Assembly (NCBI GenBank): GCA_021796215.1
Contig: JAJYOK010000011.1
Location: 4,747 to 68,746, forward strand
Source: Bacteroidota bacterium
Lineage (GTDB): Bacteria; Bacteroidota; Ignavibacteria; UBA10030; UBA8401
Direction of reading: 5' to 3'
DNA: 64,000 bases
Made by a program: the position numbers and the translations under genes. A model generated the notes under the pieces. That model was not told the origin of the DNA. It saw only the letters and a program-made list of their open reading frames with translations, and made no database searches. Positions 1-64,000 of this stretch are shown here, piece by piece (positions within the stretch are counted from its first letter, which is position 1; the number at the start of each line of letters is the position of its first letter).

Positions 1-647
1 GTTCCGTCCCGTATGATTTTTCCTTTTTCGATCAAGGCAATCCTGTCGCACACTTTTGTAATATGCGAAAGGTCGTGGCTCGATACCAGTATCGTCGTTT
101 CTCTTCGCGATGAAAGTTCCTCGAGAATTTTCACAAGCTTCAATTGGGAAGAGGGGTCAAGATTGGCAAACGGTTCATCAAGAATCAGCACTTTGGGGCG
201 AATAGCGAGCGCCGCAGCAATTCCAATCTTTCGTTTATTCCCTATGGAAAAATCGCGGATCAATTTCTTCTGCCCCATCACTTCTCCGTTGAGCAATGTT
301 CCGTACGCCGCCACCCCCCTCTCCATCTCGGTTAGGGAGAGATCGTATGCTTTGCCGACAAACGCAAAGTATTCTTCAGGTGTCAGGAACGGAATGAGAA
401 ATCCCTCGTCAAGGAACGACGCCGTGTACGATTTCCATTCTTCTCGACCTGCGACAGGAATACCGAACGACGTTACCGTTCCGCTGTCTCCCTGAATGAG
501 ATCAAGAATAAGCCGAAAGAGCGTTGTCTTTCCTGCCCCGTTGTTTCCGACAAGCCCGAAGGTAGAATGTTCGCTGATCGAAAGTGAAGCGACGTCAAGC
601 ACCTTCTTGTCGTTGTACGACTTGGAGAGATTGTGAATATAAATCAT
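1..647 (-). CDS. ABC transporter ATP-binding protein (partial; C-terminus runs off window start)
   Basis: Minus-strand translation from ATG at 645-647 gives MIYIHNLSKSYNDKKVLDVASLSISEHSTFGLVGNNGAGKTTLFRLI... with Walker A (GNNGAGKTT), signature (SIGNKRKIGIAAAL) and Walker B (ILILDEPF). Open to position 1. Not in the ORF track because no stop lies inside the window. 4 nt upstream of the panB stop. Confidence 0.8.
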   Translation of the reverse strand, partial: MIYIHNLSKSYNDKKVLDVASLSISEHSTFGLVGNNGAGKTTLFRLILDLIQGDSGTVTSFGIPVAGREEWKSYTASFLDEGFLIPFLTPEEYFAFVGKAYDLSLTEMERGVAAYGTLLNGEVMGQKKLIRDFSIGNKRKIGIAAALAIRPKVLILDEPFANLDPSSQLKLVKILEELSSRRETTILVSSHDLSHITKVCDRIALIEKGKIIRDG

Positions 648-651
648 GAAA

Positions 652-1470
652 TCAGTAACTCTCTTCTTTCGAAGGAAATTTATCCGCCTTCACATCGCCG
701 ATGTAATGTTGAAACGCCTCGCGCATTGTTTGAGCGAGATTAGCATACGTTCGCACAAAGCGGGGATGAAACTGCTCGTTCATGCCGAGCATATCGTTCG
801 TCACCAGCACTTGTCCATCGCAATGCGGTCCTGCACCGATGCCGATTGTTGCGATGGTGACACTTTTAGTTACTTTGCCGGCAAGCGCCGAAGGAATTTT
901 TTCAAGCACAATGGAAAAAACTCCTGCCTTCTCTAAAATTTTTGCATCTTCTAAAAGCTGTTTTGCTTCCGTTGTTTCCTGCGCGCGCACTTCGTACGTT
1001 CCGAACTTGTAAATTGATTGCGGCGTCAATCCCAAATGCCCCATCACCGGAATGCCGATATCGGTCAATTGCTTCACCACCGGCTCGATACGTTTTCCTC
1101 CTTCGATCTTCACTGCCTCTGCGCCGGATTCTTTCAACACACGCCCGCAATTGCGCACGGCTTCCTGCGTGTCAACCTGAAACGACATGAAGGGCATATC
1201 GGCAACGAGCATCGCTCGCTTCACGGCGCGCCGCACAACTTTTGTATGATAAATTATTTCATCAAGCGTTACGGGAAGTGTTGTCTCCAATCCCTGAAAA
1301 ACATTTGCCACAGAATCGCCGACAAGAATAATATCCACACCCGCTTCGTCAACCAATTTTGCAGTCATAAAATCGTACGCAGTGAGCATCGCAATCTTCT
1401 CGCCGCGCTCTTTCATTGTGATGACTGCTTTTGTGGTGATGCGTTTGAATTCACTTGCATGAACGCTCAT
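652..1470 (-). CDS. panB: 3-methyl-2-oxobutanoate hydroxymethyltransferase (ketopantoate hydroxymethyltransferase)
   Basis: 272 aa, full-length PanB-like sequence (TMLTAYDF..., [13 protein letters not shown] motifs). Confidence 0.92.
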
Positions 1471-1577
1471 AAGGCACCAAGATAAATGATGAAGAAAAAC
1501 ATCAATGACCGATTGATGTTATACAAAATGATTTTTTGAAAACAAAATCACAACTTAAATTAGTTTCAGCAAGCAGA

Positions 1578-1610
1578 TTCCCGATAAAAACATTCGGGAA
1601 TGACGTACTT
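1578..1610. repeat. conserved 33-nt intergenic hairpin element, copy 1 (AGATTCCCGAyAAAAACATTCGGGAATrAC)
   Basis: Near-identical (2 mismatches) to 23282-23316. Inverted repeat TTCCCGA-N9-TCGGGAA. Lies about 20 nt downstream of the minus-strand gene at 1631. Confidence 0.55.
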
Positions 1611-1630
1611 CGTTTTTTTAACATGAATAA

Positions 1631-2431
1631 TTAATATTGCTTTAGAACAATTTCCGGTTCAGAGAATTCGACCCCCCACGCAGTTTCAAATCCTTTCTTC
1701 ACGGCATTCGCTGTTTCTTCAAACGTTACGGTTCTGCCGAGCACTTCAGAAAGATCCGTTGTTTTCGATTCCAGATCATGTTGTATGATCGTATGGATTT
1801 CTTCAGAATCAATCTTCAACAGTTCACTCAACTGGCGATGGGCTGGTCCTAAAAGTATAGAACCGTGCTGCAAAATCACTTCTCTTCCGTCCGCAGAATA
1901 TCGCCGCTGAGCGCTGCCGACAAGTTTTCTTCCTTGATATTGAATTTCGTACCGCGCAGAGCTGGTAAAACACGGAAGCGAAGTTTGCTGCCGGTAGAGT
2001 ACAGGAAAATTCGGCTGTGATAATGTATATTCAACATCCGCTCCCAAAAATTTTAAGCCGTTTTCTAACGCCCTGCTGATCTCCCGGTACGATTCCGAAA
2101 TATTTTTGCCGTCAGATTCCATCACGACACAATACGTCAATTCATCAGCATGAAGAATTGCCCGCCCGCCTGTGGGGCGGCGGACGATATCAATACCTGC
2201 ATCACGGCATTTTGTTTCATCAACATCATGACGGCGTTGATTGAAGCCTAAGGAAATTGCGTACGGTTTCCATCCGTACACACGAAGTGCCGGCGTTCCG
2301 TTCGCCTCAAGCAAACTTGTTGCGAGCGCCGTATCAAATTGCATATTGTATTCACCGCTGCGCCATCCGGAATTGATGAACTGCCACCGATGTTTCATGC
2401 CCGATTCGTTCCAAAAAGTTTCCACTATCAA
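1631..2431 (-). CDS. lipoate-protein ligase / octanoyltransferase family protein (BPL/LPL catalytic domain)
   Basis: 266 aa with RRPTGGRAILHADELTY and GRKLVGSAQRR (catalytic Lys) motifs of LplA/LipM-type enzymes. ATGA overlap with the lpxA stop. Confidence 0.75.
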   Translation of the reverse strand: MIVETFWNESGMKHRWQFINSGWRSGEYNMQFDTALATSLLEANGTPALRVYGWKPYAISLGFNQRRHDVDETKCRDAGIDIVRRPTGGRAILHADELTYCVVMESDGKNISESYREISRALENGLKFLGADVEYTLSQPNFPVLYRQQTSLPCFTSSARYEIQYQGRKLVGSAQRRYSADGREVILQHGSILLGPAHRQLSELLKIDSEEIHTIIQHDLESKTTDLSEVLGRTVTFEETANAVKKGFETAWGVEFSEPEIVLKQY

Positions 2432-3243
2432 TCGCCGGGGTGATCCGCCTTCGACGAAAGACGCGTACAGCCGATGATACCGCGCTTGCTGCGTTCGATG
2501 AATGTAAGAAGGTTATTGATTTCCGGAGTGTGATTCAGTTCGGCGCGAATTTTTAGTGCGGCTTGGCTTACATTGAGCTTCGAAAGATAAAGTGTGTGAT
2601 ACGCTTGTGACAATGTATCAATCGTTTCCGCAGAAAATCCTCTTCTGCGAAGTCCGATGCGATTCAATCCTTCAAATGAAACCGGATTGCCGCCTGCGAG
2701 GATATACGGGGGAATATCCTTTGTTACACGAAAATGTCCGCCAACCATAACGTGCTGGCCGATGGAAACGAACTGATGAACTGCCGTGACACCGCCGATT
2801 ACCGCCCAGTCTTCTATCGTAACATGTCCGCCCATCTGGACTGCGTTCGCGATAATAACGTTGCTCCCGATAATGCAATCGTGCGCGACATGAACGTACG
2901 CCATCAACAGGCAATTGCTGCCAACAATTGATTTCATGTGTTCGGTAGTACCGCGGTTCAGCGTACAAAATTCCCGTACTGTCGTGTTGTCGCCGATCTC
3001 GAAAGTTGTTCTTTCATTTTTAAATTTCAGATCCTGCGGCATCGTTGCGACGACCGTGCCTTTGCTGATTGTGCAGTTCTTCCCGATTCGCGCACCGTCA
3101 GCGCAATACACATGCGGACCAATTGCCGTTCCGCTGCCGATGATAACATCATCTTCAATTACAGCATACGGACCAACGGTGACATTATCTCCTAATTCCG
3201 CTTTTTTGCCGATGATCGCTGTGGAATGAATGGTTGTATTCAT
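2428..3243 (-). CDS. lpxA: acyl-ACP--UDP-N-acetylglucosamine O-acyltransferase
   Basis: Hexapeptide-repeat LbH protein. True start taken at MNTTIHSTAIIG (ATG 3241-3243), 26 nt after the lpxC-fabZ stop. The track ORF extends upstream to 3348. Confidence 0.92.
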   Translation of the reverse strand: MNTTIHSTAIIGKKAELGDNVTVGPYAVIEDDVIIGSGTAIGPHVYCADGARIGKNCTISKGTVVATMPQDLKFKNERTTFEIGDNTTVREFCTLNRGTTEHMKSIVGSNCLLMAYVHVAHDCIIGSNVIIANAVQMGGHVTIEDWAVIGGVTAVHQFVSIGQHVMVGGHFRVTKDIPPYILAGGNPVSFEGLNRIGLRRRGFSAETIDTLSQAYHTLYLSKLNVSQAALKIRAELNHTPEINNLLTFIERSKRGIIGCTRLSSKADHPGD

Positions 3244-3268
3244 AGTATTCTGAAGAACAAAACGTGGG

Positions 3269-4687
3269 CTACTGAGCCGGTTTCTTTTCGGGACGGTCAA
3301 CGATTGTTGCAAGAAGTTCAGCTTCTGCGACAATTGCTCCGTCAACATACGCTTTTCCCTGCACTTGACAGACTTTCGACTTGCGGTACATCATTGTTAC
3401 TTCGTAGACAAGCTGGTCACCGGGTCCGACTGTTTTCCTGAACTTTGCATTGTTGATGCCGAGAAAATACACCAACTTTCCGTCATTTTCTTCCGAGCCG
3501 TCAAGCAGCAAAATGCCGCCGGCTTGTGCCATCCCTTCGATGATAAGCACGCCGGGCATCACCGGTGCACCGGGAAAATGTCCTTGAAAGAAATTTTCGT
3601 TGTATGTCACATTCTTCACGCCGACAATCTTTTCATTCGGCTGAAAATCAACGATCTTATCAACAAGAAGAAAAGGAAAGCGATGCGGCAAAATGCGCTG
3701 AAGAGCATTCACATCGAAAACAACGCCGGCTTTTTTCTCATGCTGATATTTCTTGATGATTTTTTTCTGCTGGTACAACTTGCGTACTTTACGTGCAAAC
3801 TCAACATTGTTCGCATGTCCCGGGCGCGCCGCAAGTATCTGTGCTTTCAACGGTGCACCGATCAGAGCGAGGTCGCCGATCAGGTCTAGTAATTTGTGGC
3901 GTGCAGGCTCATTTTTAAAATGCAATTGCCGGTTATTGACCACGCCGGTTTTTCCAAGAATCACCGAATCTTTTACGCCGAGCTTGTTTGTAAGATTTTT
4001 GAGTTCTTGCTCCGACAGTTCACGATCAACAATCACGATGGCATTATCAAGGTTGCCGCCCTTGATCAATCCGGCATCGCGCAGCTGTTCAACTTCATGC
4101 AAAAAACAAAATGTTCTGCACATCGCAAACTCAGAAACGAATTCTTTTTCGAGATCAAACAAGCCGGTATGCTGGCTTCCGAGCGCCGGATTATTATAAT
4201 CCACCATCACCGTCACGCGAAAGTCGTCTGTCGGCAGTGCAACAATTTCCACCCCTTTTTCTTCATTCTTGTATCCGATGGTTTGATCAATGACAAGATA
4301 ATCTTTTGGCGCATCCTGAATTTCGAAACCAACTTTCAACAACGCATCAACATACGGCTTCGCGCTCCCGTCGCCGATGGGCGGTTCAATGCCGTCAAGG
4401 TCAATAAGAATGTTGTCAATCTGAAGTCCTGCAACTGCCGCCAGCACATGCTCGACCGTGTGCACTTTCGCTTCACCAATGCCAATTGTTGTTCCGCGCG
4501 AAACATCAACCACGTGATCAACGATTGCAGGAATTTCCGGATCGCCTCCCAAATCAATGCGGCGGAAACGAATACCAAAATCAATCGGCGCAGGACGAAA
4601 CGTCATCGTGCATTGCGTACCGGTGTGAAGTCCGACACCGGAAAGTATAACAGGTTCTTTAATTGTTCTCTGCTGAACTAACATCAT
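3269..4687 (-). CDS. lpxC-fabZ: bifunctional UDP-3-O-acyl-GlcNAc deacetylase / 3-hydroxyacyl-ACP dehydratase (LpxC-FabZ fusion)
   Basis: 472 aa. N-terminal LpxC fold (ILSGVGLHTG, HTVEHVLAA) and C-terminal FabZ hot-dog (LPHRFPFLLVDKI, GHFPGAPVMPGVL). The fusion is typical of the FCB group. Confidence 0.95.
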   Translation of the reverse strand: MMLVQQRTIKEPVILSGVGLHTGTQCTMTFRPAPIDFGIRFRRIDLGGDPEIPAIVDHVVDVSRGTTIGIGEAKVHTVEHVLAAVAGLQIDNILIDLDGIEPPIGDGSAKPYVDALLKVGFEIQDAPKDYLVIDQTIGYKNEEKGVEIVALPTDDFRVTVMVDYNNPALGSQHTGLFDLEKEFVSEFAMCRTFCFLHEVEQLRDAGLIKGGNLDNAIVIVDRELSEQELKNLTNKLGVKDSVILGKTGVVNNRQLHFKNEPARHKLLDLIGDLALIGAPLKAQILAARPGHANNVEFARKVRKLYQQKKIIKKYQHEKKAGVVFDVNALQRILPHRFPFLLVDKIVDFQPNEKIVGVKNVTYNENFFQGHFPGAPVMPGVLIIEGMAQAGGILLLDGSEENDGKLVYFLGINNAKFRKTVGPGDQLVYEVTMMYRKSKVCQVQGKAYVDGAIVAEAELLATIVDRPEKKPAQ

Positions 4688-5772
4688 TCCTCCGAAAATT
4701 TCTTTTTTGTCGAAACAGGCTTCGCGGCAAGCCCGGCAATTTGTTCTTCAAGCTGCTTAATGCGTTCTTCAAGATTGCGTATCGTCCACAACAATTCCGG
4801 CAATTGCCGCAGTGCTCCCTCAATTCTTCTTCCGCGGCCGGCTTCTTTTGCCGGATAACCAAAATATGTTTTACCTTCCTCAAGCGAGCGTGTCACTCCG
4901 GAATGCCCTGCAATACTCACCTTATCGGCGACCGTAATGTGCCCTGTAATAGCAGCATTACCTCCAATCATTACATGATTGCCAATCTTTGTGCTTCCGG
5001 CAATTCCTGCTGTTCCCGCGATGACGGTGTCTTCTCCAACAACGACATTATGAGCGATTTGAACAAGATTATCAATCTTCGTTCCGCGCTTGATGTGTGT
5101 TTCCCCCATCGTTGCGCGGTCAACGCACGTGTTCGCCTGAATTTCCACATCGTCTTCAAGCACAACAATGCCGAGCTGCGGAATTTTCATATACGAGCCG
5201 TCTTTCTTCGGTGCAAATCCAAATCCATCCGCACCGATAACGGCGCCCGATTGAATGATGACGCGATTTCCAAGAACGCACGACTCACGAATCGTTACAT
5301 TCCCGTAGATCAAACAGTCGTTACCAATGCGAACAGAATTGCCAATAATCGTTCCGGGGAAAATTTTTGTGTTGTCGCCAACACTGCACTGCTCGCCGAA
5401 TACAACATACGGCCCAATGGCGCAGTTTTTTCCAATTTTCGTGCTCGCAGGAATAAGTGCTGTCGGATGTATGCCCGGCGGCACTAATGCTGGTGATGGA
5501 TTCAATTCTTGTAAAACAACCACGAATGACGCATACGCATCACCGACTTTAATGAGTGCGGGATGTTTGCTATGCATGGAAAGTTCGGCAGAGCGATTCA
5601 CGATGACGGCAGATGCGGCGGTCGTCTCAAGAAACTTTTCGTATTGGGGATTTGCGACAAAGCTTATGTCTCCGCTTTTTGCGTCTTCTATCTTTGCGAC
5701 ACCGGTGATGCTGATGTTTTCATCGCCGAGCACCTCGCCGTCAATCAATGCTGCAATCTCGCGGATAGTCAT
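4684..5772 (-). CDS. lpxD: UDP-3-O-(3-hydroxyacyl)glucosamine N-acyltransferase
   Basis: LbH hexapeptide repeats. Start taken at MTIREIAALI (ATG 5770-5772). ATGA overlap with the lpxC-fabZ start. About 45-aa C-terminal coiled-coil tail (KQLEEQIAGLAAK...). Confidence 0.9.
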   Translation of the reverse strand: MTIREIAALIDGEVLGDENISITGVAKIEDAKSGDISFVANPQYEKFLETTAASAVIVNRSAELSMHSKHPALIKVGDAYASFVVVLQELNPSPALVPPGIHPTALIPASTKIGKNCAIGPYVVFGEQCSVGDNTKIFPGTIIGNSVRIGNDCLIYGNVTIRESCVLGNRVIIQSGAVIGADGFGFAPKKDGSYMKIPQLGIVVLEDDVEIQANTCVDRATMGETHIKRGTKIDNLVQIAHNVVVGEDTVIAGTAGIAGSTKIGNHVMIGGNAAITGHITVADKVSIAGHSGVTRSLEEGKTYFGYPAKEAGRGRRIEGALRQLPELLWTIRNLEERIKQLEEQIAGLAAKPVSTKKKFSEE

Positions 5773-5867
5773 GGCTATTTTTTCTGGATGATTATTGGTA
5801 AACTGCACAGTACGCGCCGCGCGGAAAAAAATCATCAATCCGGCGTACCCGCCATAGATCGGCGCAG

Positions 5868-6389
5868 CTACTTTTGCTGTAGCTTGGCTAGCACTTTCGC
5901 CGTCAGATCATTCTTATCGTTTGCATACATCAACAGCGTTGAGCTGCTTTTGTCAAACACATAATCGTACCCGCCTTCGTTTGCAACATCTTGCACGGCT
6001 TTGAAAATTCTATCCTGTACCGGCTTCATCAGCTCATTTTGCTTTTGGAAGAGATCGCCGTTTGTACCGAATCTCTTCGTACGGTAATCCACCATTTGCT
6101 GATCAAGTTGTTGCAATTCTTTTTCCATGTCGGCACGGCGCTTGTCTGACATGATCAGTTTGCGCTTATCGTAATCCTCAAATTTTTGCTGGAGCGTATC
6201 CTGCATTTTTTTGAGATCGTTCTGCCACTCCGCTGTGAGAGCATCGAGCTGTTTTTGTGCGTCCTGCGCTTCCGGCAATTGCTGCACAATGGCTTCAGAA
6301 TTGATAAAGCCAATTTTCGATTGAGCATTGAGTGCAGACATACTCACAACTCCCAATGCAGCGATGAGACACATCGTGTGAAGTTTCAT
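5868..6389 (-). CDS. skp: OmpH/Skp family periplasmic chaperone
   Basis: 173 aa, signal peptide, Q/K/E/D-rich coiled-coil composition typical of Skp. Position between bamA and lpxD. Confidence 0.8.
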   Translation of the reverse strand: MKLHTMCLIAALGVVSMSALNAQSKIGFINSEAIVQQLPEAQDAQKQLDALTAEWQNDLKKMQDTLQQKFEDYDKRKLIMSDKRRADMEKELQQLDQQMVDYRTKRFGTNGDLFQKQNELMKPVQDRIFKAVQDVANEGGYDYVFDKSSSTLLMYANDKNDLTAKVLAKLQQK

Positions 6390-6486
6390 AGCGTTACTCT
6401 TTCTCTATGTACCAATCATGAGACGCGAATTTTATGAACGGGGCGAACGGAAAACTGCTGCCGCTTCTGTTGAAGCCGTGCCTGGG

Positions 6487-7041
6487 TTATTTCCCGCCTC
6501 GCTTCATTTTATCAAGAACTTTATAGGTAATATCGTACGACGCATCGGCGTACAACACAACGGCATCGCCAGCTTTATCGAAGACAAAAGAAAGTTTCTC
6601 GTCTTTTGCTACTTTCTCAATCGCTTTCAATATTTTGTCGCGAATCGGCGTCATCAGTTTATCGCGCTGAAGCGCAAACTCACCCTTCTGCCCGAATTTA
6701 TCTTCGTTGTACTGTTGAACCTTTTGCTGTTCAGCAACAAGTTTTTGCTGTTCAGTCTGCCGCGTTTGATCGTTGTACATTGCCTGCTTTTTCTGATAAT
6801 CTTCGTATTCTGCCTGAAGATTTTTCGACATTTTATCCAGTTCGTCCTGCCAATTCTTGGCGATCGCCGCCAGCTTGTCCTGTGCATCCTTTGCCTCAGG
6901 AAGGTTTTTAAGAATTGTATCAGAATTAACGTAGCCGATTTTAAGCTTGTCTTGCGCCGTGCTTACGCATGTAACAAAAGCTATGGCAAGCAAAATAACT
7001 GCTGCATTTCTAAAAGGTGATTGCATTGGTTGTACCCTCAT
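6487..7041 (-). CDS. skp: OmpH/Skp family periplasmic chaperone (second paralog)
   Basis: 184 aa, signal peptide (AAVILLAIAFVTCVSTAQ), coiled-coil rich. Tandem with the first skp, as in the Bacteroidota bamA-skp-skp arrangement. Confidence 0.8.
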   Translation of the reverse strand: MRVQPMQSPFRNAAVILLAIAFVTCVSTAQDKLKIGYVNSDTILKNLPEAKDAQDKLAAIAKNWQDELDKMSKNLQAEYEDYQKKQAMYNDQTRQTEQQKLVAEQQKVQQYNEDKFGQKGEFALQRDKLMTPIRDKILKAIEKVAKDEKLSFVFDKAGDAVVLYADASYDITYKVLDKMKRGGK

Positions 7042-7118
7042 AATTTATGATTAAGGAAAAAATTGCTTACGAAAAATTTTTCTGTCGGATTACAACGCAA
7101 ACTGCGTTGTCTTCAATG

Positions 7119-9548
7119 TTAGAATCCGCGCCCGAATTGAAAATGAAAGTGCCATCCGGACGGAGTGCCAACACCCTCCGGGTTATCGAAGCCGTAACCG
7201 TAATCGAAGCCAATAAGACCGATCGGGTTGATCATTAAGCGAGCGCCGATTCCAGCCGAACGCCTGAGATCGAATAAATCTGTTGTGCTGACACTACTCC
7301 ACACATTTCCGGCTTCAGCAAATGCAAGAAGATAAATCGGAATTGGATTGAGCGAAACATTAAAGCGAAGTTCAGCCGTTTCCTTTTCCATTACTGTTCC
7401 GGGAAGCACATTCCCGTACACATCTCTCGGACCAATGCTGCGATCATCATATCCCCGCAATTGCGTCGTCGGCAAAATTGAGCCGATGCCAGTTCCTCCC
7501 ATGTAAAAAAACTCTAGCGCCGGAATTTCATTGAGATTTTTCTTGAACTGAAAGATTTCGCCGTACTGCGAACCAAGATAGAGCGCGAATTTGTCACCGT
7601 TGAACAACGGAATATACCAATCAACCGAAAAATTATGTTTCGTGTAGATCGCGTTGCCTGGAAGGAATGGCGGACCGGAAAGCTCTGTCGAAAGAGCAAT
7701 GCTGCTTCCGTCAGACGGGAAGAGCGTATTGTTGACACTGTTCCGTGAGAGCACTTGCGTAAAGCTGTACTGATTCGTTAAACCGACCGCACCATAAATA
7801 GTGTTTGCCGTTTGATTGTCAATCTGCTGAACTCTGATGCTCCAATCACCGCGCGTGTAATCATCGGGCCACTTGAACTGACGGCCAATGCTCACTGTTC
7901 CGCCGGTCTCGCTCAATGAATAAATATAATTTTGCCGTGTATCAAAAAGACTGAACCCTAACGATGTCGGCGTGTCGAACAGCCACGGCTCGCGAAATGA
8001 TATCGAGAAAGTACGGTAGGTACTACCTTCGCCAAACTCCCAGTCGAAATTCAAAATTTGCCCGCCGCCGCCTGACAACGGTCTGTAAAGCGCAAAATTA
8101 TTGAATGTCAATCCGAGCGCACCGGTAAATCCGTACACACCGCTGTACCCGACAGACATATTGAACGTGTCGCTCGATTTTTCTTCGACGTCGTAAATCA
8201 CATCAACCGTTTTATCATCAACAAAACGCGTATCCGGTTTAATCTTTTCCGGGTTGAAATAATTGAGCACTGAAAGCTGTCGAACACTGCGAATGATATT
8301 CGACCGGCTGAAAAAATCTCCCGGGCGCGTGCGCAGTTCACGGCGGATCACTTTCTCTTCTGTCTTCGTATTCCCGCGGATAATTACCTGACCGATGCGG
8401 AATTGATTGCGTTCGCGAACGTGAACCAGAATATCTACGCTGTCCTGCCCGACTTTTGTCTCTTCCGGTTCAAGCGTCGCAGTCAAATATCCGTTATCAA
8501 GATAGAGTGATGCAACGTCTGTTTGGTCTTCGTTACCATGAAGATTTTTGTCAAACTTGTCATAATCATATACATCGCCACGCTGAAAACCAAGCCGCTG
8601 ATTCAGCGCTTCTGTTTTGAAAACGGTATTGCCTTCCCACGTAATGTTGCGGACATAATACTGCGGACCTTCATAGAGGAAAATGCGAATCGTCATATCC
8701 CGTTTATCAGCGGAATAAGAAATAGAATCAGTGAGCATTGCAACATCGCGGTAGCCCTTTTTCTTGTAGAAATCGAGAATTTTCTTCTTGTCGTCGGCGT
8801 ATTTTTTCTTGTCAAATTTTGAACTTTGCCAGAATTTCCACCACACGTGCTCGTGCGTATCGTCCATCTCGCTTCTCAAATCGCTGTCGGAAAATGCTTT
8901 GTTCCCGAAAAATTGGATCGAACCGATTCTGACTTCCGGTCCCTCGTTAATGTTAAATCTCAGAATAACTCTGCCCCGCGCCGATGTGTCCGGGCTTTCA
9001 ACGAGTTCCGGCTTTATGTCTGCTTCCAGATATCCTTCATCATCGTACGCTTTTTTTAGGACGCCGACAAGCCGGCTTATTTCCTGCGGCGAAACAATTT
9101 GCCCTTTCAGCAGATTCACCTTCTTCGTCAAATCCGATTCACTCAACTCATCGTTGCCGGCAAATTCAACTTTTTCAAGACGCGGATTTTCCTTTACGGT
9201 AATCAGCAAATATATTCCATCGCCAACGGTTTTCTCAATCGCAATCTGAATGTCGGAAAAAATCCTGAGATCCCATAACCGGTTGATCGCTGTACGCGTT
9301 TGCTCGCCCGGCACCGTAATTTCTTCACCGATTGTCAGTCCTGTATTAGCGATGATTGCCGCTGTTTCCGCCGATTTATTACCTTCGACAGAAATTCCTA
9401 AAATTTTATACTGCTGAGGCTGTTGAACATCCTGTGCTCGACCATAGGAAAGAAACAACGCTGTGAAAAAAAGAACGGCAAAAATCTGAAGGGGCACGCT
9501 GCCCGCATGCTTAGAGACCTGAAGCACTTTTTGAAAACCTTTCCACAT
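7119..9548 (-). CDS. bamA: outer membrane protein assembly factor BamA
   Basis: About 810 aa with a signal peptide, repeated POTRA-like segments and a C-terminal beta-barrel ending in GRGF. Start taken at MWKGF (9548); alternative MRRHRM start at 9563. Confidence 0.9.
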   Translation of the reverse strand: MWKGFQKVLQVSKHAGSVPLQIFAVLFFTALFLSYGRAQDVQQPQQYKILGISVEGNKSAETAAIIANTGLTIGEEITVPGEQTRTAINRLWDLRIFSDIQIAIEKTVGDGIYLLITVKENPRLEKVEFAGNDELSESDLTKKVNLLKGQIVSPQEISRLVGVLKKAYDDEGYLEADIKPELVESPDTSARGRVILRFNINEGPEVRIGSIQFFGNKAFSDSDLRSEMDDTHEHVWWKFWQSSKFDKKKYADDKKKILDFYKKKGYRDVAMLTDSISYSADKRDMTIRIFLYEGPQYYVRNITWEGNTVFKTEALNQRLGFQRGDVYDYDKFDKNLHGNEDQTDVASLYLDNGYLTATLEPEETKVGQDSVDILVHVRERNQFRIGQVIIRGNTKTEEKVIRRELRTRPGDFFSRSNIIRSVRQLSVLNYFNPEKIKPDTRFVDDKTVDVIYDVEEKSSDTFNMSVGYSGVYGFTGALGLTFNNFALYRPLSGGGGQILNFDWEFGEGSTYRTFSISFREPWLFDTPTSLGFSLFDTRQNYIYSLSETGGTVSIGRQFKWPDDYTRGDWSIRVQQIDNQTANTIYGAVGLTNQYSFTQVLSRNSVNNTLFPSDGSSIALSTELSGPPFLPGNAIYTKHNFSVDWYIPLFNGDKFALYLGSQYGEIFQFKKNLNEIPALEFFYMGGTGIGSILPTTQLRGYDDRSIGPRDVYGNVLPGTVMEKETAELRFNVSLNPIPIYLLAFAEAGNVWSSVSTTDLFDLRRSAGIGARLMINPIGLIGFDYGYGFDNPEGVGTPSGWHFHFQFGRGF

Positions 9549-10353
9549 ACGATGGCGACGCATGTTTCGCTTTCGACTTGACTTGCTCGCTCACCATGCC
9601 GAACCGGCGCTCGCGCCGTTGAAACTCTGCAATGGCTTCATACAACCATCGGCGGCGAAAATCAGGCCAGAGTAAATCACTGATGTACAATTCCGTGTAG
9701 GCGATCTGCCAGAGAAGAAAATTGCTGATGCGTAATTCCCCGCTTGTGCGAATCAACAAATCCGGATCGGGAATATCTTTTGTTGAAAGATACTGAGAGA
9801 TTAACTCGTCACGGATTTCTGAGGGGGCAATTTTCCCGGAATGAACATCGTGAACAATATTTTTTACTGCATTGAGAATATCCCACCGGCCGCTGTAACT
9901 CAAAGCAAGTACAAGCGTCAATCCGGTATTGTGCCGCAACATTTCCATTGCGTCAATCAATTCATCCTGAACATCCTGCGGAAGAGAGGCAATATCGCCG
10001 ATGCATGTGAGCCGCACGTTGTTGCTGTGCAGCCGGTCGCGTTCATCACGGAGTGCTCTCAGAATAAGGCGCATCAATGTAGAGACCTCATCCTTCGGGC
10101 GCCTCCAGTTTTCGGTTGAAAAGGTGTACAGCGTCAAATACTTCACCCCCAGCTCACCGCACGCTTCAACAATGTCTCGCACGGAATTCACACCTTCATG
10201 GTGGCCGGCAACGCGCGGCAATTTCTTTTTCTTTGCCCATCGCCCATTGCCGTCCATAATAATGGCGATATGTTTCGGAATATCTCCGCTCGCCCGAAGC
10301 TGCTCCTGATGTTTTTTATCTTGAGCGGCCGCCGCCGCTGAACCTTTATTCAA
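9511..10353 (-). CDS. uppS: isoprenyl transferase (undecaprenyl-diphosphate synthase)
   Basis: HIAIIMDGNGRWA, FSTENW and RERRFG motifs. Apparent TTG start at 10353 (no in-frame ATG upstream of the conserved core). The C-terminal tail overlaps the bamA start by about 38-53 nt. Confidence 0.88.
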   Translation of the reverse strand: MNKGSAAAAAQDKKHQEQLRASGDIPKHIAIIMDGNGRWAKKKKLPRVAGHHEGVNSVRDIVEACGELGVKYLTLYTFSTENWRRPKDEVSTLMRLILRALRDERDRLHSNNVRLTCIGDIASLPQDVQDELIDAMEMLRHNTGLTLVLALSYSGRWDILNAVKNIVHDVHSGKIAPSEIRDELISQYLSTKDIPDPDLLIRTSGELRISNFLLWQIAYTELYISDLLWPDFRRRWLYEAIAEFQRRERRFGMVSEQVKSKAKHASPSYVERFSKSASGL

Positions 10354-10730
10354 CTAGCTCAACTCCTTACAAATATAATTACCGCCGTTATCGGCGTAGA
10401 TATTAAAGTAACCTTTTAAGTGAAAAAAGTCAAGAAAATAGGCACATTTGAAGAGTTTTTTCATGCTTTCTTCAACAAAAACTGATGGAAAAATACACCG
10501 CCAGCGAATAAAGTCAAAAAATCCACAAAAGAGATTACAAGAGCCAAAAGACTTTCTTTTCCTTCTCGGTCAATTACAGAATTAGACGAACGAAAAGTAA
10601 AAATAGCGACCACAGCGACTATCATTCCGTTTGCTTATTTTAGATTCATCTCGTACACTTAAAGTTGAATCCATTACGCCGTGCTGAACTGACATTACCA
10701 ACATTGATCTTTCTTTCTCAACAAAAAAAA

Positions 10731-11735
10731 GTGAAATTGAAAATCCGCCGTGCTTTATCTTTTGGCGGAACGTGGATACCAATTCTCGCGCTGGTGCTAA
10801 GTTTTTATTCCGGCTGCAGTTTGGATGCGCCACACGACAACCCGTTAGATCCGCTTTCGCCAAAATTTGAGAATGCCGGAACTATCCAAGGAAGGGTCCT
10901 TAGCCTCGGCAGTTCAGGAATCGCAAACGCCGTCGTCAGTTTTACGACCAGCGGTATTGCCGCAATTACGGACAACAACGGAAATTTCTCAGCAGAACAT
11001 GTTTCCGCCGGTACCATGCTCATTACTGTAACAAAAGACGGATTTCTTCCCGACAGCATCTCGCTGCAACTCGCTGCCGGACAAACAACATCGCTCGAAA
11101 TTCATCTCGACGCACTTCCGCAGATTTCTGGACAGCAAATTATTACAAAGAAAACCGACCAATGGTGGCCCGGACCGACATACAGCGCAGTGGTCACTGC
11201 CAATATCACCGATCCTGATGGTCAGACAGACTTTGATACAGCGTTTGTCACTGTAGATTCTCTTCAATTTGGAATGACATATTCCAACAGTGATAAGAAT
11301 TTTCAAACGACAATTCTTGCCGACAGCCTTCCCACAGGCAACCTTCAGTGGCTGATTGGAAAGACGTTAACAGTTTTTGCGAAGGACAAAGAGCGTGCTT
11401 TAACACAGGGTAATGATTTTTACGTCTCAAGAATAATCGAAGCGACTGCAATCCCGACTTCGCCGACAACACAAGACACAGTACGGGATTCATTATATTT
11501 CCAATGGAATCCGCCGTCATTGACTTTTCCCTATACATTCACTATCAATCTTTACATGCTCAACAGCGGGACACCGCTGTGGACAGAATCAAATATCGTT
11601 CCTGCGCCGCCATTCGCGTTTACATTTCCGGGCTTTACCACACTACAGCCAGGCTCATACTATTGGACAGTCGCCGTAATTGATGAATTCGGAAACAGCG
11701 CCCGGTCAAAGGAGGCATCGTTCATCGTACCATGA
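10731..11735 (+). CDS. lipoprotein with carboxypeptidase-regulatory-like (CarbopepD_reg) domain
   Basis: Probable GTG start giving lipobox signal VKLKIRRALSFGGTWIPILALVLSFYSGC. CarbopepD_reg-like segment GTIQGRVL...ITDNNGNF...GTMLITVTKDGF. Stop overlaps the EBP start (ATGA). Confidence 0.5.
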   Translation: MKLKIRRALSFGGTWIPILALVLSFYSGCSLDAPHDNPLDPLSPKFENAGTIQGRVLSLGSSGIANAVVSFTTSGIAAITDNNGNFSAEHVSAGTMLITVTKDGFLPDSISLQLAAGQTTSLEIHLDALPQISGQQIITKKTDQWWPGPTYSAVVTANITDPDGQTDFDTAFVTVDSLQFGMTYSNSDKNFQTTILADSLPTGNLQWLIGKTLTVFAKDKERALTQGNDFYVSRIIEATAIPTSPTTQDTVRDSLYFQWNPPSLTFPYTFTINLYMLNSGTPLWTESNIVPAPPFAFTFPGFTTLQPGSYYWTVAVIDEFGNSARSKEASFIVP

Positions 11736-13231
11736 AAAAAACAGAAGAACACCCTGCAGTGCAAGATTCATTCGACGCATTGTATAACATCACGCAGAGC
11801 ATCAATTCCATTCTTGATCCGGAAGAATTGCTCGACAAGGTGCTCGAAATCGCAATGGAGCATCTTGATGCCGAGCGCGGTCTGATTCTGCTTAATAACA
11901 TCGAAAGCGAATTGGGATTCGACGTTGTCACCGCGAAGAACTTCACCGATACACATTCTTCCAGCAAACTTGCTGCGTCTTCTTCCGTCGTCAAGAAAGT
12001 ACTCTCTTCAGGCGAACCGGTGCTGACGTTCGATGCGCTTTCGGATGAACGATTCGAAGCGTCGCGCAGCATCGTTGCCCAGAAAATTCTTTCCATCATT
12101 TGCGTGCCGCTTCGGCAGATGGAACGGACCACCGGTGCACTGTATCTTGACACAACAAAAGCCCGCGGAAAATTCACGCAAGAAACTTTGAAATTTCTCG
12201 CAATCTTCGGACACCTTGCCGGTATCGCCATTGATAATGCGCGACGATACGATTCACTGCGTAAAGAAAACGAGCGGCTGAAAAATGAAGTCGGCTCCGC
12301 AACACTGCACGGCGAATTGATCGGACGAAGCAAAACATGGAAGGCAACGCTCGACCTCGTTATGCGCGTTGTTGATACCGACGCGTCCGTTCTTATCACC
12401 GGAGAAAGCGGCACTGGAAAAGAATTGATTGCCCGCGCAATCCATTTCAGCGGCAGACGGAAAGATAAACCGTTCATGGCAGTGAATTGTTCGGCAATTC
12501 CCGAACAGCTTCTCGAAAGTGAATTGTTCGGTTACAAAAAAGGCGCCTTCACCGGCGCGAGTGCGGATAAAATCGGACTGATCGAATATGCAAATGGCGG
12601 AACGCTTTTTCTTGATGAAGTCGGCGACCTCCCGGCTTCACTTCAGGCAAAGCTCCTGCGCGTGATTCAGGAGCGAGAAATCCGGCGAGTAGGCGATGTT
12701 CAGGATCGAAAAGTGGATGTAAGAATTGTTACTGCAACGAACAGGGATTTGGATGTAGAAATTAAAGAAGGAAAATTTCGCGACGACTTATATTTCCGGC
12801 TGAACGTCATCAGTATTCCGCTTGCTCCGCTGCGGGAACGCAAAGAAGATATTCCGCTTCTTGCACGTTATTTTATGGAGAAGGCTTCAACGGCACACAA
12901 ACGGCTGGTCAAGAACATCACGGCTGAAGCAATGGAAAAGTTGCTGAAACACCCGTGGCACGGCAACGCGCGCGAACTGCAAAATGTGATGGAGCGGGCT
13001 GTTGTGTTGTCGCGAGGCGAAGAGATTACGGAAGAAGATCTTCATCTTCAACTATTGACGGAAGAAGATCTTGTGCAAAGCGGTTTAACACTGGAAGAAT
13101 TCGAGCGGAAGCTCGTTGAGAAAACTCTTGTCGAGATGAACGATAATAGAACAAAAACAGCGGAGAAGTTAGGCGTTTCACTCCGCTGGCTGCAATATCG
13201 CCTGAAAGAATGGCATCGTGACACAAAATAA
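11732..13231 (+). CDS. sigma-54-dependent transcriptional activator (GAF domain, AAA+ sigma54-interaction domain, Fis-type HTH)
   Basis: GESGTGKE Walker A, ESELFGYKKGAFTGA (GAFTGA loop), arginine fingers, C-terminal HTH TKTAEKLGVSLRWLQYRL. N-terminal GAF-like domain. Confidence 0.9.
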   Translation: MKKTEEHPAVQDSFDALYNITQSINSILDPEELLDKVLEIAMEHLDAERGLILLNNIESELGFDVVTAKNFTDTHSSSKLAASSSVVKKVLSSGEPVLTFDALSDERFEASRSIVAQKILSIICVPLRQMERTTGALYLDTTKARGKFTQETLKFLAIFGHLAGIAIDNARRYDSLRKENERLKNEVGSATLHGELIGRSKTWKATLDLVMRVVDTDASVLITGESGTGKELIARAIHFSGRRKDKPFMAVNCSAIPEQLLESELFGYKKGAFTGASADKIGLIEYANGGTLFLDEVGDLPASLQAKLLRVIQEREIRRVGDVQDRKVDVRIVTATNRDLDVEIKEGKFRDDLYFRLNVISIPLAPLRERKEDIPLLARYFMEKASTAHKRLVKNITAEAMEKLLKHPWHGNARELQNVMERAVVLSRGEEITEEDLHLQLLTEEDLVQSGLTLEEFERKLVEKTLVEMNDNRTKTAEKLGVSLRWLQYRLKEWHRDTK

Positions 13232-14771
13232 TTTTACCATCATCGAAAAACTGAGCGAGGGACCGACTGCCATTGTTTTCAAGGCGCGGCAAAACGCACT
13301 TGAGCGGATCGTTCTGTTAAAAATGCTGCAACCGCATCTTGTGAAGGACAACGATGCCGCCGCGCGATTCATGCGCGAAGCGAAGGCGTGCGCCATATTG
13401 AAGTCGGAAAACATCGTGCAGGTATACGATGTGGCAGAATTTGAAAACTTACCTGCGATTGTTATGGAATTTGTAGACGGCACTCCGCTCGATGAGTTGT
13501 TGAAAACGCACGGTTCATTCGATGAAGCATTCTTACGGAAGACGGCGCAAGAAGTTCTCATTGCACTTGAAAATGCCCATGCGAACGGTGTGATTCATCG
13601 GGATATTAAGCCGGCAAATATTATTCTTTCAGACCGAAACATAATCAAAGTCACCGATTTCGGCATTGCCGCAGTGGCAAGCTCACCATCGTTGACGACT
13701 GAAGGAAATCTGATGGGAACGCCCGCGTATATGTCACCGGAGCAAGCGCGCGGAGAAACTGTTGACGAGCGGACCGATTTCTTTTCGCTCGGAGTTACGC
13801 TCATCGAACTTGCAACCGGTGAAAAAATCTTCGGCGGAAATTCGTACGCAGAATGCCTTCACAAAATTCTCGGCTTTGATGGAAAGCTTCCGGAACATTT
13901 CATGCCGAATACCTCTGTCAACTTCAAAACGTTTCTCTCAAAACTGATCACGCCAAATAAAGAGCATCGTTATACCACAGCAGCCGATGCACTGCAAGGA
14001 ATTTCTGGCACGAACACTCCCGCCTCCCAATCGAACGGAAAGCCGGTGAGATCGTATCGTAAAACTGCGATTCTTACATCAATTGCTGTTATCGCGATGG
14101 CAGCAGTAACAATTTTCTTTTCGAACCATCGAAAACAAACTGACAACGATTCGCCGACTGCCCATCCGGCAGCAGCGGCTTCGCAGAACAAAACAATCAA
14201 TACCGGCGAATCAAGCGAGCAAAAAAACGATTCGCCAAAAAATAATTTGCAGCCGTCAACTACACTGGATCATTTCCCTCAGCAATTGGAAATAAAAGAA
14301 AGTCCGGCTGTAAGCACGGCAGTTCCCATCGTAAAATCGGATTCCGGTTATCTTGCAATCACGTGCACGCCGTGGGGAAAAGTTTTTATTGACAGTCAAT
14401 ATATTGAAACGACGCCGATTGCCGGTACGGTCAGAGTGAGAAGCGGAACTCACGTTGTGACTTTTGTGAATCCCGATTTTGTTCCAATGATGAAAACGAT
14501 CACAATCAAAAAGAATACCCAAACTGCCGTGGATGCAAACTTTCTCGACAAAGCGGGTTATCTGTTTATCACGGCAGACCCTTGGGCAGACGTTTACATT
14601 GATGATCAGCACAGAGATACGACGCCGCTTTCTCACCCGATCATTACGTCAGCCGGTACGAGAAAAATTCGCTTACACAATCCGGCATTTAAGGACTATG
14701 AAACGATCATTACAGTGACCGCTCATGATACAGTGAAACTTAACTATTCTTTTGTTGTGGCGAAAAATTAG
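13218..14771 (+). CDS. serine/threonine protein kinase with TM segment and two C-terminal PEGA domains
   Basis: HRDIKPANI, DFG, SPE kinase motifs. TM helix AILTSIAVIAMAAVTIFF. Two PEGA-like repeats (CTPWGKVFIDSQ / ADPWADVYIDDQ). GTG start at 13218 overlaps the EBP stop by 14 nt. Confidence 0.85.
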   Translation: MTQNNFTIIEKLSEGPTAIVFKARQNALERIVLLKMLQPHLVKDNDAAARFMREAKACAILKSENIVQVYDVAEFENLPAIVMEFVDGTPLDELLKTHGSFDEAFLRKTAQEVLIALENAHANGVIHRDIKPANIILSDRNIIKVTDFGIAAVASSPSLTTEGNLMGTPAYMSPEQARGETVDERTDFFSLGVTLIELATGEKIFGGNSYAECLHKILGFDGKLPEHFMPNTSVNFKTFLSKLITPNKEHRYTTAADALQGISGTNTPASQSNGKPVRSYRKTAILTSIAVIAMAAVTIFFSNHRKQTDNDSPTAHPAAAASQNKTINTGESSEQKNDSPKNNLQPSTTLDHFPQQLEIKESPAVSTAVPIVKSDSGYLAITCTPWGKVFIDSQYIETTPIAGTVRVRSGTHVVTFVNPDFVPMMKTITIKKNTQTAVDANFLDKAGYLFITADPWADVYIDDQHRDTTPLSHPIITSAGTRKIRLHNPAFKDYETIITVTAHDTVKLNYSFVVAKN

Positions 14772-14808
14772 TTTTTCGGCACGAAGATTGTAGCATAATA
14801 TAGATAGA

Positions 14809-16113
14809 ATGAAAAAGAAAAAATCCATAGTGAACATTTTGGAACTTCCGGTCAGCATTCTTCTCCTGACATTTCTGCTGGTTTTACCTGTGTTTTCGCA
14901 GGTAAATGAGCAATTGTTCATGCCAACTCCTCGCTTCGGCATGTGTTCCGCACAGCTTGGAGATGTTATTTATCTTATCGGCGGAAGCACTAGTATAAGT
15001 GGTGAAAGCGAAGATGAAGTGCAAAATCTGCAGGTTTCTTCTGTGGTTGAAGCATTCAATCTGGATAGCTTGGTATGGTACACCAACATAGCGCATCTTA
15101 ACACTGCACGATTTTTTGCATGCAGCGCAGTCGCTGACAGCCAAATTTACGTGATGGGTGGAATGGATTCGAACGGTCATGCACTGAATTCTGTTGAAAG
15201 ATATGATCCGGTGCAAAATAAGTGGTCGTTCGTCGCATCAATGACCCAGTCCCGCCAAGGTGCGGCAGCCGTGACCGTAGGCGATTCAATTTATGTTTTC
15301 GGCGGCGCAAGTCATGGAAATTTGTTAGACGATGTTGAAGTGTATTCTGTTACAAACAATACGTGGACTATTCATCCTCAGATGATGACAGCACGCGCTT
15401 TCCATTTCGTTTTTCGTTATCGGAATATGATTTACATTATCGGTGGACTGAATCTGCTCGGTCCGTTGAAAGCGATTGAGCGTTACCCGCTGAATGGCAA
15501 TATGAACATGGGGTCGCTTTCGATGTATACTGCGCGAGTCAAATTCGGTGCTTTAGTCGTTCAAGACAGCCTGTTATTCATTATTTCCGGTATTGGCCCA
15601 ACAGGTGCGATCAGAGATGCCGAAGAGTTTCATGCAGATCGCGAAGCAACAACATTTGCTTCTTCAGTTTCAACAAACCTGCATTCTGCACGATTCGCAT
15701 TTATTGCAGCGATGGGAGCTAACAACAATACAATTTATCTTTTTGGCGGCTTATCACCTGATTATAAAAGCGGAAGCGCACCTGTTCCAGTTGTTGATCA
15801 AGTTTCTGCTGTCACTTCTGTCCCGAAATCTGATCCTCTAAATCCTATTAAATTTAGTATGAATCAAAATTTTCCAAACCCATTCAATCCGTCAACGAGA
15901 ATCACATTCGAAACGACGCAGGAAAATGAGCCGGTCAGATTGTCCGTCTTTAATATGATTGGGCAGGAGATACAAGTCCTTGTTGACAATCCGTTGCCGC
16001 GTGGCGAACACACAATCGAATTTAGCGGAAGCGAATTGCCAAGCGGAATTTATTTCTACCAACTCAGTTCTCCCGAAGGAACGTTGACGAAAAGGATGGT
16101 ATTGCTGAAATGA
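14809..16113 (+). CDS. Kelch-repeat protein with T9SS C-terminal sorting domain
   Basis: Signal peptide. Repeated IYxxGG/W Kelch blades. C-terminal NFPNPFNPST...GIYFYQLSS...MVLLK Por-secretion tail. Confidence 0.8.
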   Translation: MKKKKSIVNILELPVSILLLTFLLVLPVFSQVNEQLFMPTPRFGMCSAQLGDVIYLIGGSTSISGESEDEVQNLQVSSVVEAFNLDSLVWYTNIAHLNTARFFACSAVADSQIYVMGGMDSNGHALNSVERYDPVQNKWSFVASMTQSRQGAAAVTVGDSIYVFGGASHGNLLDDVEVYSVTNNTWTIHPQMMTARAFHFVFRYRNMIYIIGGLNLLGPLKAIERYPLNGNMNMGSLSMYTARVKFGALVVQDSLLFIISGIGPTGAIRDAEEFHADREATTFASSVSTNLHSARFAFIAAMGANNNTIYLFGGLSPDYKSGSAPVPVVDQVSAVTSVPKSDPLNPIKFSMNQNFPNPFNPSTRITFETTQENEPVRLSVFNMIGQEIQVLVDNPLPRGEHTIEFSGSELPSGIYFYQLSSPEGTLTKRMVLLK

Positions 16114-16886
16114 GTCTCACAGCACGAAGAACACTCGTAGTGCTGTTATTCATTTTCCTCAATCATGCGTACGGTCAAGTACCGGCGGCGCAAGATTCAA
16201 CTTTGCGTGCCATTGATACTCTTTTCACAAACGGGTCATATCTTTCTTCCGAACTTGAAGCGCGGCGTTTATTAGAAACTCCCGTCATCAGCGATTCTGT
16301 CAAAGCACAAGCGGAAAAGTACATCGCCTTTTCACTTGTTGCACAAGGGCAAAACGAAGCCGCGACTGAACATTTCATTTCTGCAATGAAATTGGATCCG
16401 GGATTTTCTCTCGATCCTGTTCTTACCTCTCCTAAAATTATGTCCGTTTACCGCGATGCGCGAGAACAATTCCGCATTCAACAATTGCAGCGACCGCCAA
16501 AAAATGAAAAGTCTATGCACGAAGAAGGCGGCGGACCAACATTGCGCGCTTTGATTTTCCCGGGATGGGAACAGATCTATCAAGGCAAAAGTGCGAAAGG
16601 ATATGTGCTGCTGGGAGCCGGTGTGATTTCGCTGGCTTCAACTTTGTATTTCGACCAGGTGCGAAAGGATAAACGTTCAAGTTATCTTGCCGCCGCCACG
16701 CCCGTAGAAGCTTCGGCACGTTATTCAAATTATAATTCAGCTTATAAAGCTGAATACTATTCTGCCGCTATCTTTGGAATTATTTACGTTTACTCAACCC
16801 TCGATGCATTTATTCCGCTTCCTCCTCAGTTTGATCTTTCCATTTCACCCTTCTCTTCCTCCCTTTCATTCAGCTATTCATGGTAA
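16110..16886 (+). CDS. DUF5683-like membrane protein (signal peptide, TPR-like N-region, two TM helices)
   Basis: ATGA overlap with the Kelch gene. C-terminal module LIFPGWEQIYQGK...LDAFIP is paralogous to the ORF at 57165-57797 (IPGAGQIYNG...LDAYVDA). Confidence 0.5.
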   Translation: MSLTARRTLVVLLFIFLNHAYGQVPAAQDSTLRAIDTLFTNGSYLSSELEARRLLETPVISDSVKAQAEKYIAFSLVAQGQNEAATEHFISAMKLDPGFSLDPVLTSPKIMSVYRDAREQFRIQQLQRPPKNEKSMHEEGGGPTLRALIFPGWEQIYQGKSAKGYVLLGAGVISLASTLYFDQVRKDKRSSYLAAATPVEASARYSNYNSAYKAEYYSAAIFGIIYVYSTLDAFIPLPPQFDLSISPFSSSLSFSYSW

Positions 16887-16907
16887 CGCGCAAAAGATGC
16901 GTGCTAT

Positions 16908-16924
16908 TCTGCAAGTCCTGCAGA
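16908..16924 (+). promoter_or_regulatory. 17-bp palindrome TCTGCAAGtCCTGCAGA, candidate EBP enhancer (UAS)
   Basis: 7/8 inverted repeat centred on 16916, 64-80 nt upstream of the sigma54 -24 element. Confidence 0.35.
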
Positions 16925-16986
16925 GATTTTCACATTGAATTTTCAAAAAAAACTCTAGGCGATTGAAATATAACGGATTATGCTTT

Positions 16987-17001
16987 TGGCACGGAGCTTG
17001 C
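16987..17001 (+). promoter_or_regulatory. sigma-54 (RpoN) promoter, -24/-12 elements
   Basis: TGGCACGgagcTTGC matches the consensus TGGCACG-N4-TTGCW exactly in both conserved dinucleotides (GG 16988-16989, GC 17000-17001) and spacing. About 52 nt upstream of the ATG at 17054, which has a good SD (AAGGAGA). Confidence 0.65.
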
Positions 17002-17053
17002 GGTTACTTACCCTAGTAACTAACATATCAAACATTATAAGGAGAGAAAAATC

Positions 17054-19399
17054 ATGAAAAGAAAGTTACTTGCAGTTGTCTCGACTACGGTACTTGCACT
17101 TCTGGTGGGCGTTGCCGCGGCATCAGCTCAAATGCATCCGGATTTCTTTTTGAATGCAAAACTTCAGTCCGATGGACATGTAAATTTGGAGTGGACTGCG
17201 CCAACAGGCGTGACTGTAAATTCATACATCGTGTATCGTGCAGATCTTGCCGTACCATACATGTCAGCAATGCCTGTCAACTTTGTTGCGATAGACACGA
17301 CACACGACACAAGTTACAGTGATTTTCCGCATTCCAGCTTTAGCGACTCGGCTTTCTTTGCGTATTATGTTTCCGCTCAAATAGATAGCGGAATGTCGTT
17401 ACGAAGTAATGTCGCAGTAATTAATAACTCAAGCTACGGCGGAGGAGAAGAAGATCACATAACGATCACCTCAACTCCAGTAACAAGCGGACAAATCGGT
17501 GTTGAATATACATATCAAGTCGTCGCACATTCTTCTGATTCTACTGCCACGCTTATGTATCGCCTTGACGATCATCCCTCCGGAATGAATATTGATTCCA
17601 CAGGATTCATTACATGGACGCCGATGCAACACGGCTGGTATGAAGTTGAAGTAGAAGTCAAATCAGACAAAGGCGGAGAAGCAGGGCAGCATTTCATGAT
17701 TCGTGTCGGTGCCGGCAATGGTACTGTTGCAGGAACAATTACAGATTCTTTAGGCAATCCGATTCGCCATGTGATGGTACAGCTCTTTCAACGCACACAA
17801 AATGAGCCTTTCGAATATTCTGCCATTACCGATTCCATCGGAACATACTCGGTTGACAAACTTGACTCGGGCACATATTTCGCCCGCGCGATTCCTCTTC
17901 GTTACGACTATTTACCGCAATGGTACAATGGCGCACAAAGTCGTACCGATGCCACACCAATCAACGTCGCTGATAATGCAACAACGACCGTCAACTTTAC
18001 ATTACAGGCGCGGGCAGCCGTTCTTCCGACATTCACCGTGCAAGGAATGGTTACCGATTCAGCAAACGCAGCAATCTCGAACGCGGCAGTATTTTTTGTG
18101 AGCGCAGGATTCGCATTAAATTCTCATGGAGACATCAGTAATCTTCATTGGTTCGACCGCGGAGACATTCAGGAAATGTTCGAGCACCATAACGAGGACA
18201 GCAGTAGGGATCATGATTTCAGCCTGGAAGGAAACTCGCGCTTCGTAACAAAAGCTAACGTCGACGCTTCCGGCAAATATTCCGCCACATTAACTCAAGG
18301 CTCGTATATTGCTTTTGCAGTTGCACCGGGTTACCAGCGGGTATTCTTCAACGGACAAAGCGATCCTCTTTCAGCAAATGTGATTGTGGTGAATTCAGAC
18401 ACAGCGGGAATCAATTTTGTCATGGCACCAAATCCGCCGCTCGTGCTCGGACAAATTAACGGATCGGTAATTGATTCCACAACCGGCACCGGAGCTGCTG
18501 CACGCATCATTGCGTATCGCGACCGCTGGACACATCCGGATACGATTATGGCGCCGCACACATTCTCCACAGATGCAGATTCAACCGGCAATTATTCATT
18601 GGCTGATTTGCCGCCGGGAGATTACATCGTCTTTGCAGTGCCGCTCGGCAATTATGTTCCGTCGTTCTACAGCACATCCGGGTCAACGCTTCACTGGAAG
18701 AATGCAACAAAAGTAACAGTCAACGGAACGACCGTCGCCGGAATCAACATCTATGTAAAGCCGCTGGTGAATCCTGCTCTCGGCTACACATCGGTGTATG
18801 GACAAATAACTGTCAACATCAACGCATCAGCGAGTTTGCAAAAAGCCGATGTGACCGCCGCTCTTTCAGGCGGAGTTGTGTACGCTCTCGATGCGAACGG
18901 TAATGTTGCAGGATACGGTTTTACAACATCAACAGGCAGTTACACGATTGTTGACCTTGCGCCGGGCACCTATACGGTCTCGACAGAAGCGCCGGGTTAC
19001 GACTCCGGCTCTTCCACAGCATCGCCAACATACGATGCGTCCGGAAATCCGCAGCCGGCAAACGCTTCCTACAGCGTGAATTCTCTTACGTTGGTCGGCA
19101 ATAACAACGGGCTGCAACCGAGCGGTTACGCGCTTGAACAAAATTATCCGAATCCGTTCAACCCGTCAACGCAAATTGTGTTCAGCATTCCGCAAGATCA
19201 ACGTGTAACGATAGCAGTTTTCAACATTCTCGGACAAAAAGTTGCCACGCTTCTTGATCGCACGCTCAGAGCAGGAACACATGTTGTGACATGGGCTGGC
19301 AAAGATGACAACGGATTTACTGCCCCATCCGGTGTCTATCTTTATAGAATTTCGACAGCAAACTTTACGGCAGTAAAAAAGATGATGCTGTTGAAGTAA
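17054..19399 (+). CDS. large secreted T9SS cargo protein with multiple CarbopepD_reg/Ig-like domains and C-terminal sorting domain
   Basis: 781 aa. Signal peptide (LLVGVAAASAQ). Repeated GxVxD..G.P..A.V...TDs.GtY modules. C-terminal NYPNPFNPSTQIVF...GVYLYRIST...MMLLK. Confidence 0.8.
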   Translation: MKRKLLAVVSTTVLALLVGVAAASAQMHPDFFLNAKLQSDGHVNLEWTAPTGVTVNSYIVYRADLAVPYMSAMPVNFVAIDTTHDTSYSDFPHSSFSDSAFFAYYVSAQIDSGMSLRSNVAVINNSSYGGGEEDHITITSTPVTSGQIGVEYTYQVVAHSSDSTATLMYRLDDHPSGMNIDSTGFITWTPMQHGWYEVEVEVKSDKGGEAGQHFMIRVGAGNGTVAGTITDSLGNPIRHVMVQLFQRTQNEPFEYSAITDSIGTYSVDKLDSGTYFARAIPLRYDYLPQWYNGAQSRTDATPINVADNATTTVNFTLQARAAVLPTFTVQGMVTDSANAAISNAAVFFVSAGFALNSHGDISNLHWFDRGDIQEMFEHHNEDSSRDHDFSLEGNSRFVTKANVDASGKYSATLTQGSYIAFAVAPGYQRVFFNGQSDPLSANVIVVNSDTAGINFVMAPNPPLVLGQINGSVIDSTTGTGAAARIIAYRDRWTHPDTIMAPHTFSTDADSTGNYSLADLPPGDYIVFAVPLGNYVPSFYSTSGSTLHWKNATKVTVNGTTVAGINIYVKPLVNPALGYTSVYGQITVNINASASLQKADVTAALSGGVVYALDANGNVAGYGFTTSTGSYTIVDLAPGTYTVSTEAPGYDSGSSTASPTYDASGNPQPANASYSVNSLTLVGNNNGLQPSGYALEQNYPNPFNPSTQIVFSIPQDQRVTIAVFNILGQKVATLLDRTLRAGTHVVTWAGKDDNGFTAPSGVYLYRISTANFTAVKKMMLLK

Positions 19400-19429
19400 C
19401 AAAAATTGGGGGGCGTTTCCAAAATCAGG

Positions 19430-19469
19430 CAAGGGACGTGCATGGATAGTGCACGCCCCTTGTTCTGTA
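19430..19469 (+). terminator. hairpin after the T9SS cargo gene (13-bp stem, 1 mismatch, 7-nt loop) followed by a weak U-tract
   Basis: CAAGGGACGTGCA-tggatag-TGCACGCCCCTTG then ttctgtat. Lies between the 17054 gene and the small OMP gene. Confidence 0.45.
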
Positions 19470-19487
19470 TAAGAAAGGAGAAAAACG

Positions 19488-20021
19488 ATGACACGATCAA
19501 CATTAAAAACCCGCCATATTTTATCTTTGAGCGGAAAAATATTCGCGCTCTTCATCTTCTGCGTCGCACTAGCCTCCGCACAAGACCGCGGGGTCGGCGT
19601 CGGTATCATTGTCGGCGAGCCGACAGGCATCAGCACGAAAATCTGGACATCGCAGACGAATGCCGTTGATATCGGAATTGGATGGTCGAGCGGAGACCAT
19701 TACTTGGTACGGATGGGAAACGGGTACTGGCAGTACGTGAACGACACGTACGTCCATTTCTATGCAGATTATCTCTGGCATTCATTCAATGCCATCCGGT
19801 CACAGGAACGCTTTCCGTTATACTACGGCGTCGGTATGACAATCCACAGCGGACAAATGTCGCCGTACAATTGGCTTGGAGTGCGGGGAACATTCGGCAT
19901 CGAATGGATGCCGCACCGCACGCCGATGGATGTATTTTTTGAAATCTCACCGACATTGCAGCTTGCCCCTTTCAGCACTTTCGGCTTCAATGCCGGACTC
20001 GGCACACGATTCTATTTTTAA
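19488..20021 (+). CDS. small outer-membrane beta-barrel protein (hypothetical)
   Basis: 177 aa. Signal peptide (IFALFIFCVALASAQ). Alternating aromatic/Gly-rich strands. C-terminal ...GLGTRFYF. Confidence 0.5.
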   Translation: MTRSTLKTRHILSLSGKIFALFIFCVALASAQDRGVGVGIIVGEPTGISTKIWTSQTNAVDIGIGWSSGDHYLVRMGNGYWQYVNDTYVHFYADYLWHSFNAIRSQERFPLYYGVGMTIHSGQMSPYNWLGVRGTFGIEWMPHRTPMDVFFEISPTLQLAPFSTFGFNAGLGTRFYF

Positions 20022-20043
20022 AGATGGATCAATGTACATACAG

Positions 20044-20075
20044 GCGGCGTGATTAAGAACGCCGCCTTTTTTATT
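20044..20075 (+). terminator. rho-independent terminator
   Basis: GGCGGCG-tgattaaga-CGCCGCC followed by TTTTTTATTTC. Confidence 0.7.
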
Positions 20076-20167
20076 TCTTCCCGTAAAGATGTTGCATCTC
20101 CCTTAATTTATTTTTAACTTTTGCAGTCCTACACTAACGAGCCGACTTTAAAACCTCCGGAGGGATT

Positions 20168-21880
20168 ATGTATCATATCCTCGTTCGATTCAACGCTCTG
20201 CTCATCGTGCTTGCAAGTTTCAATTCGCTCTATGCACAATCTTCAGCGATGCCTTATTTGAATCTCCCACGCGGCATTTACTCGTATAGCATTGGGAAGC
20301 AGGGTGTCACATCGCGCGACCCGGTGGACGCCATGCTCTACAATCCGGCAAATCTCGTTTTCGCTGCAAAACCGCAGCTAACCTTCAACAGACAGCCGGC
20401 ATTTATTCCGAACACATGGTTTTCTTCTTTATCGGCTTCAATGGATGTACCGGAGACCGGCTACTTTGGTTTTGAATATACAAATTACGATTTAGGCGAA
20501 TTCGTTCAGACATCCGATCAAGGACCTCAAGTGATTGCTACTTTCCATTCTTATGAGCAAGCATTTTCACTTGCGTACGCACGAAAATTTTCAAATGCAT
20601 TTTCCGCAGGTATTCAATTTCGTTATGCACTCGACCATTTTCCATCAATAGGAACAGCCTCTTCTTCTGGAATTGCTAACTATCCTGCATATTTGTTCAG
20701 CGGCGGTGTACGGTACGATCCTGTTGCTCTCAGGGATCGCTTTTCTTTCGGATATGCTTTGACGAATTTTGGCACAACTATCACTTACGGAGACCCTTCA
20801 CAAGCAGACCCTCCCCCCGCTCAAATGAATCTCGGAATTTCCGGCGACGCAATTAAAAATGAATTCATTACTATGACGCTTTCCATCGCCGCATCAAAAC
20901 CAGTTAATTACAGAGCATGGAATCCCGCCACCCAAACGCACGAAGCGGAATCTTCTTTCAAAGCATTCTTCGACGATTGGCAGCACACGCCGGACGATAT
21001 TGATTTTCATAGCGGACTTTCCTTTTCGTGGAATCCGATTTCGCTGGGAAATGGCTTCTCATATTTTCAGTCTATGTATCTCGGCGAAATTTCAGGCGGA
21101 TCGTATTATGGACTTGCAGACCAATTTACGCACGGCGCTGAAATAGGCCTAAGCTGGAATGATATACAACTTGCACTTGGTTATGCCGGAACGTGGCATT
21201 ATGTTAATCAGGAAGACGCCGCGTCTTTTAGAGCGTTTATGTCGCTGCCGCAGGAAGATGTGCAGCTTTCACTCAGTGCGCCGCTTTCATCATTCCAACG
21301 GGAAAAAAATACCAGTATACAGCCGCCTAAACTTTCACGAATTATTCTTTCAGCCGGAGTGACACGCATGATACGCTTCGGACATTTCCATACTTCTGAG
21401 TCTTATGGTGCCGGTCAGTATTTCCCTAACACTTACGGCTACGGAATCGAAGCGGCATTTTATGTTACGAAAACTTCCGCACTTGTCTCATCCTTTTCGT
21501 ACACACAAATGGATGATGAAGTTTACTATCTCGGCAATAATGGGAAGCGGTATACAAACTTCACTGCACAGATAGACAACCTCTCTTTCGCATCGTCATA
21601 TCGAAATTATCCGCTCACAGCGTTCTTTCCGTTTTTCTATGAAGTCGGTCTGGGAATTACACGGTGGGAAAGCAGGAAAGAAAAAATGATCCCAAAGTAT
21701 TATTATAAGACCTTTGCCTGTGGAGGAATCGGTGCGCTCGTAAAGATAATAAACAACGTTGAGCTGATTCCTAAGGTGGGATTCCAAAGCACACTTATGC
21801 CCGTTACCGGAAATGCACCGCGCATCGGCGGCTACAATCAGTGGAATTTTTCTCTCAACGCCGGCTACAGTTTTGAATGA
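20168..21880 (+). CDS. outer-membrane beta-barrel protein (hypothetical; signal peptide)
   Basis: 570 aa. Signal LLIVLASFNSLYAQ. Tyr/Gly-rich amphipathic strands throughout, ends ...NAGYSFE. SD GGAGGG present. Confidence 0.5.
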   Translation: MYHILVRFNALLIVLASFNSLYAQSSAMPYLNLPRGIYSYSIGKQGVTSRDPVDAMLYNPANLVFAAKPQLTFNRQPAFIPNTWFSSLSASMDVPETGYFGFEYTNYDLGEFVQTSDQGPQVIATFHSYEQAFSLAYARKFSNAFSAGIQFRYALDHFPSIGTASSSGIANYPAYLFSGGVRYDPVALRDRFSFGYALTNFGTTITYGDPSQADPPPAQMNLGISGDAIKNEFITMTLSIAASKPVNYRAWNPATQTHEAESSFKAFFDDWQHTPDDIDFHSGLSFSWNPISLGNGFSYFQSMYLGEISGGSYYGLADQFTHGAEIGLSWNDIQLALGYAGTWHYVNQEDAASFRAFMSLPQEDVQLSLSAPLSSFQREKNTSIQPPKLSRIILSAGVTRMIRFGHFHTSESYGAGQYFPNTYGYGIEAAFYVTKTSALVSSFSYTQMDDEVYYLGNNGKRYTNFTAQIDNLSFASSYRNYPLTAFFPFFYEVGLGITRWESRKEKMIPKYYYKTFACGGIGALVKIINNVELIPKVGFQSTLMPVTGNAPRIGGYNQWNFSLNAGYSFE

Positions 21881-23157
21881 TGAGTGATCAATTTCCCATC
21901 ATCATTATTGGCGGCGGAGCGGCAGGAATGATTGCCGCATGGCGTGCGGGTTCGCTCGGCGCAAAAGTTCTTTTGCTTGAAAAGAATTCCCGCCTCGGCA
22001 TCAAGCTTCTTATTTCCGGCGGAGGGAAATGCAACATCACACACGGCGGCGGCATGGAACCTCTCCGCCTTCAGTTCCGCACAAACGAAGCACGCTTTCT
22101 CAAACACTCGTTCCACGAATTCACCAACAGCGATATTCTTGCACTGCTCAATGAGCGCGGCGTTGCAACGTACGAACGTGAGAACGGTAAGATCTTCCCC
22201 GTCAGCCATAAAGCGGGCGACGTGGTTCATGCGCTTCGCCGGATGATGGAAAGCGCCGGTGTGGAGATCAGACTTTCAAGTGCAGTGCAGGAAATTCTTC
22301 ACGACGAGCATGGCATCAGCGGTGTGAATGTGAACGGCGTCGTTCTTCCTTCACGGAATGTAATCATTGCCGCCGGAGGAAGTTCGTACGCAAAAACAGG
22401 AACCACCGGCGACGGATTCCGGTGGGCTGAATCGCTCGGACACACAATTGTTCCGCTTCGTCCTGCGCTTGCGCCAATTTACCTTTCACCGCCGCCTCCC
22501 GCAGAATTACAAGGCGTTGCGCTGCGCGATTGCGTTCTGAATGCAGAAATACAAAAAAGAACAATTGCGCACTGGCGCGGAGATTTGCTTTTCACACACG
22601 TTGGCATTTCCGGTCCGGCTGCGCTTGAAGTAAGCAGAGATGCTTACGTTGCTTTTGAAAGCGGCACTGAAGTAACGCTTGCCGTAGATTGCGTGCCGGA
22701 GAAAAGTAATGAACAGCTTGAAAGAGAATTCTTAGAGCATGTTGCAGAAAACGGAACACGGCAGGTGGAAACGATTGTCGGGCAAAATGTTCCTCAGCGC
22801 CTTGCACCGTATGTTGTGCAAGCGGCGGGAATCGAATCGGGTCGAAAACTCCATCAGCTCAAAAAGAAAGAACGGCAGGCAATTGCGAACGCACTCAAAC
22901 AGTGGCGCATCGGCACTGTAAAAGAAATCCCTCTCGACCGCGGCGAAGTCACCGCCGGCGGAGTGAGCTTAAAAGAAGTTGATCCGCGCACGATGCGGTC
23001 GCGCATCATCAACGGATTATTTCTCTGCGGAGAAGTTCTTGATATTGCGGGACCTGTTGGCGGTTACAATTTGCAGGGGGCTTTTTCAACGGGATATGTT
23101 GCAGGCGAAGCTGCTGCTGCGTTACAAGCATCTATCTTAAAAAACAATGAACAATGA
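21877..23157 (+). CDS. NAD(P)/FAD-dependent oxidoreductase, HI0933/BaiN (aminoacetone oxidase-like) family
   Basis: IIIIGGGAAGMIAA Rossmann motif, LISGGGKCNITH. ATGA overlap with the upstream OMP gene. Confidence 0.85.
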   Translation: MMSDQFPIIIIGGGAAGMIAAWRAGSLGAKVLLLEKNSRLGIKLLISGGGKCNITHGGGMEPLRLQFRTNEARFLKHSFHEFTNSDILALLNERGVATYERENGKIFPVSHKAGDVVHALRRMMESAGVEIRLSSAVQEILHDEHGISGVNVNGVVLPSRNVIIAAGGSSYAKTGTTGDGFRWAESLGHTIVPLRPALAPIYLSPPPPAELQGVALRDCVLNAEIQKRTIAHWRGDLLFTHVGISGPAALEVSRDAYVAFESGTEVTLAVDCVPEKSNEQLEREFLEHVAENGTRQVETIVGQNVPQRLAPYVVQAAGIESGRKLHQLKKKERQAIANALKQWRIGTVKEIPLDRGEVTAGGVSLKEVDPRTMRSRIINGLFLCGEVLDIAGPVGGYNLQGAFSTGYVAGEAAAALQASILKNNEQ

Positions 23158-23205
23158 CTGAAGTTACGCAAAATGATATCTTTGTCGGTCAAACCGAGTT
23201 TCGTC

Positions 23206-23266
23206 ATTCCCGCCCACCTGCCAAAGCGAAGCGGCGGACAGGCGAAGGCGGGAATCCATGTTTTTT
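23206..23266 (+). terminator. terminator-like hairpin with U-tract
   Basis: ATTCCCGCC...GGCGGGAAT 9-bp stem (long 32-nt loop) followed by TTTTTT at 23261-23266, about 50 nt after the oxidoreductase stop. Confidence 0.45.
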
Positions 23267-23281
23267 AGTGTAAATTCCATA

Positions 23282-23316
23282 AATAGATTCCCGACAAAAA
23301 CATTCGGGAATAACAT
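23282..23316. repeat. conserved 33-nt intergenic hairpin element, copy 2
   Basis: AGATTCCCGACAAAAACATTCGGGAATAAC. Lies about 117 nt downstream of the minus-strand gene ending at 23433. Confidence 0.55.
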
Positions 23317-23432
23317 TTTCTTGTTTTGCGGAATTTCATACAATTACCAATTACCGTACGATGATAACGGTAATTGGTAGTTGTTCATTGACAATTTGCG
23401 TTAAAGGCTCACGCCTGTGGCTGAACTCGTTG

Positions 23433-25022
23433 TTACTTCAACAGAATCATTTGCTTCGATTCTGTAAAGCTTCCGGCGCGCACTGTGTAGAAGTACATTC
23501 CTGAACCGAGTTTGCTTCCGTCAAATTGCACTTCGTACGTTCCCGGTGCTTTTCGTTCATTCACCAGTGTTGCCACTTCTCTTCCCAGCACATCATAAAC
23601 TTTCAGTACCACATTCTGACTGCCGGCTACTGAATACTGAATACTCGTTGAGGGATTGAATGGATTAGGATAATTCTGTCCAAGAGAAAATTTCAGCGGC
23701 TGCACGCGCTGTTGATCTGCCACACCCGTTGTCGTGATGTTAATGATCACTCCCGTATCGCCCGGATGAGCCGTGACATCCGGAAAATTGTATTGAGTTG
23801 TCGTTTGGAAATTTTCTACAATCCGATAATTGAAAATCTTGTTGCTCACTGGTATCGAGAAATTACCTGTTCCGCTGTCGCACCATGTAGATGCCTGTGC
23901 AGTATCCTGATTTTGCGCCATTAGTTGAATCGGGAAACCGGGAGCGTTTCCATCAATCTCAACTTTTCCTTGTATTGAAGAATTGACGCTGTAGATGACC
24001 AAATGCTTAAACACGCTGTCTCCTGCGGCAAGCGACGGTACTTGTGCAACTGCATCAAGGAGCGAGCCGGTTTGTCCATTATTATTTTGTTCATACACCT
24101 GAAGTGTCCACGCCGTTCCCGCAATCAAGTCCGAGCTTTGCGCGCCGATGAGGAAAAGCCCGTTGACATCGGTTCTTCCGCCATACTGAATATTCGAACC
24201 GCTATTGTCATTTCTAAATAACTCAACATCCTGACCCACAACCGCGGCTCCATTTTCATCTTTCACAGTTCCATCTACCTGAGCAGCGGCGGCAACGATG
24301 GAAAAATTAATGCTCGACAGATTACCGTTAATAATGATATCCTGTTCGCCCGGAGTAACAATAGCAGGGGCAAACGGATTATTGCTGACGCGGACTTTCC
24401 ACGGATTTCCTGCAGTATCTGCGTCCATCTCAATTGTATAATTACCGTTCCCATCAGCATGTCCAACCCAAAAGGGATTATTGTTTTTTCCACTGCTTGG
24501 CTCTGCTTGGACAAGAAGGTCTGCCGGATTTTTGCCTGACGGCACCGTTACGGTGCCAGAGATGGTATGAGCGGGAGAGGATAAATGATTTACAAATCCG
24601 CTCACACTATCAGTTACACCACCTTCTGTAAATTTCAATATATAGGGTCCCGGCGCAAGTCCGATCGGCGAGCTGAAGAAAACCGCACCGTTTACTGTGC
24701 CATCCATATCGGGCGGACCGCCATTTCCATTTGTATCACCGTCCGCTTGTGTAAAACTCTGCCAAAGAATATAATGATTAGCGGAATTTATTGCGTTTGC
24801 TTCAACCAAGTACCAAAGCTCTACTGTGGCACTGGCTCCATTGGGAGAAACGTTGTAACTCCATGTTACCGTATCTCCTGATGTCACCGTAAAACTCGTA
24901 GAAGAGCCATTCACTTTCAAATTGGAAATCTGCGCTGAAGATTTCATCGGGAAAATCACCAACGCAAAAAAGCACAACAATGGGATAAGGCTCCACCGTC
25001 GTAACAAAAAACGAGACTTCAT
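23433..25022 (-). CDS. secreted protein with T9SS C-terminal sorting domain (hypothetical)
   Basis: Start at MKSRFLLRRWSLIPLLCFFALVIF (ATG 25022). C-terminal NYPNPFNPSTSIQY...GMYFYTVRAG...MILLK. Confidence 0.75.
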   Translation of the reverse strand: MKSRFLLRRWSLIPLLCFFALVIFPMKSSAQISNLKVNGSSTSFTVTSGDTVTWSYNVSPNGASATVELWYLVEANAINSANHYILWQSFTQADGDTNGNGGPPDMDGTVNGAVFFSSPIGLAPGPYILKFTEGGVTDSVSGFVNHLSSPAHTISGTVTVPSGKNPADLLVQAEPSSGKNNNPFWVGHADGNGNYTIEMDADTAGNPWKVRVSNNPFAPAIVTPGEQDIIINGNLSSINFSIVAAAAQVDGTVKDENGAAVVGQDVELFRNDNSGSNIQYGGRTDVNGLFLIGAQSSDLIAGTAWTLQVYEQNNNGQTGSLLDAVAQVPSLAAGDSVFKHLVIYSVNSSIQGKVEIDGNAPGFPIQLMAQNQDTAQASTWCDSGTGNFSIPVSNKIFNYRIVENFQTTTQYNFPDVTAHPGDTGVIINITTTGVADQQRVQPLKFSLGQNYPNPFNPSTSIQYSVAGSQNVVLKVYDVLGREVATLVNERKAPGTYEVQFDGSKLGSGMYFYTVRAGSFTESKQMILLK

Positions 25023-25336
25023 ACAACCTCCTGTAAAATTATGAATAAGGGATAACACAAACTTTGTTCGTTGGGAAATAAGAAATTACTGTTACTGGAA
25101 TAATTTCATAAATAATCAGAATTTTCGAATTGCAGGTGTTTATCGAAGGTTGCGGAAATTTATTTCGTGCGGCTGTGATGCAGGGCAAACATTAGTCCCA
25201 CCCATCGAAAAACTTATTCAACACGTCCTTTGCTGCTTCTCTTACTCCTATAAAGCAATTATTAATTGCAATATACACTTTTTCGGATTGTGTGCAAATG
25301 GGATGTATTCTCAGCGGATGAAATGATTCTACGTTC

Positions 25337-25831
25337 TTATCCTTTATTCCCTTTATCCCCTGTGAATCGGTTTCGTTCATAATCTCGAAAGATAAATCCT
25401 TCGTGCTTTTCTTCATTTGTCAGAGTGAACGAAGAAGAAACCAATTCCTCATACGGCGGAAAAAAAGTGTCGCCCTCAGCTTCCTGCAGAACAATCGTCA
25501 GATACAATCGGCTTGCTTTGTCAAGCGTTTGCGCGTAAATCTCTCCGCCGCCGATCACGAACACATTTTCCAAATCAGAAAGCGCCGCAAGCGCCTTGTC
25601 GAGCGAATCGTATGTTTCCACACCGGGAATCCAGTGCGATGTAACAACGACATTGCGCCGGTTCGATAACGGCTTTCCGATTGCTTCGAAAGTCTTCCGT
25701 CCCATCAGAATGCAATGCCCCGTCGTAAGGCTCCGGAACCGTTTCAAATCTTCGTGAATTTTCCACGGAAGTTTTCCCTCTTTGCCGATAACGCGGGAAG
25801 GTGTGAGTGCCGCAATGATATTCAGCTTCAC
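25337..25831 (-). CDS. folA: dihydrofolate reductase
   Basis: 164 aa with IGKEGKLPW, LMGRKTF, VIGGGEIY motifs. Confidence 0.92.
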   Translation of the reverse strand: MKLNIIAALTPSRVIGKEGKLPWKIHEDLKRFRSLTTGHCILMGRKTFEAIGKPLSNRRNVVVTSHWIPGVETYDSLDKALAALSDLENVFVIGGGEIYAQTLDKASRLYLTIVLQEAEGDTFFPPYEELVSSSFTLTNEEKHEGFIFRDYERNRFTGDKGNKG

Positions 25832-26640
25832 ACTGCAACCTCGAATTTGATCGGCTCATCGCATTCGTAGCCGGTGAGTGTGAAATCTTCATACTGCAAT
25901 TCGTCGAGCGGTTTTTTTGCTATGATGAGTTTCGGCCGCGGCTTCGGCGTGCGTTTAAGCTGTTCCTTCAATCCTTCAATATGATTGACGTAAATATGTG
26001 CATCAACGATTGTGTGACTGAAGTAACCGGTTTCCATGCCGGCCTCCTGCGCAATTGCCTGCGTCAATAATGAATACGCCGCAATGTTGAACGGAATGCC
26101 GAGCGCAATATCGCCGGAGCGCTGCGTGAGATGACAATTGAGCTTGTTCCCCTGAACGTTGAATGCAAATGTATAATGGCACGGCGGAAGCTTGCTGCGA
26201 AACGCATTGCCCGGCTCCCACGCTGAGATGACCATGCGGCGCGAATTCGGATTTGTTTTAAGAAGTTTGATGACCTCGCCGATTTGATCAACTTCTTTCA
26301 CTTCGTATTTGCCCGTTGTTGGATTGATCTCTGCACTGGGAAATCTTCTCCAATATCGTCCGTATGCCGTATCGAGATTTCCGTTTTCGTCTGCCCATGC
26401 GTCCCAAATTTTTGTTTTTGTTCGAAGATTTCTGATATGGTCTTCGCCGGAGAGATACCACAGCACTTCATAGAGCAGCGACTTGATCTGCATCTTTTTT
26501 GTCGTCAGCAAAGGAAAGCCTTCGCTCAGATCAATGGTATAATGTTCCGCAAAGCAGGAAATTGTATCAACTCCGGTGCGGTTATGTTTTAATGTGCCCT
26601 TCGAAAGCACCCGCTCGACTAGGTCTAAATATTCTCTCAT
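25828..26640 (-). CDS. thyA: thymidylate synthase
   Basis: 270 aa. PPCHYTFAFNV (catalytic Cys), DAHIYVNH. ATGA overlap with folA. Confidence 0.95.
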   Translation of the reverse strand: MREYLDLVERVLSKGTLKHNRTGVDTISCFAEHYTIDLSEGFPLLTTKKMQIKSLLYEVLWYLSGEDHIRNLRTKTKIWDAWADENGNLDTAYGRYWRRFPSAEINPTTGKYEVKEVDQIGEVIKLLKTNPNSRRMVISAWEPGNAFRSKLPPCHYTFAFNVQGNKLNCHLTQRSGDIALGIPFNIAAYSLLTQAIAQEAGMETGYFSHTIVDAHIYVNHIEGLKEQLKRTPKPRPKLIIAKKPLDELQYEDFTLTGYECDEPIKFEVAV

Positions 26641-26650
26641 GCAATCTCCA

Positions 26651-27064
26651 TCATTGAGAAGGAAGTGTCCGTTTTTTCATTATCGCGCTTGCAATGTATG
26701 TGAACAATCCGGCAACAAGGCCCGTCCCCGCACCAATGATCGGTCCCACAATTAACATCATGACCTGAGGAGGGATAGAGTGCGGGAATTTCTGGTAGCT
26801 GGCAACCATATCAGGATTGTTTGCCATGTATGTAGAAAAGAATAAAGAATGTATAATGGCAATCCACACTCCATTAATTACACTGACAAGAAAGCCGTGA
26901 AGAAAAAATCTATCCTCAATTCTTTTTGCAATCACAATTGCGTAGAGAACAAAAATCACAAGCCATATCAACGGCTCAATCTTCCCCATCCATCCAAACA
27001 CTCCGGCAATTGCCATTGCTATGCCGGTAAGCGACAGGCTAAAAATCAGTTTCCATTTAATCAT
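26651..27064 (-). CDS. small integral membrane protein (4 TM, DUF4199-like), hypothetical
   Basis: 137 aa, four hydrophobic segments. Confidence 0.45.
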   Translation of the reverse strand: MIKWKLIFSLSLTGIAMAIAGVFGWMGKIEPLIWLVIFVLYAIVIAKRIEDRFFLHGFLVSVINGVWIAIIHSLFFSTYMANNPDMVASYQKFPHSIPPQVMMLIVGPIIGAGTGLVAGLFTYIASAIMKKRTLPSQ

Positions 27065-27201
27065 TACAGGCTCCTAATATTGTGATAGCAGCGTGCGGGC
27101 TACTCAATTTCTAAAAACGATCATAGGAGATAATGGCAGAAGTTAGAAAAATCATCCTCAACTGTCAAATTATTCAAATCCGGCTTTGAGAAACAGAATC
27201 A

Positions 27202-28377
27202 TTATTCCAACAGCCGCTCTTGCGTTCCCTCGCCGCCCGGCAATGCACTTGCTGAAGATTGCCGAAGCTTCTCTCCAAACGTATCAAGCCGGCGCGAAGC
27301 ATCGTCAAATTTGTTTTTCGCGTTCGTTAAATGCTTGCCGGCGGTTTCAAAATCATCTGCAAAGCGCTGAAGGTCTCCTTGCAGGCGCGATAGGTTCTGG
27401 ATAATTTGCTTCGCGCTTTTTTCCACTTCCATTCCTTTGAAACCGAGCGCGATCACGTGCAATTGCGCGTAAAACGTGTTCGGCGAAACAGAAAAGACAT
27501 TGCGCTTGACGCCGTAGTTGTAGATGCTCGTCTCGTCGTCATAATTGTCGTTTTTAATGATCGTTTCATAATAAATATTTTCCGCCGGAATGTACATCAG
27601 CGCAAAATCAAACGTCCCTTCATCTGGCACGATATATTTTTCTGCAATTGCATCAATGTGCTTCTTGACATCGCTGACAAAAAGTTTGTAGAATGATTTT
27701 TTTTCGCTGTCGGTTTGTGCTTCAATCATTTTACGGAAATTTTCGAGCGGAAATTTGGAATCAATGGGAATGTTTCCGTTCGCCGTGCGCACGATGGCAT
27801 CTACAGTGTTCCCGTTTCGAAAACGGAATTGCATCGCATACGATGTCGCCGGCAGCACTTGCTTCAACAAGTCTTCAAGCAGCAACTCGCCCAGCCCGCC
27901 GCGCATCTTCGGAGCTTTCAACAAATTTTCCAGCGATGACATTCCCTCGGCAAGTTCTTTCATCTGCCGTCCCGCTTCCATCACCTCCCCTTGGCTCTGC
28001 TTTAAATCCTGAATCACCTTCGCAGCAGTATCCAGCCGCGTCCCGATGGTGCTTGTTTGTGAAGAAAGCTGCTGGTTCAACTGTTCCGTGGTTTTTTGCA
28101 CAGTTTGTATCACCATCCCGATTTGCTGATTGACATTCTCCGTTGTTGTTCTCATGCTTTGAAAAAGCGCGTCCGATGTATCTTTCAAACTGCGTGCAAC
28201 AGCATCCGTTGTGAATTTGAGGTTTTGTGAAATTTCAGTGCGAACGTTATCAATCTGCTGCTGCATAAGCAGCGCAGTTTGGCTTGACGCGTCGGAACCG
28301 GTACGGCGTTCCCGGAAAAGCATGACAGCAATGAGGACAATAAGAATAACAAAAAGAAGAATCGAAAGTGTTTCCAT
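27202..28377 (-). CDS. rmuC: DNA recombination protein RmuC
   Basis: N-terminal TM plus long coiled coil. C-terminal RmuC nuclease-like region (GGLGELLLEDLL..., FALMYIPAENIYYE). Start at METLSILLF (ATG 28375-28377), 3 nt after the upstream stop. Confidence 0.88.
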   Translation of the reverse strand: METLSILLFVILIVLIAVMLFRERRTGSDASSQTALLMQQQIDNVRTEISQNLKFTTDAVARSLKDTSDALFQSMRTTTENVNQQIGMVIQTVQKTTEQLNQQLSSQTSTIGTRLDTAAKVIQDLKQSQGEVMEAGRQMKELAEGMSSLENLLKAPKMRGGLGELLLEDLLKQVLPATSYAMQFRFRNGNTVDAIVRTANGNIPIDSKFPLENFRKMIEAQTDSEKKSFYKLFVSDVKKHIDAIAEKYIVPDEGTFDFALMYIPAENIYYETIIKNDNYDDETSIYNYGVKRNVFSVSPNTFYAQLHVIALGFKGMEVEKSAKQIIQNLSRLQGDLQRFADDFETAGKHLTNAKNKFDDASRRLDTFGEKLRQSSASALPGGEGTQERLLE

Positions 28378-28379
28378 AC

Positions 28380-29525
28380 TCAATACGGCCTTGTGAAAAA
28401 AACATACGAAACAATACCCAGCAGAACATACTGAAGCACGCGCGCTTGTAACATACTTCTTTTTTTCAAACCACTCCATACGTACGCTGCAATGATCGTT
28501 GCAGCAAGAAGTATCACCGTCATTCCGGCAACTTCGGGCAGCGAACGTGTCGGCCCAATGAGGTACGAAAGACTGTGTCTACCGAAAAACAGTCCGTAAA
28601 TAACGAGCAGATGCCCGGCGTATGTAACGAGCGATTCCATGCCGACAATACTTGCGATAGAACGTCCGGAATGCGCCACCTGTTCCCAATACCACAGCGT
28701 TGCAAGGATGATCATGACAATACCGAAACGAACGAAGAAAAACTCCGGGCTTGCCCGCCAAAAATCGTGTGGTGGATACAGATGCGGCGGGATAATTTCA
28801 ATAATAAGGGAAAGAAAAATTATTGCAATGCCTCCAAGGAATACATATTTGAAAAACACCGGCTCGGACTTCTTCTCTTTCGCCCATGTCAGTATTTGTC
28901 CGGTAATAGCTCCGCCCAGCACAAAGCCCATCCACGGGAACAACGGAAACAATGAACCGTGCAGGGCATTCACATACATTGCAGCCGGCAGCGGGAATAT
29001 TCCATCAACATTCGTCGTCCAAAGAATCGGTGTAAAAAAAACCGTCGCCAGGAACAAAATCATCACGATCCCAAAAAATCTTTTCTGTGTGCGGCCGATA
29101 ATGACGCACGCCAAAAGCACCATAAGCGAAAATGCGATGCAGTGAAGCACATCCACATTCCAGAAAGGAAGCATTTCATCCGGAGTGATATACTTCATCA
29201 GTTTGCTGAAAGAAAAAAAAGGAATGTGCAGCGCGTAACCGACAAGCCAGACTTGAAGAATTCTTCCGGCTTGTTTCCAGAACGTCTTATCGAAGGCAAG
29301 ATAACCGCTCCATTTACGCGGCGCAATAAATGCAAAGGCAAAGCCCGCTACAAATAAAAATGACGGTGCTACAAGGCCGTTAATAAAATTCAGTACTTTA
29401 AACCACGCTGCATCACGAATCGCTGGCAAAAGAAATGCATTCACCACATGTGTTTCTACCATCACCAGCACCGCCCACCCGCGGAGCAAATCAATATACA
29501 CGTAGCGAGGCTTCGGCTCAGCCAT
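28380..29525 (-). CDS. HGSNAT/DUF1624-family transmembrane acyltransferase-like protein (paralog A)
   Basis: 381 aa, about 10 TM. N-terminal YIDLLRG motif of the heparan-alpha-glucosaminide N-acetyltransferase catalytic family. Confidence 0.7.
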   Translation of the reverse strand: MAEPKPRYVYIDLLRGWAVLVMVETHVVNAFLLPAIRDAAWFKVLNFINGLVAPSFLFVAGFAFAFIAPRKWSGYLAFDKTFWKQAGRILQVWLVGYALHIPFFSFSKLMKYITPDEMLPFWNVDVLHCIAFSLMVLLACVIIGRTQKRFFGIVMILFLATVFFTPILWTTNVDGIFPLPAAMYVNALHGSLFPLFPWMGFVLGGAITGQILTWAKEKKSEPVFFKYVFLGGIAIIFLSLIIEIIPPHLYPPHDFWRASPEFFFVRFGIVMIILATLWYWEQVAHSGRSIASIVGMESLVTYAGHLLVIYGLFFGRHSLSYLIGPTRSLPEVAGMTVILLAATIIAAYVWSGLKKRSMLQARVLQYVLLGIVSYVFFTRPY

Positions 29526-29585
29526 AGAGATATTTTTTCACAAGCTTCCGCGCAAGGAATGCTCAGCTTCCGAGGACGCGGAAAG

Positions 29586-30779
29586 TTAATAAGGCCGCAC
29601 AACGAAATACAACAGGAGCACGGTTGTCAACGCAAGCTTGACCACCGCCGATTCGCGCCTGAAATTCTTTTTTGTGTTGTGCCAAATATACGCAACTGCC
29701 GACATCACTACAAGCATCAGCAGAAATACGGCAAACGCCTCAGCTATCGAAAGCTTTCCTCCGAGCGAATATACAAGCCCGTCATTGACAACTGAACCGT
29801 AGATGATCAGCAAGTGCGCCACATAAATCACGAGCGATTCGCTTCCCATAATTATCGGAAGTTTGATTGGAACGTGGATCGTGCCATCGCGGCGCATTAC
29901 CCGCTCGACAAAATACATCCCGCTTGCCATCATTGCGACGACCGCCGTCCGCAAAAGCAGAATGGATGGATTAACTTTCCAGAAGTCGTGAGGACCATAC
30001 AAATGAACAGGGCTGTTTGCAAGCAGCACCATAGCTACGATCATAGCAGATCCCACTACAACAACGCGTTTCATTAGAAGGAGATCTTTGCCGTTTCTCT
30101 GTGCCTGAACGAAAACATACGCGAATATTACTCCACAGAACAAATACGCGGACCATGGGAAAAGCGGAAACCACGAATTGTTGTCGGCATTCAAATATGA
30201 GCTAAACCATAAAGGGAGCGTATGCTCAAAGGGAATACCCCAAACAATCGGAGAAAAAATTATCACAAGCGGCGCAAGGATTGCTGCGATCAGCACTAAC
30301 CGCTTTTCCGTACGCACAATCATGATGAGCATTTGCAAAAAAAGGAGCGTTACTGCAATGCACTGCAAGGCATCAACTTCAAAAAACGCCGCCATATCTC
30401 CCGGTGTACCGTCGTGGAGAATTCTATTCAAGGAAAAAAACGGAAGGTGAAGCGCATAGCCGATCACAAGTAAACTGAAATAACGCGTAACACGTCTGCG
30501 CACTGCGGGAGTGAATGAAAGATGATCCTGCCATTTTTTCAGCGTCGAAACACCGAATGCCATGCCCGACGAAAACAAAAACATCGGCGCAACAAAACCG
30601 TGAAAAAAATCATGGAGATAAAAGTAACGGGAATGCTTTACTGATTCAGACAGCAAGGCATCAAACGTATGTCCCTGCAGCATGAAAACAATTGCACTGA
30701 AGCGCAGAAGATCTATAAAGATGTACCGCTGAGCCTTTGTTGTGAGGCTCACATGAGTGACAGTTTGAAACATCATCAC
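29586..30779 (-). CDS. HGSNAT/DUF1624-family transmembrane acyltransferase-like protein (paralog B)
   Basis: 397 aa. FIDLLR motif. Topology and C-terminus (...FVVRPY vs ...FFTRPY) shared with paralog A. Confidence 0.7.
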   Translation of the reverse strand: MMMFQTVTHVSLTTKAQRYIFIDLLRFSAIVFMLQGHTFDALLSESVKHSRYFYLHDFFHGFVAPMFLFSSGMAFGVSTLKKWQDHLSFTPAVRRRVTRYFSLLVIGYALHLPFFSLNRILHDGTPGDMAAFFEVDALQCIAVTLLFLQMLIMIVRTEKRLVLIAAILAPLVIIFSPIVWGIPFEHTLPLWFSSYLNADNNSWFPLFPWSAYLFCGVIFAYVFVQAQRNGKDLLLMKRVVVVGSAMIVAMVLLANSPVHLYGPHDFWKVNPSILLLRTAVVAMMASGMYFVERVMRRDGTIHVPIKLPIIMGSESLVIYVAHLLIIYGSVVNDGLVYSLGGKLSIAEAFAVFLLMLVVMSAVAYIWHNTKKNFRRESAVVKLALTTVLLLYFVVRPY

Positions 30780-30783
30780 AAAA

Positions 30784-32010
30784 TCAATTTTTATTTTCTT
30801 GAATTTTTAATTTTTTCCCCACCGTTTCAAATGCATCCAGCGCACGATCAATATCCTTTTTTGTCAGTGCGGCGGAAATTTGCGCCCGCAAACGTGCTTC
30901 CCCTTTGGGAACGACAGGAAACCAGAGACCTTTGATGTACACACCTGCTTTTAACAATGCCGCACTCATTTCCTGCGCAAGTGCCGCTTCGCCTAACATA
31001 ATCGGAACAATGGGATGTTCCCCTTCAAGAATCGTAAAGCCGAGCGCTTTTATTTCTTTCCGAAAATATGCAGTGTTCGTGTGAAGCCGCTGAACAATTG
31101 ATTTGTCTTTCGTCAACAAATCGAGCGCCGCAATGCACGCGGTGACAATGGCAGGCGGAAGAGAATTTGAAAATGTGTACGGGCGCGACTTCTGTCGTAG
31201 ATAGGATATCAGTTCTTTCCTCCCGCTCACATAACCGCCGGCAGCTCCGCCGATTGCTTTGCCGAGCGTTCCGGAAATAACATCAACTTTGCCAAGCACG
31301 CCAAAACGCTCCGGGGTTCCACGCCCCCGCTTCCCGACAACACCGATTGCGTGAGAATCGTCCACAAACAAAATCGCGCCGTACCGTTGTGCAACGTCAA
31401 CAAGCCGGTCAAGCGGCGCAAGATCGCCTTCCATGCTGAAGACGCCGTCAGTTGCAATAATCCGCAAGCGGTAGTTTTTGTTTTTGTCTTCTTCAAGCAA
31501 TTGTGCAAGGTGGGCAGCATCGCCATGATTATATATTTTTTTGTCTGTCGTTTCGGGCTTGCACAATCTCATTCCGTCAATAATGCTTGCATGATTTAAT
31601 CGGTCAGTGTAGATGATATCCTTATGATTCTCGACTCCCATTCCTTCGTTCACAAGCGATGCAAAGAATCCTTCGTTCGCTGCAAAGCACGATGAAAAGA
31701 GAATGGTGTCTTCGGTACCGACAAACCGTGAAATCTTTTTTTCTAGTTCAAGATGAATAGTCTGTGTGCCGCAAATGAAACGCACCGACGCAACACCGTA
31801 ACCGTACTTCTTGATTCCTTCAATGGCAGCCTTCCGCACGGCCGGATGATTTGACATGCCAAGATAATTATTCGAGCCGAGCATGACAACCGATTTCCCG
31901 TTTACTTTCACGACGCCGGCTTGGGCAGATTCCAGCGGCGTTTCGAATTTAAATGTCTTCGCCGCCTGAATGCGCGAAAGCTCCGATGTAACAAGCTCAA
32001 GATAATTCAT
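30784..32010 (-). CDS. PLP-dependent alpha-oxoamine synthase family acyltransferase (Kbl / serine palmitoyltransferase / 8-amino-7-oxononanoate synthase-like)
   Basis: [26 protein letters not shown] (PLP lysine) motifs. Start at MNYLEL; the track ORF starts 7 codons upstream at 32031. Confidence 0.85.
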
Positions 32011-32076
32011 AACATTTTCCTTTTGCTTCAATGAATTTTCAACGATAAAAATAACGCGGTATCTTCCCCGAAATAC

Positions 32077-33465
32077 TTACGAAGTGAGCGCCGGCGGCGC
32101 CACAGTGCTTTGTGCCGCTTTCTTCAGCCGGATCGAGAACGAGCCATCCATTCCATGTCTGTGAGGAAGAGTTTCGACATAACCGTCGGGAGAGACCAAT
32201 GACGACGAAACATATTGTTCGGCGCGGTCAATTACAAATTCCGAATTGCGTTCAAGAAACGTCCGAATAACTCCGAAATTTTCTTCCGGTTCCATTGTGC
32301 ATGTGCTGTACACTAATGCACCGCCGGCGCGCACCAATCGCGCGGCGTTATCTAGAAGTTTTAATTGAAGAGCAGCCAGTTCATCAATATCTTTTTGCTC
32401 CCGTTTCAATTTAATGTCCGGCTTTTTCGAGATAACACCGAGACCGCTGCATGGTGTATCGAGAAGAACTTTATCGGCGGGTTCAGTAGAAAATTCTGTA
32501 CCGTCTGCCGCATGGAATTCCGCATTCTGCACTCCCAATCGCTGGCATGATGTCTTCACAAGCTCAAGCCGCGTCGAATACTTATCCACGGCAACAATCT
32601 TGCCGGTATTCTTTAATTGCTCGCCGATGAATGTTGTTTTCCCGCCCGGCGCCGCACATAAATCAATCACTCTTTCACCATGCTGTACATGAAGAAGCTG
32701 GCATGCAATGCCGGCGCTTTCATCTTGCACGGAAAAATATCCCTGCTTGAAAAGCTCGGACTGGGTAAGATTGGAGAGGCTTGCAAGCTTGACAAAACGT
32801 TCAAGATAGCGGGACTTATTGAACGTGACATTCTGCTGGGCAAGCATCGCTGCAAAATTATCAACACCGGTTTTCAGCGTGTTGATGCGTATCGTTAAAG
32901 GCGGCTTTTCGTTATGCGCCTGCAAAAGTTTTTCAGTCTCGAAATAGCCAAAACGGTTGAACCACCGCCGCACCATCCACAACGGATGCGAATACATCAC
33001 CGCCAGATATTGCGCGGCGTCAATCGTGACATCGGGATAATGAATACCATCGAGGTTTCGGATAATGTTGCGCAGGACAGCATTGACGAGGTTTGCCGCT
33101 TTTTCACCGCGAATGCGTTTGACAAATTCCACTCCTTCATTCACTGCGGCGTGATGCGGAACTTTGTCGAGATACATAATTTGATACAATGCCGCACGAA
33201 GTGCATTCTTTACGGTCACCTCTGCTTTGGAAAAGTTGCCGTGGAAAAAACCATTCAGTACCCAATCAAGTTTCATCTGCCAGCGAAGAACGCCGTGAAC
33301 AATCTCCGTCAGCAGCGCTTTATCAAGATCGTTGATCTCGTTCGACCGAAACTCGGCATCAATAAGCTTATCAAGATACGAATCCGTGCGCTCGACGCGG
33401 TTGAGAATTTTCACCGCACTGCCGCGCACTCCATGAAAAAGTAATTTCTGTTCTTCTGCTTCCAT
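32077..33465 (-). CDS. rsmB: 16S rRNA (cytosine967-C5)-methyltransferase RsmB/Sun
   Basis: NusB-like N-domain. CAAPGGKTT SAM motif. DTPCSGLGV catalytic region. Confidence 0.88.
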   Translation of the reverse strand: MEAEEQKLLFHGVRGSAVKILNRVERTDSYLDKLIDAEFRSNEINDLDKALLTEIVHGVLRWQMKLDWVLNGFFHGNFSKAEVTVKNALRAALYQIMYLDKVPHHAAVNEGVEFVKRIRGEKAANLVNAVLRNIIRNLDGIHYPDVTIDAAQYLAVMYSHPLWMVRRWFNRFGYFETEKLLQAHNEKPPLTIRINTLKTGVDNFAAMLAQQNVTFNKSRYLERFVKLASLSNLTQSELFKQGYFSVQDESAGIACQLLHVQHGERVIDLCAAPGGKTTFIGEQLKNTGKIVAVDKYSTRLELVKTSCQRLGVQNAEFHAADGTEFSTEPADKVLLDTPCSGLGVISKKPDIKLKREQKDIDELAALQLKLLDNAARLVRAGGALVYSTCTMEPEENFGVIRTFLERNSEFVIDRAEQYVSSSLVSPDGYVETLPHRHGMDGSFSIRLKKAAQSTVAPPALTS

Positions 33466-33493
33466 TCGTATCCTTCACACTGTCAACATAAGC

Positions 33494-34765
33494 TTACGAC
33501 GGCATCCCGCGTTTTTTACGCTCATCTACCGTAAGGTCAAAAATTTTCCGAAAAAGCTTTTCTTCGATGTCTGTCAACGACATTTTCCGGCGCAGCATCA
33601 CACGGCGCGCAACATCAATCGCGCGGTCAACATTATACGTGGTAAATGTTTCTCCCGCTGCTCCCCAGGAAAATGACGGAACATATTTCGGAGGAAAACC
33701 GGATCCAAAAATATTACTTGAAACGCCGACCACTGTGCCGGTGTTGAACATTGAATTAATTGCCGACTTTGAATGATCGCCGATTGTTAATCCGACAAAC
33801 TGTGAGCCGCTGTCCACCAAGTCGCCGTTGATATACACTTTTACCGGCCCGTAGTTGTTCTTCAGATCGCTGTTGTTGGTGTCGGCGCCGAGATTCACCC
33901 ACGTTCCAATGTATGAATGTCCGATAAAACCGTCATGCTGTTTGTTGGAGTAACCGTGAAAAATTGATGCCTCAACTTCGCCGCCAACCTTGCACACAGC
34001 GCCGATGCTTGTGTCTTCATAAATACGCGCACCTACCTTTATCATGGAACCATCGCCAATGTATGCAGGACCGACAATTGTGGCATGCGGCAGAAGCGTA
34101 GCATTTTTTCCAATATACACGGGACCATCTTCCGCATCAATCGTGCATCCGGGCTTGATCACCGCTCCCTCATCCACAAAGATTTCTTTCTTGTTCAATA
34201 GATGCGAGCCCGGGTAAATTTTCCCGCGGATCATTTTTTTCGATTTCCCTTTTGTCAGAATCTTGAAATCGCGGCGCAACTCTTCTCCGTTGTGGCCGAT
34301 CAAATCCCACGGATAATTCACAAGCGTGACATCAGTTTCCTGCCGGTTCAAATCACTGAAATCGGAAAACGAGTACACACCGTTCACATGGTTTTTCAAT
34401 GTCCGCAACGTCGCACCGCTCACTCGCGCCGCGACGATCTGATCTCCTTTCACATAAGCGGTGTCCTGAGGACCATCCAATGGAATTTTCTTTGCAAGCC
34501 CCTCGTCGGCAATAATTCTTCCATTGATGAAGAGACACGATTTTACCGGAATTTCATTCACATGAACGCCCGGATTTTTCAGCCGCATATAATCGGCAAG
34601 ATACGTCCGGCAATGAATTGTTGACGGCGCGCCGGCATAAGCACGGAGAATTTTTTCCTTCAGTGAAATCATGCCGCACTTGAGATTGTACACCGGGCGG
34701 AAATAAACAAGAGGGAAAAGAGACGCGTGATTGATATCTTCAAAGATGCAAATATGCTCTGCCAT
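33494..34765 (-). CDS. conserved FCB-group protein: nucleotidyltransferase-like N-domain plus C-terminal left-handed beta-helix (hexapeptide repeats)
   Basis: Start at MAEHICIFEDI (ATG 34763-34765). C-terminal IGxxxxIGxxxxIG hexapeptide pattern. No recognisable catalytic signature. Confidence 0.5.
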   Translation of the reverse strand: MAEHICIFEDINHASLFPLVYFRPVYNLKCGMISLKEKILRAYAGAPSTIHCRTYLADYMRLKNPGVHVNEIPVKSCLFINGRIIADEGLAKKIPLDGPQDTAYVKGDQIVAARVSGATLRTLKNHVNGVYSFSDFSDLNRQETDVTLVNYPWDLIGHNGEELRRDFKILTKGKSKKMIRGKIYPGSHLLNKKEIFVDEGAVIKPGCTIDAEDGPVYIGKNATLLPHATIVGPAYIGDGSMIKVGARIYEDTSIGAVCKVGGEVEASIFHGYSNKQHDGFIGHSYIGTWVNLGADTNNSDLKNNYGPVKVYINGDLVDSGSQFVGLTIGDHSKSAINSMFNTGTVVGVSSNIFGSGFPPKYVPSFSWGAAGETFTTYNVDRAIDVARRVMLRRKMSLTDIEEKLFRKIFDLTVDERKKRGMPS

Positions 34766-34892
34766 AACATCCTCCAGATTTTGTTGAACATGAGGAAGCT
34801 TCTGATGCACACTGCTGTTCAAATAAAAAACGGAATGCATGAGGCATACATTCCGTTGTAACCATTTCCAGCATAACGGCTCGACAAAAAAA

Positions 34893-35114
34893 TTACGCTG
34901 CTGTTTCTGCCGCTGCTTTCTTTCCGTATTTCTTATTGAAACGCTCTACGCGGCCAGCGGAATCTACCAGCTTTTGTTTTCCGGTATAATACGGATGGCA
35001 GCTGGAACAAATTTCCACGTGAATGTTTCCGACAGTTGAACGCGTTTCAAATGTATTTCCGCAAATACACGTCACAATAGCGCGTGTATAATCCGGGTGA
35101 ATTCCTTTTTTCAT
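34893..35114 (-). CDS. rpmE: 50S ribosomal protein L31 (zinc-binding type)
   Basis: 73 aa. MKKGIHPDY..., CxCG...CSSCHP zinc motif. Confidence 0.92.
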
Positions 35115-35212
35115 TCAATCCTCTACTTTCCTAAACTTTGTTGCATTAAATATAAGCAGTTTTTGACCAATTTGCAATACCGCGATATCAGACAAAAAAT
35201 AACGTTTCGCTG

Positions 35213-35935
35213 ATGATTAAACGAAAAAGTATTTCTTTTTTCACAATGAAGTTCGTACACTATGACATGAAATCTTCAAAGCTGTTCGTCGTCGGAATGT
35301 TTGCCGTTGCTATGGCATGGATGGAAGCCGCAACCGTCGTGTACCTTCGCACTTTGGTCAACCGCATCAACCCGTACCAAATACACCCATTGCCTGTTGC
35401 CGCTCTTCCCGCTTGGATCGAGCTTGTGCGTGAAGCCGCGACATTACTTCTGCTTCTCTCTGCGGCGTGGCTGGCGGGTACCGCGTGGCGCAATCGTTCT
35501 GGATATTTTCTTTTCGCTTTTGGAATGTGGGATATTTTTTATTACGTTTTCTTGAAAGCGATCATCGGCTGGCCGGTAACGCTGTTTGATTGGGATGTGC
35601 TTTTCCTGCTGCCTGTTCCATGGTGGGGACCCGTGTTAGCTCCCGTGCTTATTGCTTTAGTGATGATACTTGGTGGAATTCTGCTCAGCAGGAATTCTGC
35701 AAATAGAATAGATCACCACCCGCACAAATTTTCATGGCTCTTGTGCGCCGCCGGTATTTTTGCACTTCTCTATCTCTTCATGCGCGGCAGCCTGATGGTA
35801 CTATCGAAAGGAAAAGAAGCAGTCGAAAATATATTGCCGACAGATTTCAGCTGGATATTTTTTGCCGCTGCGCTTTGTCTTATGGCTTTTCCAATATTCG
35901 ACACCGTTTTTCGTTCAATCAAACGGCGTTCTTAA
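35213..35935 (+). CDS. integral membrane protein, hypothetical (about 6 TM)
   Basis: Hydrophobic helices throughout. Start uncertain (MIKRK at 35213, MKFVHY or MKSSKLFVV downstream). Confidence 0.4.
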   Translation: MIKRKSISFFTMKFVHYDMKSSKLFVVGMFAVAMAWMEAATVVYLRTLVNRINPYQIHPLPVAALPAWIELVREAATLLLLLSAAWLAGTAWRNRSGYFLFAFGMWDIFYYVFLKAIIGWPVTLFDWDVLFLLPVPWWGPVLAPVLIALVMILGGILLSRNSANRIDHHPHKFSWLLCAAGIFALLYLFMRGSLMVLSKGKEAVENILPTDFSWIFFAAALCLMAFPIFDTVFRSIKRRS

Positions 35936-35982
35936 AGAATCATAACACGTTTCGCGGCGCATGGTAAATGCCGGAGTGTAAG

Positions 35983-37131
35983 CTACTTTCCGAACATGAA
36001 CTCCAGCGGCATCCAAATCCGACGCGCCCACGCCATCTCATTGTGTTCGGCACCTTCATCGTAAAACGACTCAAGGTCGCTTCCTTCTTCGTACCCTTTT
36101 TCTTTTAACAATTTCACCATCTCTTCAAAACCGGGCTTAAGGCGCGAGTCGAGTCCGACACTTCCATTGTCGAGATACACGCGGATATTTTTCTTCGGAC
36201 CGGAATATTTTTTCACTTCGTTCAAAATTTTATCATTGTCATACAAAAATGCGCTCGATAAGCACCCTGCTTGATAAAAGACATTCGGATACCACCAGAC
36301 AAAAAGAAACGAAATCAGCCCGCCCATCGAAGAACCCATAACCGCTGTATTTTTTTGATCAGGTAACGTGCGATATGTCGAATCAATGAACGGCTTGAGC
36401 CTGTCCACCACAAAATGTGCATACGCGCGGCCAAGGTGAGAATCGGAATATTCTTCGGCACGATCCGGCGAATTATAAATTCCGACAATAATAATTTCTT
36501 TCATCTTGCCGATTTTAATCAAGCTGTCGCTCACATCATCAACACGCCAATCATATCCCAGAAACGATGTCGCCGGGTCTATGATGTTTTGTCCGTCGTG
36601 CATGTACAATACCGGATAACGCTTCGCTGTCTCTTTCGCATACGAAGGCGGGAGCCATACAATGATATCGCGCGCATAGCGAAGTCCGTCGCCCGTCATG
36701 CCGCGATGGTACTTTACAGTGCCGACGACAGATCCGTAGGCAGTCATTGCATCACCGCCCCATTCAACCGGCCGCATTGTAACAACTGTATCGTTACCAA
36801 CCGTAAAATGAGTGTTACCGGGAATAATTCCTTTTTGATACATTGCCTGACGCTGCCACGAACCGAGCGTGATTTTGAATTCAATAAAAGAGCCGCTCGG
36901 CGCGTCACCCGAAACGCTCCATAACGAATCGTTTTCTTTTCTCATCACCACTTTTCCCGGGTCCCAATTCCCCAGAACCGGAGAATTTCCAGCGATAAAA
37001 ATTTTTGCATCGCTCGGCGTTGCCGCCGGCGCAATCACGTTAATGGTAATGTGACGATCTTGTGAAAAAAGAGATACCGGTAAGAAGAAAAATAGTGCAA
37101 GAATCGTGTTAGAGCGTTGGAGCTTTTTCAT
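35983..37131 (-). CDS. esterase (PF00756-like alpha/beta hydrolase) with N-terminal CBM20-like/Ig-like carbohydrate-binding domain
   Basis: Signal peptide. IFIAGNSPVLGNWDP (CBM20-like motif). GSSMGG nucleophile elbow. PVLYMHDGQN. Confidence 0.72.
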   Translation of the reverse strand: MKKLQRSNTILALFFFLPVSLFSQDRHITINVIAPAATPSDAKIFIAGNSPVLGNWDPGKVVMRKENDSLWSVSGDAPSGSFIEFKITLGSWQRQAMYQKGIIPGNTHFTVGNDTVVTMRPVEWGGDAMTAYGSVVGTVKYHRGMTGDGLRYARDIIVWLPPSYAKETAKRYPVLYMHDGQNIIDPATSFLGYDWRVDDVSDSLIKIGKMKEIIIVGIYNSPDRAEEYSDSHLGRAYAHFVVDRLKPFIDSTYRTLPDQKNTAVMGSSMGGLISFLFVWWYPNVFYQAGCLSSAFLYDNDKILNEVKKYSGPKKNIRVYLDNGSVGLDSRLKPGFEEMVKLLKEKGYEEGSDLESFYDEGAEHNEMAWARRIWMPLEFMFGK

Positions 37132-37164
37132 GATGTTCCCTTATGCAGTTTAGTAGAAGAGAAT

Positions 37165-38337
37165 TCATTGATGAGAGAAAGTCATTCCTAAGTCGCGCGC
37201 ATTGATAATGCTCGGTGCAGCTTTCGGCGGGTGTTCACCGAGAAATTTCATAATTCCACTCCCGTTCCATGCAGGATAACCGTTCAACACAGCAGCAAGA
37301 TTTCGCGCCGCCAAAACCGCCATGTTCTCACGGGTCCACAGGGTTGCCGAACCAAGATGCGGGGCGAGAACAATATTGGGAAGTTCGCGTAACCCTTTTT
37401 CCATTGCAGGTTCGTTTTCATACACATCGAGACCGACACGGAAATTTGGATGGCGCGTGCAATGGTTAACAAGTGCGGCTTCATCAATAACCGGTCCGCG
37501 GCTGAGATTGACGAGGATTGCATTCTCTTTCATCAGCGATAAGCGTTTTCGATTGATGAGATGATGAGTTTTTTCGTTCAAGGCAGGAAACAACGCAACA
37601 ACATCCGCGGCCGAAAGCAATTCTTCGATGGTTGATGCCATGGTACATCGCACCGCTGTTTGTCCCTGCGAAGAAAGAAATTTTCCGTACGATACAAAAT
37701 ATTTTTCCAACGCCACATTAGGCTTTGTGTTGAAATAAATCAAATTCATTTTGTGGCCTTCGACCATCATTTGCGCGTAAGCAGAGCCAATTCTGCCTGC
37801 TCCGACAACGCCGAGCGTTTTGCCCGCCAAGAGTTCGCCGAGAAAAAGTGAAGGCTGCCATCCCGTAAATTTTCCCGCTCTTACAAAAGTGTCTGCTTCC
37901 GCAATTCGCCGCGCTGCGGCAAAAGTAAGCGCAACACCCATTTCCGCTGTTGTTTCCGTTAACACTTCCGGAGTGTTCCCGATAGCGATTCGCAAAGATG
38001 TTGCAGCGGCAACATCAACATTATTGAAGCCGACTGCATAATTGCAGTACACTTTTCCACCGGCAGCATTTAGCGCTGAAAGAAGATCGTTATTCCACAC
38101 TTCATTAAGCTGCCCGATAACACCATCGCAATGTGTCCCAATGGCTGAACGAAGTTCATTCGCAGCGAGTGCATCCAATGAAGTACATACTTCGACTTGA
38201 CACGCGGCTTGCGAAAGGATTTTTTTCCACGCATTCCCGGGCAGCTCTTTCGTTACAACAACCCGTTTACTGCCGGAAGGATTGTCAGCCAGAGGCTGAT
38301 TTGCCTTTGGTGGAAATGTCGTCCACTTTTTTTTCAT
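37165..38337 (-). CDS. D-isomer-specific 2-hydroxyacid dehydrogenase (glycerate dehydrogenase / hydroxypyruvate reductase-like)
   Basis: GVVGAGRIG NAD-binding motif. LSRGPVIDE, APHLGSAT catalytic region. Confidence 0.85.
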   Translation of the reverse strand: MKKKWTTFPPKANQPLADNPSGSKRVVVTKELPGNAWKKILSQAACQVEVCTSLDALAANELRSAIGTHCDGVIGQLNEVWNNDLLSALNAAGGKVYCNYAVGFNNVDVAAATSLRIAIGNTPEVLTETTAEMGVALTFAAARRIAEADTFVRAGKFTGWQPSLFLGELLAGKTLGVVGAGRIGSAYAQMMVEGHKMNLIYFNTKPNVALEKYFVSYGKFLSSQGQTAVRCTMASTIEELLSAADVVALFPALNEKTHHLINRKRLSLMKENAILVNLSRGPVIDEAALVNHCTRHPNFRVGLDVYENEPAMEKGLRELPNIVLAPHLGSATLWTRENMAVLAARNLAAVLNGYPAWNGSGIMKFLGEHPPKAAPSIINARDLGMTFSHQ

Positions 38338-38361
38338 GTGATAGCTAAAAGGAATTTCTCG

Positions 38362-39078
38362 TCAAAAGAAAATTCCGATGAAAGGGCCTTGAAATTGGCG
38401 GCGATAATTGTATGCCGCATTTGAAAGCGACCACGACTGAGTTTCGAAATGGTAGCCGACAATGATTCCGTTTCCGATAACCTCGGGCAGCATAAGCGAC
38501 GCTTCAGCAATCACAGACGTGCTCGTTCCTGTTTCAGCGCTGAATCCTTGCGACGAAACAAGGATGCAGCCGACGCCAAAGATTTGCAAGCCAAAACTAT
38601 CTCCGATGTAGCGATACTTGATTCCTGCACCAATGCCGAGACTGCCGATATTAAAATCTTTTGTGAAATGTGAAGAGCCGCTCGCTTTGACATAATTCGT
38701 ACTTATCACAATCGGCAGGAACAACCGCTGTCCCGAAAAGTCGGGACGGCTCTGCGAGAGAGGAATATCGTAAGCGGATTCTGCAGAAAGAGAAAGTGCC
38801 GTTTGCGATGTGCCGTTGATCGTGTACGGTGTGTAACTGAAAGCAATATGAGTAGTGAGATCGCGGTATTCAATAATTCCCGCTGTGGAAGAGAAATGAA
38901 TACGCAGTGAATCGGGAAGCGAATTGCCTGCCGCGGCCTCAAAGCGATGCGCAGCAGCGCCGATGCCAATGGAACGAAAATCCGACAATCTCGTGTTCTC
39001 CTCTCCGAACTCTTGTGAATAGGCAGAAGAAAACTGCACACATAATAGAACACAAAACATCAGCCATGTTCGACGCAT
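38362..39078 (-). CDS. outer-membrane beta-barrel protein, hypothetical
   Basis: Start at MRRTWLMFCVLLCVQFSSAYSQE. Alternating strand pattern. Terminal ...GIFF. Confidence 0.45.
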   Translation of the reverse strand: MRRTWLMFCVLLCVQFSSAYSQEFGEENTRLSDFRSIGIGAAAHRFEAAAGNSLPDSLRIHFSSTAGIIEYRDLTTHIAFSYTPYTINGTSQTALSLSAESAYDIPLSQSRPDFSGQRLFLPIVISTNYVKASGSSHFTKDFNIGSLGIGAGIKYRYIGDSFGLQIFGVGCILVSSQGFSAETGTSTSVIAEASLMLPEVIGNGIIVGYHFETQSWSLSNAAYNYRRQFQGPFIGIFF

Positions 39079-39277
39079 AATTACCCTCTCAACAATTGCT
39101 GTCTCAAATATCGTGGTATTTCGAGATGAATTCAATTATATTTTATAAAAACAATTCCCGTTGCGAGTCTTACATTGGAACGATTTTCGTGCGGAGAAAT
39201 TCCCTTTAAGATCAAAGACAAGAAACACTACACGGGATTAGTTCAACATTAGACGGCAGGATTGTCAGAAGGTAACA

Positions 39278-39700
39278 ATGCAGAAAAGAAACATTTTTTA
39301 TTTCATCATATTAGGATTGCTCTTGGCAATGGCAGCCGGAGTTTTTTCTTCCTGTAAGAACAGCTCAAACCCGATTCACAATCTCGACGACATTGTTTTT
39401 CCCGACACAGGCATCAGCTACGAACGGCAGGTGCAACCGTTGTTCAATATCGGATGTGCAATCAACGGCTGTCACGATGCAGCAACGAAGGCAAACAATC
39501 TCGATCTTTCAGATTATTACGGGACATTGTACAGCAAGTATGGAGTCGTTATTCCCAAGGATACAACAAACAGCAGATTGATTTGGAGCATTGAAGGAAA
39601 AAACAACGCCACTCCGATGCCGCCGTATAGAGCGTTGAATCTCAATCAAGTGAACGGACTTAAACGCTGGATTTTAGAAGGGGCAAAAGACACACAATGA
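39278..39700 (+). CDS. lipoprotein, hypothetical (Cys-X4-Cys-His motif)
   Basis: Lipobox LAMAAGVFSSC. GCAINGCHD motif resembling heme/metal-binding sites of Planctomycete-type cytochrome-like domains, but not canonical CXXCH. Confidence 0.4.
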   Translation: MQKRNIFYFIILGLLLAMAAGVFSSCKNSSNPIHNLDDIVFPDTGISYERQVQPLFNIGCAINGCHDAATKANNLDLSDYYGTLYSKYGVVIPKDTTNSRLIWSIEGKNNATPMPPYRALNLNQVNGLKRWILEGAKDTQ

Positions 39701-39713
39701 AAAAGCGGCGCAT

Positions 39714-41900
39714 CTACAATGACGAGCGTTCTAACAATTCTTCAAACACTTTTATGTCGTTCGTCGGAAGATTGCAGGCGTAATTTTCGCAGATATACGC
39801 TGTTGCTTTTCCATCAATCTGCTTCATCTCTTTCGTAAAGGGAAGCTTTTCAAAAATCAAACTTCCATCTTCTTCCTTATCTACCACAAGAAGAATTTTT
39901 CCCGACAGAAAGTGTCGGTGAAGCACATGAAGGAACGCTTTCGTATCGGCGGCATTTTTTCTTCCTGCAATAACAATGTGCTGTGGCGCAGCGAGGAACA
40001 AAGCGATGGCGGCGATCATCTGCGGCATCACTTGCGGCGCTTGCTCTAAAGATGAGGCAAAATATTTCAAGGTTTTTTCAACCTTGGCGCGAAGGACATC
40101 ATCATCACTCAATCGTGACAATCGAATCATGTTCATTGCGGCAACGGAATTTCCTGACGGCTCCGCTCCGTCGTATTCTTCTTTCTGACGAAGAAGAATA
40201 GTTTTGTCTTTTCCCGATGTATCGAAGAAGCCGCCCTCAGCCGAATCCCAAAAGAGGGCAATTTGTGTCCCCTGCAAATCAAACGCGAATGTCAGCCAGC
40301 GCACATCGAACGTCGCTTCATACAAATCGAGAGCGGCTTGGATCATGAACGCATAATCATCAAGATGTGCTTCGAATTGTGCATCGCCGTCACGGTAGCG
40401 GTGCAAAAACATTTTTGTTTTCGGATCATACATCGTGGAAAAAATAAACTCCGCTGCGCGCACAGCAGCTTCGGCATATCGCGGCTCGTCTAAAATCTGC
40501 GATGCCTTCGCCAATGCGCTGATCATCAGTCCGTTCCAGTCTGTCAGAATTTTATCGTCGCAATGCGGACGAGGACGACGCAAACGTGCACCAAGCAAGA
40601 CGCTTTTCCCTTTTGTTACAATCTCACGCACTTCTGCTTCATCAAGTGAAAACTGCGCTGCTACGTCATTCATTGCAAACGGCTGGTATAAAATATTCTT
40701 TCCGGTAAATTCCCCCTGAGCATCTGCCACTAAATGGTGTTCAACAAGTGCATTGCCGGATTGTTCAATACCATAATAACGGCAAAACAACTCGGCGCGC
40801 CGGTCGTTTCCAAGCAGCCGGGCAACTTCTTCTTTCGTCCACAAATAGAAAGCACCTTCGGATTTCTGTGAAGGATTTTCAGGAACAGAACTGTCTGCAT
40901 CTTCTGCAGAAAAAAATCCGCCGCGCAAATCAGTGAGATCGCGAAGAACATATTCAATCGTTTCGCGGGCAACAGCAGCATAGAATTCATCGTGCGTTAT
41001 TTGAAACGCATCGAGATAAGAACAGATAAGCTGCGCCTGATCGTAGAGCATTTTCTCAAAATGAGGAACACGCCACTGACCGTCAACTGCATAGCGATGA
41101 AAACCGCCGCCGATATGATCGTACATTCCGCCGCGCGCCATCGCCTGAAGCGTAGAAAGCGCCATCGTCAGCGCTTCTTTCTCCGATGCTTCCGGCGCCA
41201 TTTTCAACTTTGTCCATGCGAAATAGCGAAACAAAAAATTCAGAACAACGGGGCGCGGAAATTTCGGCCCGGTGCCGAAACCGCCGAAACGTTCGTCATA
41301 ACTTGCAGCAAACTGATGATAGGTTTTCTTGAGCAGTGCATCGCTCAGCTCGCCGCTACGTCTCGCATCGCCGCGTTGAAAATCTCTTTGGGGCTGCTGC
41401 TGAAGATACGCAATCAATTGATCGCCTGACTCAATAACTTTTTCTTTCTCTTGGCGATACACTTCGTTGATACGTTTGAGCACGGTCGAAAATCCGGGTC
41501 TGCCGTACGCATCGCCGGGAGGAAAATACGTTCCGCCGTAAAACGGCTTCAAATCCGGCGTAAGAAAAAGTGAAAGAGGCCAGCCTCCGCTTCCCGTCAT
41601 TGTTTGCACTGCCGCCATGTATACTTTATCCACGTCGGGACGTTCCTCGCGATCCACTTTGATGCAGACAAAGTGTTCGTTCATCAGTGCGGCTGTTTCC
41701 TCGTTTTCAAACGATTCGTGTTCCATCACATGGCACCAATGACATGTCGAATAACCGATGGAAAGAAAGATCGGTTTGTCCTCGCTGCGCGCTTTTGCGA
41801 ACGCTTCTTCGCCCCACGGATACCATTCAACAGGATTATACGCGTGCTGAAGCAAGTACGGACTTTTTTCGTTTATAAGGCGGTTCGGAGTTTTCGGCAT
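39714..41900 (-). CDS. thioredoxin-domain protein, DUF255/YyaL (spermatogenesis-associated protein 20-like) with six-hairpin glycosidase-like domain
   Basis: 728 aa. [22 protein letters not shown]...[12 protein letters not shown] thioredoxin-like N-domain. Confidence 0.88.
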
Positions 41901-42002
41901 AGTTTTTTTACCGGGAAGTCAAAAGCCACGAAAGAAATGGATGACCGGATAAATGTTCTCTTGAAACGTCAGACGGCAAAAAACACCGTCAGACGTTTTC
42001 GT

Positions 42003-44693
42003 TTAATAGTATCCGCTGGCTTGGCTTTGCTTCGTAATTTTCAGATCCTGCAATTGCGGCGCCTTCACTTTGAGTTCAAGCCGATAGCCAGCCAATTGAC
42101 CGAGCGGCGACCAGCTAAAATTCATTTCCCAGCAATGCAGATCACGATAAATAACAATTCTCGGCGCAGCAAATTGCTTTTGAATAAGATCGTAACTTCC
42201 GCTTGCAGAGAATTTCCAATTCTCCGTTAAATTAAATCCTAAATTTGCGCTGAGATTCGCCGAGCGGAATTTCTGCGCAGGATTATCCTGACTCTGCGTA
42301 AAATTGAAATTGAGCGAAAGGTTCCACGGGATGCTGAAATCCGGCGGCGCTTCTTCATACATTTCCTGGTATCCGTTCTTGCGGTTCTCCTTGTACTGTT
42401 CAATTTCGGCGCGCGATACGCTGTCTTCTTCCGGCGTCGTCTCCTCGCGCTTGACTTTTCCCCCGCTCAACGAAGTAGACAAACTTAAACTGAAGCTTGT
42501 CAATTGAACAAACCCTTTGTTCGCTTCATACAAAAATTGACCGACACGGTGTCCCACTGATGGATCGAATCTGTAAAAGCTGTATGCGCTGCTACCATTG
42601 ATACTTAATAACGAGCCGATATTCGTTCGATAACTGAGGAAAAGATTCGAAAGCCGCATGCTGTCTGCCGCAAAATTATAGCCGACAGAAGCATTGAGAT
42701 TCAACAGTTGATATTTATTCTCTTTGTGAGAAGAATCGCTCGATTCGGTTTTCATTTCAAACAGATTTCCGACATTGAAATTCAATGCCTGCTGCTCCCC
42801 GGCAGGCGCTCCGCCATACACTTCATTTTGAAAGCGGTCATACTTCACCACCTTTCCCGATGTATCAATGTACGTTCCATAATAGCCGAATGAACGTTTA
42901 GAAAAATCCGGACGGTAATTGTAGCTCAAACTTGGCGTCACGGTGTGACGAATGCCGACTAACCCGGGAATCGGCGGCTGGAAAATACCGTACAGTTTCG
43001 TGCTTGCAGAAAGTCCGGTGGAAAAATAACGCACCGCTTCAAATCCATTCACATCTTTTTTGATCGGCACATTGTTCGAGTCAACACCGACAATTCGCGT
43101 GCTCTTATCGTACCAGTTTTCGTTGTAGGAAAACAGCGGAGAGATCGTAAAATATCCCGCCTTTGGCGACGCATTGATATTGAACGAATGGCTCACACCG
43201 CTGCGATCGTAACGAACAAAATTGTTCGTCACTGTGTTCAGCGTTTTATTATTTCTGTTGATGAGCTGTCCGCTGTAGCCGACGCCAATCAATTCGTACC
43301 ATGCATAACTATTGTCTGACGAGCCGGACAAACCGCGCGAACGTTTTTCCGAACGGAACGGATAACTTTGTGAATGTGAAAAGCTAATCGTGGGCAGTGT
43401 TGCTTCGATGTTTCCGTTGAGCAAGTTCTGATGCCGCGAAACATTAATGCTCATGCTGTTGTTCGTGCCTTCCCACGATTTGTTCAGCGTTGCGTTGGAA
43501 TAAATGTCCTGCTGCAAATAATCCTGATAATTGTTACTTGTTTTATATGAATTGTTGCTCGTGAAAGTAAAATCAACATTCATATTCGTGGTCGGGTTGA
43601 ATTTTTGGAAATGCCAGAGATGTGTCCGATAGTTCGCTTCGTCCTGACGATCAGCATCGCGCGGTTCGCCGATCAACACGCGGGAATATTCGCCCGAAAC
43701 TCCCCCGTTGAAATCATACCGCTTCGCATAACGGAACTGCGAGTACCCTTTCCAGCCGCCTTCGGTGTACCAATCGCCGGCAAGACTCAAGTCCGTGTAA
43801 TCATTGATTGCGGAATAATATCCGAGGTGACTGAAAAATTTTCCACGGCGTGCATCTTCACCGTACGCCGGAGCAATGATCCCCGAGCGGCGTCCGCCTT
43901 GACTCGGAAAAACGCCGAACGGAAGAACAAAGACAGGCACATCCGCAACGTACAGATAAATCGGCTCTGCAACTATTTTATCACGAATTGTTACACGCAT
44001 TTTCGGGCTGTAAAAATAATAATCGGGATCGGCGCGGTCGCACGTGGTGTAACGCCCGTTGGCAACAAACAGCATATTTTTATCAATTTTCTTGATGTAC
44101 TGTCCGTGATAATATCCTTGTTCCATCTCCGTGTTACCGAGCGTAATACGCCCCTTCTGCGTTTTGAAATTGTAACCAACTTTCCATCCGTAATATGTTT
44201 CGCCGCCATCAACCATAGCCGGAGAACCGCGATACGACTTCACCACGCTGTCGGCATTAGCGGCTTTCGTTGTATCGAGCACACCAAACGATTCGAGCGT
44301 GTTGTCGTTCCAATTCACATCAATGCGTTCCGATGTAAGTCCCATGGTGCGGTACTTTACAGAACCATCGCCGTACATTTTCATTACTCGTTCTTTATAG
44401 GAATAGACAATGGAATCGTTCGCAGAATAATTCACAACCGTATCAATTCCCGAACGCTTTTTCGCAGTTGTGTCGGTACTGGTAAGTGAATCACTGCGAG
44501 AGACTGTAAGAGAATCTTTGGAAATTGTTGAAAGCGAATCCTGAACTTGCCCATAACAATGCGTGGAAACCTGAAGGAGTGAAAAGAACAGCAGTACAGC
44601 AATTACCCTCAATTGCTGTGATGGTGCAGTACCGCTGCGCTCAGATGTAATCTGATCAGCCTCAGGCTGAAATGTTCGTCTCAGAAATTTCAC
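42003..44693 (-). CDS. lptD: LPS-assembly protein LptD (OstA-like) outer membrane protein
   Basis: 896 aa. Signal peptide. N-terminal OstA-like beta-jellyroll region. Large C-terminal beta-barrel ending ...ASGYY. Size matches Bacteroidota LptD. Confidence 0.65.
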   Translation of the reverse strand: MKFLRRTFQPEADQITSERSGTAPSQQLRVIAVLLFFSLLQVSTHCYGQVQDSLSTISKDSLTVSRSDSLTSTDTTAKKRSGIDTVVNYSANDSIVYSYKERVMKMYGDGSVKYRTMGLTSERIDVNWNDNTLESFGVLDTTKAANADSVVKSYRGSPAMVDGGETYYGWKVGYNFKTQKGRITLGNTEMEQGYYHGQYIKKIDKNMLFVANGRYTTCDRADPDYYFYSPKMRVTIRDKIVAEPIYLYVADVPVFVLPFGVFPSQGGRRSGIIAPAYGEDARRGKFFSHLGYYSAINDYTDLSLAGDWYTEGGWKGYSQFRYAKRYDFNGGVSGEYSRVLIGEPRDADRQDEANYRTHLWHFQKFNPTTNMNVDFTFTSNNSYKTSNNYQDYLQQDIYSNATLNKSWEGTNNSMSINVSRHQNLLNGNIEATLPTISFSHSQSYPFRSEKRSRGLSGSSDNSYAWYELIGVGYSGQLINRNNKTLNTVTNNFVRYDRSGVSHSFNINASPKAGYFTISPLFSYNENWYDKSTRIVGVDSNNVPIKKDVNGFEAVRYFSTGLSASTKLYGIFQPPIPGLVGIRHTVTPSLSYNYRPDFSKRSFGYYGTYIDTSGKVVKYDRFQNEVYGGAPAGEQQALNFNVGNLFEMKTESSDSSHKENKYQLLNLNASVGYNFAADSMRLSNLFLSYRTNIGSLLSINGSSAYSFYRFDPSVGHRVGQFLYEANKGFVQLTSFSLSLSTSLSGGKVKREETTPEEDSVSRAEIEQYKENRKNGYQEMYEEAPPDFSIPWNLSLNFNFTQSQDNPAQKFRSANLSANLGFNLTENWKFSASGSYDLIQKQFAAPRIVIYRDLHCWEMNFSWSPLGQLAGYRLELKVKAPQLQDLKITKQSQASGYY

Positions 44694-45643
44694 AATAATA
44701 AACCGGCGGCTCCCAAAATTCCGGCAGAGTTGCCAAGTACAGCAGGAATAACCATGATATCTTTCCGCAGCGGCTTCAACACATGCACCTTCGCCGATTC
44801 CGTGATCGCATCGAAGACATATTTTCCTGCTGCAGAAATCCCGCCGCCAATAATGCTGACACGAAAGTCGAGCGTATTCATCACTGCGCCGACTGCAACG
44901 CCGAGAAATGTTCCGGCTTCAACAAGAATGCCGCGTGCAATTTTGTCGCCCGCATCAGCGGCTAACGAAATATGAAGCGGCTCAATCTTTGAAAGATCGC
45001 CTCCGACAAGCTGAAGTATTTTTGATCGGGGATGATTTTTCAGAATTTTTGCCGTCCGGCGTGAAAGATGTTTTTGTCCGATGTACGCTTCAACGCATCC
45101 TTTCGCGCCGCAATTACATTTTGCTCCGTTATAATTGATGGAGATGTGCCCGATTTCGCCGGCACCGCCGAAAGGACCGCGATATATTTTCCCATCGGAA
45201 ATAATTCCGCCGCCGACGCCGGTTCCCCAAATCACAAAAAGGAAATCCGGATATTTCTTCCCCGCACCGAATTTCGCTTCTGCAATTGCAGCAGCATTGG
45301 CATCATTTTCAACTTCAACATTCATCCGAAAAACTTTATGAAGCTCATCGCCAAGCGGAATTTCATTCCAGCCGGAAAGATTCGGCGGGTTTTTTACAAT
45401 GCCGCCTTTTTTCACAACAACGCCCGGCGCACCGACTCCAATGCCCTCGATAGATTTCCCATCAACACATTGCAAGACTTCGTGAATCGCCTTTTTGATT
45501 TGGCCGATCACCACTTTGGGACCTTCGTTTCCCAACGATGGAAGAGTGAACTGCTCATGGATTTTCCCGTCGGAGCTGACAAGTCCTGATTTCACAGTCG
45601 TTCCGCCAAGATCCACTCCAATACTATATTTTAACGACGGCAT
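44690..45643 (-). CDS. ROK family sugar kinase (glucokinase-like)
   Basis: IGVDLGGT. ROK zinc motif GHISINYNGAKCNCGAKGCVE. ATGA overlap with lptD. Confidence 0.85.
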   Translation of the reverse strand: MPSLKYSIGVDLGGTTVKSGLVSSDGKIHEQFTLPSLGNEGPKVVIGQIKKAIHEVLQCVDGKSIEGIGVGAPGVVVKKGGIVKNPPNLSGWNEIPLGDELHKVFRMNVEVENDANAAAIAEAKFGAGKKYPDFLFVIWGTGVGGGIISDGKIYRGPFGGAGEIGHISINYNGAKCNCGAKGCVEAYIGQKHLSRRTAKILKNHPRSKILQLVGGDLSKIEPLHISLAADAGDKIARGILVEAGTFLGVAVGAVMNTLDFRVSIIGGGISAAGKYVFDAITESAKVHVLKPLRKDIMVIPAVLGNSAGILGAAGLLL

Positions 45644-45675
45644 GAACTTTTTTCATTTTTTAGCACGGCGGCGTC

Positions 45676-47004
45676 TCATCCTTTTTTCCGCTTTTTTCGC
45701 CAAAGCATTTCAAGCCGCTCTTTGATGGTTTTTTCTCTTCCGTTTTCCGTTGGTTTGTAATAGATCGCGTCTTTCAGATTATCAGGCAGATATTGCTGCT
45801 CAACAAAATTATTTTGGAAGTCGTGGCTGTACTTGTATTCTTTGCCATAGTCCAATTCCTTCATCAATTTCGTTGGCGCATTGCGAAGAGGAAGCGGAAC
45901 CGGAAGATTCGGCAAGCGATGAACGTCATTCATCGCTGCGCCGATTGCCATCACGGCGGCATTGCTTTTCGGCGCTGAAGCGAGATACGTAACACAATGC
46001 GAAAGAATAATTTGTGCTTCCGGCATGCCGACATAATCCACCGCAGTAAAACTATTAGTCGCGAGCACGCTTGCAAACGGATCGGCGTTGCCGATGTCTT
46101 CCGAAGCAAGAATAATCAACCGGCGTGCAATGAACTTCGGGTCTTCGCCGCCGTCAAGCATGCGGGCAAGCCAGTACACCCCTGCGTCAGGGTCGCTGCC
46201 GCGGATGCTTTTAATGAATGCAGAAATTGTATCGTAATGTTGTTCACCGGTTTTATCATAAATTGTGTACTTCCGTTGAAAAGCATTCTCCAAATCTTTC
46301 TTTGTAATCTTACGGATGCCCTTCGCATCCGGTTTCACGAGATAGAATGCCGCTTCGAGTCCATTCAGCATTCTTCGCGCATCGCCGCCGGAAAGAAAAA
46401 CGAGAAAATCCATATCGAGAATTTCCACAGATTTTTTTGCTATCGCGCTGTCAACATCAAGCGCATGCTCAAGAATTCTGACAAGATCATTTTGCGTCAG
46501 CGGTTCGAGCACATAGACTCGTGAGCGGGAGAGCAGCGGCGCAATAACTTCAAATGATGGATTCTCAGTTGTCGCGCCAATAAGTGTCAGAATTCCGCTT
46601 TCAACGCTGTGCAAAAGTGCATCTTGCTGCGCTTTGTTGAAACGATGAATCTCATCAATAAAAAGAATTGTCTTGTGTCCCTGTGCTTTTTGAGCAACTT
46701 CAGCTCTTGCGATAATTTCCCGCACTTCTTTAACACCGGCAGAAACCGCATTCAACGAATAAAAATCTGCGTGCGTATGTGCAGCGATGACGTGAGCGAT
46801 CGTTGTTTTTCCCGTTCCCGGCGGTCCCCACAAAATGACCGAGCGAAGTTCATCATTCTCAATCATCAAGCGAAGCGGTTTGCCGGCACCCAGCAAATGT
46901 TCTTGTCCCACAAACTCGTCAAGCGTTTGCGGGCGTACCCGTTCAGCAAGCGGTGCGTGAACATGTTTCTCTGATTTTTTTCTTGGTGATTCGAATAATT
47001 CCAT
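45676..47004 (-). CDS. rarA: replication-associated recombination protein A (AAA+ ATPase)
   Basis: [27 protein letters not shown]-terminal MgsA domain. Confidence 0.92.
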
Positions 47005-47031
47005 CGGAAAGATCGCTGTACTGTCAGCGGT

Positions 47032-47409
47032 TTATTTTTTCGGCGCAACGCGGTACACTTTTTCCCCGCTGCGAATCATACCGTATTTTTCGCGCGCCAC
47101 TTTTTCAATCGCCTCTTTGTCGCCGTCAAGAGCTTTGGACTGATCCAGCAATTGCTTTTGTTCCTGTTGAGCGTGTTCAATCTTTTCTTCGAGTTCTTTT
47201 TTCGCATGCTCAAGCCGGATGCGCTGAAGTATTCCGTTATTATTGAAAAAAGCATAGAGAAGAAGAATGAAGCCGACGGCAAACGCGGCGCTGAGTTTCT
47301 TATTCGTCCATACACGCGCCAGCCATTTAGCCGGTTTCAGCTGCTTACGAACTTTTCTGTAGAAATTTCCTCCAGTCATTTGGCATAATGTAGCAAGAAA
47401 TGCGAACAA
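47032..47409 (-). CDS. septum formation initiator (FtsB/DivIC-like)
   Basis: Single TM (LSAAFAVGFILLLYAFF) followed by coiled coil. Start ambiguous (47409 or MTGGNF at 47376). Confidence 0.6.
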   Translation of the reverse strand: MFAFLATLCQMTGGNFYRKVRKQLKPAKWLARVWTNKKLSAAFAVGFILLLYAFFNNNGILQRIRLEHAKKELEEKIEHAQQEQKQLLDQSKALDGDKEAIEKVAREKYGMIRSGEKVYRVAPKK

Positions 47410-47500
47410 TTAAAAGTGAGACCTCGGGGCTGCAATTGATTCTGCTTCACACTTTCCCTACTTTTCAGCTACAAGCTGAACAGCTACACGCTTAAATTTC

Positions 47501-48781
47501 ATGGAAAAATCCTTTTCTGAACTTCTCACGAAAGAGTTGAGCGTTCTTCACCAACGAACGCTCACTGCCGGTGAATGTCAAACAGCGCAGGGTAAATTGT
47601 GTACGCTCTGCGCCGCTCATAAAATCAATTATGAAGAAGAATATGCGGCAAAAAATGCGTCGCTTCGAAAATTTCTGCACAGCATTTCACTCGGTGAAGT
47701 TGCCGAACCGTTGGTCCGCTCCCCATTAGGACGACATTACAGGAGCGTCAGCAAGCGAAAAGCTTTCCGCCCAAAGATAAGGTATGCCGGACAGGCCCGT
47801 CCATCACAGGGAGTTCAATTCGGACTCATTGGCTTTGATGATGAACAGGAAACGCCATCCGCACTTTCGGTAGAAGAATGTGTTATTGAACACGGATCTC
47901 ATCGCGTAATTTACCAGACGTCGCAGGAATTTCTTTCAAAGCCGCAAAATGCGGTTTTTGCAGAACGTTTCAACTACATTGTCGTGAAGGGAAATTACGA
48001 AGAACAAACAGTAATCTTCAATCTCGACAGCTTCGATTCTGTAGCCCGCAAATATGCAAACGCGCTTTCCAGAATTCTCACACGCCGCGTTCCAAGCGTT
48101 ACGGGCGTTTTTGTTTTTATAGATGAAGAACGCTCGCGTTATTATCTTTCACAGCGCTCTTTGCAGAAAAGAAGGGAACAAAAGATCCTGTTGCAAAAAA
48201 TTTTCGGCGCATCGGAGATTTTTCAAAAAGTCAACGAAAAAAAATTCCTCTATCACCCGCTCTCGTTTTCTCAAACCAATCCGTCCATTCTCTCATCGTT
48301 TGTTGAAACGATCTCTTCGCTTTTGCTCCCTTCTCAACAATACCATCTGCTTGATCTGTACTGCGGCTACGGACTTTTCTCACTCTGCCTTGCCGATAAA
48401 GTGAAAAGCGCCACCGGTATTGAAGTCTCCGGCGAAGCCGTGCGCAATGCCATTAACAACTCTCGGCGGCAAAAAACATTGAGATGCCGTTTCATTGCCA
48501 GTGATATCTCTGCCGAATCACTTGAACAGATCGTTCACACGAACGGCAGCAATACATTGGTAATTCTTGATCCGCCAAGAAAAGGAACAAAACCGGGCGT
48601 TATAGAATTTCTTGGAGCAAAAAAAATAGAGCGCGCCGTACATATTTTTTGTAACGTTGAAATAATGGAGGGCGAGCTTGAGCGATGGGAAAATTCCGGC
48701 TATCGCGTTACGCGCGTCGTGCCGTTTGATATGTTCCCCGGAACCGGTGATGTGGAAATTGCGGCGGCATTAAGCCGGTGA
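47501..48781 (+). CDS. class I SAM-dependent RNA (uracil-5)-methyltransferase family protein (RlmD/TrmA-like)
   Basis: N-terminal Cys cluster (CQTAQGKLCTLCAAH). LLDLYCGYGLFSL SAM motif. C-terminal VVPFDMFPGTGDVE. Catalytic Cys position not confirmed. Confidence 0.7.
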   Translation: MEKSFSELLTKELSVLHQRTLTAGECQTAQGKLCTLCAAHKINYEEEYAAKNASLRKFLHSISLGEVAEPLVRSPLGRHYRSVSKRKAFRPKIRYAGQARPSQGVQFGLIGFDDEQETPSALSVEECVIEHGSHRVIYQTSQEFLSKPQNAVFAERFNYIVVKGNYEEQTVIFNLDSFDSVARKYANALSRILTRRVPSVTGVFVFIDEERSRYYLSQRSLQKRREQKILLQKIFGASEIFQKVNEKKFLYHPLSFSQTNPSILSSFVETISSLLLPSQQYHLLDLYCGYGLFSLCLADKVKSATGIEVSGEAVRNAINNSRRQKTLRCRFIASDISAESLEQIVHTNGSNTLVILDPPRKGTKPGVIEFLGAKKIERAVHIFCNVEIMEGELERWENSGYRVTRVVPFDMFPGTGDVEIAAALSR

Positions 48782-48790
48782 ATCTGTTCC

Positions 48791-49924
48791 CTATCTGTAC
48801 CATTCCTTTTTCGGATTGAACGTCGTCCTCAGTTTTTGTTTTGCTGCATGGCGTTCAAGTGCAAGCTCAATCAAACGATCAAGCAAATCAGAATATTTCA
48901 ATCCTGATGCTTCCCACAGCTTCGGATACATGCTGATCGAAGTGAATCCCGGAATTGTATTAATCTCATTGAGAAATATTTTTTCTCCGTTACGCTGTAC
49001 TAAAAAATCAACGCGCGCCATTCCTGCACAGTCGAGAATCCGGAACGCGTCCACTGCAATCTGCTGAATTTTTTTCGTCACTGCTTTCGAAAATTTCGCC
49101 GGAATACTTGCTGTTGATTTCCCGTCAACATATTTTGCATCGTAATCATAAAATTCATTTGAAGAAATAATTTCTCCGGGCACTGATGCGGCAGGATTGT
49201 CATTCCCCAGAACGCCGCACTCAATTTCCCGCGCTTTTTCAATTGATTTTTCAACCAATATCTTGCGATCGTACTGCGAAGCGAGCCGAATCGCAGCGGA
49301 CAATTCTTTTCTGTTATGCGCCTTGCTGATGCCGACACTTGAACCGGTATTTGCCGGCTTCACAAAACATGGATAGCGAAGTTGTTTTTCGATGGAACCG
49401 ATGATGCGTTTTCCATCTGATTCAAATTCTGATATCAAGAAAAAGATATAGGGTGCAATACGCACGCCAGCGTTGTCAAGTAATTGCTTTTGAACAACTT
49501 TATCCATTCCAACTGCTGAACCGAGCACGCCTGCCCCGACATACGCAACGTCGGCAAGCTCAAGCAATCCTTGAATCGTTCCATCCTCGCCGTACGTTCC
49601 GTGCAATACGGGAAAAAGGACATCAATCGGCTGCACTTCATTCGGTGATGAAGAATTTTGCATCCCGACCAATCCTTTGCGGCGCGGGTCAGGCACGATA
49701 AGGTGTTCTGGAAGATTTTCTACTCCGGATTTTTCTTTGAGCAGCGCAAGCGCGTTGGCAGAACTCAGCCATTGCCCTTCCGATGTAATGCCGATGGGGA
49801 TGACGTCATATTTATTTTTGTCCAGCGCGTTGATGATGGAAGCGGCGGACACGAGCGATACTTCATGCTCAGCGGAACGTCCTCCGAACAAAACTCCGAT
49901 TCTAATTTTGCGATCCGCCGTCAT
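48791..49924 (-). CDS. ddl: D-alanine--D-alanine ligase
   Basis: [18 protein letters not shown]-grasp motifs. EINTIPGFT. Confidence 0.92.
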
Positions 49925-50700
49925 TGCTTCATTTCCTCTGCCTTTTGATTCAACCTTCGATTGACTTCGCTAACAATGAGTTTATACTCTTCTTCGCTCA
50001 ATTCAACCTCGGGTTTTGCTGCACCGGTGTCGCAGGCAATCTTGCCGGAAAAATCTTTGCCATAACTTTCTACAGAAATATTTCGAAGCAGCCGAACCTG
50101 TTCTGCACTCAACGGTTTTTCCCCGCCTAACATTCGTGCGACGAACACAATGTGTGCCGCGTGTTCCACTTTCTCCATCTTAAAATACGCATCCCATAAA
50201 TCTTTCCCGTACGTTACGGCGCCATGATTCGCCAGCAGAATTGCATCAGCGTTCTTCACAAATGGCGCAATGGAATCGCTGACTTCCGCCGTTGACGGAG
50301 TTGCGTACGGCGCCAGCGGAATTGCGCCGAGATTCACAATCACTTCAGGAAAAAGACATTCGTCCAATGGAATTCGTGCCGTCGCAAAGCCGGTTGCGTA
50401 CGGCGGATGGCAATGCACCACAGCGTTGACATCGGAACGGTTTCTATAGATGAACAAGTGCATATCCATTTCCGACGATGGTTGACGAGTGCCTGAACGT
50501 TGGAAGCCATCAACATTCACCTCAACCAAATCATCCACCGTCACAAATCCTTTGTTCATCGAAGTCGGCGTCGCGAGAATATTTCCGTTCGGAAGCCGTG
50601 CACTGACATTTCCATCTGTTGCCGTGACAAATCCTTTCTCAGCAATGCGATGGCAGATTTCAACAAGAATTTCTGAAACTCCGGAAGAATGCAATGACAT
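49921..50700 (-). CDS. class II aldolase/adducin family protein (L-fuculose-/ribulose-phosphate aldolase-like)
   Basis: GNVSAR, HCHPPYA metal-binding motifs. ATGA overlap with ddl. About 50-aa acidic C-terminal extension. Confidence 0.82.
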
Positions 50701-50809
50701 TTGAGATTATGTGTACAGAGATGAAAAACGCGTTCTTAAATTACCTGCATAATAAAGAATGTGCGCCTTTTATTCAACACGAGGGCACGAGCATGAACAG
50801 CAAAAACTT

Positions 50810-51175
50810 TTACTCGGGAAATTCAGGCGGGGCATCGGATGGTTTCTTGTTTTGTTCACCAAGAATCCCTTTGTATGTCTTCTCGGTCAGAACAAGATCG
50901 TGTTCAAATTCTACCAATTGAATCAAATCGTACACCAGCGGCGCAAACATTTTTTCCTGAAGCAAGACCACGTCTTTATGTTTAGCGCATAACGTGATGC
51001 CGTTTTGATATACCGGCGGCTCTTCGTCGGTGCCGTTTTCTTCTGTGATGAACAAGACTTCAAGTTCCTCGTTCCTGCCACAGCCGGGCCACTGACATTT
51101 GGAATGATCCCGCTTGGCAATGTATGCCCGAAGAAGATCGTTCTGTTGGTTGTTTTCGTGTTCCGACGAATTCAA
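50810..51175 (-). CDS. YajD-like small HNH-fold protein with degenerate catalytic motif
   Basis: CQWPGCG...LEVLFI...NGITLCAKHKD aligns with YajD CGRC...LTVHHI...NWELLCLYCHDHEH. The His-His of HNH is replaced by Leu-Phe and the second CxxC by CAKH. Confidence 0.5.
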   Translation of the reverse strand: MNSSEHENNQQNDLLRAYIAKRDHSKCQWPGCGRNEELEVLFITEENGTDEEPPVYQNGITLCAKHKDVVLLQEKMFAPLVYDLIQLVEFEHDLVLTEKTYKGILGEQNKKPSDAPPEFPE

Positions 51176-51228
51176 GAGAAAGCCTTGTGCACTGTTTTTG
51201 CACTAATGTAAAACTTTTTACCACTATG

Positions 51229-51247
51229 TCAATTGTTAATTGACACA
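51229..51247. promoter_or_regulatory. perfect 8-bp inverted repeat operator candidate TGTCAATTgttAATTGACA
   Basis: About 55 nt upstream of the HNH-like ORF start, in a 116-nt intergenic region. Confidence 0.4.
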
Positions 51248-51291
51248 AAATGAAAAAAAATAATGATTCAAAATTAACGAATGTTTACAGG

Positions 51292-52509
51292 CTATTCATA
51301 CCGGAGAGCATCTATTGGATTGAGTATCGCCGCTTTGCGTGCAGGATAGAATCCGAAGAAAATGCCGACAGCCGCTGCAAAAAGGAATGCTAATCCCACA
51401 GAAACAGGCGAAACAAGAGTAGGCCAATTAGCCAATGCCGAGATAATATCTGAAGATGCAATGCCGATGAGAACACCAAGCGCACCGCCCGCCATGCTCA
51501 GCACGACCGCTTCAATAAGGAACTGATATAAAATATCTCTGCTCCGCGCACCAATTGACATGCGAATGCCAATCTCACGCGTTCGTTCTGTAACCGACAC
51601 GAGCATGATGTTCATAATTCCAATGCCGCCCACCAGAAGAGAAATGGATGCAATAGATGCGAGAAGAATTGTCAGCACTTGGGTTGTTGCCTGCGCGGTG
51701 TTGGCAATTTCTGTTTGACTGCGAACTGTGAAGTCGTTGTCTTCCCACGGCTGAATTTTGTGACGCACGCGCAGCAATTCCGTTATCTGATTCTGAGCAT
51801 CCACCATTGCTTGATCGCTCACAGCAGACACCATGATGATTCCCAAAAATGTCACACCCATGAGTTTTTTTTGCACGGTTGTGTATGGCGCAATAATAAT
51901 ATCATCCTGATCCGATCCCTGCGCGGATTGTCCTTTCGGTTCGAGAACGCCGACAACCTTGAACGGCATTTTTTTAATTCGAATTGTTGCTCCTACCGGA
52001 TTGCCACCTTGAAAAAGGTTATCAACCACAGTTTGTCCAAGCACGCATACTTTCGTAGCACCGCGGACATCGGCGTCGGTAAAATACTGTCCTAGAGAAA
52101 GCGGCCAGCTTCGGATCGTAAAGTATGACGGGTTTGCACCAAGGACCGATGTTCCCCAGTTCTGTTCACCAAACACAATCTGCGCACCGGTTCGCACTTG
52201 CGCTGTTGCTGCAGCAACGGATGGACATTGAGTTTGAATTGCCTCAAGGTCGCCGGGAGTCAGCGATGTGCGCGACCCTAATCCGATGCGAATACCGCCT
52301 TGATTAATTGAACCCGGGAAAACCAATAACACGTTCGTGCCGAGCGAAGCAATTTGCTGCTGAATGTTGTACTGTGCGCCTTCTCCGACCGCCATCATAG
52401 CAATCACCGCGCCAACGCCGATAATAATTCCTAACATTGTTAAAAACGAACGCAGTTTGTTTCTCCCCAACGAACGCATGGCAACTTTTAAAATATTGAG
52501 AACATTCAT
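51292..52509 (-). CDS. ABC transporter permease (FtsX/MacB-type, 4 TM with large periplasmic loop)
   Basis: 405 aa. N-terminal TM, large extracytoplasmic domain, C-terminal FtsX-like 3-TM bundle. Confidence 0.88.
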
Positions 52510-53321
52510 CGCATTCTTTCCTTTTGCTCTTTCGCTTCCGGCGTCATGTTCAATTCGATAACTTCTTCGTCCTCATCCGCAAATGCCGGCATTGTTGCCA
52601 ATTGTTCGCTCGCAGTGCGCCGCTTCTCAACAGCGAAATCACGTTTGATCCTTCCATCTTTAAAAACGACATTCCGCTTTGCATATTGTGCGATATCGGC
52701 TTCGTGTGTTACAAGAACAATGGTAATTCCTTGATGATTAAGCTGCTGAAATATTTCCATCACCTCAACGCTTGTGCGGCTGTCAAGATTGCCGGTCGGT
52801 TCGTCGGCAAGAATAATCGAAGGATTGTTTACCAATGCACGCGCTACAGCAACGCGCTGTTGCTGTCCGCCAGATAATTGATTAGGCATGTGATTCCAGC
52901 GCTCTTCCAGCCCGACTACTCGTAACGCTTCCATCGCTTTCTCGCGGCGCGCTTTACTCGACACATTATTGTAAAACATCGGAAGCTCAACATTTTCCAG
53001 CGCAGACGTTCTCGGAAGAAGATTAAATCCCTGAAAGACGAATCCGATTTTTTCATTACGAATTTTCGCCAGCGCGTCGCGATCCAACCTGCTCACATCA
53101 ATGTCGTCGAGAATATATTCGCCTTTTGTCGGAACATCCAAGCAGCCGATGATATTCATGAAGGTAGATTTCCCTGAACCTGACGCCCCCATAATTGCAA
53201 CAAACTCTCCGCGAAATATTTCAAGAGATACACCGCGCAGGGCGTGAACTTCGACATCTCCCATTTGGTACACTTTGATGAGATGCTGAACGGAGATTAA
53301 ATTGCTCATTTGCTCTGACAT
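52506..53321 (-). CDS. ABC transporter ATP-binding protein (MacB/LolD-like)
   Basis: [39 protein letters not shown] overlap with the permease. About 45-aa acidic C-terminal tail. Confidence 0.92.
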
Positions 53322-53323
53322 TG

Positions 53324-54589
53324 TTAAAACCTCATCCTCATGCCGCCGCGTCCCCCAAAAGAATTTGCTTGTGCAGCCGCCGATGATGAAAGCTGTCCGA
53401 TAACAATCTGTTCGCCTTCTTGAATTTTTCCTTGCGTAATTTCAGTGTACGTGCCGTCGCTCAAACCTGTTCTGACAAATACAGATTGTAGTTTTTTGTC
53501 TTTCCCTAGCACCCACACTCGCCCGAAGTTTCGTGCCTGCATTGCACGCTGCATTCCTTCCATACCGCCTCCCCCGCCGCCTTCCTGCATTCGCTGCATA
53601 AATGCTCTGCGCCGTGCTGCTCTCGCAGAATCTTGAGAATTACCGGCGCTGTCTTTTCGTTGTTCAATCTGGTCGGGCAACGGTTGGTACCGCAAAGCGA
53701 TTGTCGGGACTTTCAGAACGCTTTCCTTTTTTGAAACAAGAATGGTTACTGTTGCAGTCATCCCGGGGAGAAGTTTCATGTCCTTGTTTGGGACATCAAT
53801 CATGACGGTATAGTTCACAACATTCTGAACAGTTTGCGGCAACAAACGAATTTGTTTCACGACACCGTGAAATGTTTGATCGGGATATGCATCAACTGTA
53901 AAGGTGACTTCTTGCCCAACCTGCACATTTCCTATATCAGCTTCATCCACATTTGCCTGCACTTGCATCTTTGTCAAATCGTTGGCGATGGTGAACAACG
54001 TCGGCGCTGACAAACTTGCTGCCACGGTTTGCCCGACATCAACGGCGCGGGAAATGACAACGCCGTCAATCGGTGCGCGAATAGTTGCATACGCCAAATT
54101 GATCCGCGCCCGCTCTAATCCGACCTGTGACGATTTCACCTGCGCCTGGTCCGATTCCTGTGCGGAGAGTGCCGCATCATAATCCTGCTGCGACGCCAAG
54201 CCTTTATCAAAAAGAATTTTCGTGCGCTCAAAAACCCGTTTGGAATTGTTTGCCTGCGCTTGCGCCCGCTGAAGTGTAGCCTCGGCATCATGAACATTTG
54301 CCTGCAACACTGTCGGATCAATTTGCGCGATCACTTCCCCTTTCTTTACTTTACTGTTGAAGTCAGCATTGATTTTTGAAAGTATCCCTGAGACTTGCGT
54401 GCCGACTTGCACTGTTGTGTCTGCGCTCAATGTTCCCGTCGCCGTAACAGTTACTTGAATGTCGCCGCGCTGGACTTTTTCAAATCGGTATGTTACTTCT
54501 GAGGAGGAAGAAGAAGAAAAATACCAAAACGAAAACGCCGCTAACACAACGATAATTATTGCGGGAATAACAATTTTTTTCTTTCGCAT
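53324..54589 (-). CDS. efflux transporter periplasmic adaptor subunit (MacA/HlyD family)
   Basis: N-terminal TM anchor, coiled-coil hairpin, lipoyl and beta-barrel domains. Gly-rich C-terminal region. Confidence 0.85.
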
Positions 54590-54729
54590 TGCGTTATCCT
54601 TTTTTGTTCCATTTAGCTACCTGTTTAGACAACGAATGGTCTTTGAAGTTTAGCCGGGTTCTGCACAAAAAAAATCTCCGGTGAGAGAAGCAAATCTACA
54701 CCGGAGATGCACATAGACCGTACTTATCG

Positions 54730-56994
54730 TTACGCGTTGTCTGTTTTTTCCATCTGCGCAGCAAACACTGCCATCGCTGTAATGTTCACAATGTCGTTGG
54801 CGTCGTTGCTCGGTACAAGCAAATACACAGGCTTACGGATTCCAAGCAGAATCGGTCCGATAGCCGTTGCACCCGCAAGCTTCGATAACAATTTGTAGGC
54901 AATATTGGCAGAAGTCAGATCGGGACAAATGAGAATGTTGGCGGCTTCTTTCAACGTGCTGAACGGATACAATTGATTCAGAATGTCCGGACTAAGCGCA
55001 GTATCCGCCATCATTTCTCCGTCAATAATCAATTCCGGTGCCCGCTGTCTGACAATTTCCAGCGCGCGGCGCACCTTATCAACAAACGGATGCCCTGTGC
55101 TTCCGAAGTTGCTGAACGACAGCATTGCAACACGCGGAACAATATCAAGCCGCTTCACGCGCTGTGCAGTGAGCAATGTAATTTCGGCGAGGTCTTCCGC
55201 CGTCGGGTCAATGTTCACCGTTGCATCGGCAATGAAAATGGTTTGATTCTTAAACACCATCATATACAATCCGGCAATTTTGTTGACGCCGTCTTTCGTA
55301 CCGATAATTTGCAGCGCTGGTTTCACGGTTTCCGGATAATTTTGCACGAGTCCGGAAATCAATCCATCGGCATCGCCGTTGCGCACCATCATCATTCCGA
55401 AAATATTGTGCGCTTTCATGTGACGCTCAGCCATAGAGTACGTCATCCCTTTCCGCTTACGAAGCTCATGATACGCAGCAATATATTCCTGAAACTTCGG
55501 CGATTTTGACGGATGAATGACTTCAACGCCTTCGAGAGCCAAACCGAGCTCAGCAATTTTCTGATGGATTCTTGTCCGGCTTCCCAACAAAATTGGCCTC
55601 GCAATTTTTTCTTCCACAATAATATTAGCAGCGCGAAGAATTTTTTCTTCTTCACCTTCGGGAAATACAATGCGCTTCGGATCGCGCTGCGCTTTGTGAA
55701 TGTAGAATCGCATGATCTCGCGCGTTTTGCCAAGCCGGGCTTCGAGCGAATCTTTGTACGCTTCAAAATCTGTAATTGGAGTTCGCGCGACGCCGGTTTC
55801 CACCGCCGCTTTCGCAACAGCCGTTGCGACCCACATCAACACACGCGGGTCGAACGGTTTCGGAATAATATAATCGCGTCCAAATTCGAGACGCTTCACA
55901 TCATACGCACGCATCACGGAATCCGGCACATCTTCTTTTGCCAGCGCCGCCAGCGCTTTCGACGCGGCAATTTTCATTTCATCGTTGATTGCCGTTGCCC
56001 GCACATCAAGTGCGCCGCGAAAGATGAACGGAAATCCGAGCACATTGTTCACTTGATTCGGATAATCGGAGCGGCCTGTTGCCATGATGATATCGCGGCG
56101 AACGCTCGTGGCATCTTCGTACGTAATTTCAGGATCTGGATTTGCCATCGCGAACACGACGGGGTTATCCGCCATTGATTTCACCATTTCTTTGGTGATG
56201 ATTCCTTTCACGGACACACCGCAGAAAACATCGGCGCCTTTCAGCGCATCGGCAAGCGAGCGCGCTTTCGTCTCCACTGCAAAATATTCTTTGTATTCAT
56301 TCATTCCTTCTTTTCGTCCTTTATAGATCACACCTTTGGTATCAACGAAAAGAATATTTTCATGACGGATGCCGAGTTTTTCATATAATCGGGCGCATCC
56401 CATTCCTGCCGCACCGGCGCCGGCAAAAACAACTTTAGCGTCGCTGAGTTTCTTGTTCACTACTTCTAACGCGTTGATCAGTGCAGCGCCGCTGATAATT
56501 GCTGTGCCGTGCTGGTCATCATGAAACACCGGAATGTTCATCATTTTTTTCAATGTTTCTTCAATGTAAAAACATTCCGGTGCTTTAATGTCTTCAAGAT
56601 TAATTCCGCCGAATGTCGGCTCAAGCAATTTTACCGCTTTAACGATATCGTCCGGATTTTTTGTATCCAATTCGATATCAAAGACGTCAATGTCCGCAAA
56701 GCGCTTGAAGAGAATTCCTTTCCCTTCCATCACTGGCTTTCCTGCCAACGCGCCGATATTGCCGAGGCCGAGTACCGCACTTCCGTTTGAAACAACTGCG
56801 ACGAGATTTCCTTTCGCAGTGTAAAGATAAGCGTCGTCCGGATTGGCGGCGATATCGAGGCACGGCTCTGCAACGCCCGGCGTGTATGCGAGCGACAAAT
56901 CGCGCTGAGTCTGACACGGTTTCGTCGGCGTGACTTCAATTTTTCCCCTTCGCCCCTGCGAATGATAATCTAATGCATCTTGTTTTCGTATCAT
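54730..56994 (-). CDS. maeB: NADP-dependent malic enzyme (malic enzyme domain + phosphotransacetylase-like domain)
   Basis: 754 aa. [22 protein letters not shown] motifs. C-terminal PTA-like domain. Confidence 0.92.
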
Positions 56995-57164
56995 GGTTAG
57001 TTTCCTTTCAATTTCAAGCGCCTGCTGTTTCTATAGAAAGCATTTCGCAAGCGAGTAGAGTAGGATGTGTTTGGGTTGAAAAAAAAATCGGTGCGGACAA
57101 TTATTAGTTTTGTTACATGAAGATGAACTCCATCCCGAAAAGTGGAACCCATCTCTAATGCCAG

Positions 57165-57797
57165 TTAGTTGAACCTCACTTTCATTGTGAAACGAATTTC
57201 GCTCGGATTGCTCGCGACAGGAGCAACTTCGAAATTGTACAAGCTTGCATCAACATACGCATCAAGAATGTTGATCAGGTATGTGATGGCAATATACCAG
57301 CCGAACGTGTCGCGTTGATTCTTGTAGAAATCACGGACTTCCTTGTAATGCGAAACATCTTGATCAAATGTGCCTTTTGGCTGTTGACTGTACGCTGCAC
57401 TGTCAAGATATGCTTCGTACAACTGACGGTTTTGTTTGTAAAGATCATTTTGATTTAAGTAAACCGATACAAGATAATATCCTAATCCCCAGATGAGCGG
57501 AGCTTTCCAGTACGAACCGTTATAAATCTGTCCGGCACCCGGAATAATTGCGGACGCAACCCACGCAACCGTTGTTGATTTTCCCGGGCGCTGTATTGTA
57601 TCCGGCGTCGCTGTCATTTTTTCCATAATCGAATCAGCGTTAACTCTCACTGAAGAATCGGGAAGCTCCGTCACAAAGGAATTTCCAACAATACGAAGCG
57701 GTGTAAAAATCGGCTGTGAGAATTTTAGAATAGTTTGTCCCTCCACAATCTGCGTGAAAAAAAAGCAGCCGATGATATACATCAGGAAAAGTTTCAC
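57165..57797 (-). CDS. DUF5683-like membrane protein (paralog of 16110-16886 C-terminal module)
   Basis: Signal peptide. IIPGAGQIYNGSYWKAPLIWG...ILDAYVDASL. Two TM helices. Confidence 0.5.
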   Translation of the reverse strand: MKLFLMYIIGCFFFTQIVEGQTILKFSQPIFTPLRIVGNSFVTELPDSSVRVNADSIMEKMTATPDTIQRPGKSTTVAWVASAIIPGAGQIYNGSYWKAPLIWGLGYYLVSVYLNQNDLYKQNRQLYEAYLDSAAYSQQPKGTFDQDVSHYKEVRDFYKNQRDTFGWYIAITYLINILDAYVDASLYNFEVAPVASNPSEIRFTMKVRFN

Positions 57798-57825
57798 AAA
57801 CTCCAGAATCCATCAAGAAAATAAA

Positions 57826-58215
57826 TCACACCACAAGAGCAACAGCTTCAATTTCGACCAATACATCTTTCGGAAGCCGGGAAACTTCTACCGTGCTTCG
57901 TGCAGGAGATGCTTCGTCGAAATAGCGTGCGTATACTTCATTCATAGCGGGAAAGTCGCCCATGTTTTTTAAGAACACTGTTGTCTTTACAACATGCGCA
58001 AAGTCAGTGTGGCTGGCATAAAGAATCGCCTTCAGATTTTCGCACACTTGCGTTGTCTGTTCAGCGATTGTTGTACCGACAATATTTCCCGAAACGGGAT
58101 CGGCAGAGATTTGTCCCGCGGTGAAGACAAGCTGTCCCTGCACAGCTATTGCTTGATTATAGGGACCAATTGGCGCAGGCGCCTTTTCAGTTTTAATAAC
58201 CGTTTTCATTGTCAT
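57826..58215 (-). CDS. ridA: RidA family protein (YjgF/endoribonuclease L-PSP)
   Basis: 129 aa, [11 protein letters not shown]-like N-terminus, chorismate-mutase-like fold signature. Confidence 0.88.
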
Positions 58216-58240
58216 GAAAATTTATAAAGTGTGAAATGGT

Positions 58241-59152
58241 TCACCGCTCTAACAACTCAATGAGCCGTTCAAGGTCATCAGCATTGTAATACTCGATCAC
58301 AATCTCACCGCTGCCGCCTGACTTGTGGTGTACGGTGACTTTCGTACCGAGCGAATGGCGCAGCCGCGATTCGATTGTTTGAAGTTCGCTTTCAGCGCGG
58401 GAAGAAGAAAATGATACAGCTTTCTTTTTCGGTGCCTCGACAAAAGTTTTAACAAATTCTTCCACCTTACGCACCGACAATCCGTTTTTCACGATCTTTT
58501 CGAACACGCGAACCTGCGTTTTCTCATCCGGCAGAGTAATCAACGCCCGCGCGTGACCCATTGTGATGGCATCTTTCCGAAGTGCAAGCTGAATTTTATC
58601 CGGCAGTTTTAAAAGCCGGAGAAAGTTTGTTACCGTCGAACGGTCTTTACCGATTTTCTGCCCGACTTCTTCCTGCGTCAAACTGCATTCTTCAATGAGG
58701 CGTTTGTACGACTGTGCCACTTCTATGGGATTCAAATGCTCGCGCTGAAGATTTTCGATCAGCGCAAGCTCAAGCATCTCAGCATCAGATTCAACGCGGA
58801 TGATATAGGCAGGAATAGTTTTCAGCCCGGCTTCCTGCGATGCGCGAACGCGGCGTTCGCCGGAAATCAGTTCATACTTTTGATCAAGCGTCCGCCGAAC
58901 TGTGATCGGTTGAATCACACCCTTTTCAACAATTGATCGCTTCAACTCCTCTAATGTTTGCGGATCAAAATCGGTGCGGGGTTGAAACGGGTTGGGGCGG
59001 ATTTTCGAAACATCAATTGCGGCAATGGCATTATCTTCACCCGAATCCTGTGGAAGCGAGGTGGGTGCAACAGCTTCCTCGGTATTCATTCGAGGGATCA
59101 GCGCACTGAGGCCTTTTCCCAAAACAGATTTTGAACGAGGCGAATCTGCCAT
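58241..59152 (-). CDS. parB: ParB/Spo0J chromosome partitioning protein
   Basis: LISGERRVRA ParB box. HTH region. C-terminal dimerisation domain. Confidence 0.92.
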   Translation of the reverse strand: MADSPRSKSVLGKGLSALIPRMNTEEAVAPTSLPQDSGEDNAIAAIDVSKIRPNPFQPRTDFDPQTLEELKRSIVEKGVIQPITVRRTLDQKYELISGERRVRASQEAGLKTIPAYIIRVESDAEMLELALIENLQREHLNPIEVAQSYKRLIEECSLTQEEVGQKIGKDRSTVTNFLRLLKLPDKIQLALRKDAITMGHARALITLPDEKTQVRVFEKIVKNGLSVRKVEEFVKTFVEAPKKKAVSFSSSRAESELQTIESRLRHSLGTKVTVHHKSGGSGEIVIEYYNADDLERLIELLER

Positions 59153-60021
59153 TATGCGATCTTTCCGGATTCTGACGGTAGCGTGGGCGTTGACGGTGGA
59201 ATCGGTTGAGGTGCGTTCGGCGATGATGTATGGCGAGTCGTTGGCTCAGACGAACTTTGTTTATTCCGCTGCAGCACTTCCCGCGCCAGTTCCATGTAAT
59301 TACGCGTTCCGGAAGAAAGTGCGTCGTACAATAAAATCGGCTTGCCAAAACTCGGAGCTTCACTTAAGCGAACATTCCTCGCGATGATCGTCGAAAATAC
59401 TTTTTCCTGAAAATATTTTTTCACTTCTTCCACAATTTGATTTGAAAGCCGCAGGCGGGAATCATACATCGTCATAAGCACGCCCTCAATATCCAACTGT
59501 GGATTGAGATTTTTTTTCACGATGTTAATTGTATTCAACAGCTTTCCGAGTCCTTCCAACGCATAGTATTCACATTGCACAGGAATCAAAACGGAATCGG
59601 CGGCAGTTAACGCATTCAGTGTCAGCAAACCGAGCGACGGCGGGCAGTCAATAATAATATACTCGAATGAAGAACGAAGCGGGGAAAGCGCGGTGCGCAT
59701 GTGCTGCTCCCGGTCAGGCTCATTCACCATTTCTATTTCCGCGCCAACAAGATTGATGTGTGACGGAATCAGCGACAAGAACGGCATCGAAGACGTAAGC
59801 ACCGTTTCCGTCGCGCTGATGCTTCCAATTAAAACTTCATACGTTGTTTTATGCTGAGATTTGCTGTCAAAACCCAAGCCGCTTGTCGCATTTGCCTGCG
59901 GATCAGTATCTACAAGCAGTGTAGAATGCTCGGCAGCAGCTATTGAAGCGGCAAGGTTCACCGCCGTTGTGGTTTTACCCACACCTCCCTTTTGATTCGC
60001 TATGGCAATGATTTTTCCCAT
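59152..60021 (-). CDS. parA: ParA/Soj chromosome partitioning ATPase
   Basis: KGGVGKTT deviant Walker A. About 35-aa Pro/Ser/Thr-rich C-terminal tail. 1-nt overlap with parB. Confidence 0.93.
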
Positions 60022-60334
60022 TAAAACTCAACCATTCCTACAGCACACATAAGCGTAAATACATAAAGCATAACATTAATTTCAACATGACGCACTTGAA
60101 TATACTTTTTTTTAGGAAGGGATGCAACGAAATCCCAGCGGCTGATTCTGATGATTTTTTAATCAAAGAAACTTAGACAACGGTACATTGTGTTTTTCTC
60201 CGTGTATAAAGCGTTCTTGCAACTCGTTGGCGCAAATGACGGTTTCATTGCTTTTCAGCGGAACATTTGTAAATTAAAATCAGTCTAAAAGGTCGCAGTC
60301 ACATATCATTTCAGATATTATCCCTGGAGGAAGA

Positions 60335-61324
60335 ATGCAGTACGATATTAAAACGATCAACGAAAAAATTCAGAAAGAAAGCGCTTTCGTTGACCTATTG
60401 ATCATGGAAATCAGCAAAGTGATTGTCGGGCAAAAATATATGACCGAACGATTGCTTATCGGACTTCTCGCCAACGGCCATATTTTGCTGGAAGGCGTAC
60501 CCGGACTGGCAAAAACGCTCGCCGTGAAAACATTGGCGCAGGCAATCCAGGCAAAATTCCAGCGCATTCAATTCACTCCCGATCTTCTTCCCGCCGACCT
60601 TGTCGGCACACTCATTTACAATCAGAAAGATTCAAAATTTCAGACAAAAAAAGGGCCGATCTTTGCCAATTTTATTTTGGCTGATGAAATCAACCGCTCA
60701 CCGGCAAAAGTACAAAGCGCTCTCCTCGAAGCGATGCAGGAGAGACAGGTAACAATCGGCGAAGAGACATTTAAATTGGATGAGCCGTTTCTCGTTCTTG
60801 CAACGCAAAATCCGATTGAGCAGGAAGGCACATATCCATTGCCGGAGGCACAAGTTGACCGCTTCATGTTGAAGATTAAAATTGATTATCCGAGCAAGGA
60901 TGAAGAGCTGCAAATCATGCGGCAAAATATTGGAACTCAAAACAACACAATGAAAACAGTCGTCTCGCCGAAAGATATTCTTCGAGCGCGCGCCGCAATG
61001 AATGAAATCTATATGGACGAAAAAATCGAGCGCTACATTTTAGATATTGTCTTTGCAACACGCGCACCCAAAGATTACGGCCTTGACAATGTCACACAGC
61101 TTATTAGTTACGGCGCATCGCCGCGTGCGACAATCAACTTAGCATTGGGAGCAAAAGCGTATGCATTCATCAAGCGGCGCGGTTACGTGATTCCGGAAGA
61201 CGTTCGCGCCGTAAGCCTGGACGTGCTGCGGCACCGTGTTGCCGTTACCTACGAAGCTGAAGCAGAAGAGGTCACTTCCGAAAATATCATTCAGGAAATT
61301 TTGAACAAAATTGAAGTACCGTAA
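60335..61324 (+). CDS. MoxR-family AAA+ ATPase
   Basis: LLEGVPGLAKT Walker A. ILADEINR Walker B. Conserved MoxR C-terminal domain. Confidence 0.92.
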   Translation: MQYDIKTINEKIQKESAFVDLLIMEISKVIVGQKYMTERLLIGLLANGHILLEGVPGLAKTLAVKTLAQAIQAKFQRIQFTPDLLPADLVGTLIYNQKDSKFQTKKGPIFANFILADEINRSPAKVQSALLEAMQERQVTIGEETFKLDEPFLVLATQNPIEQEGTYPLPEAQVDRFMLKIKIDYPSKDEELQIMRQNIGTQNNTMKTVVSPKDILRARAAMNEIYMDEKIERYILDIVFATRAPKDYGLDNVTQLISYGASPRATINLALGAKAYAFIKRRGYVIPEDVRAVSLDVLRHRVAVTYEAEAEEVTSENIIQEILNKIEVP

Positions 61325-61417
61325 TCAATTAGCCGCAGAGAGCACGGAGGGTATAAATTAACTTTTTGAAAAATTCTCTCCTGAACTCTGTGGCTCAGTG
61401 GCTAAGTAAAGCATGTA

Positions 61418-62293
61418 ATGACAACCGCAGAGTTATTAAAAAAAGTACGACAAATCGAAATTAAAACGCGGGGGTTGGTAAACCACGTTTTCTCCGGCGA
61501 ATACCATTCCGTTTTCAAAGGACGTGGAATGGAATTTTCCGAAGTGCGCGAATACCAATACGGCGATGACATTCGTGCAATTGATTGGAATGTCTCTGCG
61601 CGGTTCAATCATCCGTTCATCAAAATTTTTGAAGAAGAGCGCGAGCTGACAGTTATGCTTCTTGTTGACCTGAGCCGTTCTGAGCAGTTCGGCTCGGTGC
61701 ATTCAATGAAGAACGAAATCGCCACCGAAATTTGCGCTGTGCTTGCTTTCTCCGCGATCCGCAATAACGACAAAGTCGGATTGATTATGTTCACCGACAA
61801 GATTGAAAAATTCATTCCTCCGAAAAAAGGCAAGGCGCACATTTTACGCATTGTGCGCGAGCTGCTGTCGTTCGAACCGGAAAGCAACGGCACTAATTTG
61901 AAAGCGGCACTTGAATATCTGAATCATGTGATGAAAAAACGTTCCATTTCATTCGTTATCTCAGATTTTATTGATGAAGGGTATGATCAGGCGATGCGCA
62001 TTGTCAGCAAACGGCACGATGTCATTGCAATTACGATGAGCGATCCGCGCGAACGCGAATTACCGAAAATCGGCTTGGTGAAGATGAAGGACGCGGAAAG
62101 CGGCGCAGAACGCTGGATCGACACCGGCAGTATTCATATTCAGCAGGCATTCCGCTATTACTGGCAGCAGCACGAAGCGCGCTTACAAAAATTATTTCTT
62201 TCAACAAAAGTGGATCGCATTGCAGTCACAACCGACCAACCGTATTTGAAACCGCTGGTGGATTTTTTCCGGTTACGCGAGCGGCGTTGGTAG
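61418..62293 (+). CDS. DUF58 domain protein (vWA-like, MoxR partner)
   Basis: YQYGDDIRAIDWNVSAR DUF58 motif. Confidence 0.88.
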   Translation: MTTAELLKKVRQIEIKTRGLVNHVFSGEYHSVFKGRGMEFSEVREYQYGDDIRAIDWNVSARFNHPFIKIFEEERELTVMLLVDLSRSEQFGSVHSMKNEIATEICAVLAFSAIRNNDKVGLIMFTDKIEKFIPPKKGKAHILRIVRELLSFEPESNGTNLKAALEYLNHVMKKRSISFVISDFIDEGYDQAMRIVSKRHDVIAITMSDPRERELPKIGLVKMKDAESGAERWIDTGSIHIQQAFRYYWQQHEARLQKLFLSTKVDRIAVTTDQPYLKPLVDFFRLRERRW

Positions 62294-62322
62294 TTTTGCG
62301 GCAAACAAAAATATTATCCCCA

Positions 62323-63366
62323 ATGAAAAGTTATATGAAATACAAGGTATGGAGTAAGGAACATGGAACATGGAGAAAATTTCTCTATACCCTCTACTCC
62401 CTACTCCTTACTCTTTACTTTCTGTTCTTTTCCGTCAGTTCAGCACAAGCTAATGAAGGAACAGCAGCACACGTTTCCGTTTCTGCCACGACAGATTCAA
62501 GCCATATCACTATTGGTGATTGGTTTCATTATACTATCAACGTCCGGCACCCCTCCGGCGTTACGATTCTGTGGAAGCAGAATGCCGATTCGCTTGGCGC
62601 GTGTACCATTGTTCAACAGGATTCTGTTTCGAAAACTGAATCGAGCGGCTTTGTCACCGAACAAAAGTCTTTTACGTTATCAAAATATGATGCTGGCACG
62701 ATAACAATTCCACCGTTCACCGTCGGTTATACTACAACCGGCGACACAACGATTCACGAAGCAGAATCGGAGCCTGTCACCATTCAAGTTGCGACGGTCG
62801 CGGTTGATACCACGCAAGGCATCAAAGACATCAAGCCGCCGCTCAGTCTGCCGTGGACGTGGAAAGAAATTGCAATGTACGCTGGAATTCTTCTTCTCCT
62901 CTGTGTGCTTGCTTACCTCGTTTATTATTACATGAAGAAGAGAAGAAAACCGGAAGAAATTGTTGTAGAAGAAAAGCCGAAAGTTCCGCCGCATGTAACA
63001 GCACTGGTTCAACTGCGTGAATTGGAAGCGGAACGTATATGGCAGCGCGGAGAAATAAAATTATTTTACAGCAAAGCGACCGAAATTCTCCGCTCCTATT
63101 TTGAAGGGCGCTTTGGAATCACTGCGCTCGAAATGACGACCGACGAAATTATGAACCAGCTTCAACACGTCACACTTCCCAAGGAGATCAAAAAAGAAAT
63201 CAACGAAATGCTTACATCGGCCGACTTCGTAAAATTTGCAAAGTTTGCTCCGACGCCGGCTGACAACGATGAATTTATTCCACGGGCGATAAAAATTGTC
63301 GAAGCAACCAAACCCGTTGTTGAAAATCCTGTGACAGAAGGAAAAGAGGCGGCAGTCAATGTTTGA
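62323..63366 (+). CDS. Bat-operon membrane protein (signal peptide, extracytoplasmic domain, single TM, cytoplasmic tail), hypothetical
   Basis: Start at MKSYMKYKVW (ATG 62323); the track ORF begins at an upstream TTG (62287). TM helix IAMYAGILLLLCVLAYLVYYY. Confidence 0.5.
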   Translation: MKSYMKYKVWSKEHGTWRKFLYTLYSLLLTLYFLFFSVSSAQANEGTAAHVSVSATTDSSHITIGDWFHYTINVRHPSGVTILWKQNADSLGACTIVQQDSVSKTESSGFVTEQKSFTLSKYDAGTITIPPFTVGYTTTGDTTIHEAESEPVTIQVATVAVDTTQGIKDIKPPLSLPWTWKEIAMYAGILLLLCVLAYLVYYYMKKRRKPEEIVVEEKPKVPPHVTALVQLRELEAERIWQRGEIKLFYSKATEILRSYFEGRFGITALEMTTDEIMNQLQHVTLPKEIKKEINEMLTSADFVKFAKFAPTPADNDEFIPRAIKIVEATKPVVENPVTEGKEAAVNV

Positions 63367-64000
63367 TGTTTCGTTTGCAAATGAAAGCTATCTTTTCCTC
63401 TTACTGTTAATTCCTGCGCTCGGCGTTTGGTACTACTATCGTCAACGCCGGCAGCAAAGCGATGTTCAATATTCAAGCCTGAAACCATTCGCCGATCTTC
63501 CCCGAACACGAAAGGAACGCATGCGGCATGCGCCGTTCATTCTTCGCATGGGCGCACTTGCGCTTCTCATCATCGCGCTTGCAAGGCCGCAGTCAACATC
63601 GCACGGACAAAATGTGTACACCGAAGGCATTGATATCGTTCTTGCACTTGATATTTCGGGAAGTATGCTCGCGGAAGATTTTCAGCCCAACCGTATCGAA
63701 GCGGCAAAAGCTGTAGCACAGGATTTCATCGACGGCAGAACTAATGACCGCATCGGCCTTGTTATTTTCTCTGGAGAAAGTTTTACGCAATGCCCACTGA
63801 CAACTGATTATCCGGTATTGAAAAACCTTTTACACCAGGTAAAACCCGGCATGATTGAAGACGGCACCGCAATCGGGTTAGGATTGGCAACTGCGGTGAG
63901 CCGTCTGAAGGACAGCAAAGCAAAAAGCAGAGTGATCATTCTTTTGACGGATGGTATGAACAATCGCGGAGAAATAGACCCGATTACCGCTGCACAAATC
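63359..64000 (+). CDS. vWA domain protein BatA-like (partial; continues past window end)
   Basis: ATG at 63359 overlaps the upstream stop by 8 nt. Two N-terminal TM helices. vWA MIDAS motif DISGSM. No stop before 64000. Confidence 0.8.
   Translation, partial: MFDVSFANESYLFLLLLIPALGVWYYYRQRRQQSDVQYSSLKPFADLPRTRKERMRHAPFILRMGALALLIIALARPQSTSHGQNVYTEGIDIVLALDISGSMLAEDFQPNRIEAAKAVAQDFIDGRTNDRIGLVIFSGESFTQCPLTTDYPVLKNLLHQVKPGMIEDGTAIGLGLATAVSRLKDSKAKSRVIILLTDGMNNRGEIDPITAAQI

Follow-up and report, generated by a model that had tools for sequence, protein, structure and literature searches.

The genes and features of the locus, with positions given in the window (the whole 64-kb stretch of DNA that was analysed), are as follows.

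10731..11735, forward strand: lipoprotein, first gene of the cassette, with a CarboxypepD_reg domain (48.6 bits)
11732..13231, forward strand: EBP, a sigma-54 enhancer-binding protein with GAF, Sigma54_activat (243 bits), AAA_lid_14 and HTH_8 domains
13218..14771, forward strand: STK, a PknB-like Hanks Ser/Thr kinase (Pkinase, 169.6 bits) with two PEGA domains (55.3 bits)
14777..14791, forward strand: P_kelch, a second sigma-54-type -24/-12 box, CGGCACGAAGATTGT, 5 nt past the STK stop
14809..16113, forward strand: Kelch beta-propeller protein that starts with a signal peptide and carries a type A T9SS CTD (Kelch_1, 131.6 bits; Por_Secre_tail/TIGR04183, 39.8 bits, cut-off 23)
15020..15032, no strand assigned: single dyad TGCAAAATCTGCA within the Kelch ORF; lying about 230 nt past P_kelch, it is a candidate downstream EBP site
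16110..16886, forward strand: M258, a 258-aa membrane protein whose gene overlaps the Kelch stop by 4 nt (AF2 model, pLDDT 80.5)
16889..16922, no strand assigned: putative upstream activating sequence (UAS) of two TGCA-N5-TGCA dyads, CGCAAAAGATGCG at 16889-16901 and TGCAAGTCCTGCA at 16910-16922, with starts 21 bp apart; the only paired dyad in the 64 kb
16987..17001, forward strand: P_cargo, the predicted sigma-54 promoter of the cargo gene, TGGCACGGAGCTTGC, sole exact match to TGGCAC-N5-TTGC in the 64 kb
17054..19399, forward strand: 781-aa T9SS cargo (Por_Secre_tail/TIGR04183 CTD, 44.9 bits, cut-off 23)
19430..19462, forward strand: 13-bp G+C-rich hairpin followed by TTCTGTAT, between the cargo and 177-aa genes
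19488..20021, forward strand: 177-aa protein that has a signal peptide and ends in ...RFYF
20042..20067, forward strand: intrinsic-terminator-like hairpin of 9 bp, 7 of them G-C, followed by a T-run

Most of what a preliminary description of this DNA had reported was borne out, namely the ORF coordinates and nearly all features: the CarbopepD_reg lipoprotein, the GAF sigma-54 activator, the PEGA-containing STK with its GTG start 14 nt within the EBP ORF, the Kelch T9SS cargo, the near-consensus sigma-54 promoter in front of the large cargo gene and the terminator after the small gene. Some points need correction. Five genes had been described as chained by overlaps, and the lipoprotein and EBP (4 nt), EBP and STK, and Kelch and M258 genes do overlap, but a 37-nt gap containing P_kelch separates the STK stop at 14771 from the Kelch start at 14809. 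M258 had been called DUF5683-like, yet its match to that family (PF18935) is sub-threshold (E = 0.036, 14.5 bits vs 26.7); weak DUF5683 matches occur in 11 of 24 M258 relatives (E 0.0071 or weaker), and for the positional orthologue in KSB1 an unmarked match to the family is on record. The similarity is a remote one only. Finally, the lipoprotein and the cargo do share a domain type, as had been stated, but no sequence similarity beyond it (BLASTP E = 0.10).

Our comparison set consisted of 80 species-level genomes, Kryptoniota- and Ignavibacteria-like, with 51 loci fully covered, and was complemented by five distant loci, L086 (KSB1), L089 (Zixibacteria) and the unassigned L087, L088 and L090; the source genomes are from uncultured organisms throughout. 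The lipoprotein consists of three beta-sandwich domains, a transthyretin-like CarboxypepD_reg domain and then two Ig/FN3-like ones. Its start codon is ambiguous (TTG 10665, GTG 10731 or TTG 10737), and in the 10731 model the lipobox Cys is residue 29, invariant in a 29-sequence alignment and retained in at least 90% of 60 orthologues. EBP has a NifA-like architecture of GAF, AAA+ and HTH_8 (31.9 bits) domains, and its AAA+ sigma-54 interaction domain (PF00158) carries the Walker A, GAFTGA loop and Walker B motifs of a bEBP (GESGTGKE, KGAFTGA and LFLDE), which are conserved across 62 orthologues. Assignment to NifA itself was rejected (TIGR01817, 398.8 bits against a cut-off of 528.85), the associated site being TGCA-N5-TGCA and not TGT-N10-ACA. 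EBP is the most conserved protein of the module, with a median identity of 62% and 45-50% in L086-L090, and the segment LGVSLRWL(Q/H)Y of its HTH is kept in distant lineages, in line with the conserved dyad.

The kinase comprises a cytoplasmic kinase domain, one TM (around residues 283-303) and, at the C-terminus, two PEGA domains whose predicted location is the periplasm. It shows the Hanks-type motifs HRDIKPANI, DFG, SLTTEG and GTPAYMSPE, and the catalytic motifs align with those of its closest PDB match, PknB (1mru). Conservation among 68 orthologues is at least 95% for K35, E54, HRDIKPxN, DFG, the activation-loop Thr and GTPAYxxPE, and the catalytic residues and activation-loop Thr are likewise kept in all five distant loci; the Gly-rich loop is degenerate (SEGPTA). 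A PASTA kinase of the Stk1/PknB type was considered and rejected, as the score against NF033483 was 261.7 bits vs 450, the match being confined to residues 3-317 (the kinase domain and adjoining linker), and the ectodomain consists of two PEGA domains. No partner phosphatase was seen within the module. In 47 of 66 loci the EBP and STK frames overlap or directly adjoin each other (0-16 nt): the overlap is 14 nt in 26 loci and 8 nt in 8, while 3 loci have 16 or 13 nt and 10 have 0-4 nt. Where the gap is wider, an inserted selfish-looking ORF or a duplication of EBP accounts for it, and the two genes are never separated in the loci examined.

M258 is predicted to consist of a signal/anchor helix, a TPR region (30-127), a disordered linker, an FPGWEQ motif, a helical hairpin (162-234) and a C-terminal beta-hairpin; its PDB matches are to generic TPR proteins only, and its family numbers 389 matches. 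The Kelch protein and the 781-aa cargo both carry the type A CTD of T9SS substrates, and signal-peptide-like N-termini are visible in their translations. Behind its signal peptide the cargo has an FN3-like N-terminal domain, a He_PIG Ig domain, three CarboxypepD_reg domains and an SdrD_B/CnaB-like domain ahead of the CTD, and domain searches found no enzyme domain in it. The 177-aa protein, which may be a small OMP, has no match in Pfam or NCBIfam, and its homologues are restricted to the closest relatives (L006 and L007). The hairpin at 19430..19462 possibly acts as a partial terminator or serves to stabilise the mRNA, and judging from its sequence the one at 20042..20067 would end the cargo transcription unit.

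The preliminary description had proposed examining whether this gene order is conserved in relatives, and the comparison clearly showed that it is. The full order lipoprotein, EBP, STK, M258 (as a TPR/DUF5683-like membrane protein) and T9SS CTD cargo is present in 48 of the 51 fully covered loci; lipoprotein, EBP and STK are collinear in 55 of the 57 loci with enough upstream DNA, and a cargo homologue lies downstream of the cassette in 64 of the 65 with enough downstream DNA, the flanking genes varying from locus to locus. The cassette and its cis-elements were also found in a KSB1 MAG, a Zixibacteria MAG and two unassigned loci. Cargoes in these distant lineages differ, yet each has a Por_Secre_tail: a CRD protein, an S8 protease (in the cargo slot of L087 and L088, with the cassette retained) and a 509-aa CTD protein. 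No other finding supports the claim that the regulators are wired to T9SS cargo genes as strongly as this recurrence ahead of differing CTD cargoes. In L090 the lipoprotein, EBP and STK genes are present without M258 and without a cargo, which indicates that the triad can serve other outputs. The suggestion of a lineage-specific secretion-control circuit has to be modified accordingly: the cassette spans several FCB lineages and is not lineage-specific, and control would concern transcription of cargo genes, as the conserved module includes no T9SS machinery gene. A PorV/PorQ family gene (NF033709, 111 bits vs a cut-off of 90) does adjoin the locus; like the 177-aa gene, it falls outside the conserved module.

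As had been anticipated, a predicted sigma-54 promoter in front of the CTD cargo co-occurs with the cassette in relatives, conserved in position and with a paired dyad upstream. P_cargo carries the GG (-24) and GC (-12) dinucleotides 10 nt apart, in the correct orientation and ends 53 nt before the cargo ATG at 17054, with a predicted TSS at about 17013 and a Shine-Dalgarno sequence, AAGGAGAG, preceding the ATG. A relaxed sigma-54 consensus has seven matches in the 64-kb window, and the two that are intergenic, P_kelch and P_cargo, are both in the module and correctly oriented. In most related loci a conserved box, TGGYAY-N5-TTG, lies 87-140 nt past the M258 stop, and a weighted sigma-54 score of at least 17 is reached in 62% of M258-cargo gaps vs 4.8% of random windows. 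The 66 best sites show no variation in the GG or in the G of TTG, and conservation of the two T's is 97-98%; C occupies the -12 position in 47% of these promoters and is replaced by T in P_kelch of the window, a departure from the canonical GC. No rpoN gene was found in the window or in the related loci retrieved.

The paired dyads are all but confined to this position. Of the 70 that occur across the 1.29 Mb of sequence from related loci, 69 sit in the M258-cargo gap; the pair accompanies the EBP gene in 68 of 76 loci, and at least two loose dyad sites are present in 82% of M258-cargo gaps vs 0 of 800 control windows. In the 19 kb of L089 the only two sigma-54-like matches and the only dyad pair are all at the predicted places. 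The distance from dyad to dyad is 20-21 bp across loci. From the end of the second dyad to the -24 box there are 64 bp in the window, distances across loci clustering at about 52 and about 63 bp, with 41-43 bp in L086, L087 and L088; this spacing in steps of one helical turn suggests a face-of-helix requirement. Gene content, synteny, the conservation and geometry of these cis-elements and the intact catalytic motifs are all direct observations.

P_kelch and the dyad within the Kelch ORF were both absent from the preliminary description. The Kelch gene is present in 24 of the 79 loci scored, as well as in L086 and L089, so that it occurs in the Kryptoniota-like clade, KSB1 and Zixibacteria; it is lacking from the Ignavibacteria-like clade, and in most of the 55 loci without Kelch the M258 gene overlaps or abuts the STK stop. 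The box yGGCAC-N5-TTG(C/T/A) lies 0-5 nt past the STK stop in 23 of the 24 Kryptoniota-like loci with Kelch, the window among them; the exception, L032, has a similar box about 70 nt past it, and boxes of this type are also found in L086 and L089. The sigma-54 signature is partial in the window, where the -12 dinucleotide is GT, and with a predicted TSS at about 14803 the leader would be very short (about 6 nt). The 260 nt upstream of P_kelch contain no dyad. All 24 loci scanned have YGCA-N5-TGCR at +209 to +249 from the STK stop, and 23 of the 24 share its reading frame. Its first codon ends in G in 23/23 loci, with Ala encoded by GCG in 15/15, and its L/M/V codon is NTG in 23/23; these fixed third codon positions point to constraint at synonymous sites.

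We put at roughly 0.6 the probability that this conserved cassette switches on the genes of T9SS-exported surface proteins through sigma-54, with the kinase as its most likely input. Here we infer DNA binding by EBP, sigma-54 dependence in vivo, phosphotransfer between kinase and EBP, and the nature of the signal; it is the conserved translational coupling of the two genes that suggests signalling from kinase to EBP. The lipoprotein, EBP and receptor kinase would be expressed as one operon, with M258 included in most lineages, and in Kryptoniota-like relatives this operon has a sigma-70-type promoter and lacks EBP sites. The periplasmic PEGA domains, possibly with the lipoprotein and the TPR protein, may sense an envelope or cargo-related cue, upon which EBP would be phosphorylated by the kinase and released from inhibition by its GAF domain, in which a conserved S-[ST]-[ST] cluster (S83-S85) is a candidate for the target site. 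EBP dimers would then bind the two TGCA-N5-TGCA dyads, two helical turns apart, directly after the cassette and about 100-125 bp upstream of the predicted cargo start, and by ATP-driven remodelling would open the sigma-54 holoenzyme bound at TGGYAY-N5-TTG. The result in the window would be transcription of the adjacent CTD cargo gene, with the 177-aa gene probably co-transcribed. P_kelch would drive the Kelch-CTD and M258 genes in the window's clade, KSB1 and Zixibacteria, the single dyad inside Kelch being its likely enhancer.

A possible, if less probable, reading is that the two regulators act in parallel: EBP would drive the cargo in response to a ligand of its cytoplasmic GAF domain, and the kinase would merely be co-expressed and have other targets, for example M258, T9SS components or cell-envelope enzymes. 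FHA domains are a known link between Hanks kinases and EBPs, and a domain search found no FHA match in this EBP, whose N-terminal domain is GAF. In the NifA, NorR and FhlA families the GAF domain is known to sense a ligand, and it could by itself be the sensor here, the best PDB matches of the isolated EBP GAF being the cGMP-binding GAF domains of PDE5 (E = 5.5e-11); Hanks kinases, moreover, generally have several substrates. However, in an alignment judged by eye the cyclic-nucleotide NKFDE positions are not preserved in this GAF, and the start-stop overlap of EBP and STK is conserved across the sampled lineages, the encoding of a membrane sensor together with a soluble activator being the usual logic of signalling pairs.

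It seems unlikely that the locus is primarily an assembly locus, in which the lipoprotein, Kelch and M258 would be envelope assembly or anchoring factors for a secreted beta-sandwich protein and the regulators would only set levels. The lipoprotein, the kinase ectodomain and the cargo do all have transthyretin-like or Ig-like beta-sandwich folds, and a sigma-54 box precedes Kelch and M258 just as one precedes the cargo. PorE is described as combining TPR and WD40 with CRD plus OmpA_C (PMC12773672), and, comparing domain types alone, the lipoprotein, Kelch and M258 jointly carry those of PorE (TPR, propeller and CRD). Yet the replacement of the cargo by an S8 protease in L087 and L088 is hard to reconcile with cargo-specific assembly factors, and Kelch is dispensable in 55 loci. 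Chance juxtaposition of a sigma-54 match with unrelated regulators, another activator driving the cargo, is very improbable: on its own, a single exact match to the 10-base consensus in 64 kb counts for little (0.16 expected; at least one in 14 of 100 shuffles), but box, dyads and gene order are conserved in position in about 80 species and in distant lineages.

With NtrC/NifA-type promoters (glnAp2 with its tandem NtrC sites, and nif with a NifA UAS) the cassette shares a GAF-AAA+-HTH_8 activator with a GAFTGA loop, and two putative dimer sites on the same helix face about 100 bp upstream of -24/-12, with helical phasing. It differs from them in its TGCA-N5-TGCA site, the poorly conserved C at -12, a T9SS cargo gene as target and a Hanks kinase as partner instead of NifL or a histidine kinase. 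Like PknB, StkP and PrkC, receptor kinases that phosphorylate transcription factors, STK has a PknB-like domain with a Thr in its activation loop, one TM and a repeat-domain sensor outside the cytoplasm, but its ectodomain is PEGA and not PASTA, and its presumed substrate is the EBP from the overlapping gene. Jelsbak and co-workers reportedly considered in 2005 that FHA-domain EBPs of Myxococcus xanthus are coupled to Ser/Thr kinases; the idea of Hanks kinases feeding sigma-54 activators is the same, whereas the EBP of the cassette has GAF and no FHA, and its gene forms a conserved, translationally coupled pair with that of the kinase. VasH-type EBPs are encoded in T6SS clusters and activate the sigma-54 promoters of secreted Hcp/VgrG genes. 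There too an activator gene is embedded beside secretion substrates that are switched on via sigma-54, but our cassette serves T9SS CTD cargo in another phylogenetic group and has a receptor kinase added.

The literature searched contained no description of sigma-54/EBP or Hanks-kinase control of T9SS cargo, in agreement with the earlier claim of novelty, and the cassette is a real, widespread regulatory arrangement that is undescribed in that literature. The PorXY-SigP system of Porphyromonas gingivalis, with PorA, is likewise a dedicated T9SS-tied signalling system with a membrane sensor that has a periplasmic part. By domain searches, however, the cassette has no histidine kinase, PorX-type response regulator or ECF sigma factor, and its output would be sigma-54 transcription of genes for cargo rather than for T9SS machinery. 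The CTD of PorA, itself a T9SS cargo, binds the sensor kinase PorY in the periplasm (PMC12152298), and by analogy with the PorA CTD as a PorY ligand, a similar role is possible for the Kelch-CTD protein.

A lipoprotein, a sigma-54 activator with a GAF domain (EBP), a PknB-like kinase with PEGA domains (STK), in some lineages a Kelch protein, and a 258-aa membrane protein remotely resembling DUF5683 (M258) form a real, widespread and previously undescribed cassette ahead of the gene for a T9SS cargo with a CTD. It is a variant of sigma-54/EBP control, and its key step would be a putative link from kinase to EBP. No description of this cassette was found in the literature searched. In the window its genes, DNA elements and neighbours are as follows, where dyad denotes TGCA-N5-TGCA, the candidate EBP site.

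3269-10353, minus strand: outer-membrane biogenesis cluster (uppS, bamA, skp/OmpH, lpxD and an lpxC/fabZ fusion), divergent and upstream of the module
10731-11735: lipoprotein with a CarboxypepD_reg domain
11732-13231: EBP, with GAF, Sigma54_activat, AAA_lid_14 and HTH_8 domains
13218-14771: STK, a protein kinase with a GTG start and two C-terminal PEGA domains
14777-14791: sigma-54-type box after the STK stop (P_kelch), CGGCACGAAGATTGT
14809-16113: Kelch propeller with a Por_Secre_tail CTD
15020-15032: dyad within the Kelch gene
16110-16886: M258, 258 aa, without Pfam match at E up to 0.01
16889-16922: paired dyad, the only one in the 64-kb window
16987-17001: sigma-54 box TGGCACGGAGCTTGC, the only exact TGGCAC-N5-TTGC in 64 kb
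17054-19399: cargo, 781 aa, with three CarboxypepD_reg stretches, He_PIG, SdrD_B and the CTD
19430-19462: G+C-rich hairpin of 13 bp, downstream of the cargo gene and ahead of the 177-aa gene
19488-20021: 177-aa protein without family match
20042-20067: terminator-like hairpin
20168-21880: PorV/PorQ family gene, next after the module (NF033709, 111 bits against a cut-off of 90)
23433-25058, minus strand: a further product combining a CarboxypepD_reg domain with a Por_Secre_tail CTD, its gene convergent with the module neighbourhood

The preliminary description had placed the ORFs from 10731 to 20021 correctly and had chained five of them by overlaps, which holds for lipoprotein/EBP (4 nt), EBP/STK (14 nt) and Kelch/M258 (4 nt) but not for STK and Kelch, which lie 37 nt apart; it had overlooked the P_kelch box and the dyad within the Kelch gene. 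The hairpin behind the cargo gene may set the ratio of cargo to 177-aa product. The 177-aa, PorV/PorQ and HI0933-like genes are common only to the window and its two closest relatives and lie outside the module. The PorV/PorQ family match spans only the first ~340 residues (model length 326) of a 570-aa product, which shares 35% identity with that of the closest relative, compared with 73-90% for the module proteins there. The outer-membrane biogenesis cluster is not kept as a neighbour at other loci. Neither a sigma-54 box nor a dyad turned up near the convergent CTD gene at 23433-25058, and Rfam gave no match in window positions 10000-23500 or in four leader-bearing loci.

Relatives of M258 are labelled Bacteroidota, Candidatus Kryptonia/Kryptoniota or Ignavibacteriales, which places the window in an uncultured FCB-group bacterium near Kryptoniota. 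Around three of its homologues the same order recurs (lipoprotein, EBP, STK, sometimes Kelch, M258, a gap and a 770-790-aa CTD protein), with flanking genes that are unrelated among the three. A family-alignment scan gave 80 loci, one genome per species, which we scored by tblastn with the window proteins. Lipoprotein, EBP and STK were in order in 55 of the 57 loci with sufficient upstream DNA, a cargo homologue lay downstream in 64 of 65 with sufficient downstream DNA, and the full gene set was present in 48/51, so that the gene order proposed for comparison with relatives is indeed shared. The EBP is the most conserved protein (median identity 62%, the others ~40-44%). Among main-clade loci, which are Kryptoniota-like or Ignavibacteria-like, the Kelch gene occurs only in the window's clade (24 loci, two of them among the three M258 contexts above). 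Where Kelch is absent (55 loci), M258 mostly follows STK directly or with an overlap of its stop.

The gap between M258 and cargo genes has a fixed layout when aligned on the best sigma-54-like box: dyads, an A/T-rich spacer and TGGYAY-N5-TTG. The single exact consensus match in the window is, on its own, suggestive rather than decisive (0.16 expected in 64 kb; at least one in 14 of 100 shuffles). The 66 best boxes never vary in GG or in the G of TTG, and each T of TTG is conserved in 97-98% of them, while the canonical -12 C reaches only 47%; a weighted box score of at least 17 was found in 62% of gaps compared with 4.8% of windows drawn at random within these loci. Two dyads (with variants YGCR-N5-YGCR) lie ~10 nt past the M258 stop, their starts 20-21 bp apart (21 bp in the window). 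At least two loose dyads occurred within 100 nt of that stop in 82% of loci and in 0/800 control windows, and 69 of the 70 paired dyads in 1.29 Mb sit in the M258-cargo gap, covering 68/76 loci. The spacer between second dyad and box groups into two ranges, 49-54 bp (mode 52) and 58-65 bp (mode 63), with 64 bp in the window and 41-43 bp in three distant loci (L086, L087 and L088). Such steps of one helical turn would be expected if DNA loops to bring an enhancer-bound activator to the closed sigma-54 complex.

In the Ignavibacteria-like clade the sigma-54 transcript opens with a conserved GTCGTTCT motif, followed by a structured leader of 105-137 nt (loci L036, L041, L044-L046, L050, L057, L059-L063, L066, L067, L070 and L084; e.g. 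L045:5701-5860). This leader contains a long hairpin whose stem varies in sequence while pairing is kept, with the loop GGTTCTGTCC in one subgroup; a second hairpin, which is G+C-rich and often has a U-run, sits ahead of the cargo start codon. The leader might act as an attenuator or in a riboswitch-like manner. With the leaders aligned by plain MAFFT, RNAalifold recovered only 4 pairs, and single-sequence folds were more informative. Leaders of ~255 nt with a terminator-like hairpin and T-run also precede S8-protease cargo genes (L087:14262-14514 and L088:14306-14561), and an additional layer of leader control may be common in the module.

A putative second promoter lies within the cassette. 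The sequence yGGCAC-N5-TTG(C/T/A) begins 0-5 nt past the STK stop in 23/24 Kelch-containing loci, and L032 has a similar box ~70 nt past it. The relaxed consensus of the lineage has seven matches in the window, two of them intergenic (P_kelch and the cargo promoter), both aimed at the next gene. No dyads were found within 260 nt upstream of P_kelch. A single dyad instead lies within the Kelch ORF, at +209 to +249 from the STK stop, in all 24 loci scanned. It keeps the same reading frame in 23/24 loci and encodes x-Q-x-(L/M/V)-(Q/H/R), with fixed third positions: codon 1 ends in G in 23/23 (Ala is GCG in 15/15) and the L/M/V codon is NTG in 23/23, which argues for selection on the DNA itself. 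In the window's clade, Kelch and M258 are thus probably transcribed together as a second sigma-54 unit, whose enhancer would lie downstream of its promoter.

Upstream of the lipoprotein gene, Kryptoniota-like relatives have a conserved sigma-70-type promoter, TTGATT-N17-TAAACT. Autoregulation of the main-clade cassette through the same paired site was rejected, since dyads were absent there in the 59 main-clade loci tested. A single dyad precedes the lipoprotein gene at L086:8914-8926 and L090:4492-4504, which suggests that the cassette may be autoregulated in these two distant loci. In seven Ignavibacteria-like loci (L036, L046, L050, L057, L066, L067 and L084) DNA ~100-250 nt upstream of the gene is conserved, with the common stretch cgcagtatggatgt...aaaggatacaaa...ctgnttgac; judged by eye, it may be a coding 3' end resembling an OmpR-type winged-helix regulator.

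The EBP carries the motifs GESGTGKE, KGAFTGA and LFLDE; its HTH segment LGVSLRWL(Q/H)Y(R/K)L and an S-[ST]-[ST] cluster in the GAF domain are kept, distant loci included. Its architecture is closest to that of NifA, but the score falls below the equivalog cut-off. The GAF domain best matches PDE5 GAF domains in the PDB, yet by eye the NKFDE positions of a cyclic-nucleotide binder are not kept. The STK aligns with PknB and has one transmembrane segment ahead of the PEGA domains; despite a degenerate Gly-rich loop it is predicted to be active, with K35, E54, HRDIKPxN, DFG, the activation-loop Thr and GTPAYxxPE at least 95% kept in 68 orthologues. The lipoprotein model (pLDDT 88) comprises three beta-sandwich domains without an enzyme fold, and descent as a cargo paralogue was rejected (BLASTP E = 0.10). 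The M258 model (pLDDT 80.5) combines a TPR domain with a disordered linker, one helical hairpin and one beta-hairpin; DUF5683 is matched only below threshold, and fold searches returned generic TPR matches only. Three of the four cassette proteins would thus expose protein-binding domains to the periplasm. The cargo has adhesin-like beta-sandwich domains only. The Kelch CTD is not unusually conserved, as a signalling ligand might be (0.44 compared with 0.43 for the propeller). Jointly, the lipoprotein, Kelch and M258 proteins (10731-16886) contain CRD, beta-propeller and TPR, as PorE of the T9SS is described to do, a likeness at the level of domain type only.

Of 66 loci, 47 have EBP and STK frames that overlap or directly adjoin (0-16 nt); wider gaps are due to an inserted 127-aa ORF or to EBP duplication. 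The overlap is broken in six loci by a highly similar ORF of 127-131 aa (MxENEIAKIxVDVAxxLH...GLLINFG; L036:8040-8423, L045:2814-3197, L059:8037-8420, L067:8079-8462, L049:1412-1795 and L062:7879-8274), which resembles a small gene of selfish or mobile character, putatively of the GxxExxY type. A full-length EBP copy between the EBP tblastn match and the STK gene (L050:1376-2851) looks like a tandem duplication.

Searches with the lipoprotein reached members down to 24% identity, including the following distant loci.

L086, Candidate division KSB1: lipoprotein, EBP, PEGA-STK, Kelch, DUF5683 protein, 201-aa gene and CarboxypepD_reg CTD protein; sigma-54 box 4 nt past the STK stop, dyad pair, then TGGCACGATAATTGA 41 nt on
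L089, Zixibacteria MAG: cassette including Kelch, followed by a CTD protein of 509 aa; its 19 kb contain just two sigma-54-like matches and one dyad pair, all in the expected places
L087 and L088: cassette, then a Peptidase_S8 protein with CTD; dyad pair and box (41 and 43 nt), then a ~255-nt leader with a terminator-like hairpin in it
L090: lipoprotein, EBP and STK only, without M258 or cargo; one dyad and, by eye, a degenerate second, upstream of the lipoprotein gene

The cis-logic of the main clade thus recurs in L086, L087, L088 and L089. Cassette and DNA sites persist across changes of cargo, and every cargo has a T9SS CTD; this combination is the best evidence that the module would control the genes of T9SS cargo. 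Kelch, together with its sigma-54 box, appears to be ancestral, with a loss in the Ignavibacteria-like clade. The regulatory interpretation put forward from the window alone is supported, with corrections to anatomy, range and scope: the anatomy gains a second promoter and the dyad within the Kelch gene, several FCB lineages carry what had been proposed as a lineage-specific circuit, and the control would concern transcription of T9SS cargo genes, not secretion itself.

The observed elements are the gene set and its conservation, the sites with their geometry, and the intact catalytic motifs. From these we infer, with high confidence, that the dyads are bound by the EBP, which activates sigma-54 holoenzyme at the promoter of the cargo gene and, in the window's clade, likewise at the Kelch promoter. 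The enhancer-promoter pair would work as in NtrC/NifA systems, although this EBP is not NifA. A search for the RpoN box RRT[VI][AST]KYR in six frames of the window and 85 loci found none, which is uninformative because the genomes are incomplete. With moderate confidence, the STK would be the sensory input acting on the EBP, given the conserved translational coupling, a pair that is never split, and the usual logic of membrane sensor and soluble activator. Against this, the EBP has no FHA domain and a GAF domain can itself be a sensor. A broad comparative study tied sigma-54 to the bacterial exterior and found GAF domains in ~10% of EBPs, with histidine kinases rather than Ser/Thr kinases in the gene neighbourhood (PMC3162934). 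The cue might, speculatively, be a periplasmic CTD-bearing protein, by analogy with PorA and PorY (PMC12152298). The most far-reaching reading would be an ancient circuit common to the Kryptoniota-like, Ignavibacteria-like, KSB1 and Zixibacteria lineages, in which a Hanks-type receptor kinase replaces a histidine kinase as EBP input and phosphorylates the GAF domain (candidate sites S83-S85), the PEGA ectodomain, lipoprotein and M258 monitor periplasmic CTD cargo, the Kelch-CTD protein is a PorA-like ligand, and feedback ties cargo production to T9SS export capacity. We give this reading as a whole a probability of roughly one in five.

PorXY-SigP shares with the module the tie to T9SS, but none of its components is found in the module. 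To our knowledge, what has been learned of T9SS regulation comes essentially from the PorXY-SigP system of Porphyromonas and its close relatives, with nothing for the large uncultured FCB lineages. For several of these, the cassette offers a concrete predicted circuit with defined activator, binding site, two promoters and outputs. We know of Hanks kinase-EBP pairing only indirectly, via FHA-domain EBPs, and a Hanks kinase as dedicated EBP partner would be an addition to sigma-54 biology. Short cis-elements at precise positions make it possible to reconstruct the circuit in E. coli despite the lack of cultured hosts, and the site-plus-promoter signature is usable for regulon prediction in metagenome-assembled genomes.

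Follow-up and report, generated by a model that had tools for sequence, protein, structure and literature searches.

In the 64,000-nucleotide stretch of DNA analysed here (the window; Table 1), a sigma-54 activator that turns on adjacent genes for exported surface proteins appears to take its input from a eukaryote-like kinase and not from a histidine kinase. Our preferred reading, which we regard as evenly balanced between right and wrong, is that this Hanks-type Ser/Thr kinase serves a self-contained four-gene envelope-signalling module as its transmembrane sensor, feeding the sigma-54 enhancer-binding protein (EBP) of that module.

Table 1. Positions of the module genes, their parts and the candidate regulatory sites in the window (nucleotides)
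Feature	Position	Strand	Basis or remark
Lipoprotein-like CarboxypepD_reg protein, first gene of the regulatory operon	10665..11735	+	Pfam E 1e-12
Sigma-54 enhancer-binding protein (EBP)	11732..13231	+	Pfam, alignment; stop TAA 13229-13231
EBP, GAF	~11813-12235
EBP, AAA+	12317-12817
EBP, lid	12833-13066
EBP, HTH_8	13088-13213
Ser83-Ser84-Ser85 patch of the EBP GAF domain	11978..11986	+	candidate phospho-acceptor
Kinase-start/EBP-end overlap, 14 nt	13218..13231	+	sequence
Hanks-type Ser/Thr kinase	13218..14771	+	GTG start, 517 aa; Pfam, alignment, AF2
Kinase domain	13236-13985
TM helix	14055-14126
Disordered Ser/Pro/Gln/Asn-rich spacer	14127-14342
PEGA-1	14343-14540
PEGA-2	14553-14750
Sigma-54-like -24/-12 site	14777..14792	+	CGGCACGAAGATTGTA; 6 nt past kinase stop, 17 nt before Kelch ATG
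Kelch beta-propeller protein with T9SS C-terminal sorting domain	14809..16113	+	Kelch_1 E 6e-39, Por_Secre_tail E 5e-9
Single palindrome inside Kelch gene	15020..15032	+	TGCAAAATCTGCA; possible downstream enhancer element
Unk258, unnamed conserved membrane protein	16110..16886	+	alignment, AF2 model
Candidate enhancer (UAS), two 13-bp palindromes	16889..16922	+	CGCAAAAGATGCG 16889-16901, TGCAAGTCCTGCA 16910-16922
Sigma-54 -24/-12 promoter	16987..17002	+	TGGCACGGAGCTTGCG; pattern match, conserved
781-aa T9SS-exported surface protein	17054..19399	+	Pfam CarboxypepD_reg x3, He_PIG, SdrD_B, Por_Secre_tail

The NCBI/ENA record gives an identical 517-aa kinase product with the identical start, and the N-termini of orthologues begin at the same codon in the alignment, with MTQ(N/D)(N/S)F conserved. 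A homologue search returned more than 100 full-length orthologues (38-80% identity), so the reading frame is not a chance one. Pfam assigned residues 7-256 to Pkinase (PF00069; E 1e-49, 169.6 bits against a curated cut-off of 31.7) and two further stretches to PEGA (PF08308; E 6e-15 and 55.3 bits against 20.8 with the whole kinase, E 1e-16 and 61.1 bits with the ectodomain alone). The protein has one strongly hydrophobic segment, at about residues 283-301. The AF2 model (mean pLDDT 79.5) comprises a kinase fold (1-265), a helix (280-303), disorder (306-373) and, C-terminal to the sole TM helix, two all-beta beta-sandwiches (376-441 and 446-511, pLDDT >90). Profile scores above cut-off, the predicted beta-sandwich fold and the predicted location outside the membrane thus point to true PEGA domains; no solved structure was detectable by sequence for this region. 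The initial annotation had called a single TM helix and two extracytoplasmic PEGA repeats; the hydrophobic segment and the AF2 helix bear out the first, and Pfam together with the structure prediction suggested there as a check bears out the second. The PASTA kinase model for Stk1/PknB (NF033483) scored 261.7, below its cut-off of 450, and the protein gave no PASTA match.

The catalytic motifs can be read directly from the sequence (K35, E54, HRDIKPAN 127-134, DFG 147-149 and SPE 173-175), and the HRD, DFG and SPE motifs, annotated as intact, are so. The beta3 Lys (K35), alphaC Glu (E54), HRD Asp (D129) and DFG Asp (D147) are present in 36/36 orthologues, and H127, R128, K131, N134, F148, G149, T160, T168, E175, D187, R251 and an RF motif are likewise invariant in the 36 kinase sequences aligned. 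T160 lies in the activation loop and presumably corresponds to PknB T171. The glycine loop (S13-E-G15-P-T-A18) does not fit the canonical GxGxxG. The family consensus is S-E-S-x-T-T, most members having no glycine there, and the G2 column of the family alignment holds Ser in 28/35 and Gly in 7/35; distant PEGA-kinases are near-canonical (GRGGFS in locus L027, AxGGM in L004 and L013). The degenerate loop thus looks like a family trait, a departure within the family and not a loss of the fold. The concern raised in the initial annotation, that loop degeneracy inactivates the enzyme, holds for the degeneracy itself; inactivation is argued against by the K, E, HRD, N, DFG and APE elements, which are wholly invariant beside it. 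A pseudokinase call in the bacterial kinase atlas needs loss of the VAIK-Lys, HRD-Asp or DFG-Asp (bioRxiv 10.1101/2025.01.12.632604), and by these standards the sequence is that of a canonical kinase.

In the EBP, Pfam detected GAF, Sigma54_activat (243 bits), AAA_lid_14 and HTH_8 (residues 453-494) and no REC domain, in agreement with the initial annotation. Alignment showed Walker A and Walker B (GESGTGKE, GTLFLDEV) and GAFTGA (KKGAFTGA) to be intact, which, with the C-terminal HTH_8, marks the protein as a sigma-54 activator. No module gene encodes a HisKA/HATPase_c kinase or a REC domain of the two-component type. Neither an FHA domain nor a PP2C phosphatase was found in the module or the scanned parts of the window; FHA occurs only in the distant L027 pair. 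The EBP scored 398.8 with the NifA equivalog TIGR01817 (cut-off 528.85), and no nif genes were found in the scanned parts of the window. It had been proposed that EBP relatives might carry a REC domain in place of GAF; in a search with the AAA+-HTH part alone, however, GAF-type EBPs ranked first, and REC types appeared only from about 50% identity, so that among the nearest relatives the proposal finds no confirmation. The GAF region as sole query returned 14 fragments and was uninformative. In all module-type EBPs (alignments of 16 module EBPs and the nearest representatives) an S-x-[S/T] patch is invariant and takes the place of the usual GAF G-x-G-x-x-G segment, where the outgroup P0304 has GEGVIG. 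This patch may be a phospho-acceptor.

The GTG start of the kinase gene was correctly placed inside the end of the EBP gene, with an overlap of 14 nt, and an SD-like AAGGA sits within the conserved EBP codons K-E-W. The conclusion drawn from this, obligate co-translation, was overstated, because the junction is not constant and other phyla arrange the genes differently. Among the 12 close loci the overlap is 14 nt in seven and 8 nt in two, the others having 1 nt or 0 nt, with a gap of 123 nt in L110; in L004 and L013 the order is kinase-Unk-lipoprotein-EBP.

The association of the two genes is nonetheless conserved. Kinase and EBP occur together in all 17 PEGA-kinase loci with enough flanking sequence, which belong to at least three phylum-level groups (Kryptoniota-like, Gemmatimonadota, WOR-3 and unclassified); they are neighbours in the 11 close loci and P0037, and then in L001, L002, L003, L004, L005 and L013. 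By comparison, an EBP was nearby in 1/79 generic kinase loci. This background set came from a metagenome scan with the kinase alignment, whose patterns lacked specificity and brought up ordinary kinases; their loci were reused for the linkage comparison. The initial annotation had held that orthologues mostly unlinked to EBPs would refute the connection; the observed linkage is clearly the opposite of that condition. Gene order is lipoprotein-EBP-kinase-(Kelch)-Unk-big T9SS protein in each of the 12 close loci (window, L019-L026, L107-L110, P0037), which lie in different surroundings (BamA/UppS, flagellin-FliS-FliD, ornithine decarboxylase, MacB, GH38, UvrB). The module genes are also linked in L002 (Gemmatimonadota) and in L003 and L005 (WOR-3), and, reordered, in L004 and L013. 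Four genes make up the invariant core: those of the CarboxypepD_reg lipoprotein, the GAF-EBP and the PEGA-kinase, and that of a membrane protein of the TPR-plus-two-helix type. In L027, an independent parallel, a distant PEGA-kinase adjoins an EBP of the FHA type, whose sensor domain reads phosphothreonine.

The lipoprotein has a lipobox-like ..FYSGC on reading of its sequence, and its gene overlaps the EBP ATG by 4 nt at the stop. Its true start is probably GTG 10731, because homologues in ten loci are of 316-343 aa and the L019 gene call agrees; the gene call in L022 is of 241 aa. Its gene is the immediate neighbour of the EBP gene in every close locus, as well as in L002, L004, L005 and L013. 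The fourth protein, Unk258, carries a signal peptide and a helical, TPR-like domain in which LDPVLTSPKI is invariant; it further has an FPGWEQxYQG motif, a two-helix membrane hairpin with a conserved Tyr/Ser-rich tip, and a C-terminal beta-hairpin (AF2 pLDDT 80.8; TPR-like fold matches weak, E ~0.05). It has 389 homologues; among the 120 matches listed all source names are 'hypothetical' and only two have a Pfam match, to PF27626. Unk258 scored below threshold as TssQ (33.6 against 65), and all matches to DUF5683 and Leptospira families were below threshold too. Its gene adjoins the kinase gene, or follows Kelch, in 16/17 loci, with no match found in L005; in Kelch-less loci it lies directly 3′ of the kinase gene and overlaps it.

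The palindromes of the candidate enhancer begin 3 nt past the Unk258 stop and are 21 bp apart. TGCA-N5-TGCA pairs spaced 19-21 bp were found in 8/11 close loci with one mismatch allowed; the first palindromes in the window and L019, which are more degenerate, were picked out by eye, and in L108 only one site was found. In the close loci a sigma-54 promoter follows 63-85 bp after the tandem palindromes, ahead of the large T9SS-exported protein. In the window it lies 77 bp past the second palindrome and 52 nt before the ATG at 17054, with the SD AAGGAGAG between. The pattern TGGCAC-N5-TTGCW with at most one mismatch has two sites in the 64 kb, this being one of them, and by our own calculation a chance rate of about 0.006 per 170-bp region; an equivalent was found by pattern in 10/11 loci, with the variant TGGTAC in L107. 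These sites have the arrangement expected of a cognate -24/-12 promoter and upstream enhancer, and we infer that they belong to this EBP.

In every close locus the gene of the 781-aa protein, probably the main target, is kept downstream of enhancer and promoter; locus L002 has the gene of a 1670-aa T9SS protein in its stead, behind AGGCACACAAATTGC. The Por_Secre_tail of the 781-aa protein scored 32.3 bits (cut-off 27), and the sorting domain of the Kelch protein 36.7 bits with Pfam and 39.8 bits with TIGR04183, so that both proteins are predicted cargo of type IX secretion with a type A C-terminal domain. The Kelch gene is an optional, lineage-specific insert of the module, absent from L025, L026, L107-L110 and P0037. 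The site at 14777 is a candidate promoter for Kelch-Unk258, held with lower confidence than that at 16987: it has TTGT instead of TTGC and would leave a 5′ UTR of about 6 nt. It occurs at the same place in 6/6 Kelch loci (window, L019, L020, L022, L024, L003), and loci that have no Kelch gene lack it. No tandem palindromes were present upstream of it, in the 3′ end of the kinase gene; a palindrome like the one inside the Kelch gene lies +210 to +243 bp from the post-kinase site in 5/5 Kryptoniota-type Kelch loci. No sigma-54 site was found upstream of the lipoprotein gene in the close loci, and autoregulation of the module is therefore not supported; four of these loci have a sigma-70-like CTTGATTT...(G/T)ATAAA(A/C)T instead. 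We could not locate rpoN in the window. The four-gene core, the sigma-54 promoters, the enhancer and the T9SS cargo targets had not figured in the initial annotation.

We propose that the two periplasmic PEGA beta-sandwiches sense a periplasmic or cell-surface cue, probably joined by the lipoprotein and the TPR membrane protein, and that the cytoplasmic kinase domain would then autophosphorylate its activation loop (at the invariant T160) and signal to the EBP, whose gene immediately precedes its own. Most likely it would phosphorylate either the GAF domain, with S83-x-S85 as candidate, or the linker between GAF and AAA+, which would lift GAF repression of the AAA+ ring. The active EBP would bind the tandem enhancer and drive sigma-54 transcription from 16987 into the gene of the 781-aa protein, and probably also from 14777 into Kelch-Unk258. 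Direct phosphorylation of the EBP is plausible, and we know of no precedent for an STK phosphorylating the GAF domain of an EBP. Literature searches found neither such a case nor any STK-GAF-EBP or PEGA-kinase-sigma-54 link, and no published description of the module. The failure to find an FHA domain, a PP2C phosphatase or rpoN, and the scarcity of glycines in the kinase loop of most members, also weigh against the proposal. Observed here are the architecture, the conserved linkage, the invariant catalytic residues and the conserved promoter and enhancer; the nature of the signal and the step from kinase to EBP are the proposed part. Homotypic recognition between the PEGA ectodomain and the CarboxypepD_reg domains of the lipoprotein or big target gave BLASTP E values of 0.18 and 0.023 over short stretches, and is therefore without sequence support.

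Since the usual partners of GAF domains are small ligands, regulation of the EBP might not need the kinase at all. A small ligand would then control the EBP through GAF, and the kinase, within the same functional unit, would phosphorylate something else, such as the conserved tip, on the cytoplasmic side, of the Unk258 hairpin (RSSYLAAATPVEASARYSNYNSAYKAEYYS) or components of the envelope or of T9SS. We think this rather unlikely, although the GAF-type EBPs NifA and FhlA are under ligand or partner control, as is NorR (PMC2941729). The Unk258 gene follows and overlaps that of the kinase in Kelch-less loci, and a conserved helical hairpin rich in Tyr/Ser/Thr lies between its two membrane helices. 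Such parallel inputs, however, leave unexplained why kinase and EBP adjoin in every locus, even across changes of gene order, and why a PEGA-kinase pairs with an FHA-EBP in L027; moreover, the canonical G-x-G-x-x-G of GAF is replaced in module EBPs.

It is improbable, in our judgement, that the kinase is a stoichiometric partner which acts on the EBP mainly by binding, sequestering it at the membrane or releasing it, with phosphotransfer not the signal and the degenerate glycine loop reflecting altered or lost use of ATP. Coupled translation makes the nifL-nifA products in fixed ratio, and overlaps of 14, 8 and 1 nt would suit the same here; among solved full-length proteins the nearest to the EBP is a NifA (9qq6), and most members have no glycine in the loop. 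But all residues needed for catalysis and for control of the activation loop stay unchanged across the 36 sequences (38-80% identity), whereas in pseudokinase families of bacteria the Lys or an Asp is missing (bioRxiv 10.1101/2025.01.12.632604). Coupling is also lost in L110 and in the L004/L013 order, and the distant members have near-canonical loops. Short overlaps are frequent in compact bacterial operons, but that this one is a packing accident and that kinase and EBP are mere neighbours with unrelated jobs is very hard to believe: linkage holds in 17/17 loci from at least three phylum-level groups, although the flanks and even the gene order change, against 1/79 for generic kinases.

A bolder version of our preferred reading, which we consider possible but doubtful, is that the Hanks kinase replaces a histidine kinase and that GAF, through S-x-[S/T], serves as the phospho-accepting 'receiver' of the sigma-54 activator. 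This two-component-like pathway would be widespread in the FCB group (Kryptoniota-like, Gemmatimonadota, WOR-3), the lipoprotein and the new TPR membrane protein forming a periplasmic sensing complex that tunes T9SS surface proteins.

The module resembles several known systems in part. Jelsbak and colleagues reportedly proposed in 2005 that FHA-domain EBPs of Myxococcus xanthus are under Hanks-type kinase control, which likewise couples a receiver-less sigma-54 activator to Ser/Thr phosphorylation with no histidine kinase; L027 is exactly of this type, and its kinase also has PEGA. Unlike these, the window EBP has GAF, hence no known phosphothreonine reader, and its kinase is a dedicated co-operonic partner in a four-gene core with an identifiable local regulon. 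Sigma-54 has been described as a controller of the bacterial exterior, with GAF on about 10% of EBPs (Francke et al. 2011, PMC3162934). The inferred regulon of exported cell-surface proteins fits that picture; the survey does not mention Ser/Thr kinases or FHA with EBPs (no FHA matches, both threonine matches unrelated). With NifL-NifA the module shares the GAF-AAA+-HTH_8 architecture (NifA is the best NCBIfam model), a sensor partner in the same operon, coupled translation and, as proposed here, regulation through GAF. It differs in the sub-threshold NifA score, the lack of nif genes, a transmembrane Hanks kinase in place of the cytoplasmic PAS/histidine-kinase-like anti-activator NifL, and T9SS surface proteins as targets. 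As in NtrB/NtrC, sensor kinase and EBP share one operon and a paired-palindrome enhancer precedes a -24/-12 promoter, and REC-type EBPs are about 50% identical in AAA+-HTH; the module, however, has no histidine kinase, receiver domain or Asp acceptor. PknB/Stk1 and PpkA-TagQRST (type VI secretion) are also built on a single-pass Hanks kinase with an extracytoplasmic, envelope-monitoring sensor domain, and PpkA has an outer-membrane lipoprotein and accessory proteins in the periplasm as its partners, a parallel to the module. Their sensor domains are PASTA or vWA instead of PEGA, and their output is cell-wall enzymes or Fha1 instead of a sigma-54 activator.

The usual picture of Hanks kinases in bacteria is one of pleiotropy, in which few have a transcription factor as dedicated partner, and the switches generally assumed for EBPs are receiver domains, small ligands or anti-activators. 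The module described here is a clean and phylogenetically broad circuit of one kinase, one activator and one enhancer. All its parts (sensor ectodomain, accessory proteins, activator, binding sites, promoter and target genes) can be read from sequence, which makes the kinase-to-EBP step directly testable. It also gives a context to the 389-member Unk258 family, and would be the first regulatory handle on how these lineages, most of them uncultured, express T9SS-exported surface proteins.

The initial annotation had described a Ser/Thr kinase with one transmembrane helix and two PEGA repeats, whose GTG start lies inside the gene of the upstream sigma-54 activator (enhancer-binding protein, EBP), and all of these particulars were borne out by Pfam, the structural model and the sequence. 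Pfam matches Pkinase to residues 7-256 (E 1e-49) and PEGA to two stretches, and a single strongly hydrophobic segment lies at ~283-301. In the AlphaFold2 model (36 orthologues as input; mean pLDDT 79.5) residues 1-265 form a kinase fold and 280-303 a helix, followed by a disordered, Ser/Pro/Gln/Asn-rich stretch (306-373) and two beta-sandwiches with pLDDT >90 (376-441 and 446-511). Alignment showed that the N-terminus is kept from the GTG codon onward in orthologues. Since the EBP stop codon occupies 13229-13231 and the kinase begins at 13218, the two genes overlap by 14 nt. Among 12 close loci the overlap is 14 nt in seven, 8 nt in two, 1 nt in one and 0 nt in one, while locus L110 has a gap of 123 nt; GTG is the kinase start codon in 8 of 11 loci, and an SD-like AAGGA lies within conserved EBP K-E-W codons, 8-10 nt ahead of the start. 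These features make coupled translation of the EBP and kinase, conserved in the window's lineage, likely; the coupling is not the obligate one first proposed, given the gap in L110 and its absence with the gene order of other phyla.

Full-length kinase-PEGA orthologues number >100, mainly from MAGs labelled Kryptoniota or Bacteroidota. We compared the contexts of ten of them, picked by available sequence length alone, and of six loci obtained by scanning species-representative genomes. All 12 close loci (window, L019-L026, L107-L110, P0037) share one gene order: a CarboxypepD_reg lipoprotein, the GAF-type EBP, the PEGA-kinase, an optional Kelch/T9SS protein, an unnamed protein of ~265 aa (Unk258), and a T9SS-exported CarboxypepD_reg-repeat protein of ~670-870 aa. 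The outer flanks vary by locus (BamA/UppS, flagellin-FliS-FliD, ornithine decarboxylase, MacB transporter, GH38, UvrB); the gene block therefore travels as a unit. The same order is found on a Gemmatimonadota chromosome (L002), a WOR-3 MAG (L003) has EBP-kinase-Kelch-Unk258, loci L004 and L013 have kinase-Unk258-lipoprotein-EBP and then an unrelated FTCD gene, and L005 has kinase, lipoprotein and EBP in this sequence, with no match to Unk258 found there. Judged by the gene sets kept across close loci and other phyla, the invariant core is lipoprotein, EBP, kinase and Unk258. Several relatives (L020-L024; ~1200-5400 in each) have the module directly 3' of flagellin-FliS-FliD plus a pair of small unknown genes, whereas the window module comes after UppS/BamA. 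Given this lack of conservation, the flagellar genes are probably not linked to the module by function.

As a control we used 80 kinase loci, mostly of ordinary kinases, from a metagenome scan with too generic patterns; an EBP was within the flanks in only two. One of these, L027, is itself a PEGA-kinase locus, whose kinase (a zinc-ribbon and two PEGA domains) adjoins an FHA-Sigma54_activat-HTH_8 protein and is followed by a gene for a PEGA plus NHL propeller protein; the locus also encodes a 138-aa protein resembling the threonyl-tRNA synthetase editing domain. A PEGA-kinase beside an EBP of the phosphothreonine-reading (FHA) type gives independent support to the idea that such kinases signal to the adjacent activator.

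Features of the module, its surroundings and its distant analogue (window coordinates unless a locus is named)
Feature	Position	Strand	Basis or remark
EBP ORF, just upstream of kinase	11732..13231 (TAA stop 13229-13231)	+	sequence
PEGA-kinase ORF, 517 aa, GTG start	13218..14771	+	sequence; identical GTG-start product in NCBI/ENA
Glycine-rich loop S-E-G-P-T-A, kinase residues 13-18	13254-13271	+	sequence, kinase alignment A1
Second -24/-12-like site CGGCACGAAGATTGTA	14777	+	just after kinase stop
Palindrome inside Kelch gene	15020-15032; L019 9785; L020 ~9795; L022 ~9828; L024 9862
Unk258	16110-16886	+	389-protein family
Candidate enhancer palindromes CGCAAAAGATGCG, TGCAAGTCCTGCA	16889-16901, 16910-16922	+	sequence
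Putative sigma-54 promoter TGGCACGGAGCTTGCG	16987-17002	+	intergenic; orientation right; <=1 mismatch
PorV-like outer-membrane protein, 570 aa	20168-21880		29.1 bits vs cut-off 27
Further CarboxypepD_reg protein with T9SS sorting tail	23433-25058	-	domain content
Two adjacent paralogues, HGSNAT-type acyltransferase catalytic domain	28380-29525, 29586-30779	-	domain matches
Module analogue: FHA-EBP, ThrRS-editing-like protein, kinase, PEGA+NHL protein	L027 4681-10869

A search of the window for TGGCAC-N5-TTGCW, allowing at most 2 mismatches, yielded a total no higher than in shuffled sequence (45 observed versus 38 expected), and only two sites had at most one mismatch. One of them, TGGCACGGAGCTTGCG, lies 52 nt ahead of the start codon (ATG) for a T9SS protein of 781 aa, the inferred main target, with AAGGAGAG between. 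The other, TGGCGCGGTGATTGCT, is on the minus strand at 52399-52414, within the gene of a MacB-like permease (51292-52509), and probably arose by chance. By pattern, a -24/-12 site is present in the equivalent intergenic region of 10 of 11 loci, against a chance expectation, by our own calculation, of ~0.006 per region; L107 carries a TGGTAC variant. Directly 3' of the Unk258 stop, 8 of 11 loci have two TGCA-N5-TGCA-like palindromes (one mismatch allowed) whose starts are 19-21 bp apart, the second lying 63-85 bp upstream of the sigma-54 site; the first one in the window and L019 is more degenerate and was called by eye, and in L108 only one was found after the stop. As read from sequence, palindromes and -24/-12 site are arranged as enhancer and promoter classically are at EBP-dependent genes, and because this layout is found with the EBP everywhere, we infer that the candidate enhancer belongs to the module EBP.

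In the five Kelch-bearing close loci (window, L019, L020, L022, L024) a second -24/-12-like site begins 0-6 nt past the kinase stop, and in the WOR-3 locus L003 it lies ~75 nt past the stop; it is absent in loci without Kelch. We hold this putative promoter at lower confidence, since no tandem enhancer lies upstream and CGGCACGAAGATTGTA would give a leader of only ~6 nt in the window. A single TGCA-N5-TGCA palindrome within the Kelch coding region, +210 to +243 bp downstream of the site in 5 of 5 Kryptoniota-type loci, could be a downstream enhancer or reflect coding constraint. The Gemmatimonadota locus seems to have retained the regulators and exchanged the cargo: the gene behind the sigma-54-like site (L002 10831-15903) codes for a T9SS protein of 1670 aa that combines BNR/sortilin, cohesin, dockerin and CarboxypepD_reg domains. 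The lipoprotein gene (CarboxypepD_reg domain, lipobox-like FYSGC) has its longest ORF from TTG 10665; the in-frame GTG 10731 is the more probable start, judging by the lengths of homologues and by how the gene is called in L019. Upstream of this gene no sigma-54 site was found in the close loci, and a sigma-70-like element (CTTGATTT, ~17 nt, then (G/T)ATAAA(A/C)T) is common to L020, L024, L107 and L109; the module regulators therefore appear to be made constitutively.

The PorV-like and T9SS-tailed genes just downstream of the module make the neighbourhood T9SS-rich beyond the conserved block. Further on, the first acyltransferase gene seems to overlap an RmuC gene call by ~100 nt, which suggests a mis-set start.

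We propose, with about an even chance of being right, that the kinase would sense an envelope cue through PEGA and partners, autophosphorylate, and then activate the EBP by phosphorylating its GAF domain or linker, and that the activated EBP would drive sigma-54 transcription of T9SS surface proteins. The EBP has GAF, Sigma54_activat, AAA_lid_14 and HTH_8 domains, an intact GAFTGA and, by Pfam, no receiver domain. Its best model is NifA, yet under the cut-off (398.8 versus 528.85), and NifA (9qq6) is its best-scoring full-length solved relative, two structures spanning only the AAA+-HTH part scoring slightly higher. The suggestion that relatives might carry REC instead of GAF did not hold for the nearest ones. 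In a search of 1.8 billion representative proteins with an AAA+-HTH-only query, which takes no account of the N-terminal domain, the top single-stretch matches all have GAF at the same position (P0262, 71% identity; P0280, P0282, P0283 and P0288, 52-54%) and are similar to the module EBPs found in other phyla (L002 matching best, at 47-55% identity), with REC-type EBPs turning up from ~50% identity onward. In all module-type EBPs S-x-[S/T] replaces the usual GAF G-x-G-x-x-G segment (GEGVIG in outgroup P0304); the window EBP reads A-A-S83-S84-S85-V, and the serine patch is a candidate acceptor site, nothing more.

Alternatively, a small ligand might be bound by GAF and the kinase might have a different substrate, for instance the hairpin of Unk258, a reading we consider rather unlikely. 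Unk258 (alignment and AF2 model, pLDDT 80.8) begins with a signal peptide, followed by a TPR-like domain of four helices in which LDPVLTSPKI is invariant and by a variable linker. An FPGWEQxYQG motif then runs into a long hairpin of two helices; the hydrophobic halves of this hairpin resemble a pair of membrane spans, and its tip has conserved Tyr, Ser, Thr and Pro. A short beta-hairpin ends the protein. Among the 120 of 389 relatives listed, every source name given is 'hypothetical' and the sole Pfam match, PF27626, occurs in only two. Matches to TssQ, DUF5683 and two Leptospira families were all below threshold. In our preferred model, co-conservation suggests that the lipoprotein and Unk258 may be periplasmic partners of the PEGA ectodomain; in sequence, the ectodomain is not significantly similar to either the lipoprotein or the target protein.

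In kinase alignment A1 (36 full-length orthologues, 35-80% identity) K35, E54, H127-R128-D129, K131, N134 and D147-F148-G149 are invariant, as are the bacterial RF motif R50-F51, T160, T168, E175, D187 and R251; T160 aligns with the PknB activation-loop phospho-site T171, PknB serving for positioning only. The doubt raised initially about the glycine loop is justified as to sequence: in most relatives the loop reads S-E-S-x-T-T, and just 7 of 35 sequences have Gly in the G2 column. The loop is near-canonical in more distant module kinases, GRGGFS in L027 and AxGGM in L004 and L013, and glycines are lost stepwise through SSGAQA (L003) and SRSSTT (L002) to SESxTT (most Kryptoniota-type). Such loss beside otherwise invariant catalytic residues is unusual for a presumably active kinase; it belongs to the family as a whole and is no defect peculiar to the window kinase. 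A bacterial Ser/Thr kinase atlas calls pseudokinases by loss of VAIK-Lys, HRD-Asp or DFG-Asp (bioRxiv 10.1101/2025.01.12.632604), and by that standard the kinase is canonical; we regard it as catalytically competent, though its nucleotide-binding loop is unusual. Control of the EBP by NifL-like stoichiometric binding would suit the coupled translation and the odd glycine loop, but the invariant catalytic residues speak against it, and we think it improbable. Mere adjacency of kinase and EBP is contradicted by the conservation of their linkage and is hardly credible.

Control of transcription factors by Ser/Thr kinases is known, and it has long been proposed that kinases target the FHA-type EBPs of Myxococcus. 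A role of sigma-54 in controlling the cell exterior was noted earlier (PMC3162934), and a 2018 review of bacterial Hanks kinases leaves EBPs, sigma-54, NtrC and GAF all unmentioned (PMC6213207). Our literature search found no description of a dedicated Hanks-kinase/GAF-EBP module, a PEGA-kinase-sigma-54 linkage or the Unk258 family. The value of the module is that the whole proposed circuit is readable from sequence, and hence open to test.

Follow-up and report, generated by a model that had tools for sequence, protein, structure and literature searches.

The 64,000-nt stretch of Bacteroidota DNA analysed here (hereafter the window) encodes a 781-aa T9SS cargo protein whose gene is preceded by a short sequence resembling a -24/-12 element, which raises the question of whether this sequence acts as a sigma-54 promoter for the gene and, if so, which activator works on it. 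An earlier note on this DNA had proposed such a promoter, and our analysis bears the proposal out: the -24/-12 element is conserved at this junction, an activator gene is always syntenic with it, and we regard 16987-17001 as very probably a functional sigma-54 (RpoN) promoter for the 781-aa gene. It forms one part of a regulatory cassette that is conserved across related loci. The elements immediately around the start of the cargo gene are:

16987-17001, + strand: predicted sigma-54 promoter core, TGGCACGGAGCTTGC (from sequence, PWM and conservation)
17039-17046, + strand: Shine-Dalgarno sequence of the cargo gene, AAGGAGAG (from sequence)
17054-19399, + strand: 781-aa cargo gene, with full-length orthologues in five loci (L001-L005) at 39-82% identity

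The core lies in coding-strand orientation within a non-coding intergenic region of 167 nt (16887-17053), with its T at 16987, the GG (-25/-24) at 16988-16989 and the GC (-13/-12) at 17000-17001, that is, in a GG-N10-GC spacing. The earlier description of the site as TGGCACG-N4-TTGCW with correctly spaced GG and GC stands for all 11 specified bases of TGGCACG-N4-TTGC and fails for the final W, as the base 3' of TTGC is a G. The site had also been placed 52 nt ahead of an ATG with a good Shine-Dalgarno sequence, and 52 nt indeed separate the core from the ATG at 17054, with AAGGAGAG in between. With C17001 set as -12, transcription is predicted to start near 17013, leaving a predicted 5' UTR of ~41 nt. 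In the orthologous loci the distance from -12 to the start codon has a median of ~57 nt, and most of them carry GGAG-type sites before the start codon. A subclade of eight loci (L053, L060, L061, L066, L069, L072, L077 and L092) has long leaders of about 135-150 nt that share a motif, GTCGTTCT-N3-5-ATTCA, ~10-35 nt downstream of -12 and just past the predicted start; this leader motif is absent from the window's clade. A known leader RNA was ruled out by an Rfam search of 16700-17200, which returned no match at E up to 1.

How much weight the sequence match carries by itself can be gauged within the window. The exact TGGCACG-N4-TTGC occurs once on its two strands (0.08 expected), in keeping with the earlier claim that it is the sole full consensus present, and an exact match turned up in 8 of 100 shuffles of the window. 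Loose matches are uninformative, since 22 sites with at most two mismatches to the consensus were seen versus 23.6 expected. A genome-wide PWM scan had been suggested as a check; run over the window with a sigma-54 matrix of 16 positions (built from the published consensus with approximate frequencies and used for ranking only), it placed TGGCACGGAGCTTGC first with 17.8 bits. The best scores of shuffled windows averaged 14.7 bits and reached a maximum of 19.2 bits, so that the PWM score is suggestive and not decisive, and because it falls within the shuffled range we took conservation as the deciding evidence. The second PWM score in the window (16.3 bits) belongs to TGGCGCGGTGATTGCT (52399-52414, - strand), which lies ~95 nt into the gene (51292-52509) of a MacB-like ABC permease and is probably a chance match.

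Species-representative genomes queried with the 781-aa protein yielded five loci with full-length relatives, each with a sigma-54-like element before the cargo gene:

L001, Bacteroidetes MAG (JAJYOI01), 82% identity to the 781-aa protein: TGGCACGAAGGTTGC
L002, Bacteroidota MAG, 78% identity: TGGCACGCCGATTGT
L003, Candidatus Kryptoniota MAG (JBJKPN01), 49% identity: CGGCACACCTGTTGC
L004, Bacteroidota MAG, 39% identity: TGGCACTCTATTTGT
L005, Bacteroidetes MAG, 42% identity: TGGCATTGGAATTGC

Candidatus Kryptoniota is a phylum within the FCB group. When the intergenic regions of the window and these five loci were aligned with MAFFT, their mean identity was 47%, and the invariant columns formed two blocks only, GGCA...TTG in the promoter and CGCAA....TGC further upstream. 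The earlier note missed the strongest supporting feature of the locus, a pair of tandem palindromes upstream of the promoter:

16889-16901, no strand assigned: candidate activator site 1, CGCAAAAGATGCG (YGCA-N5-TGCR), centred at ~-118 from the predicted start
16910-16922, no strand assigned: candidate activator site 2, TGCAAGTCCTGCA (YGCA-N5-TGCR), centred at ~-97 from the predicted start

The centres of the two palindromes are 21 bp apart in the window, where site 2 begins 77 bp before the T of TGG, and each of the five orthologous loci likewise has two palindromes, 20-23 bp from start to start.

We enlarged this comparison by a metagenome scan with an alignment (A2) of the 258-aa protein encoded directly upstream of the palindromes. 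The scan added 75 loci at 30-51% identity and, once duplicates and contigs ending too early had been dropped, left 67 distinct junctions including that of the window. A GG-N10-G-type element was found 40-135 nt downstream of the palindromes in 67/67 junctions, the common spacing of GG and TTG being imposed by the search pattern and hence no independent result. Matches to TGGCAC-N5-TTGC at no fewer than eight of ten positions were present in the expected interval in 63/67 junctions, compared with 2% of 20,000 control segments of 95 nt drawn at random from these loci. The columns outside the search pattern are constrained as well, namely T at -26 (56/65), C at -23 (55/65), A at -22 (64/65), Y at -21 (65/65) and T at -15 (63/65), and the N5 spacer and the promoter flanks are essentially random among junctions. 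At -12 the base is C in 41, A in 16 and T in 8 of 65 junctions, and some of the orthologues with TTGA or TTGT (about a third) may be weak promoters. A search of 555 kb of syntenic loci, covering the two strands, for the strict TGGCA[CT]-N5-TTGC gave 31 matches, of which 30 are at the cargo junction, one is at a kinase-Kelch junction (L045) and none lies elsewhere. The -24/-12 element has thus been kept though the cargo proteins are only 30-82% identical and the surrounding intergenic DNA has diverged.

The palindromes are conserved to a similar extent. Site 2 was found in 67/67 junctions, and two strict palindromes with 19-23 bp spacing are present in 60/67; the other seven have one strict palindrome, several of them with a degenerate first copy discernible by eye. 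In the 60 loci with the strict motif, the GCA/TGC arms of site 1 are invariant. Throughout 1.06 Mb comprising the window and the loci, tandem pairs (18-24 bp spacing) occur 68 times, always at the cargo junction. Site 2 precedes the TGG by 62-67 bp in 56/67 junctions and by 75-78 bp, about one helical turn more, in 6/67, including the window and its close relatives; single junctions have spacings of 52, 85, 92, 93 and 98 bp. The helical phasing of site 2 relative to the promoter is therefore mostly, not perfectly, preserved, and is imperfect for the 92-93 bp spacers.

The spacer itself (16930-16985 and its equivalents in the other loci) contains an AT-rich, partly conserved block, for which the consensus in the 65-bp class is about AAATCCCC.ATTT.....AATTTC; the spacer of the window has an A8 tract. 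This block may be a site of bending or of an architectural protein. An IHF site (WATCAANNNNTTR) was considered and rejected, as inspection by eye gave no convincing match in the spacer, and because a clear IHF consensus is lacking we do not tie the putative bending to a protein.

Which protein would act at the palindromes is suggested by the genes upstream. All genes from 10665 to 21880 are on the + strand, and those of the regulatory part comprise:

10665-11735, + strand: first gene of the regulator operon, a syntenic CarboxypepD_reg protein with a lipoprotein-like N-terminus
11732-13231, + strand: candidate enhancer-binding protein with GAF, Sigma54_activat, AAA_lid and HTH_8 (Fis-type) domains
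13218-14771, + strand: Hanks-type Ser/Thr kinase with a transmembrane segment and two C-terminal PEGA domains
16110-16886, + strand: 258-aa protein gene, always directly upstream of the palindromes and promoter

The sigma-54 activator that had been reported 4-5 kb upstream is thus present at 11732-13231, with a Sigma54_activat match at E 1.7e-72 and an intact GAFTGA, and is the one protein with GAFTGA encoded in the 64-kb window. Its gene overlaps the lipoprotein gene at its start and the kinase gene, by 14 nt, at its end. These overlaps of the first three genes, and a like overlap between the Kelch and 258-aa genes, indicate translationally coupled operons. The conserved order is lipoprotein, activator, kinase, (Kelch), 258-aa protein, promoter and cargo, with an optional Kelch gene that is absent from L004, L005 and most orthologous loci. 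In the 258-aa protein a signal peptide and a TPR-like N-terminal part are combined with two hydrophobic segments and the motif FPGWEQ, which is invariant; the protein matched no Pfam family and, among NCBIfam models, gave sub-threshold matches only (TssQ-family for the TPR-like part). Since its gene overlaps the kinase gene in loci without Kelch, the 258-aa protein may belong to the signalling module, of which the kinase is the presumed sensor.

Activator and kinase genes are present in every locus with 5 kb of upstream sequence. The activator loop reads GAFTGA, GSFTGA (ten loci) or GSFSGA in 46 of the 50 loci in which that region is covered and GAFTDA or GAFTSA in L048, L051 and L054; L052 is without a standard motif, and its junction sequence is that of L051. 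Promoter and palindromes are kept in these four loci and in those with GSFTGA. The conserved activator is also the one ground on which we infer that the source genome has sigma-54, an RpoN-box regular expression having found no match in six-frame translations of the window and 119 loci, which are small parts of each genome. That the regulator operon is autoregulated was considered and rejected, as its upstream region (10354-10664) holds neither a palindrome nor a strong -24/-12 match.

On this evidence the adjacent activator probably acts on the promoter through the tandem palindromes, synteny being the one basis on which we infer that the palindromes are its sites. The main alternative holds that the sigma-54 promoter is genuine and that another regulator binds the palindromes, or a distant enhancer-binding protein serves the promoter, the adjacent activator and kinase controlling something else. 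Further activators could be encoded outside the 64 kb covered by the window, and because the palindrome arms are invariant there is no covariation between them and the activator HTH that could be sought in support of the pairing. We nonetheless consider this alternative improbable: the activator gene is syntenic with palindromes and promoter wherever the upstream sequence suffices, the tandem palindromes occur nowhere else in the 1.06 Mb, a single GAFTGA protein is encoded in the window, and dyads ~100 bp upstream of a start are the normal architecture for an HTH_8 activator.

A second alternative, to which we assign a very low probability, denies the promoter itself: the GG-N10-GC block would be some other conserved element of DNA or RNA, for instance a repressor operator or a 5'-leader structure, and the cargo gene would be transcribed from a housekeeping-type promoter or by read-through from the 258-aa gene. 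Such read-through is possible because no terminator-like hairpin lies between the 258-aa stop codon and the motif. As to a housekeeping-type promoter, no sigma-70-like site was found on the + strand of 16887-17053 and the Bacteroidota-type TAnnTTTG motif is absent from this intergenic region, though the sigma-70-like patterns searched may not be the housekeeping form of the host phylum; neither these scans nor Rfam thus offered another identity for the element. Against a non-promoter role, conservation falls precisely on the bases that make up the sigma-54 consensus (T, GG, C, A, Y, N5, TTG, C) whereas flanks and N5 vary, and the element is accompanied by a sigma-54 activator gene and, at a fixed distance, by an enhancer-like tandem dyad. 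Finally, that TGGCACGGAGCTTGC is a chance match without function, as the exact matches and comparable PWM scores in shuffled windows might suggest, has a negligible probability and is effectively refuted by its conservation in 63 of 67 junctions versus 2% of controls and by the placement of 30 of 31 strict matches at the junction.

The activation of a sigma-54 promoter by the adjacent regulator would follow a familiar scheme. At NtrC-class promoters of the glnAp2 type in enteric bacteria, two dyad NtrC sites lie upstream of the -24/-12 promoter, and these dyads, separated by ~two helical turns, seed the assembly of an AAA+ oligomer that loops to the closed RNA polymerase-sigma-54 complex and remodels it via ATP hydrolysis and GAFTGA. 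The locus described here resembles glnAp2 in its GG-N10-GC core, its TGGCAC-N5-TTGC consensus and its two tandem dyads ~100-120 bp upstream of the start, and its candidate activator resembles NtrC as an AAA+ protein that has GAFTGA in its loop and ends in a Fis-type HTH. Unlike NtrC, this activator has an N-terminal GAF domain and not a receiver, and the kinase encoded next to it is of the Hanks Ser/Thr type, with PEGA domains, and not a histidine kinase; the half-site here is YGCA-N5-TGCR and not that of NtrC, and the target is a T9SS cargo gene and not a nitrogen-assimilation gene. By analogy, RNA polymerase-sigma-54 would form a closed complex on TGGCAC-N5-TTGC, and dimers of the neighbouring activator would bind the palindromes at 16889-16901 and 16910-16922, assemble into an oligomer and loop over the short AT-rich spacer to the holoenzyme, so that ATP hydrolysis and the GAFTGA loop could open the promoter. 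The input signal might arrive via the membrane Ser/Thr kinase co-transcribed with the activator and/or via the activator's own GAF domain, and a second predicted sigma-54 promoter (14777-14791) would subject the genes for the Kelch and 258-aa proteins to this control as well.

Two other groups of activators invite comparison. NifA-type proteins have the architecture GAF-AAA+-HTH and bind sites of the form TGT-N10-ACA. The activator shares this three-domain architecture, and NifA is its best NCBIfam match (398.8 bits), with a score below the TIGR01817 equivalog cut-off of 528.85; on this score and on the conserved sites, which are YGCA-N5-TGCR and not TGT-N10-ACA, its identification as NifA was rejected, and there are no nif genes nearby. 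In Myxococcus xanthus, enhancer-binding proteins are linked to Ser/Thr kinase signalling, with examples that read phosphothreonine via FHA domains. The present locus is similar in that a sigma-54 activator is encoded beside a eukaryotic-like kinase, its sensory domain being GAF and not FHA.

The second predicted promoter lies between the kinase and Kelch genes, where the earlier note had placed a weaker variant of the consensus:

14777-14791, + strand: predicted second sigma-54-type promoter, CGGCACGAAGATTGT (from conservation)
14809-16113, + strand: Kelch-repeat T9SS cargo gene, overlapping the start of the 258-aa gene
15020-15032, no strand assigned: intragenic YGCA-N5-TGCR palindrome, TGCAAAATCTGCA, within the Kelch ORF

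This variant is indeed present: it directly follows the stop codon of the kinase gene, with 17 nt left before the ATG of the Kelch gene, and it is conserved in 7/7 loci that include the Kelch upstream region, the window among them. The elements in the other loci are:

L001: identical to CGGCACGAAGATTGT of the window
L003 and L117: CGGCACACTGGTTGC
L045: TGGCACGATCGTTGC
L049: TGGCACGGGCTTTGT
L118: TGGTATGGATTTTGT

They follow the pattern [CT]GGCAC-N5-TTG[CT] in L001, L003, L045, L049 and L117 and TGGTAT-N5-TTGT in L118, and -12 is 14-18 nt from the Kelch ATG in L003, L045, L049 and L117. Because -12 is only 17 nt from the ATG in the window, the Kelch mRNA would have a leader of few nucleotides without a Shine-Dalgarno sequence; the Kelch gene is thus predicted to be near-leaderless, whereas the 781-aa gene has a Shine-Dalgarno sequence and a longer predicted leader. 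No YGCA-N5-TGCR palindrome was found upstream of the Kelch promoter. Relative to the -24 element, the intragenic palindrome is located at +209 to +244 in six loci and at +52 in L118. Its codon phase is constant and the DNA of its arms is preserved. The residues that it encodes differ among loci (V/A/M, Q, x, L/M, Q/H/R), as does its distance to the conserved IGG motif, and this combination argues for selection on the DNA and not on the protein. The palindrome may therefore be a downstream enhancer for the Kelch promoter. Caulobacter FlbD acts from downstream ftr enhancers, and the Kelch palindrome resembles these in that an enhancer, by conservation, would possibly lie downstream, within a coding region.

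Sigma-54 promoters are established in Bacteroidota, and sigma-54 control of surface proteins has precedents in the FCB group. Flavobacterium psychrophilum carries a -24/-12 motif ahead of genes for gliding and for exported proteins, and a sigma-54 promoter (SM4) upstream of remFG-sprCDBF, an operon that encodes the T9SS-secreted adhesin SprB, was confirmed by mutagenesis (PMC9723704). Sigma-54 regulons have been reported in Bacteroidota (PMC12316311), and comparative work ties sigma-54, in general outline, to the cell exterior (PMC3162934). The locus studied here shares with remFG-sprCDBF a sigma-54-type promoter, a host in the FCB group and a T9SS-secreted surface protein as the product. The F. 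psychrophilum operon has two promoters (SM4 and SM5), with no cognate activator or upstream site assigned (PMC9723704), whereas here an activator gene, tandem palindromes and a single promoter make up one conserved cassette, in a host lineage related to Candidatus Kryptoniota and not to Flavobacteriia.

As a textbook sigma-54 promoter with enhancer in an uncultured FCB lineage, the locus is a clear but ordinary case of a known switch, and the understanding of how sigma-54 promoters operate is unchanged by it. The conserved activator/kinase cassette, of which a literature search of incomplete coverage found no description, appears to be undescribed. It provides a testable circuit in a candidate phylum without a cultured, genetically tractable member: a sigma-54 promoter and tandem YGCA-N5-TGCR dyads separated by ~two helical turns, together with candidates for the activator and the sensor kinase. 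For the FCB group, it would extend the control that sigma-54 has over proteins of the cell exterior and over those secreted by the T9SS (PMC9723704, PMC3162934), and its motif set could serve for regulon annotation in related MAGs. More tentatively, we advance as one joint reading that the locus represents an undescribed, self-contained signalling cassette, widely shared by uncultured, Kryptoniota-like members of the FCB group from wetlands and sediments, in which a membrane Ser/Thr kinase with extracytoplasmic PEGA domains and the 258-aa FPGWEQ membrane protein might control a GAF-type sigma-54 activator; this activator might have essentially one dedicated enhancer nearby and direct the production of a T9SS surface protein, plus a serpin in some lineages, together with an almost leaderless Kelch sigma-54 transcript whose enhancer would lie inside its own coding sequence.

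The predicted output of the promoter is recognisable as T9SS cargo. The 781-aa protein begins with a sequence, MKRKLLAVVSTTVLALLVGVAAASAQ, that by eye resembles a signal peptide. Its further domains are He_PIG/Ig, CarboxypepD_reg (three repeats) and an SdrD_B-like one, and at its C-terminus is a T9SS type A sorting domain (TIGR04183, 44.9 bits versus a cut-off of 23; PF18962, Por_Secre_tail, 32.3 versus 27). Downstream of its gene lie:

19488-20021, + strand: 177-aa gene with its own Shine-Dalgarno sequence, syntenic in L001 and L002
20042-20067, + strand: intrinsic-terminator-like hairpin and T-run

The 177-aa protein matched no Pfam or NCBIfam family. Its gene is probably co-transcribed with the cargo gene and so probably also served by the promoter, up to the hairpin at 20042-20067, which is the likely end of the transcription unit. 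Between the two genes a GC-rich hairpin of 13 bp (19430-19462), followed by a weak T tract, may terminate part of the transcripts or mark a point of processing inside the operon. Just 3' of the operon is a gene for a PorV/PorQ-family outer-membrane protein (20168-21880, + strand; 111 bits versus a cut-off of 90), and a further CarboxypepD_reg T9SS cargo gene is located at 23433-25058 (- strand); both genes lack tandem palindromes as well as strong -24/-12 matches. In two other loci, a serpin gene is inserted between the promoter and the T9SS cargo gene (L099, 6559-7797; L104, 6002-7261; Pfam Serpin, E ~1e-105), and the predicted output of the module in these serpin lineages includes a protease inhibitor.
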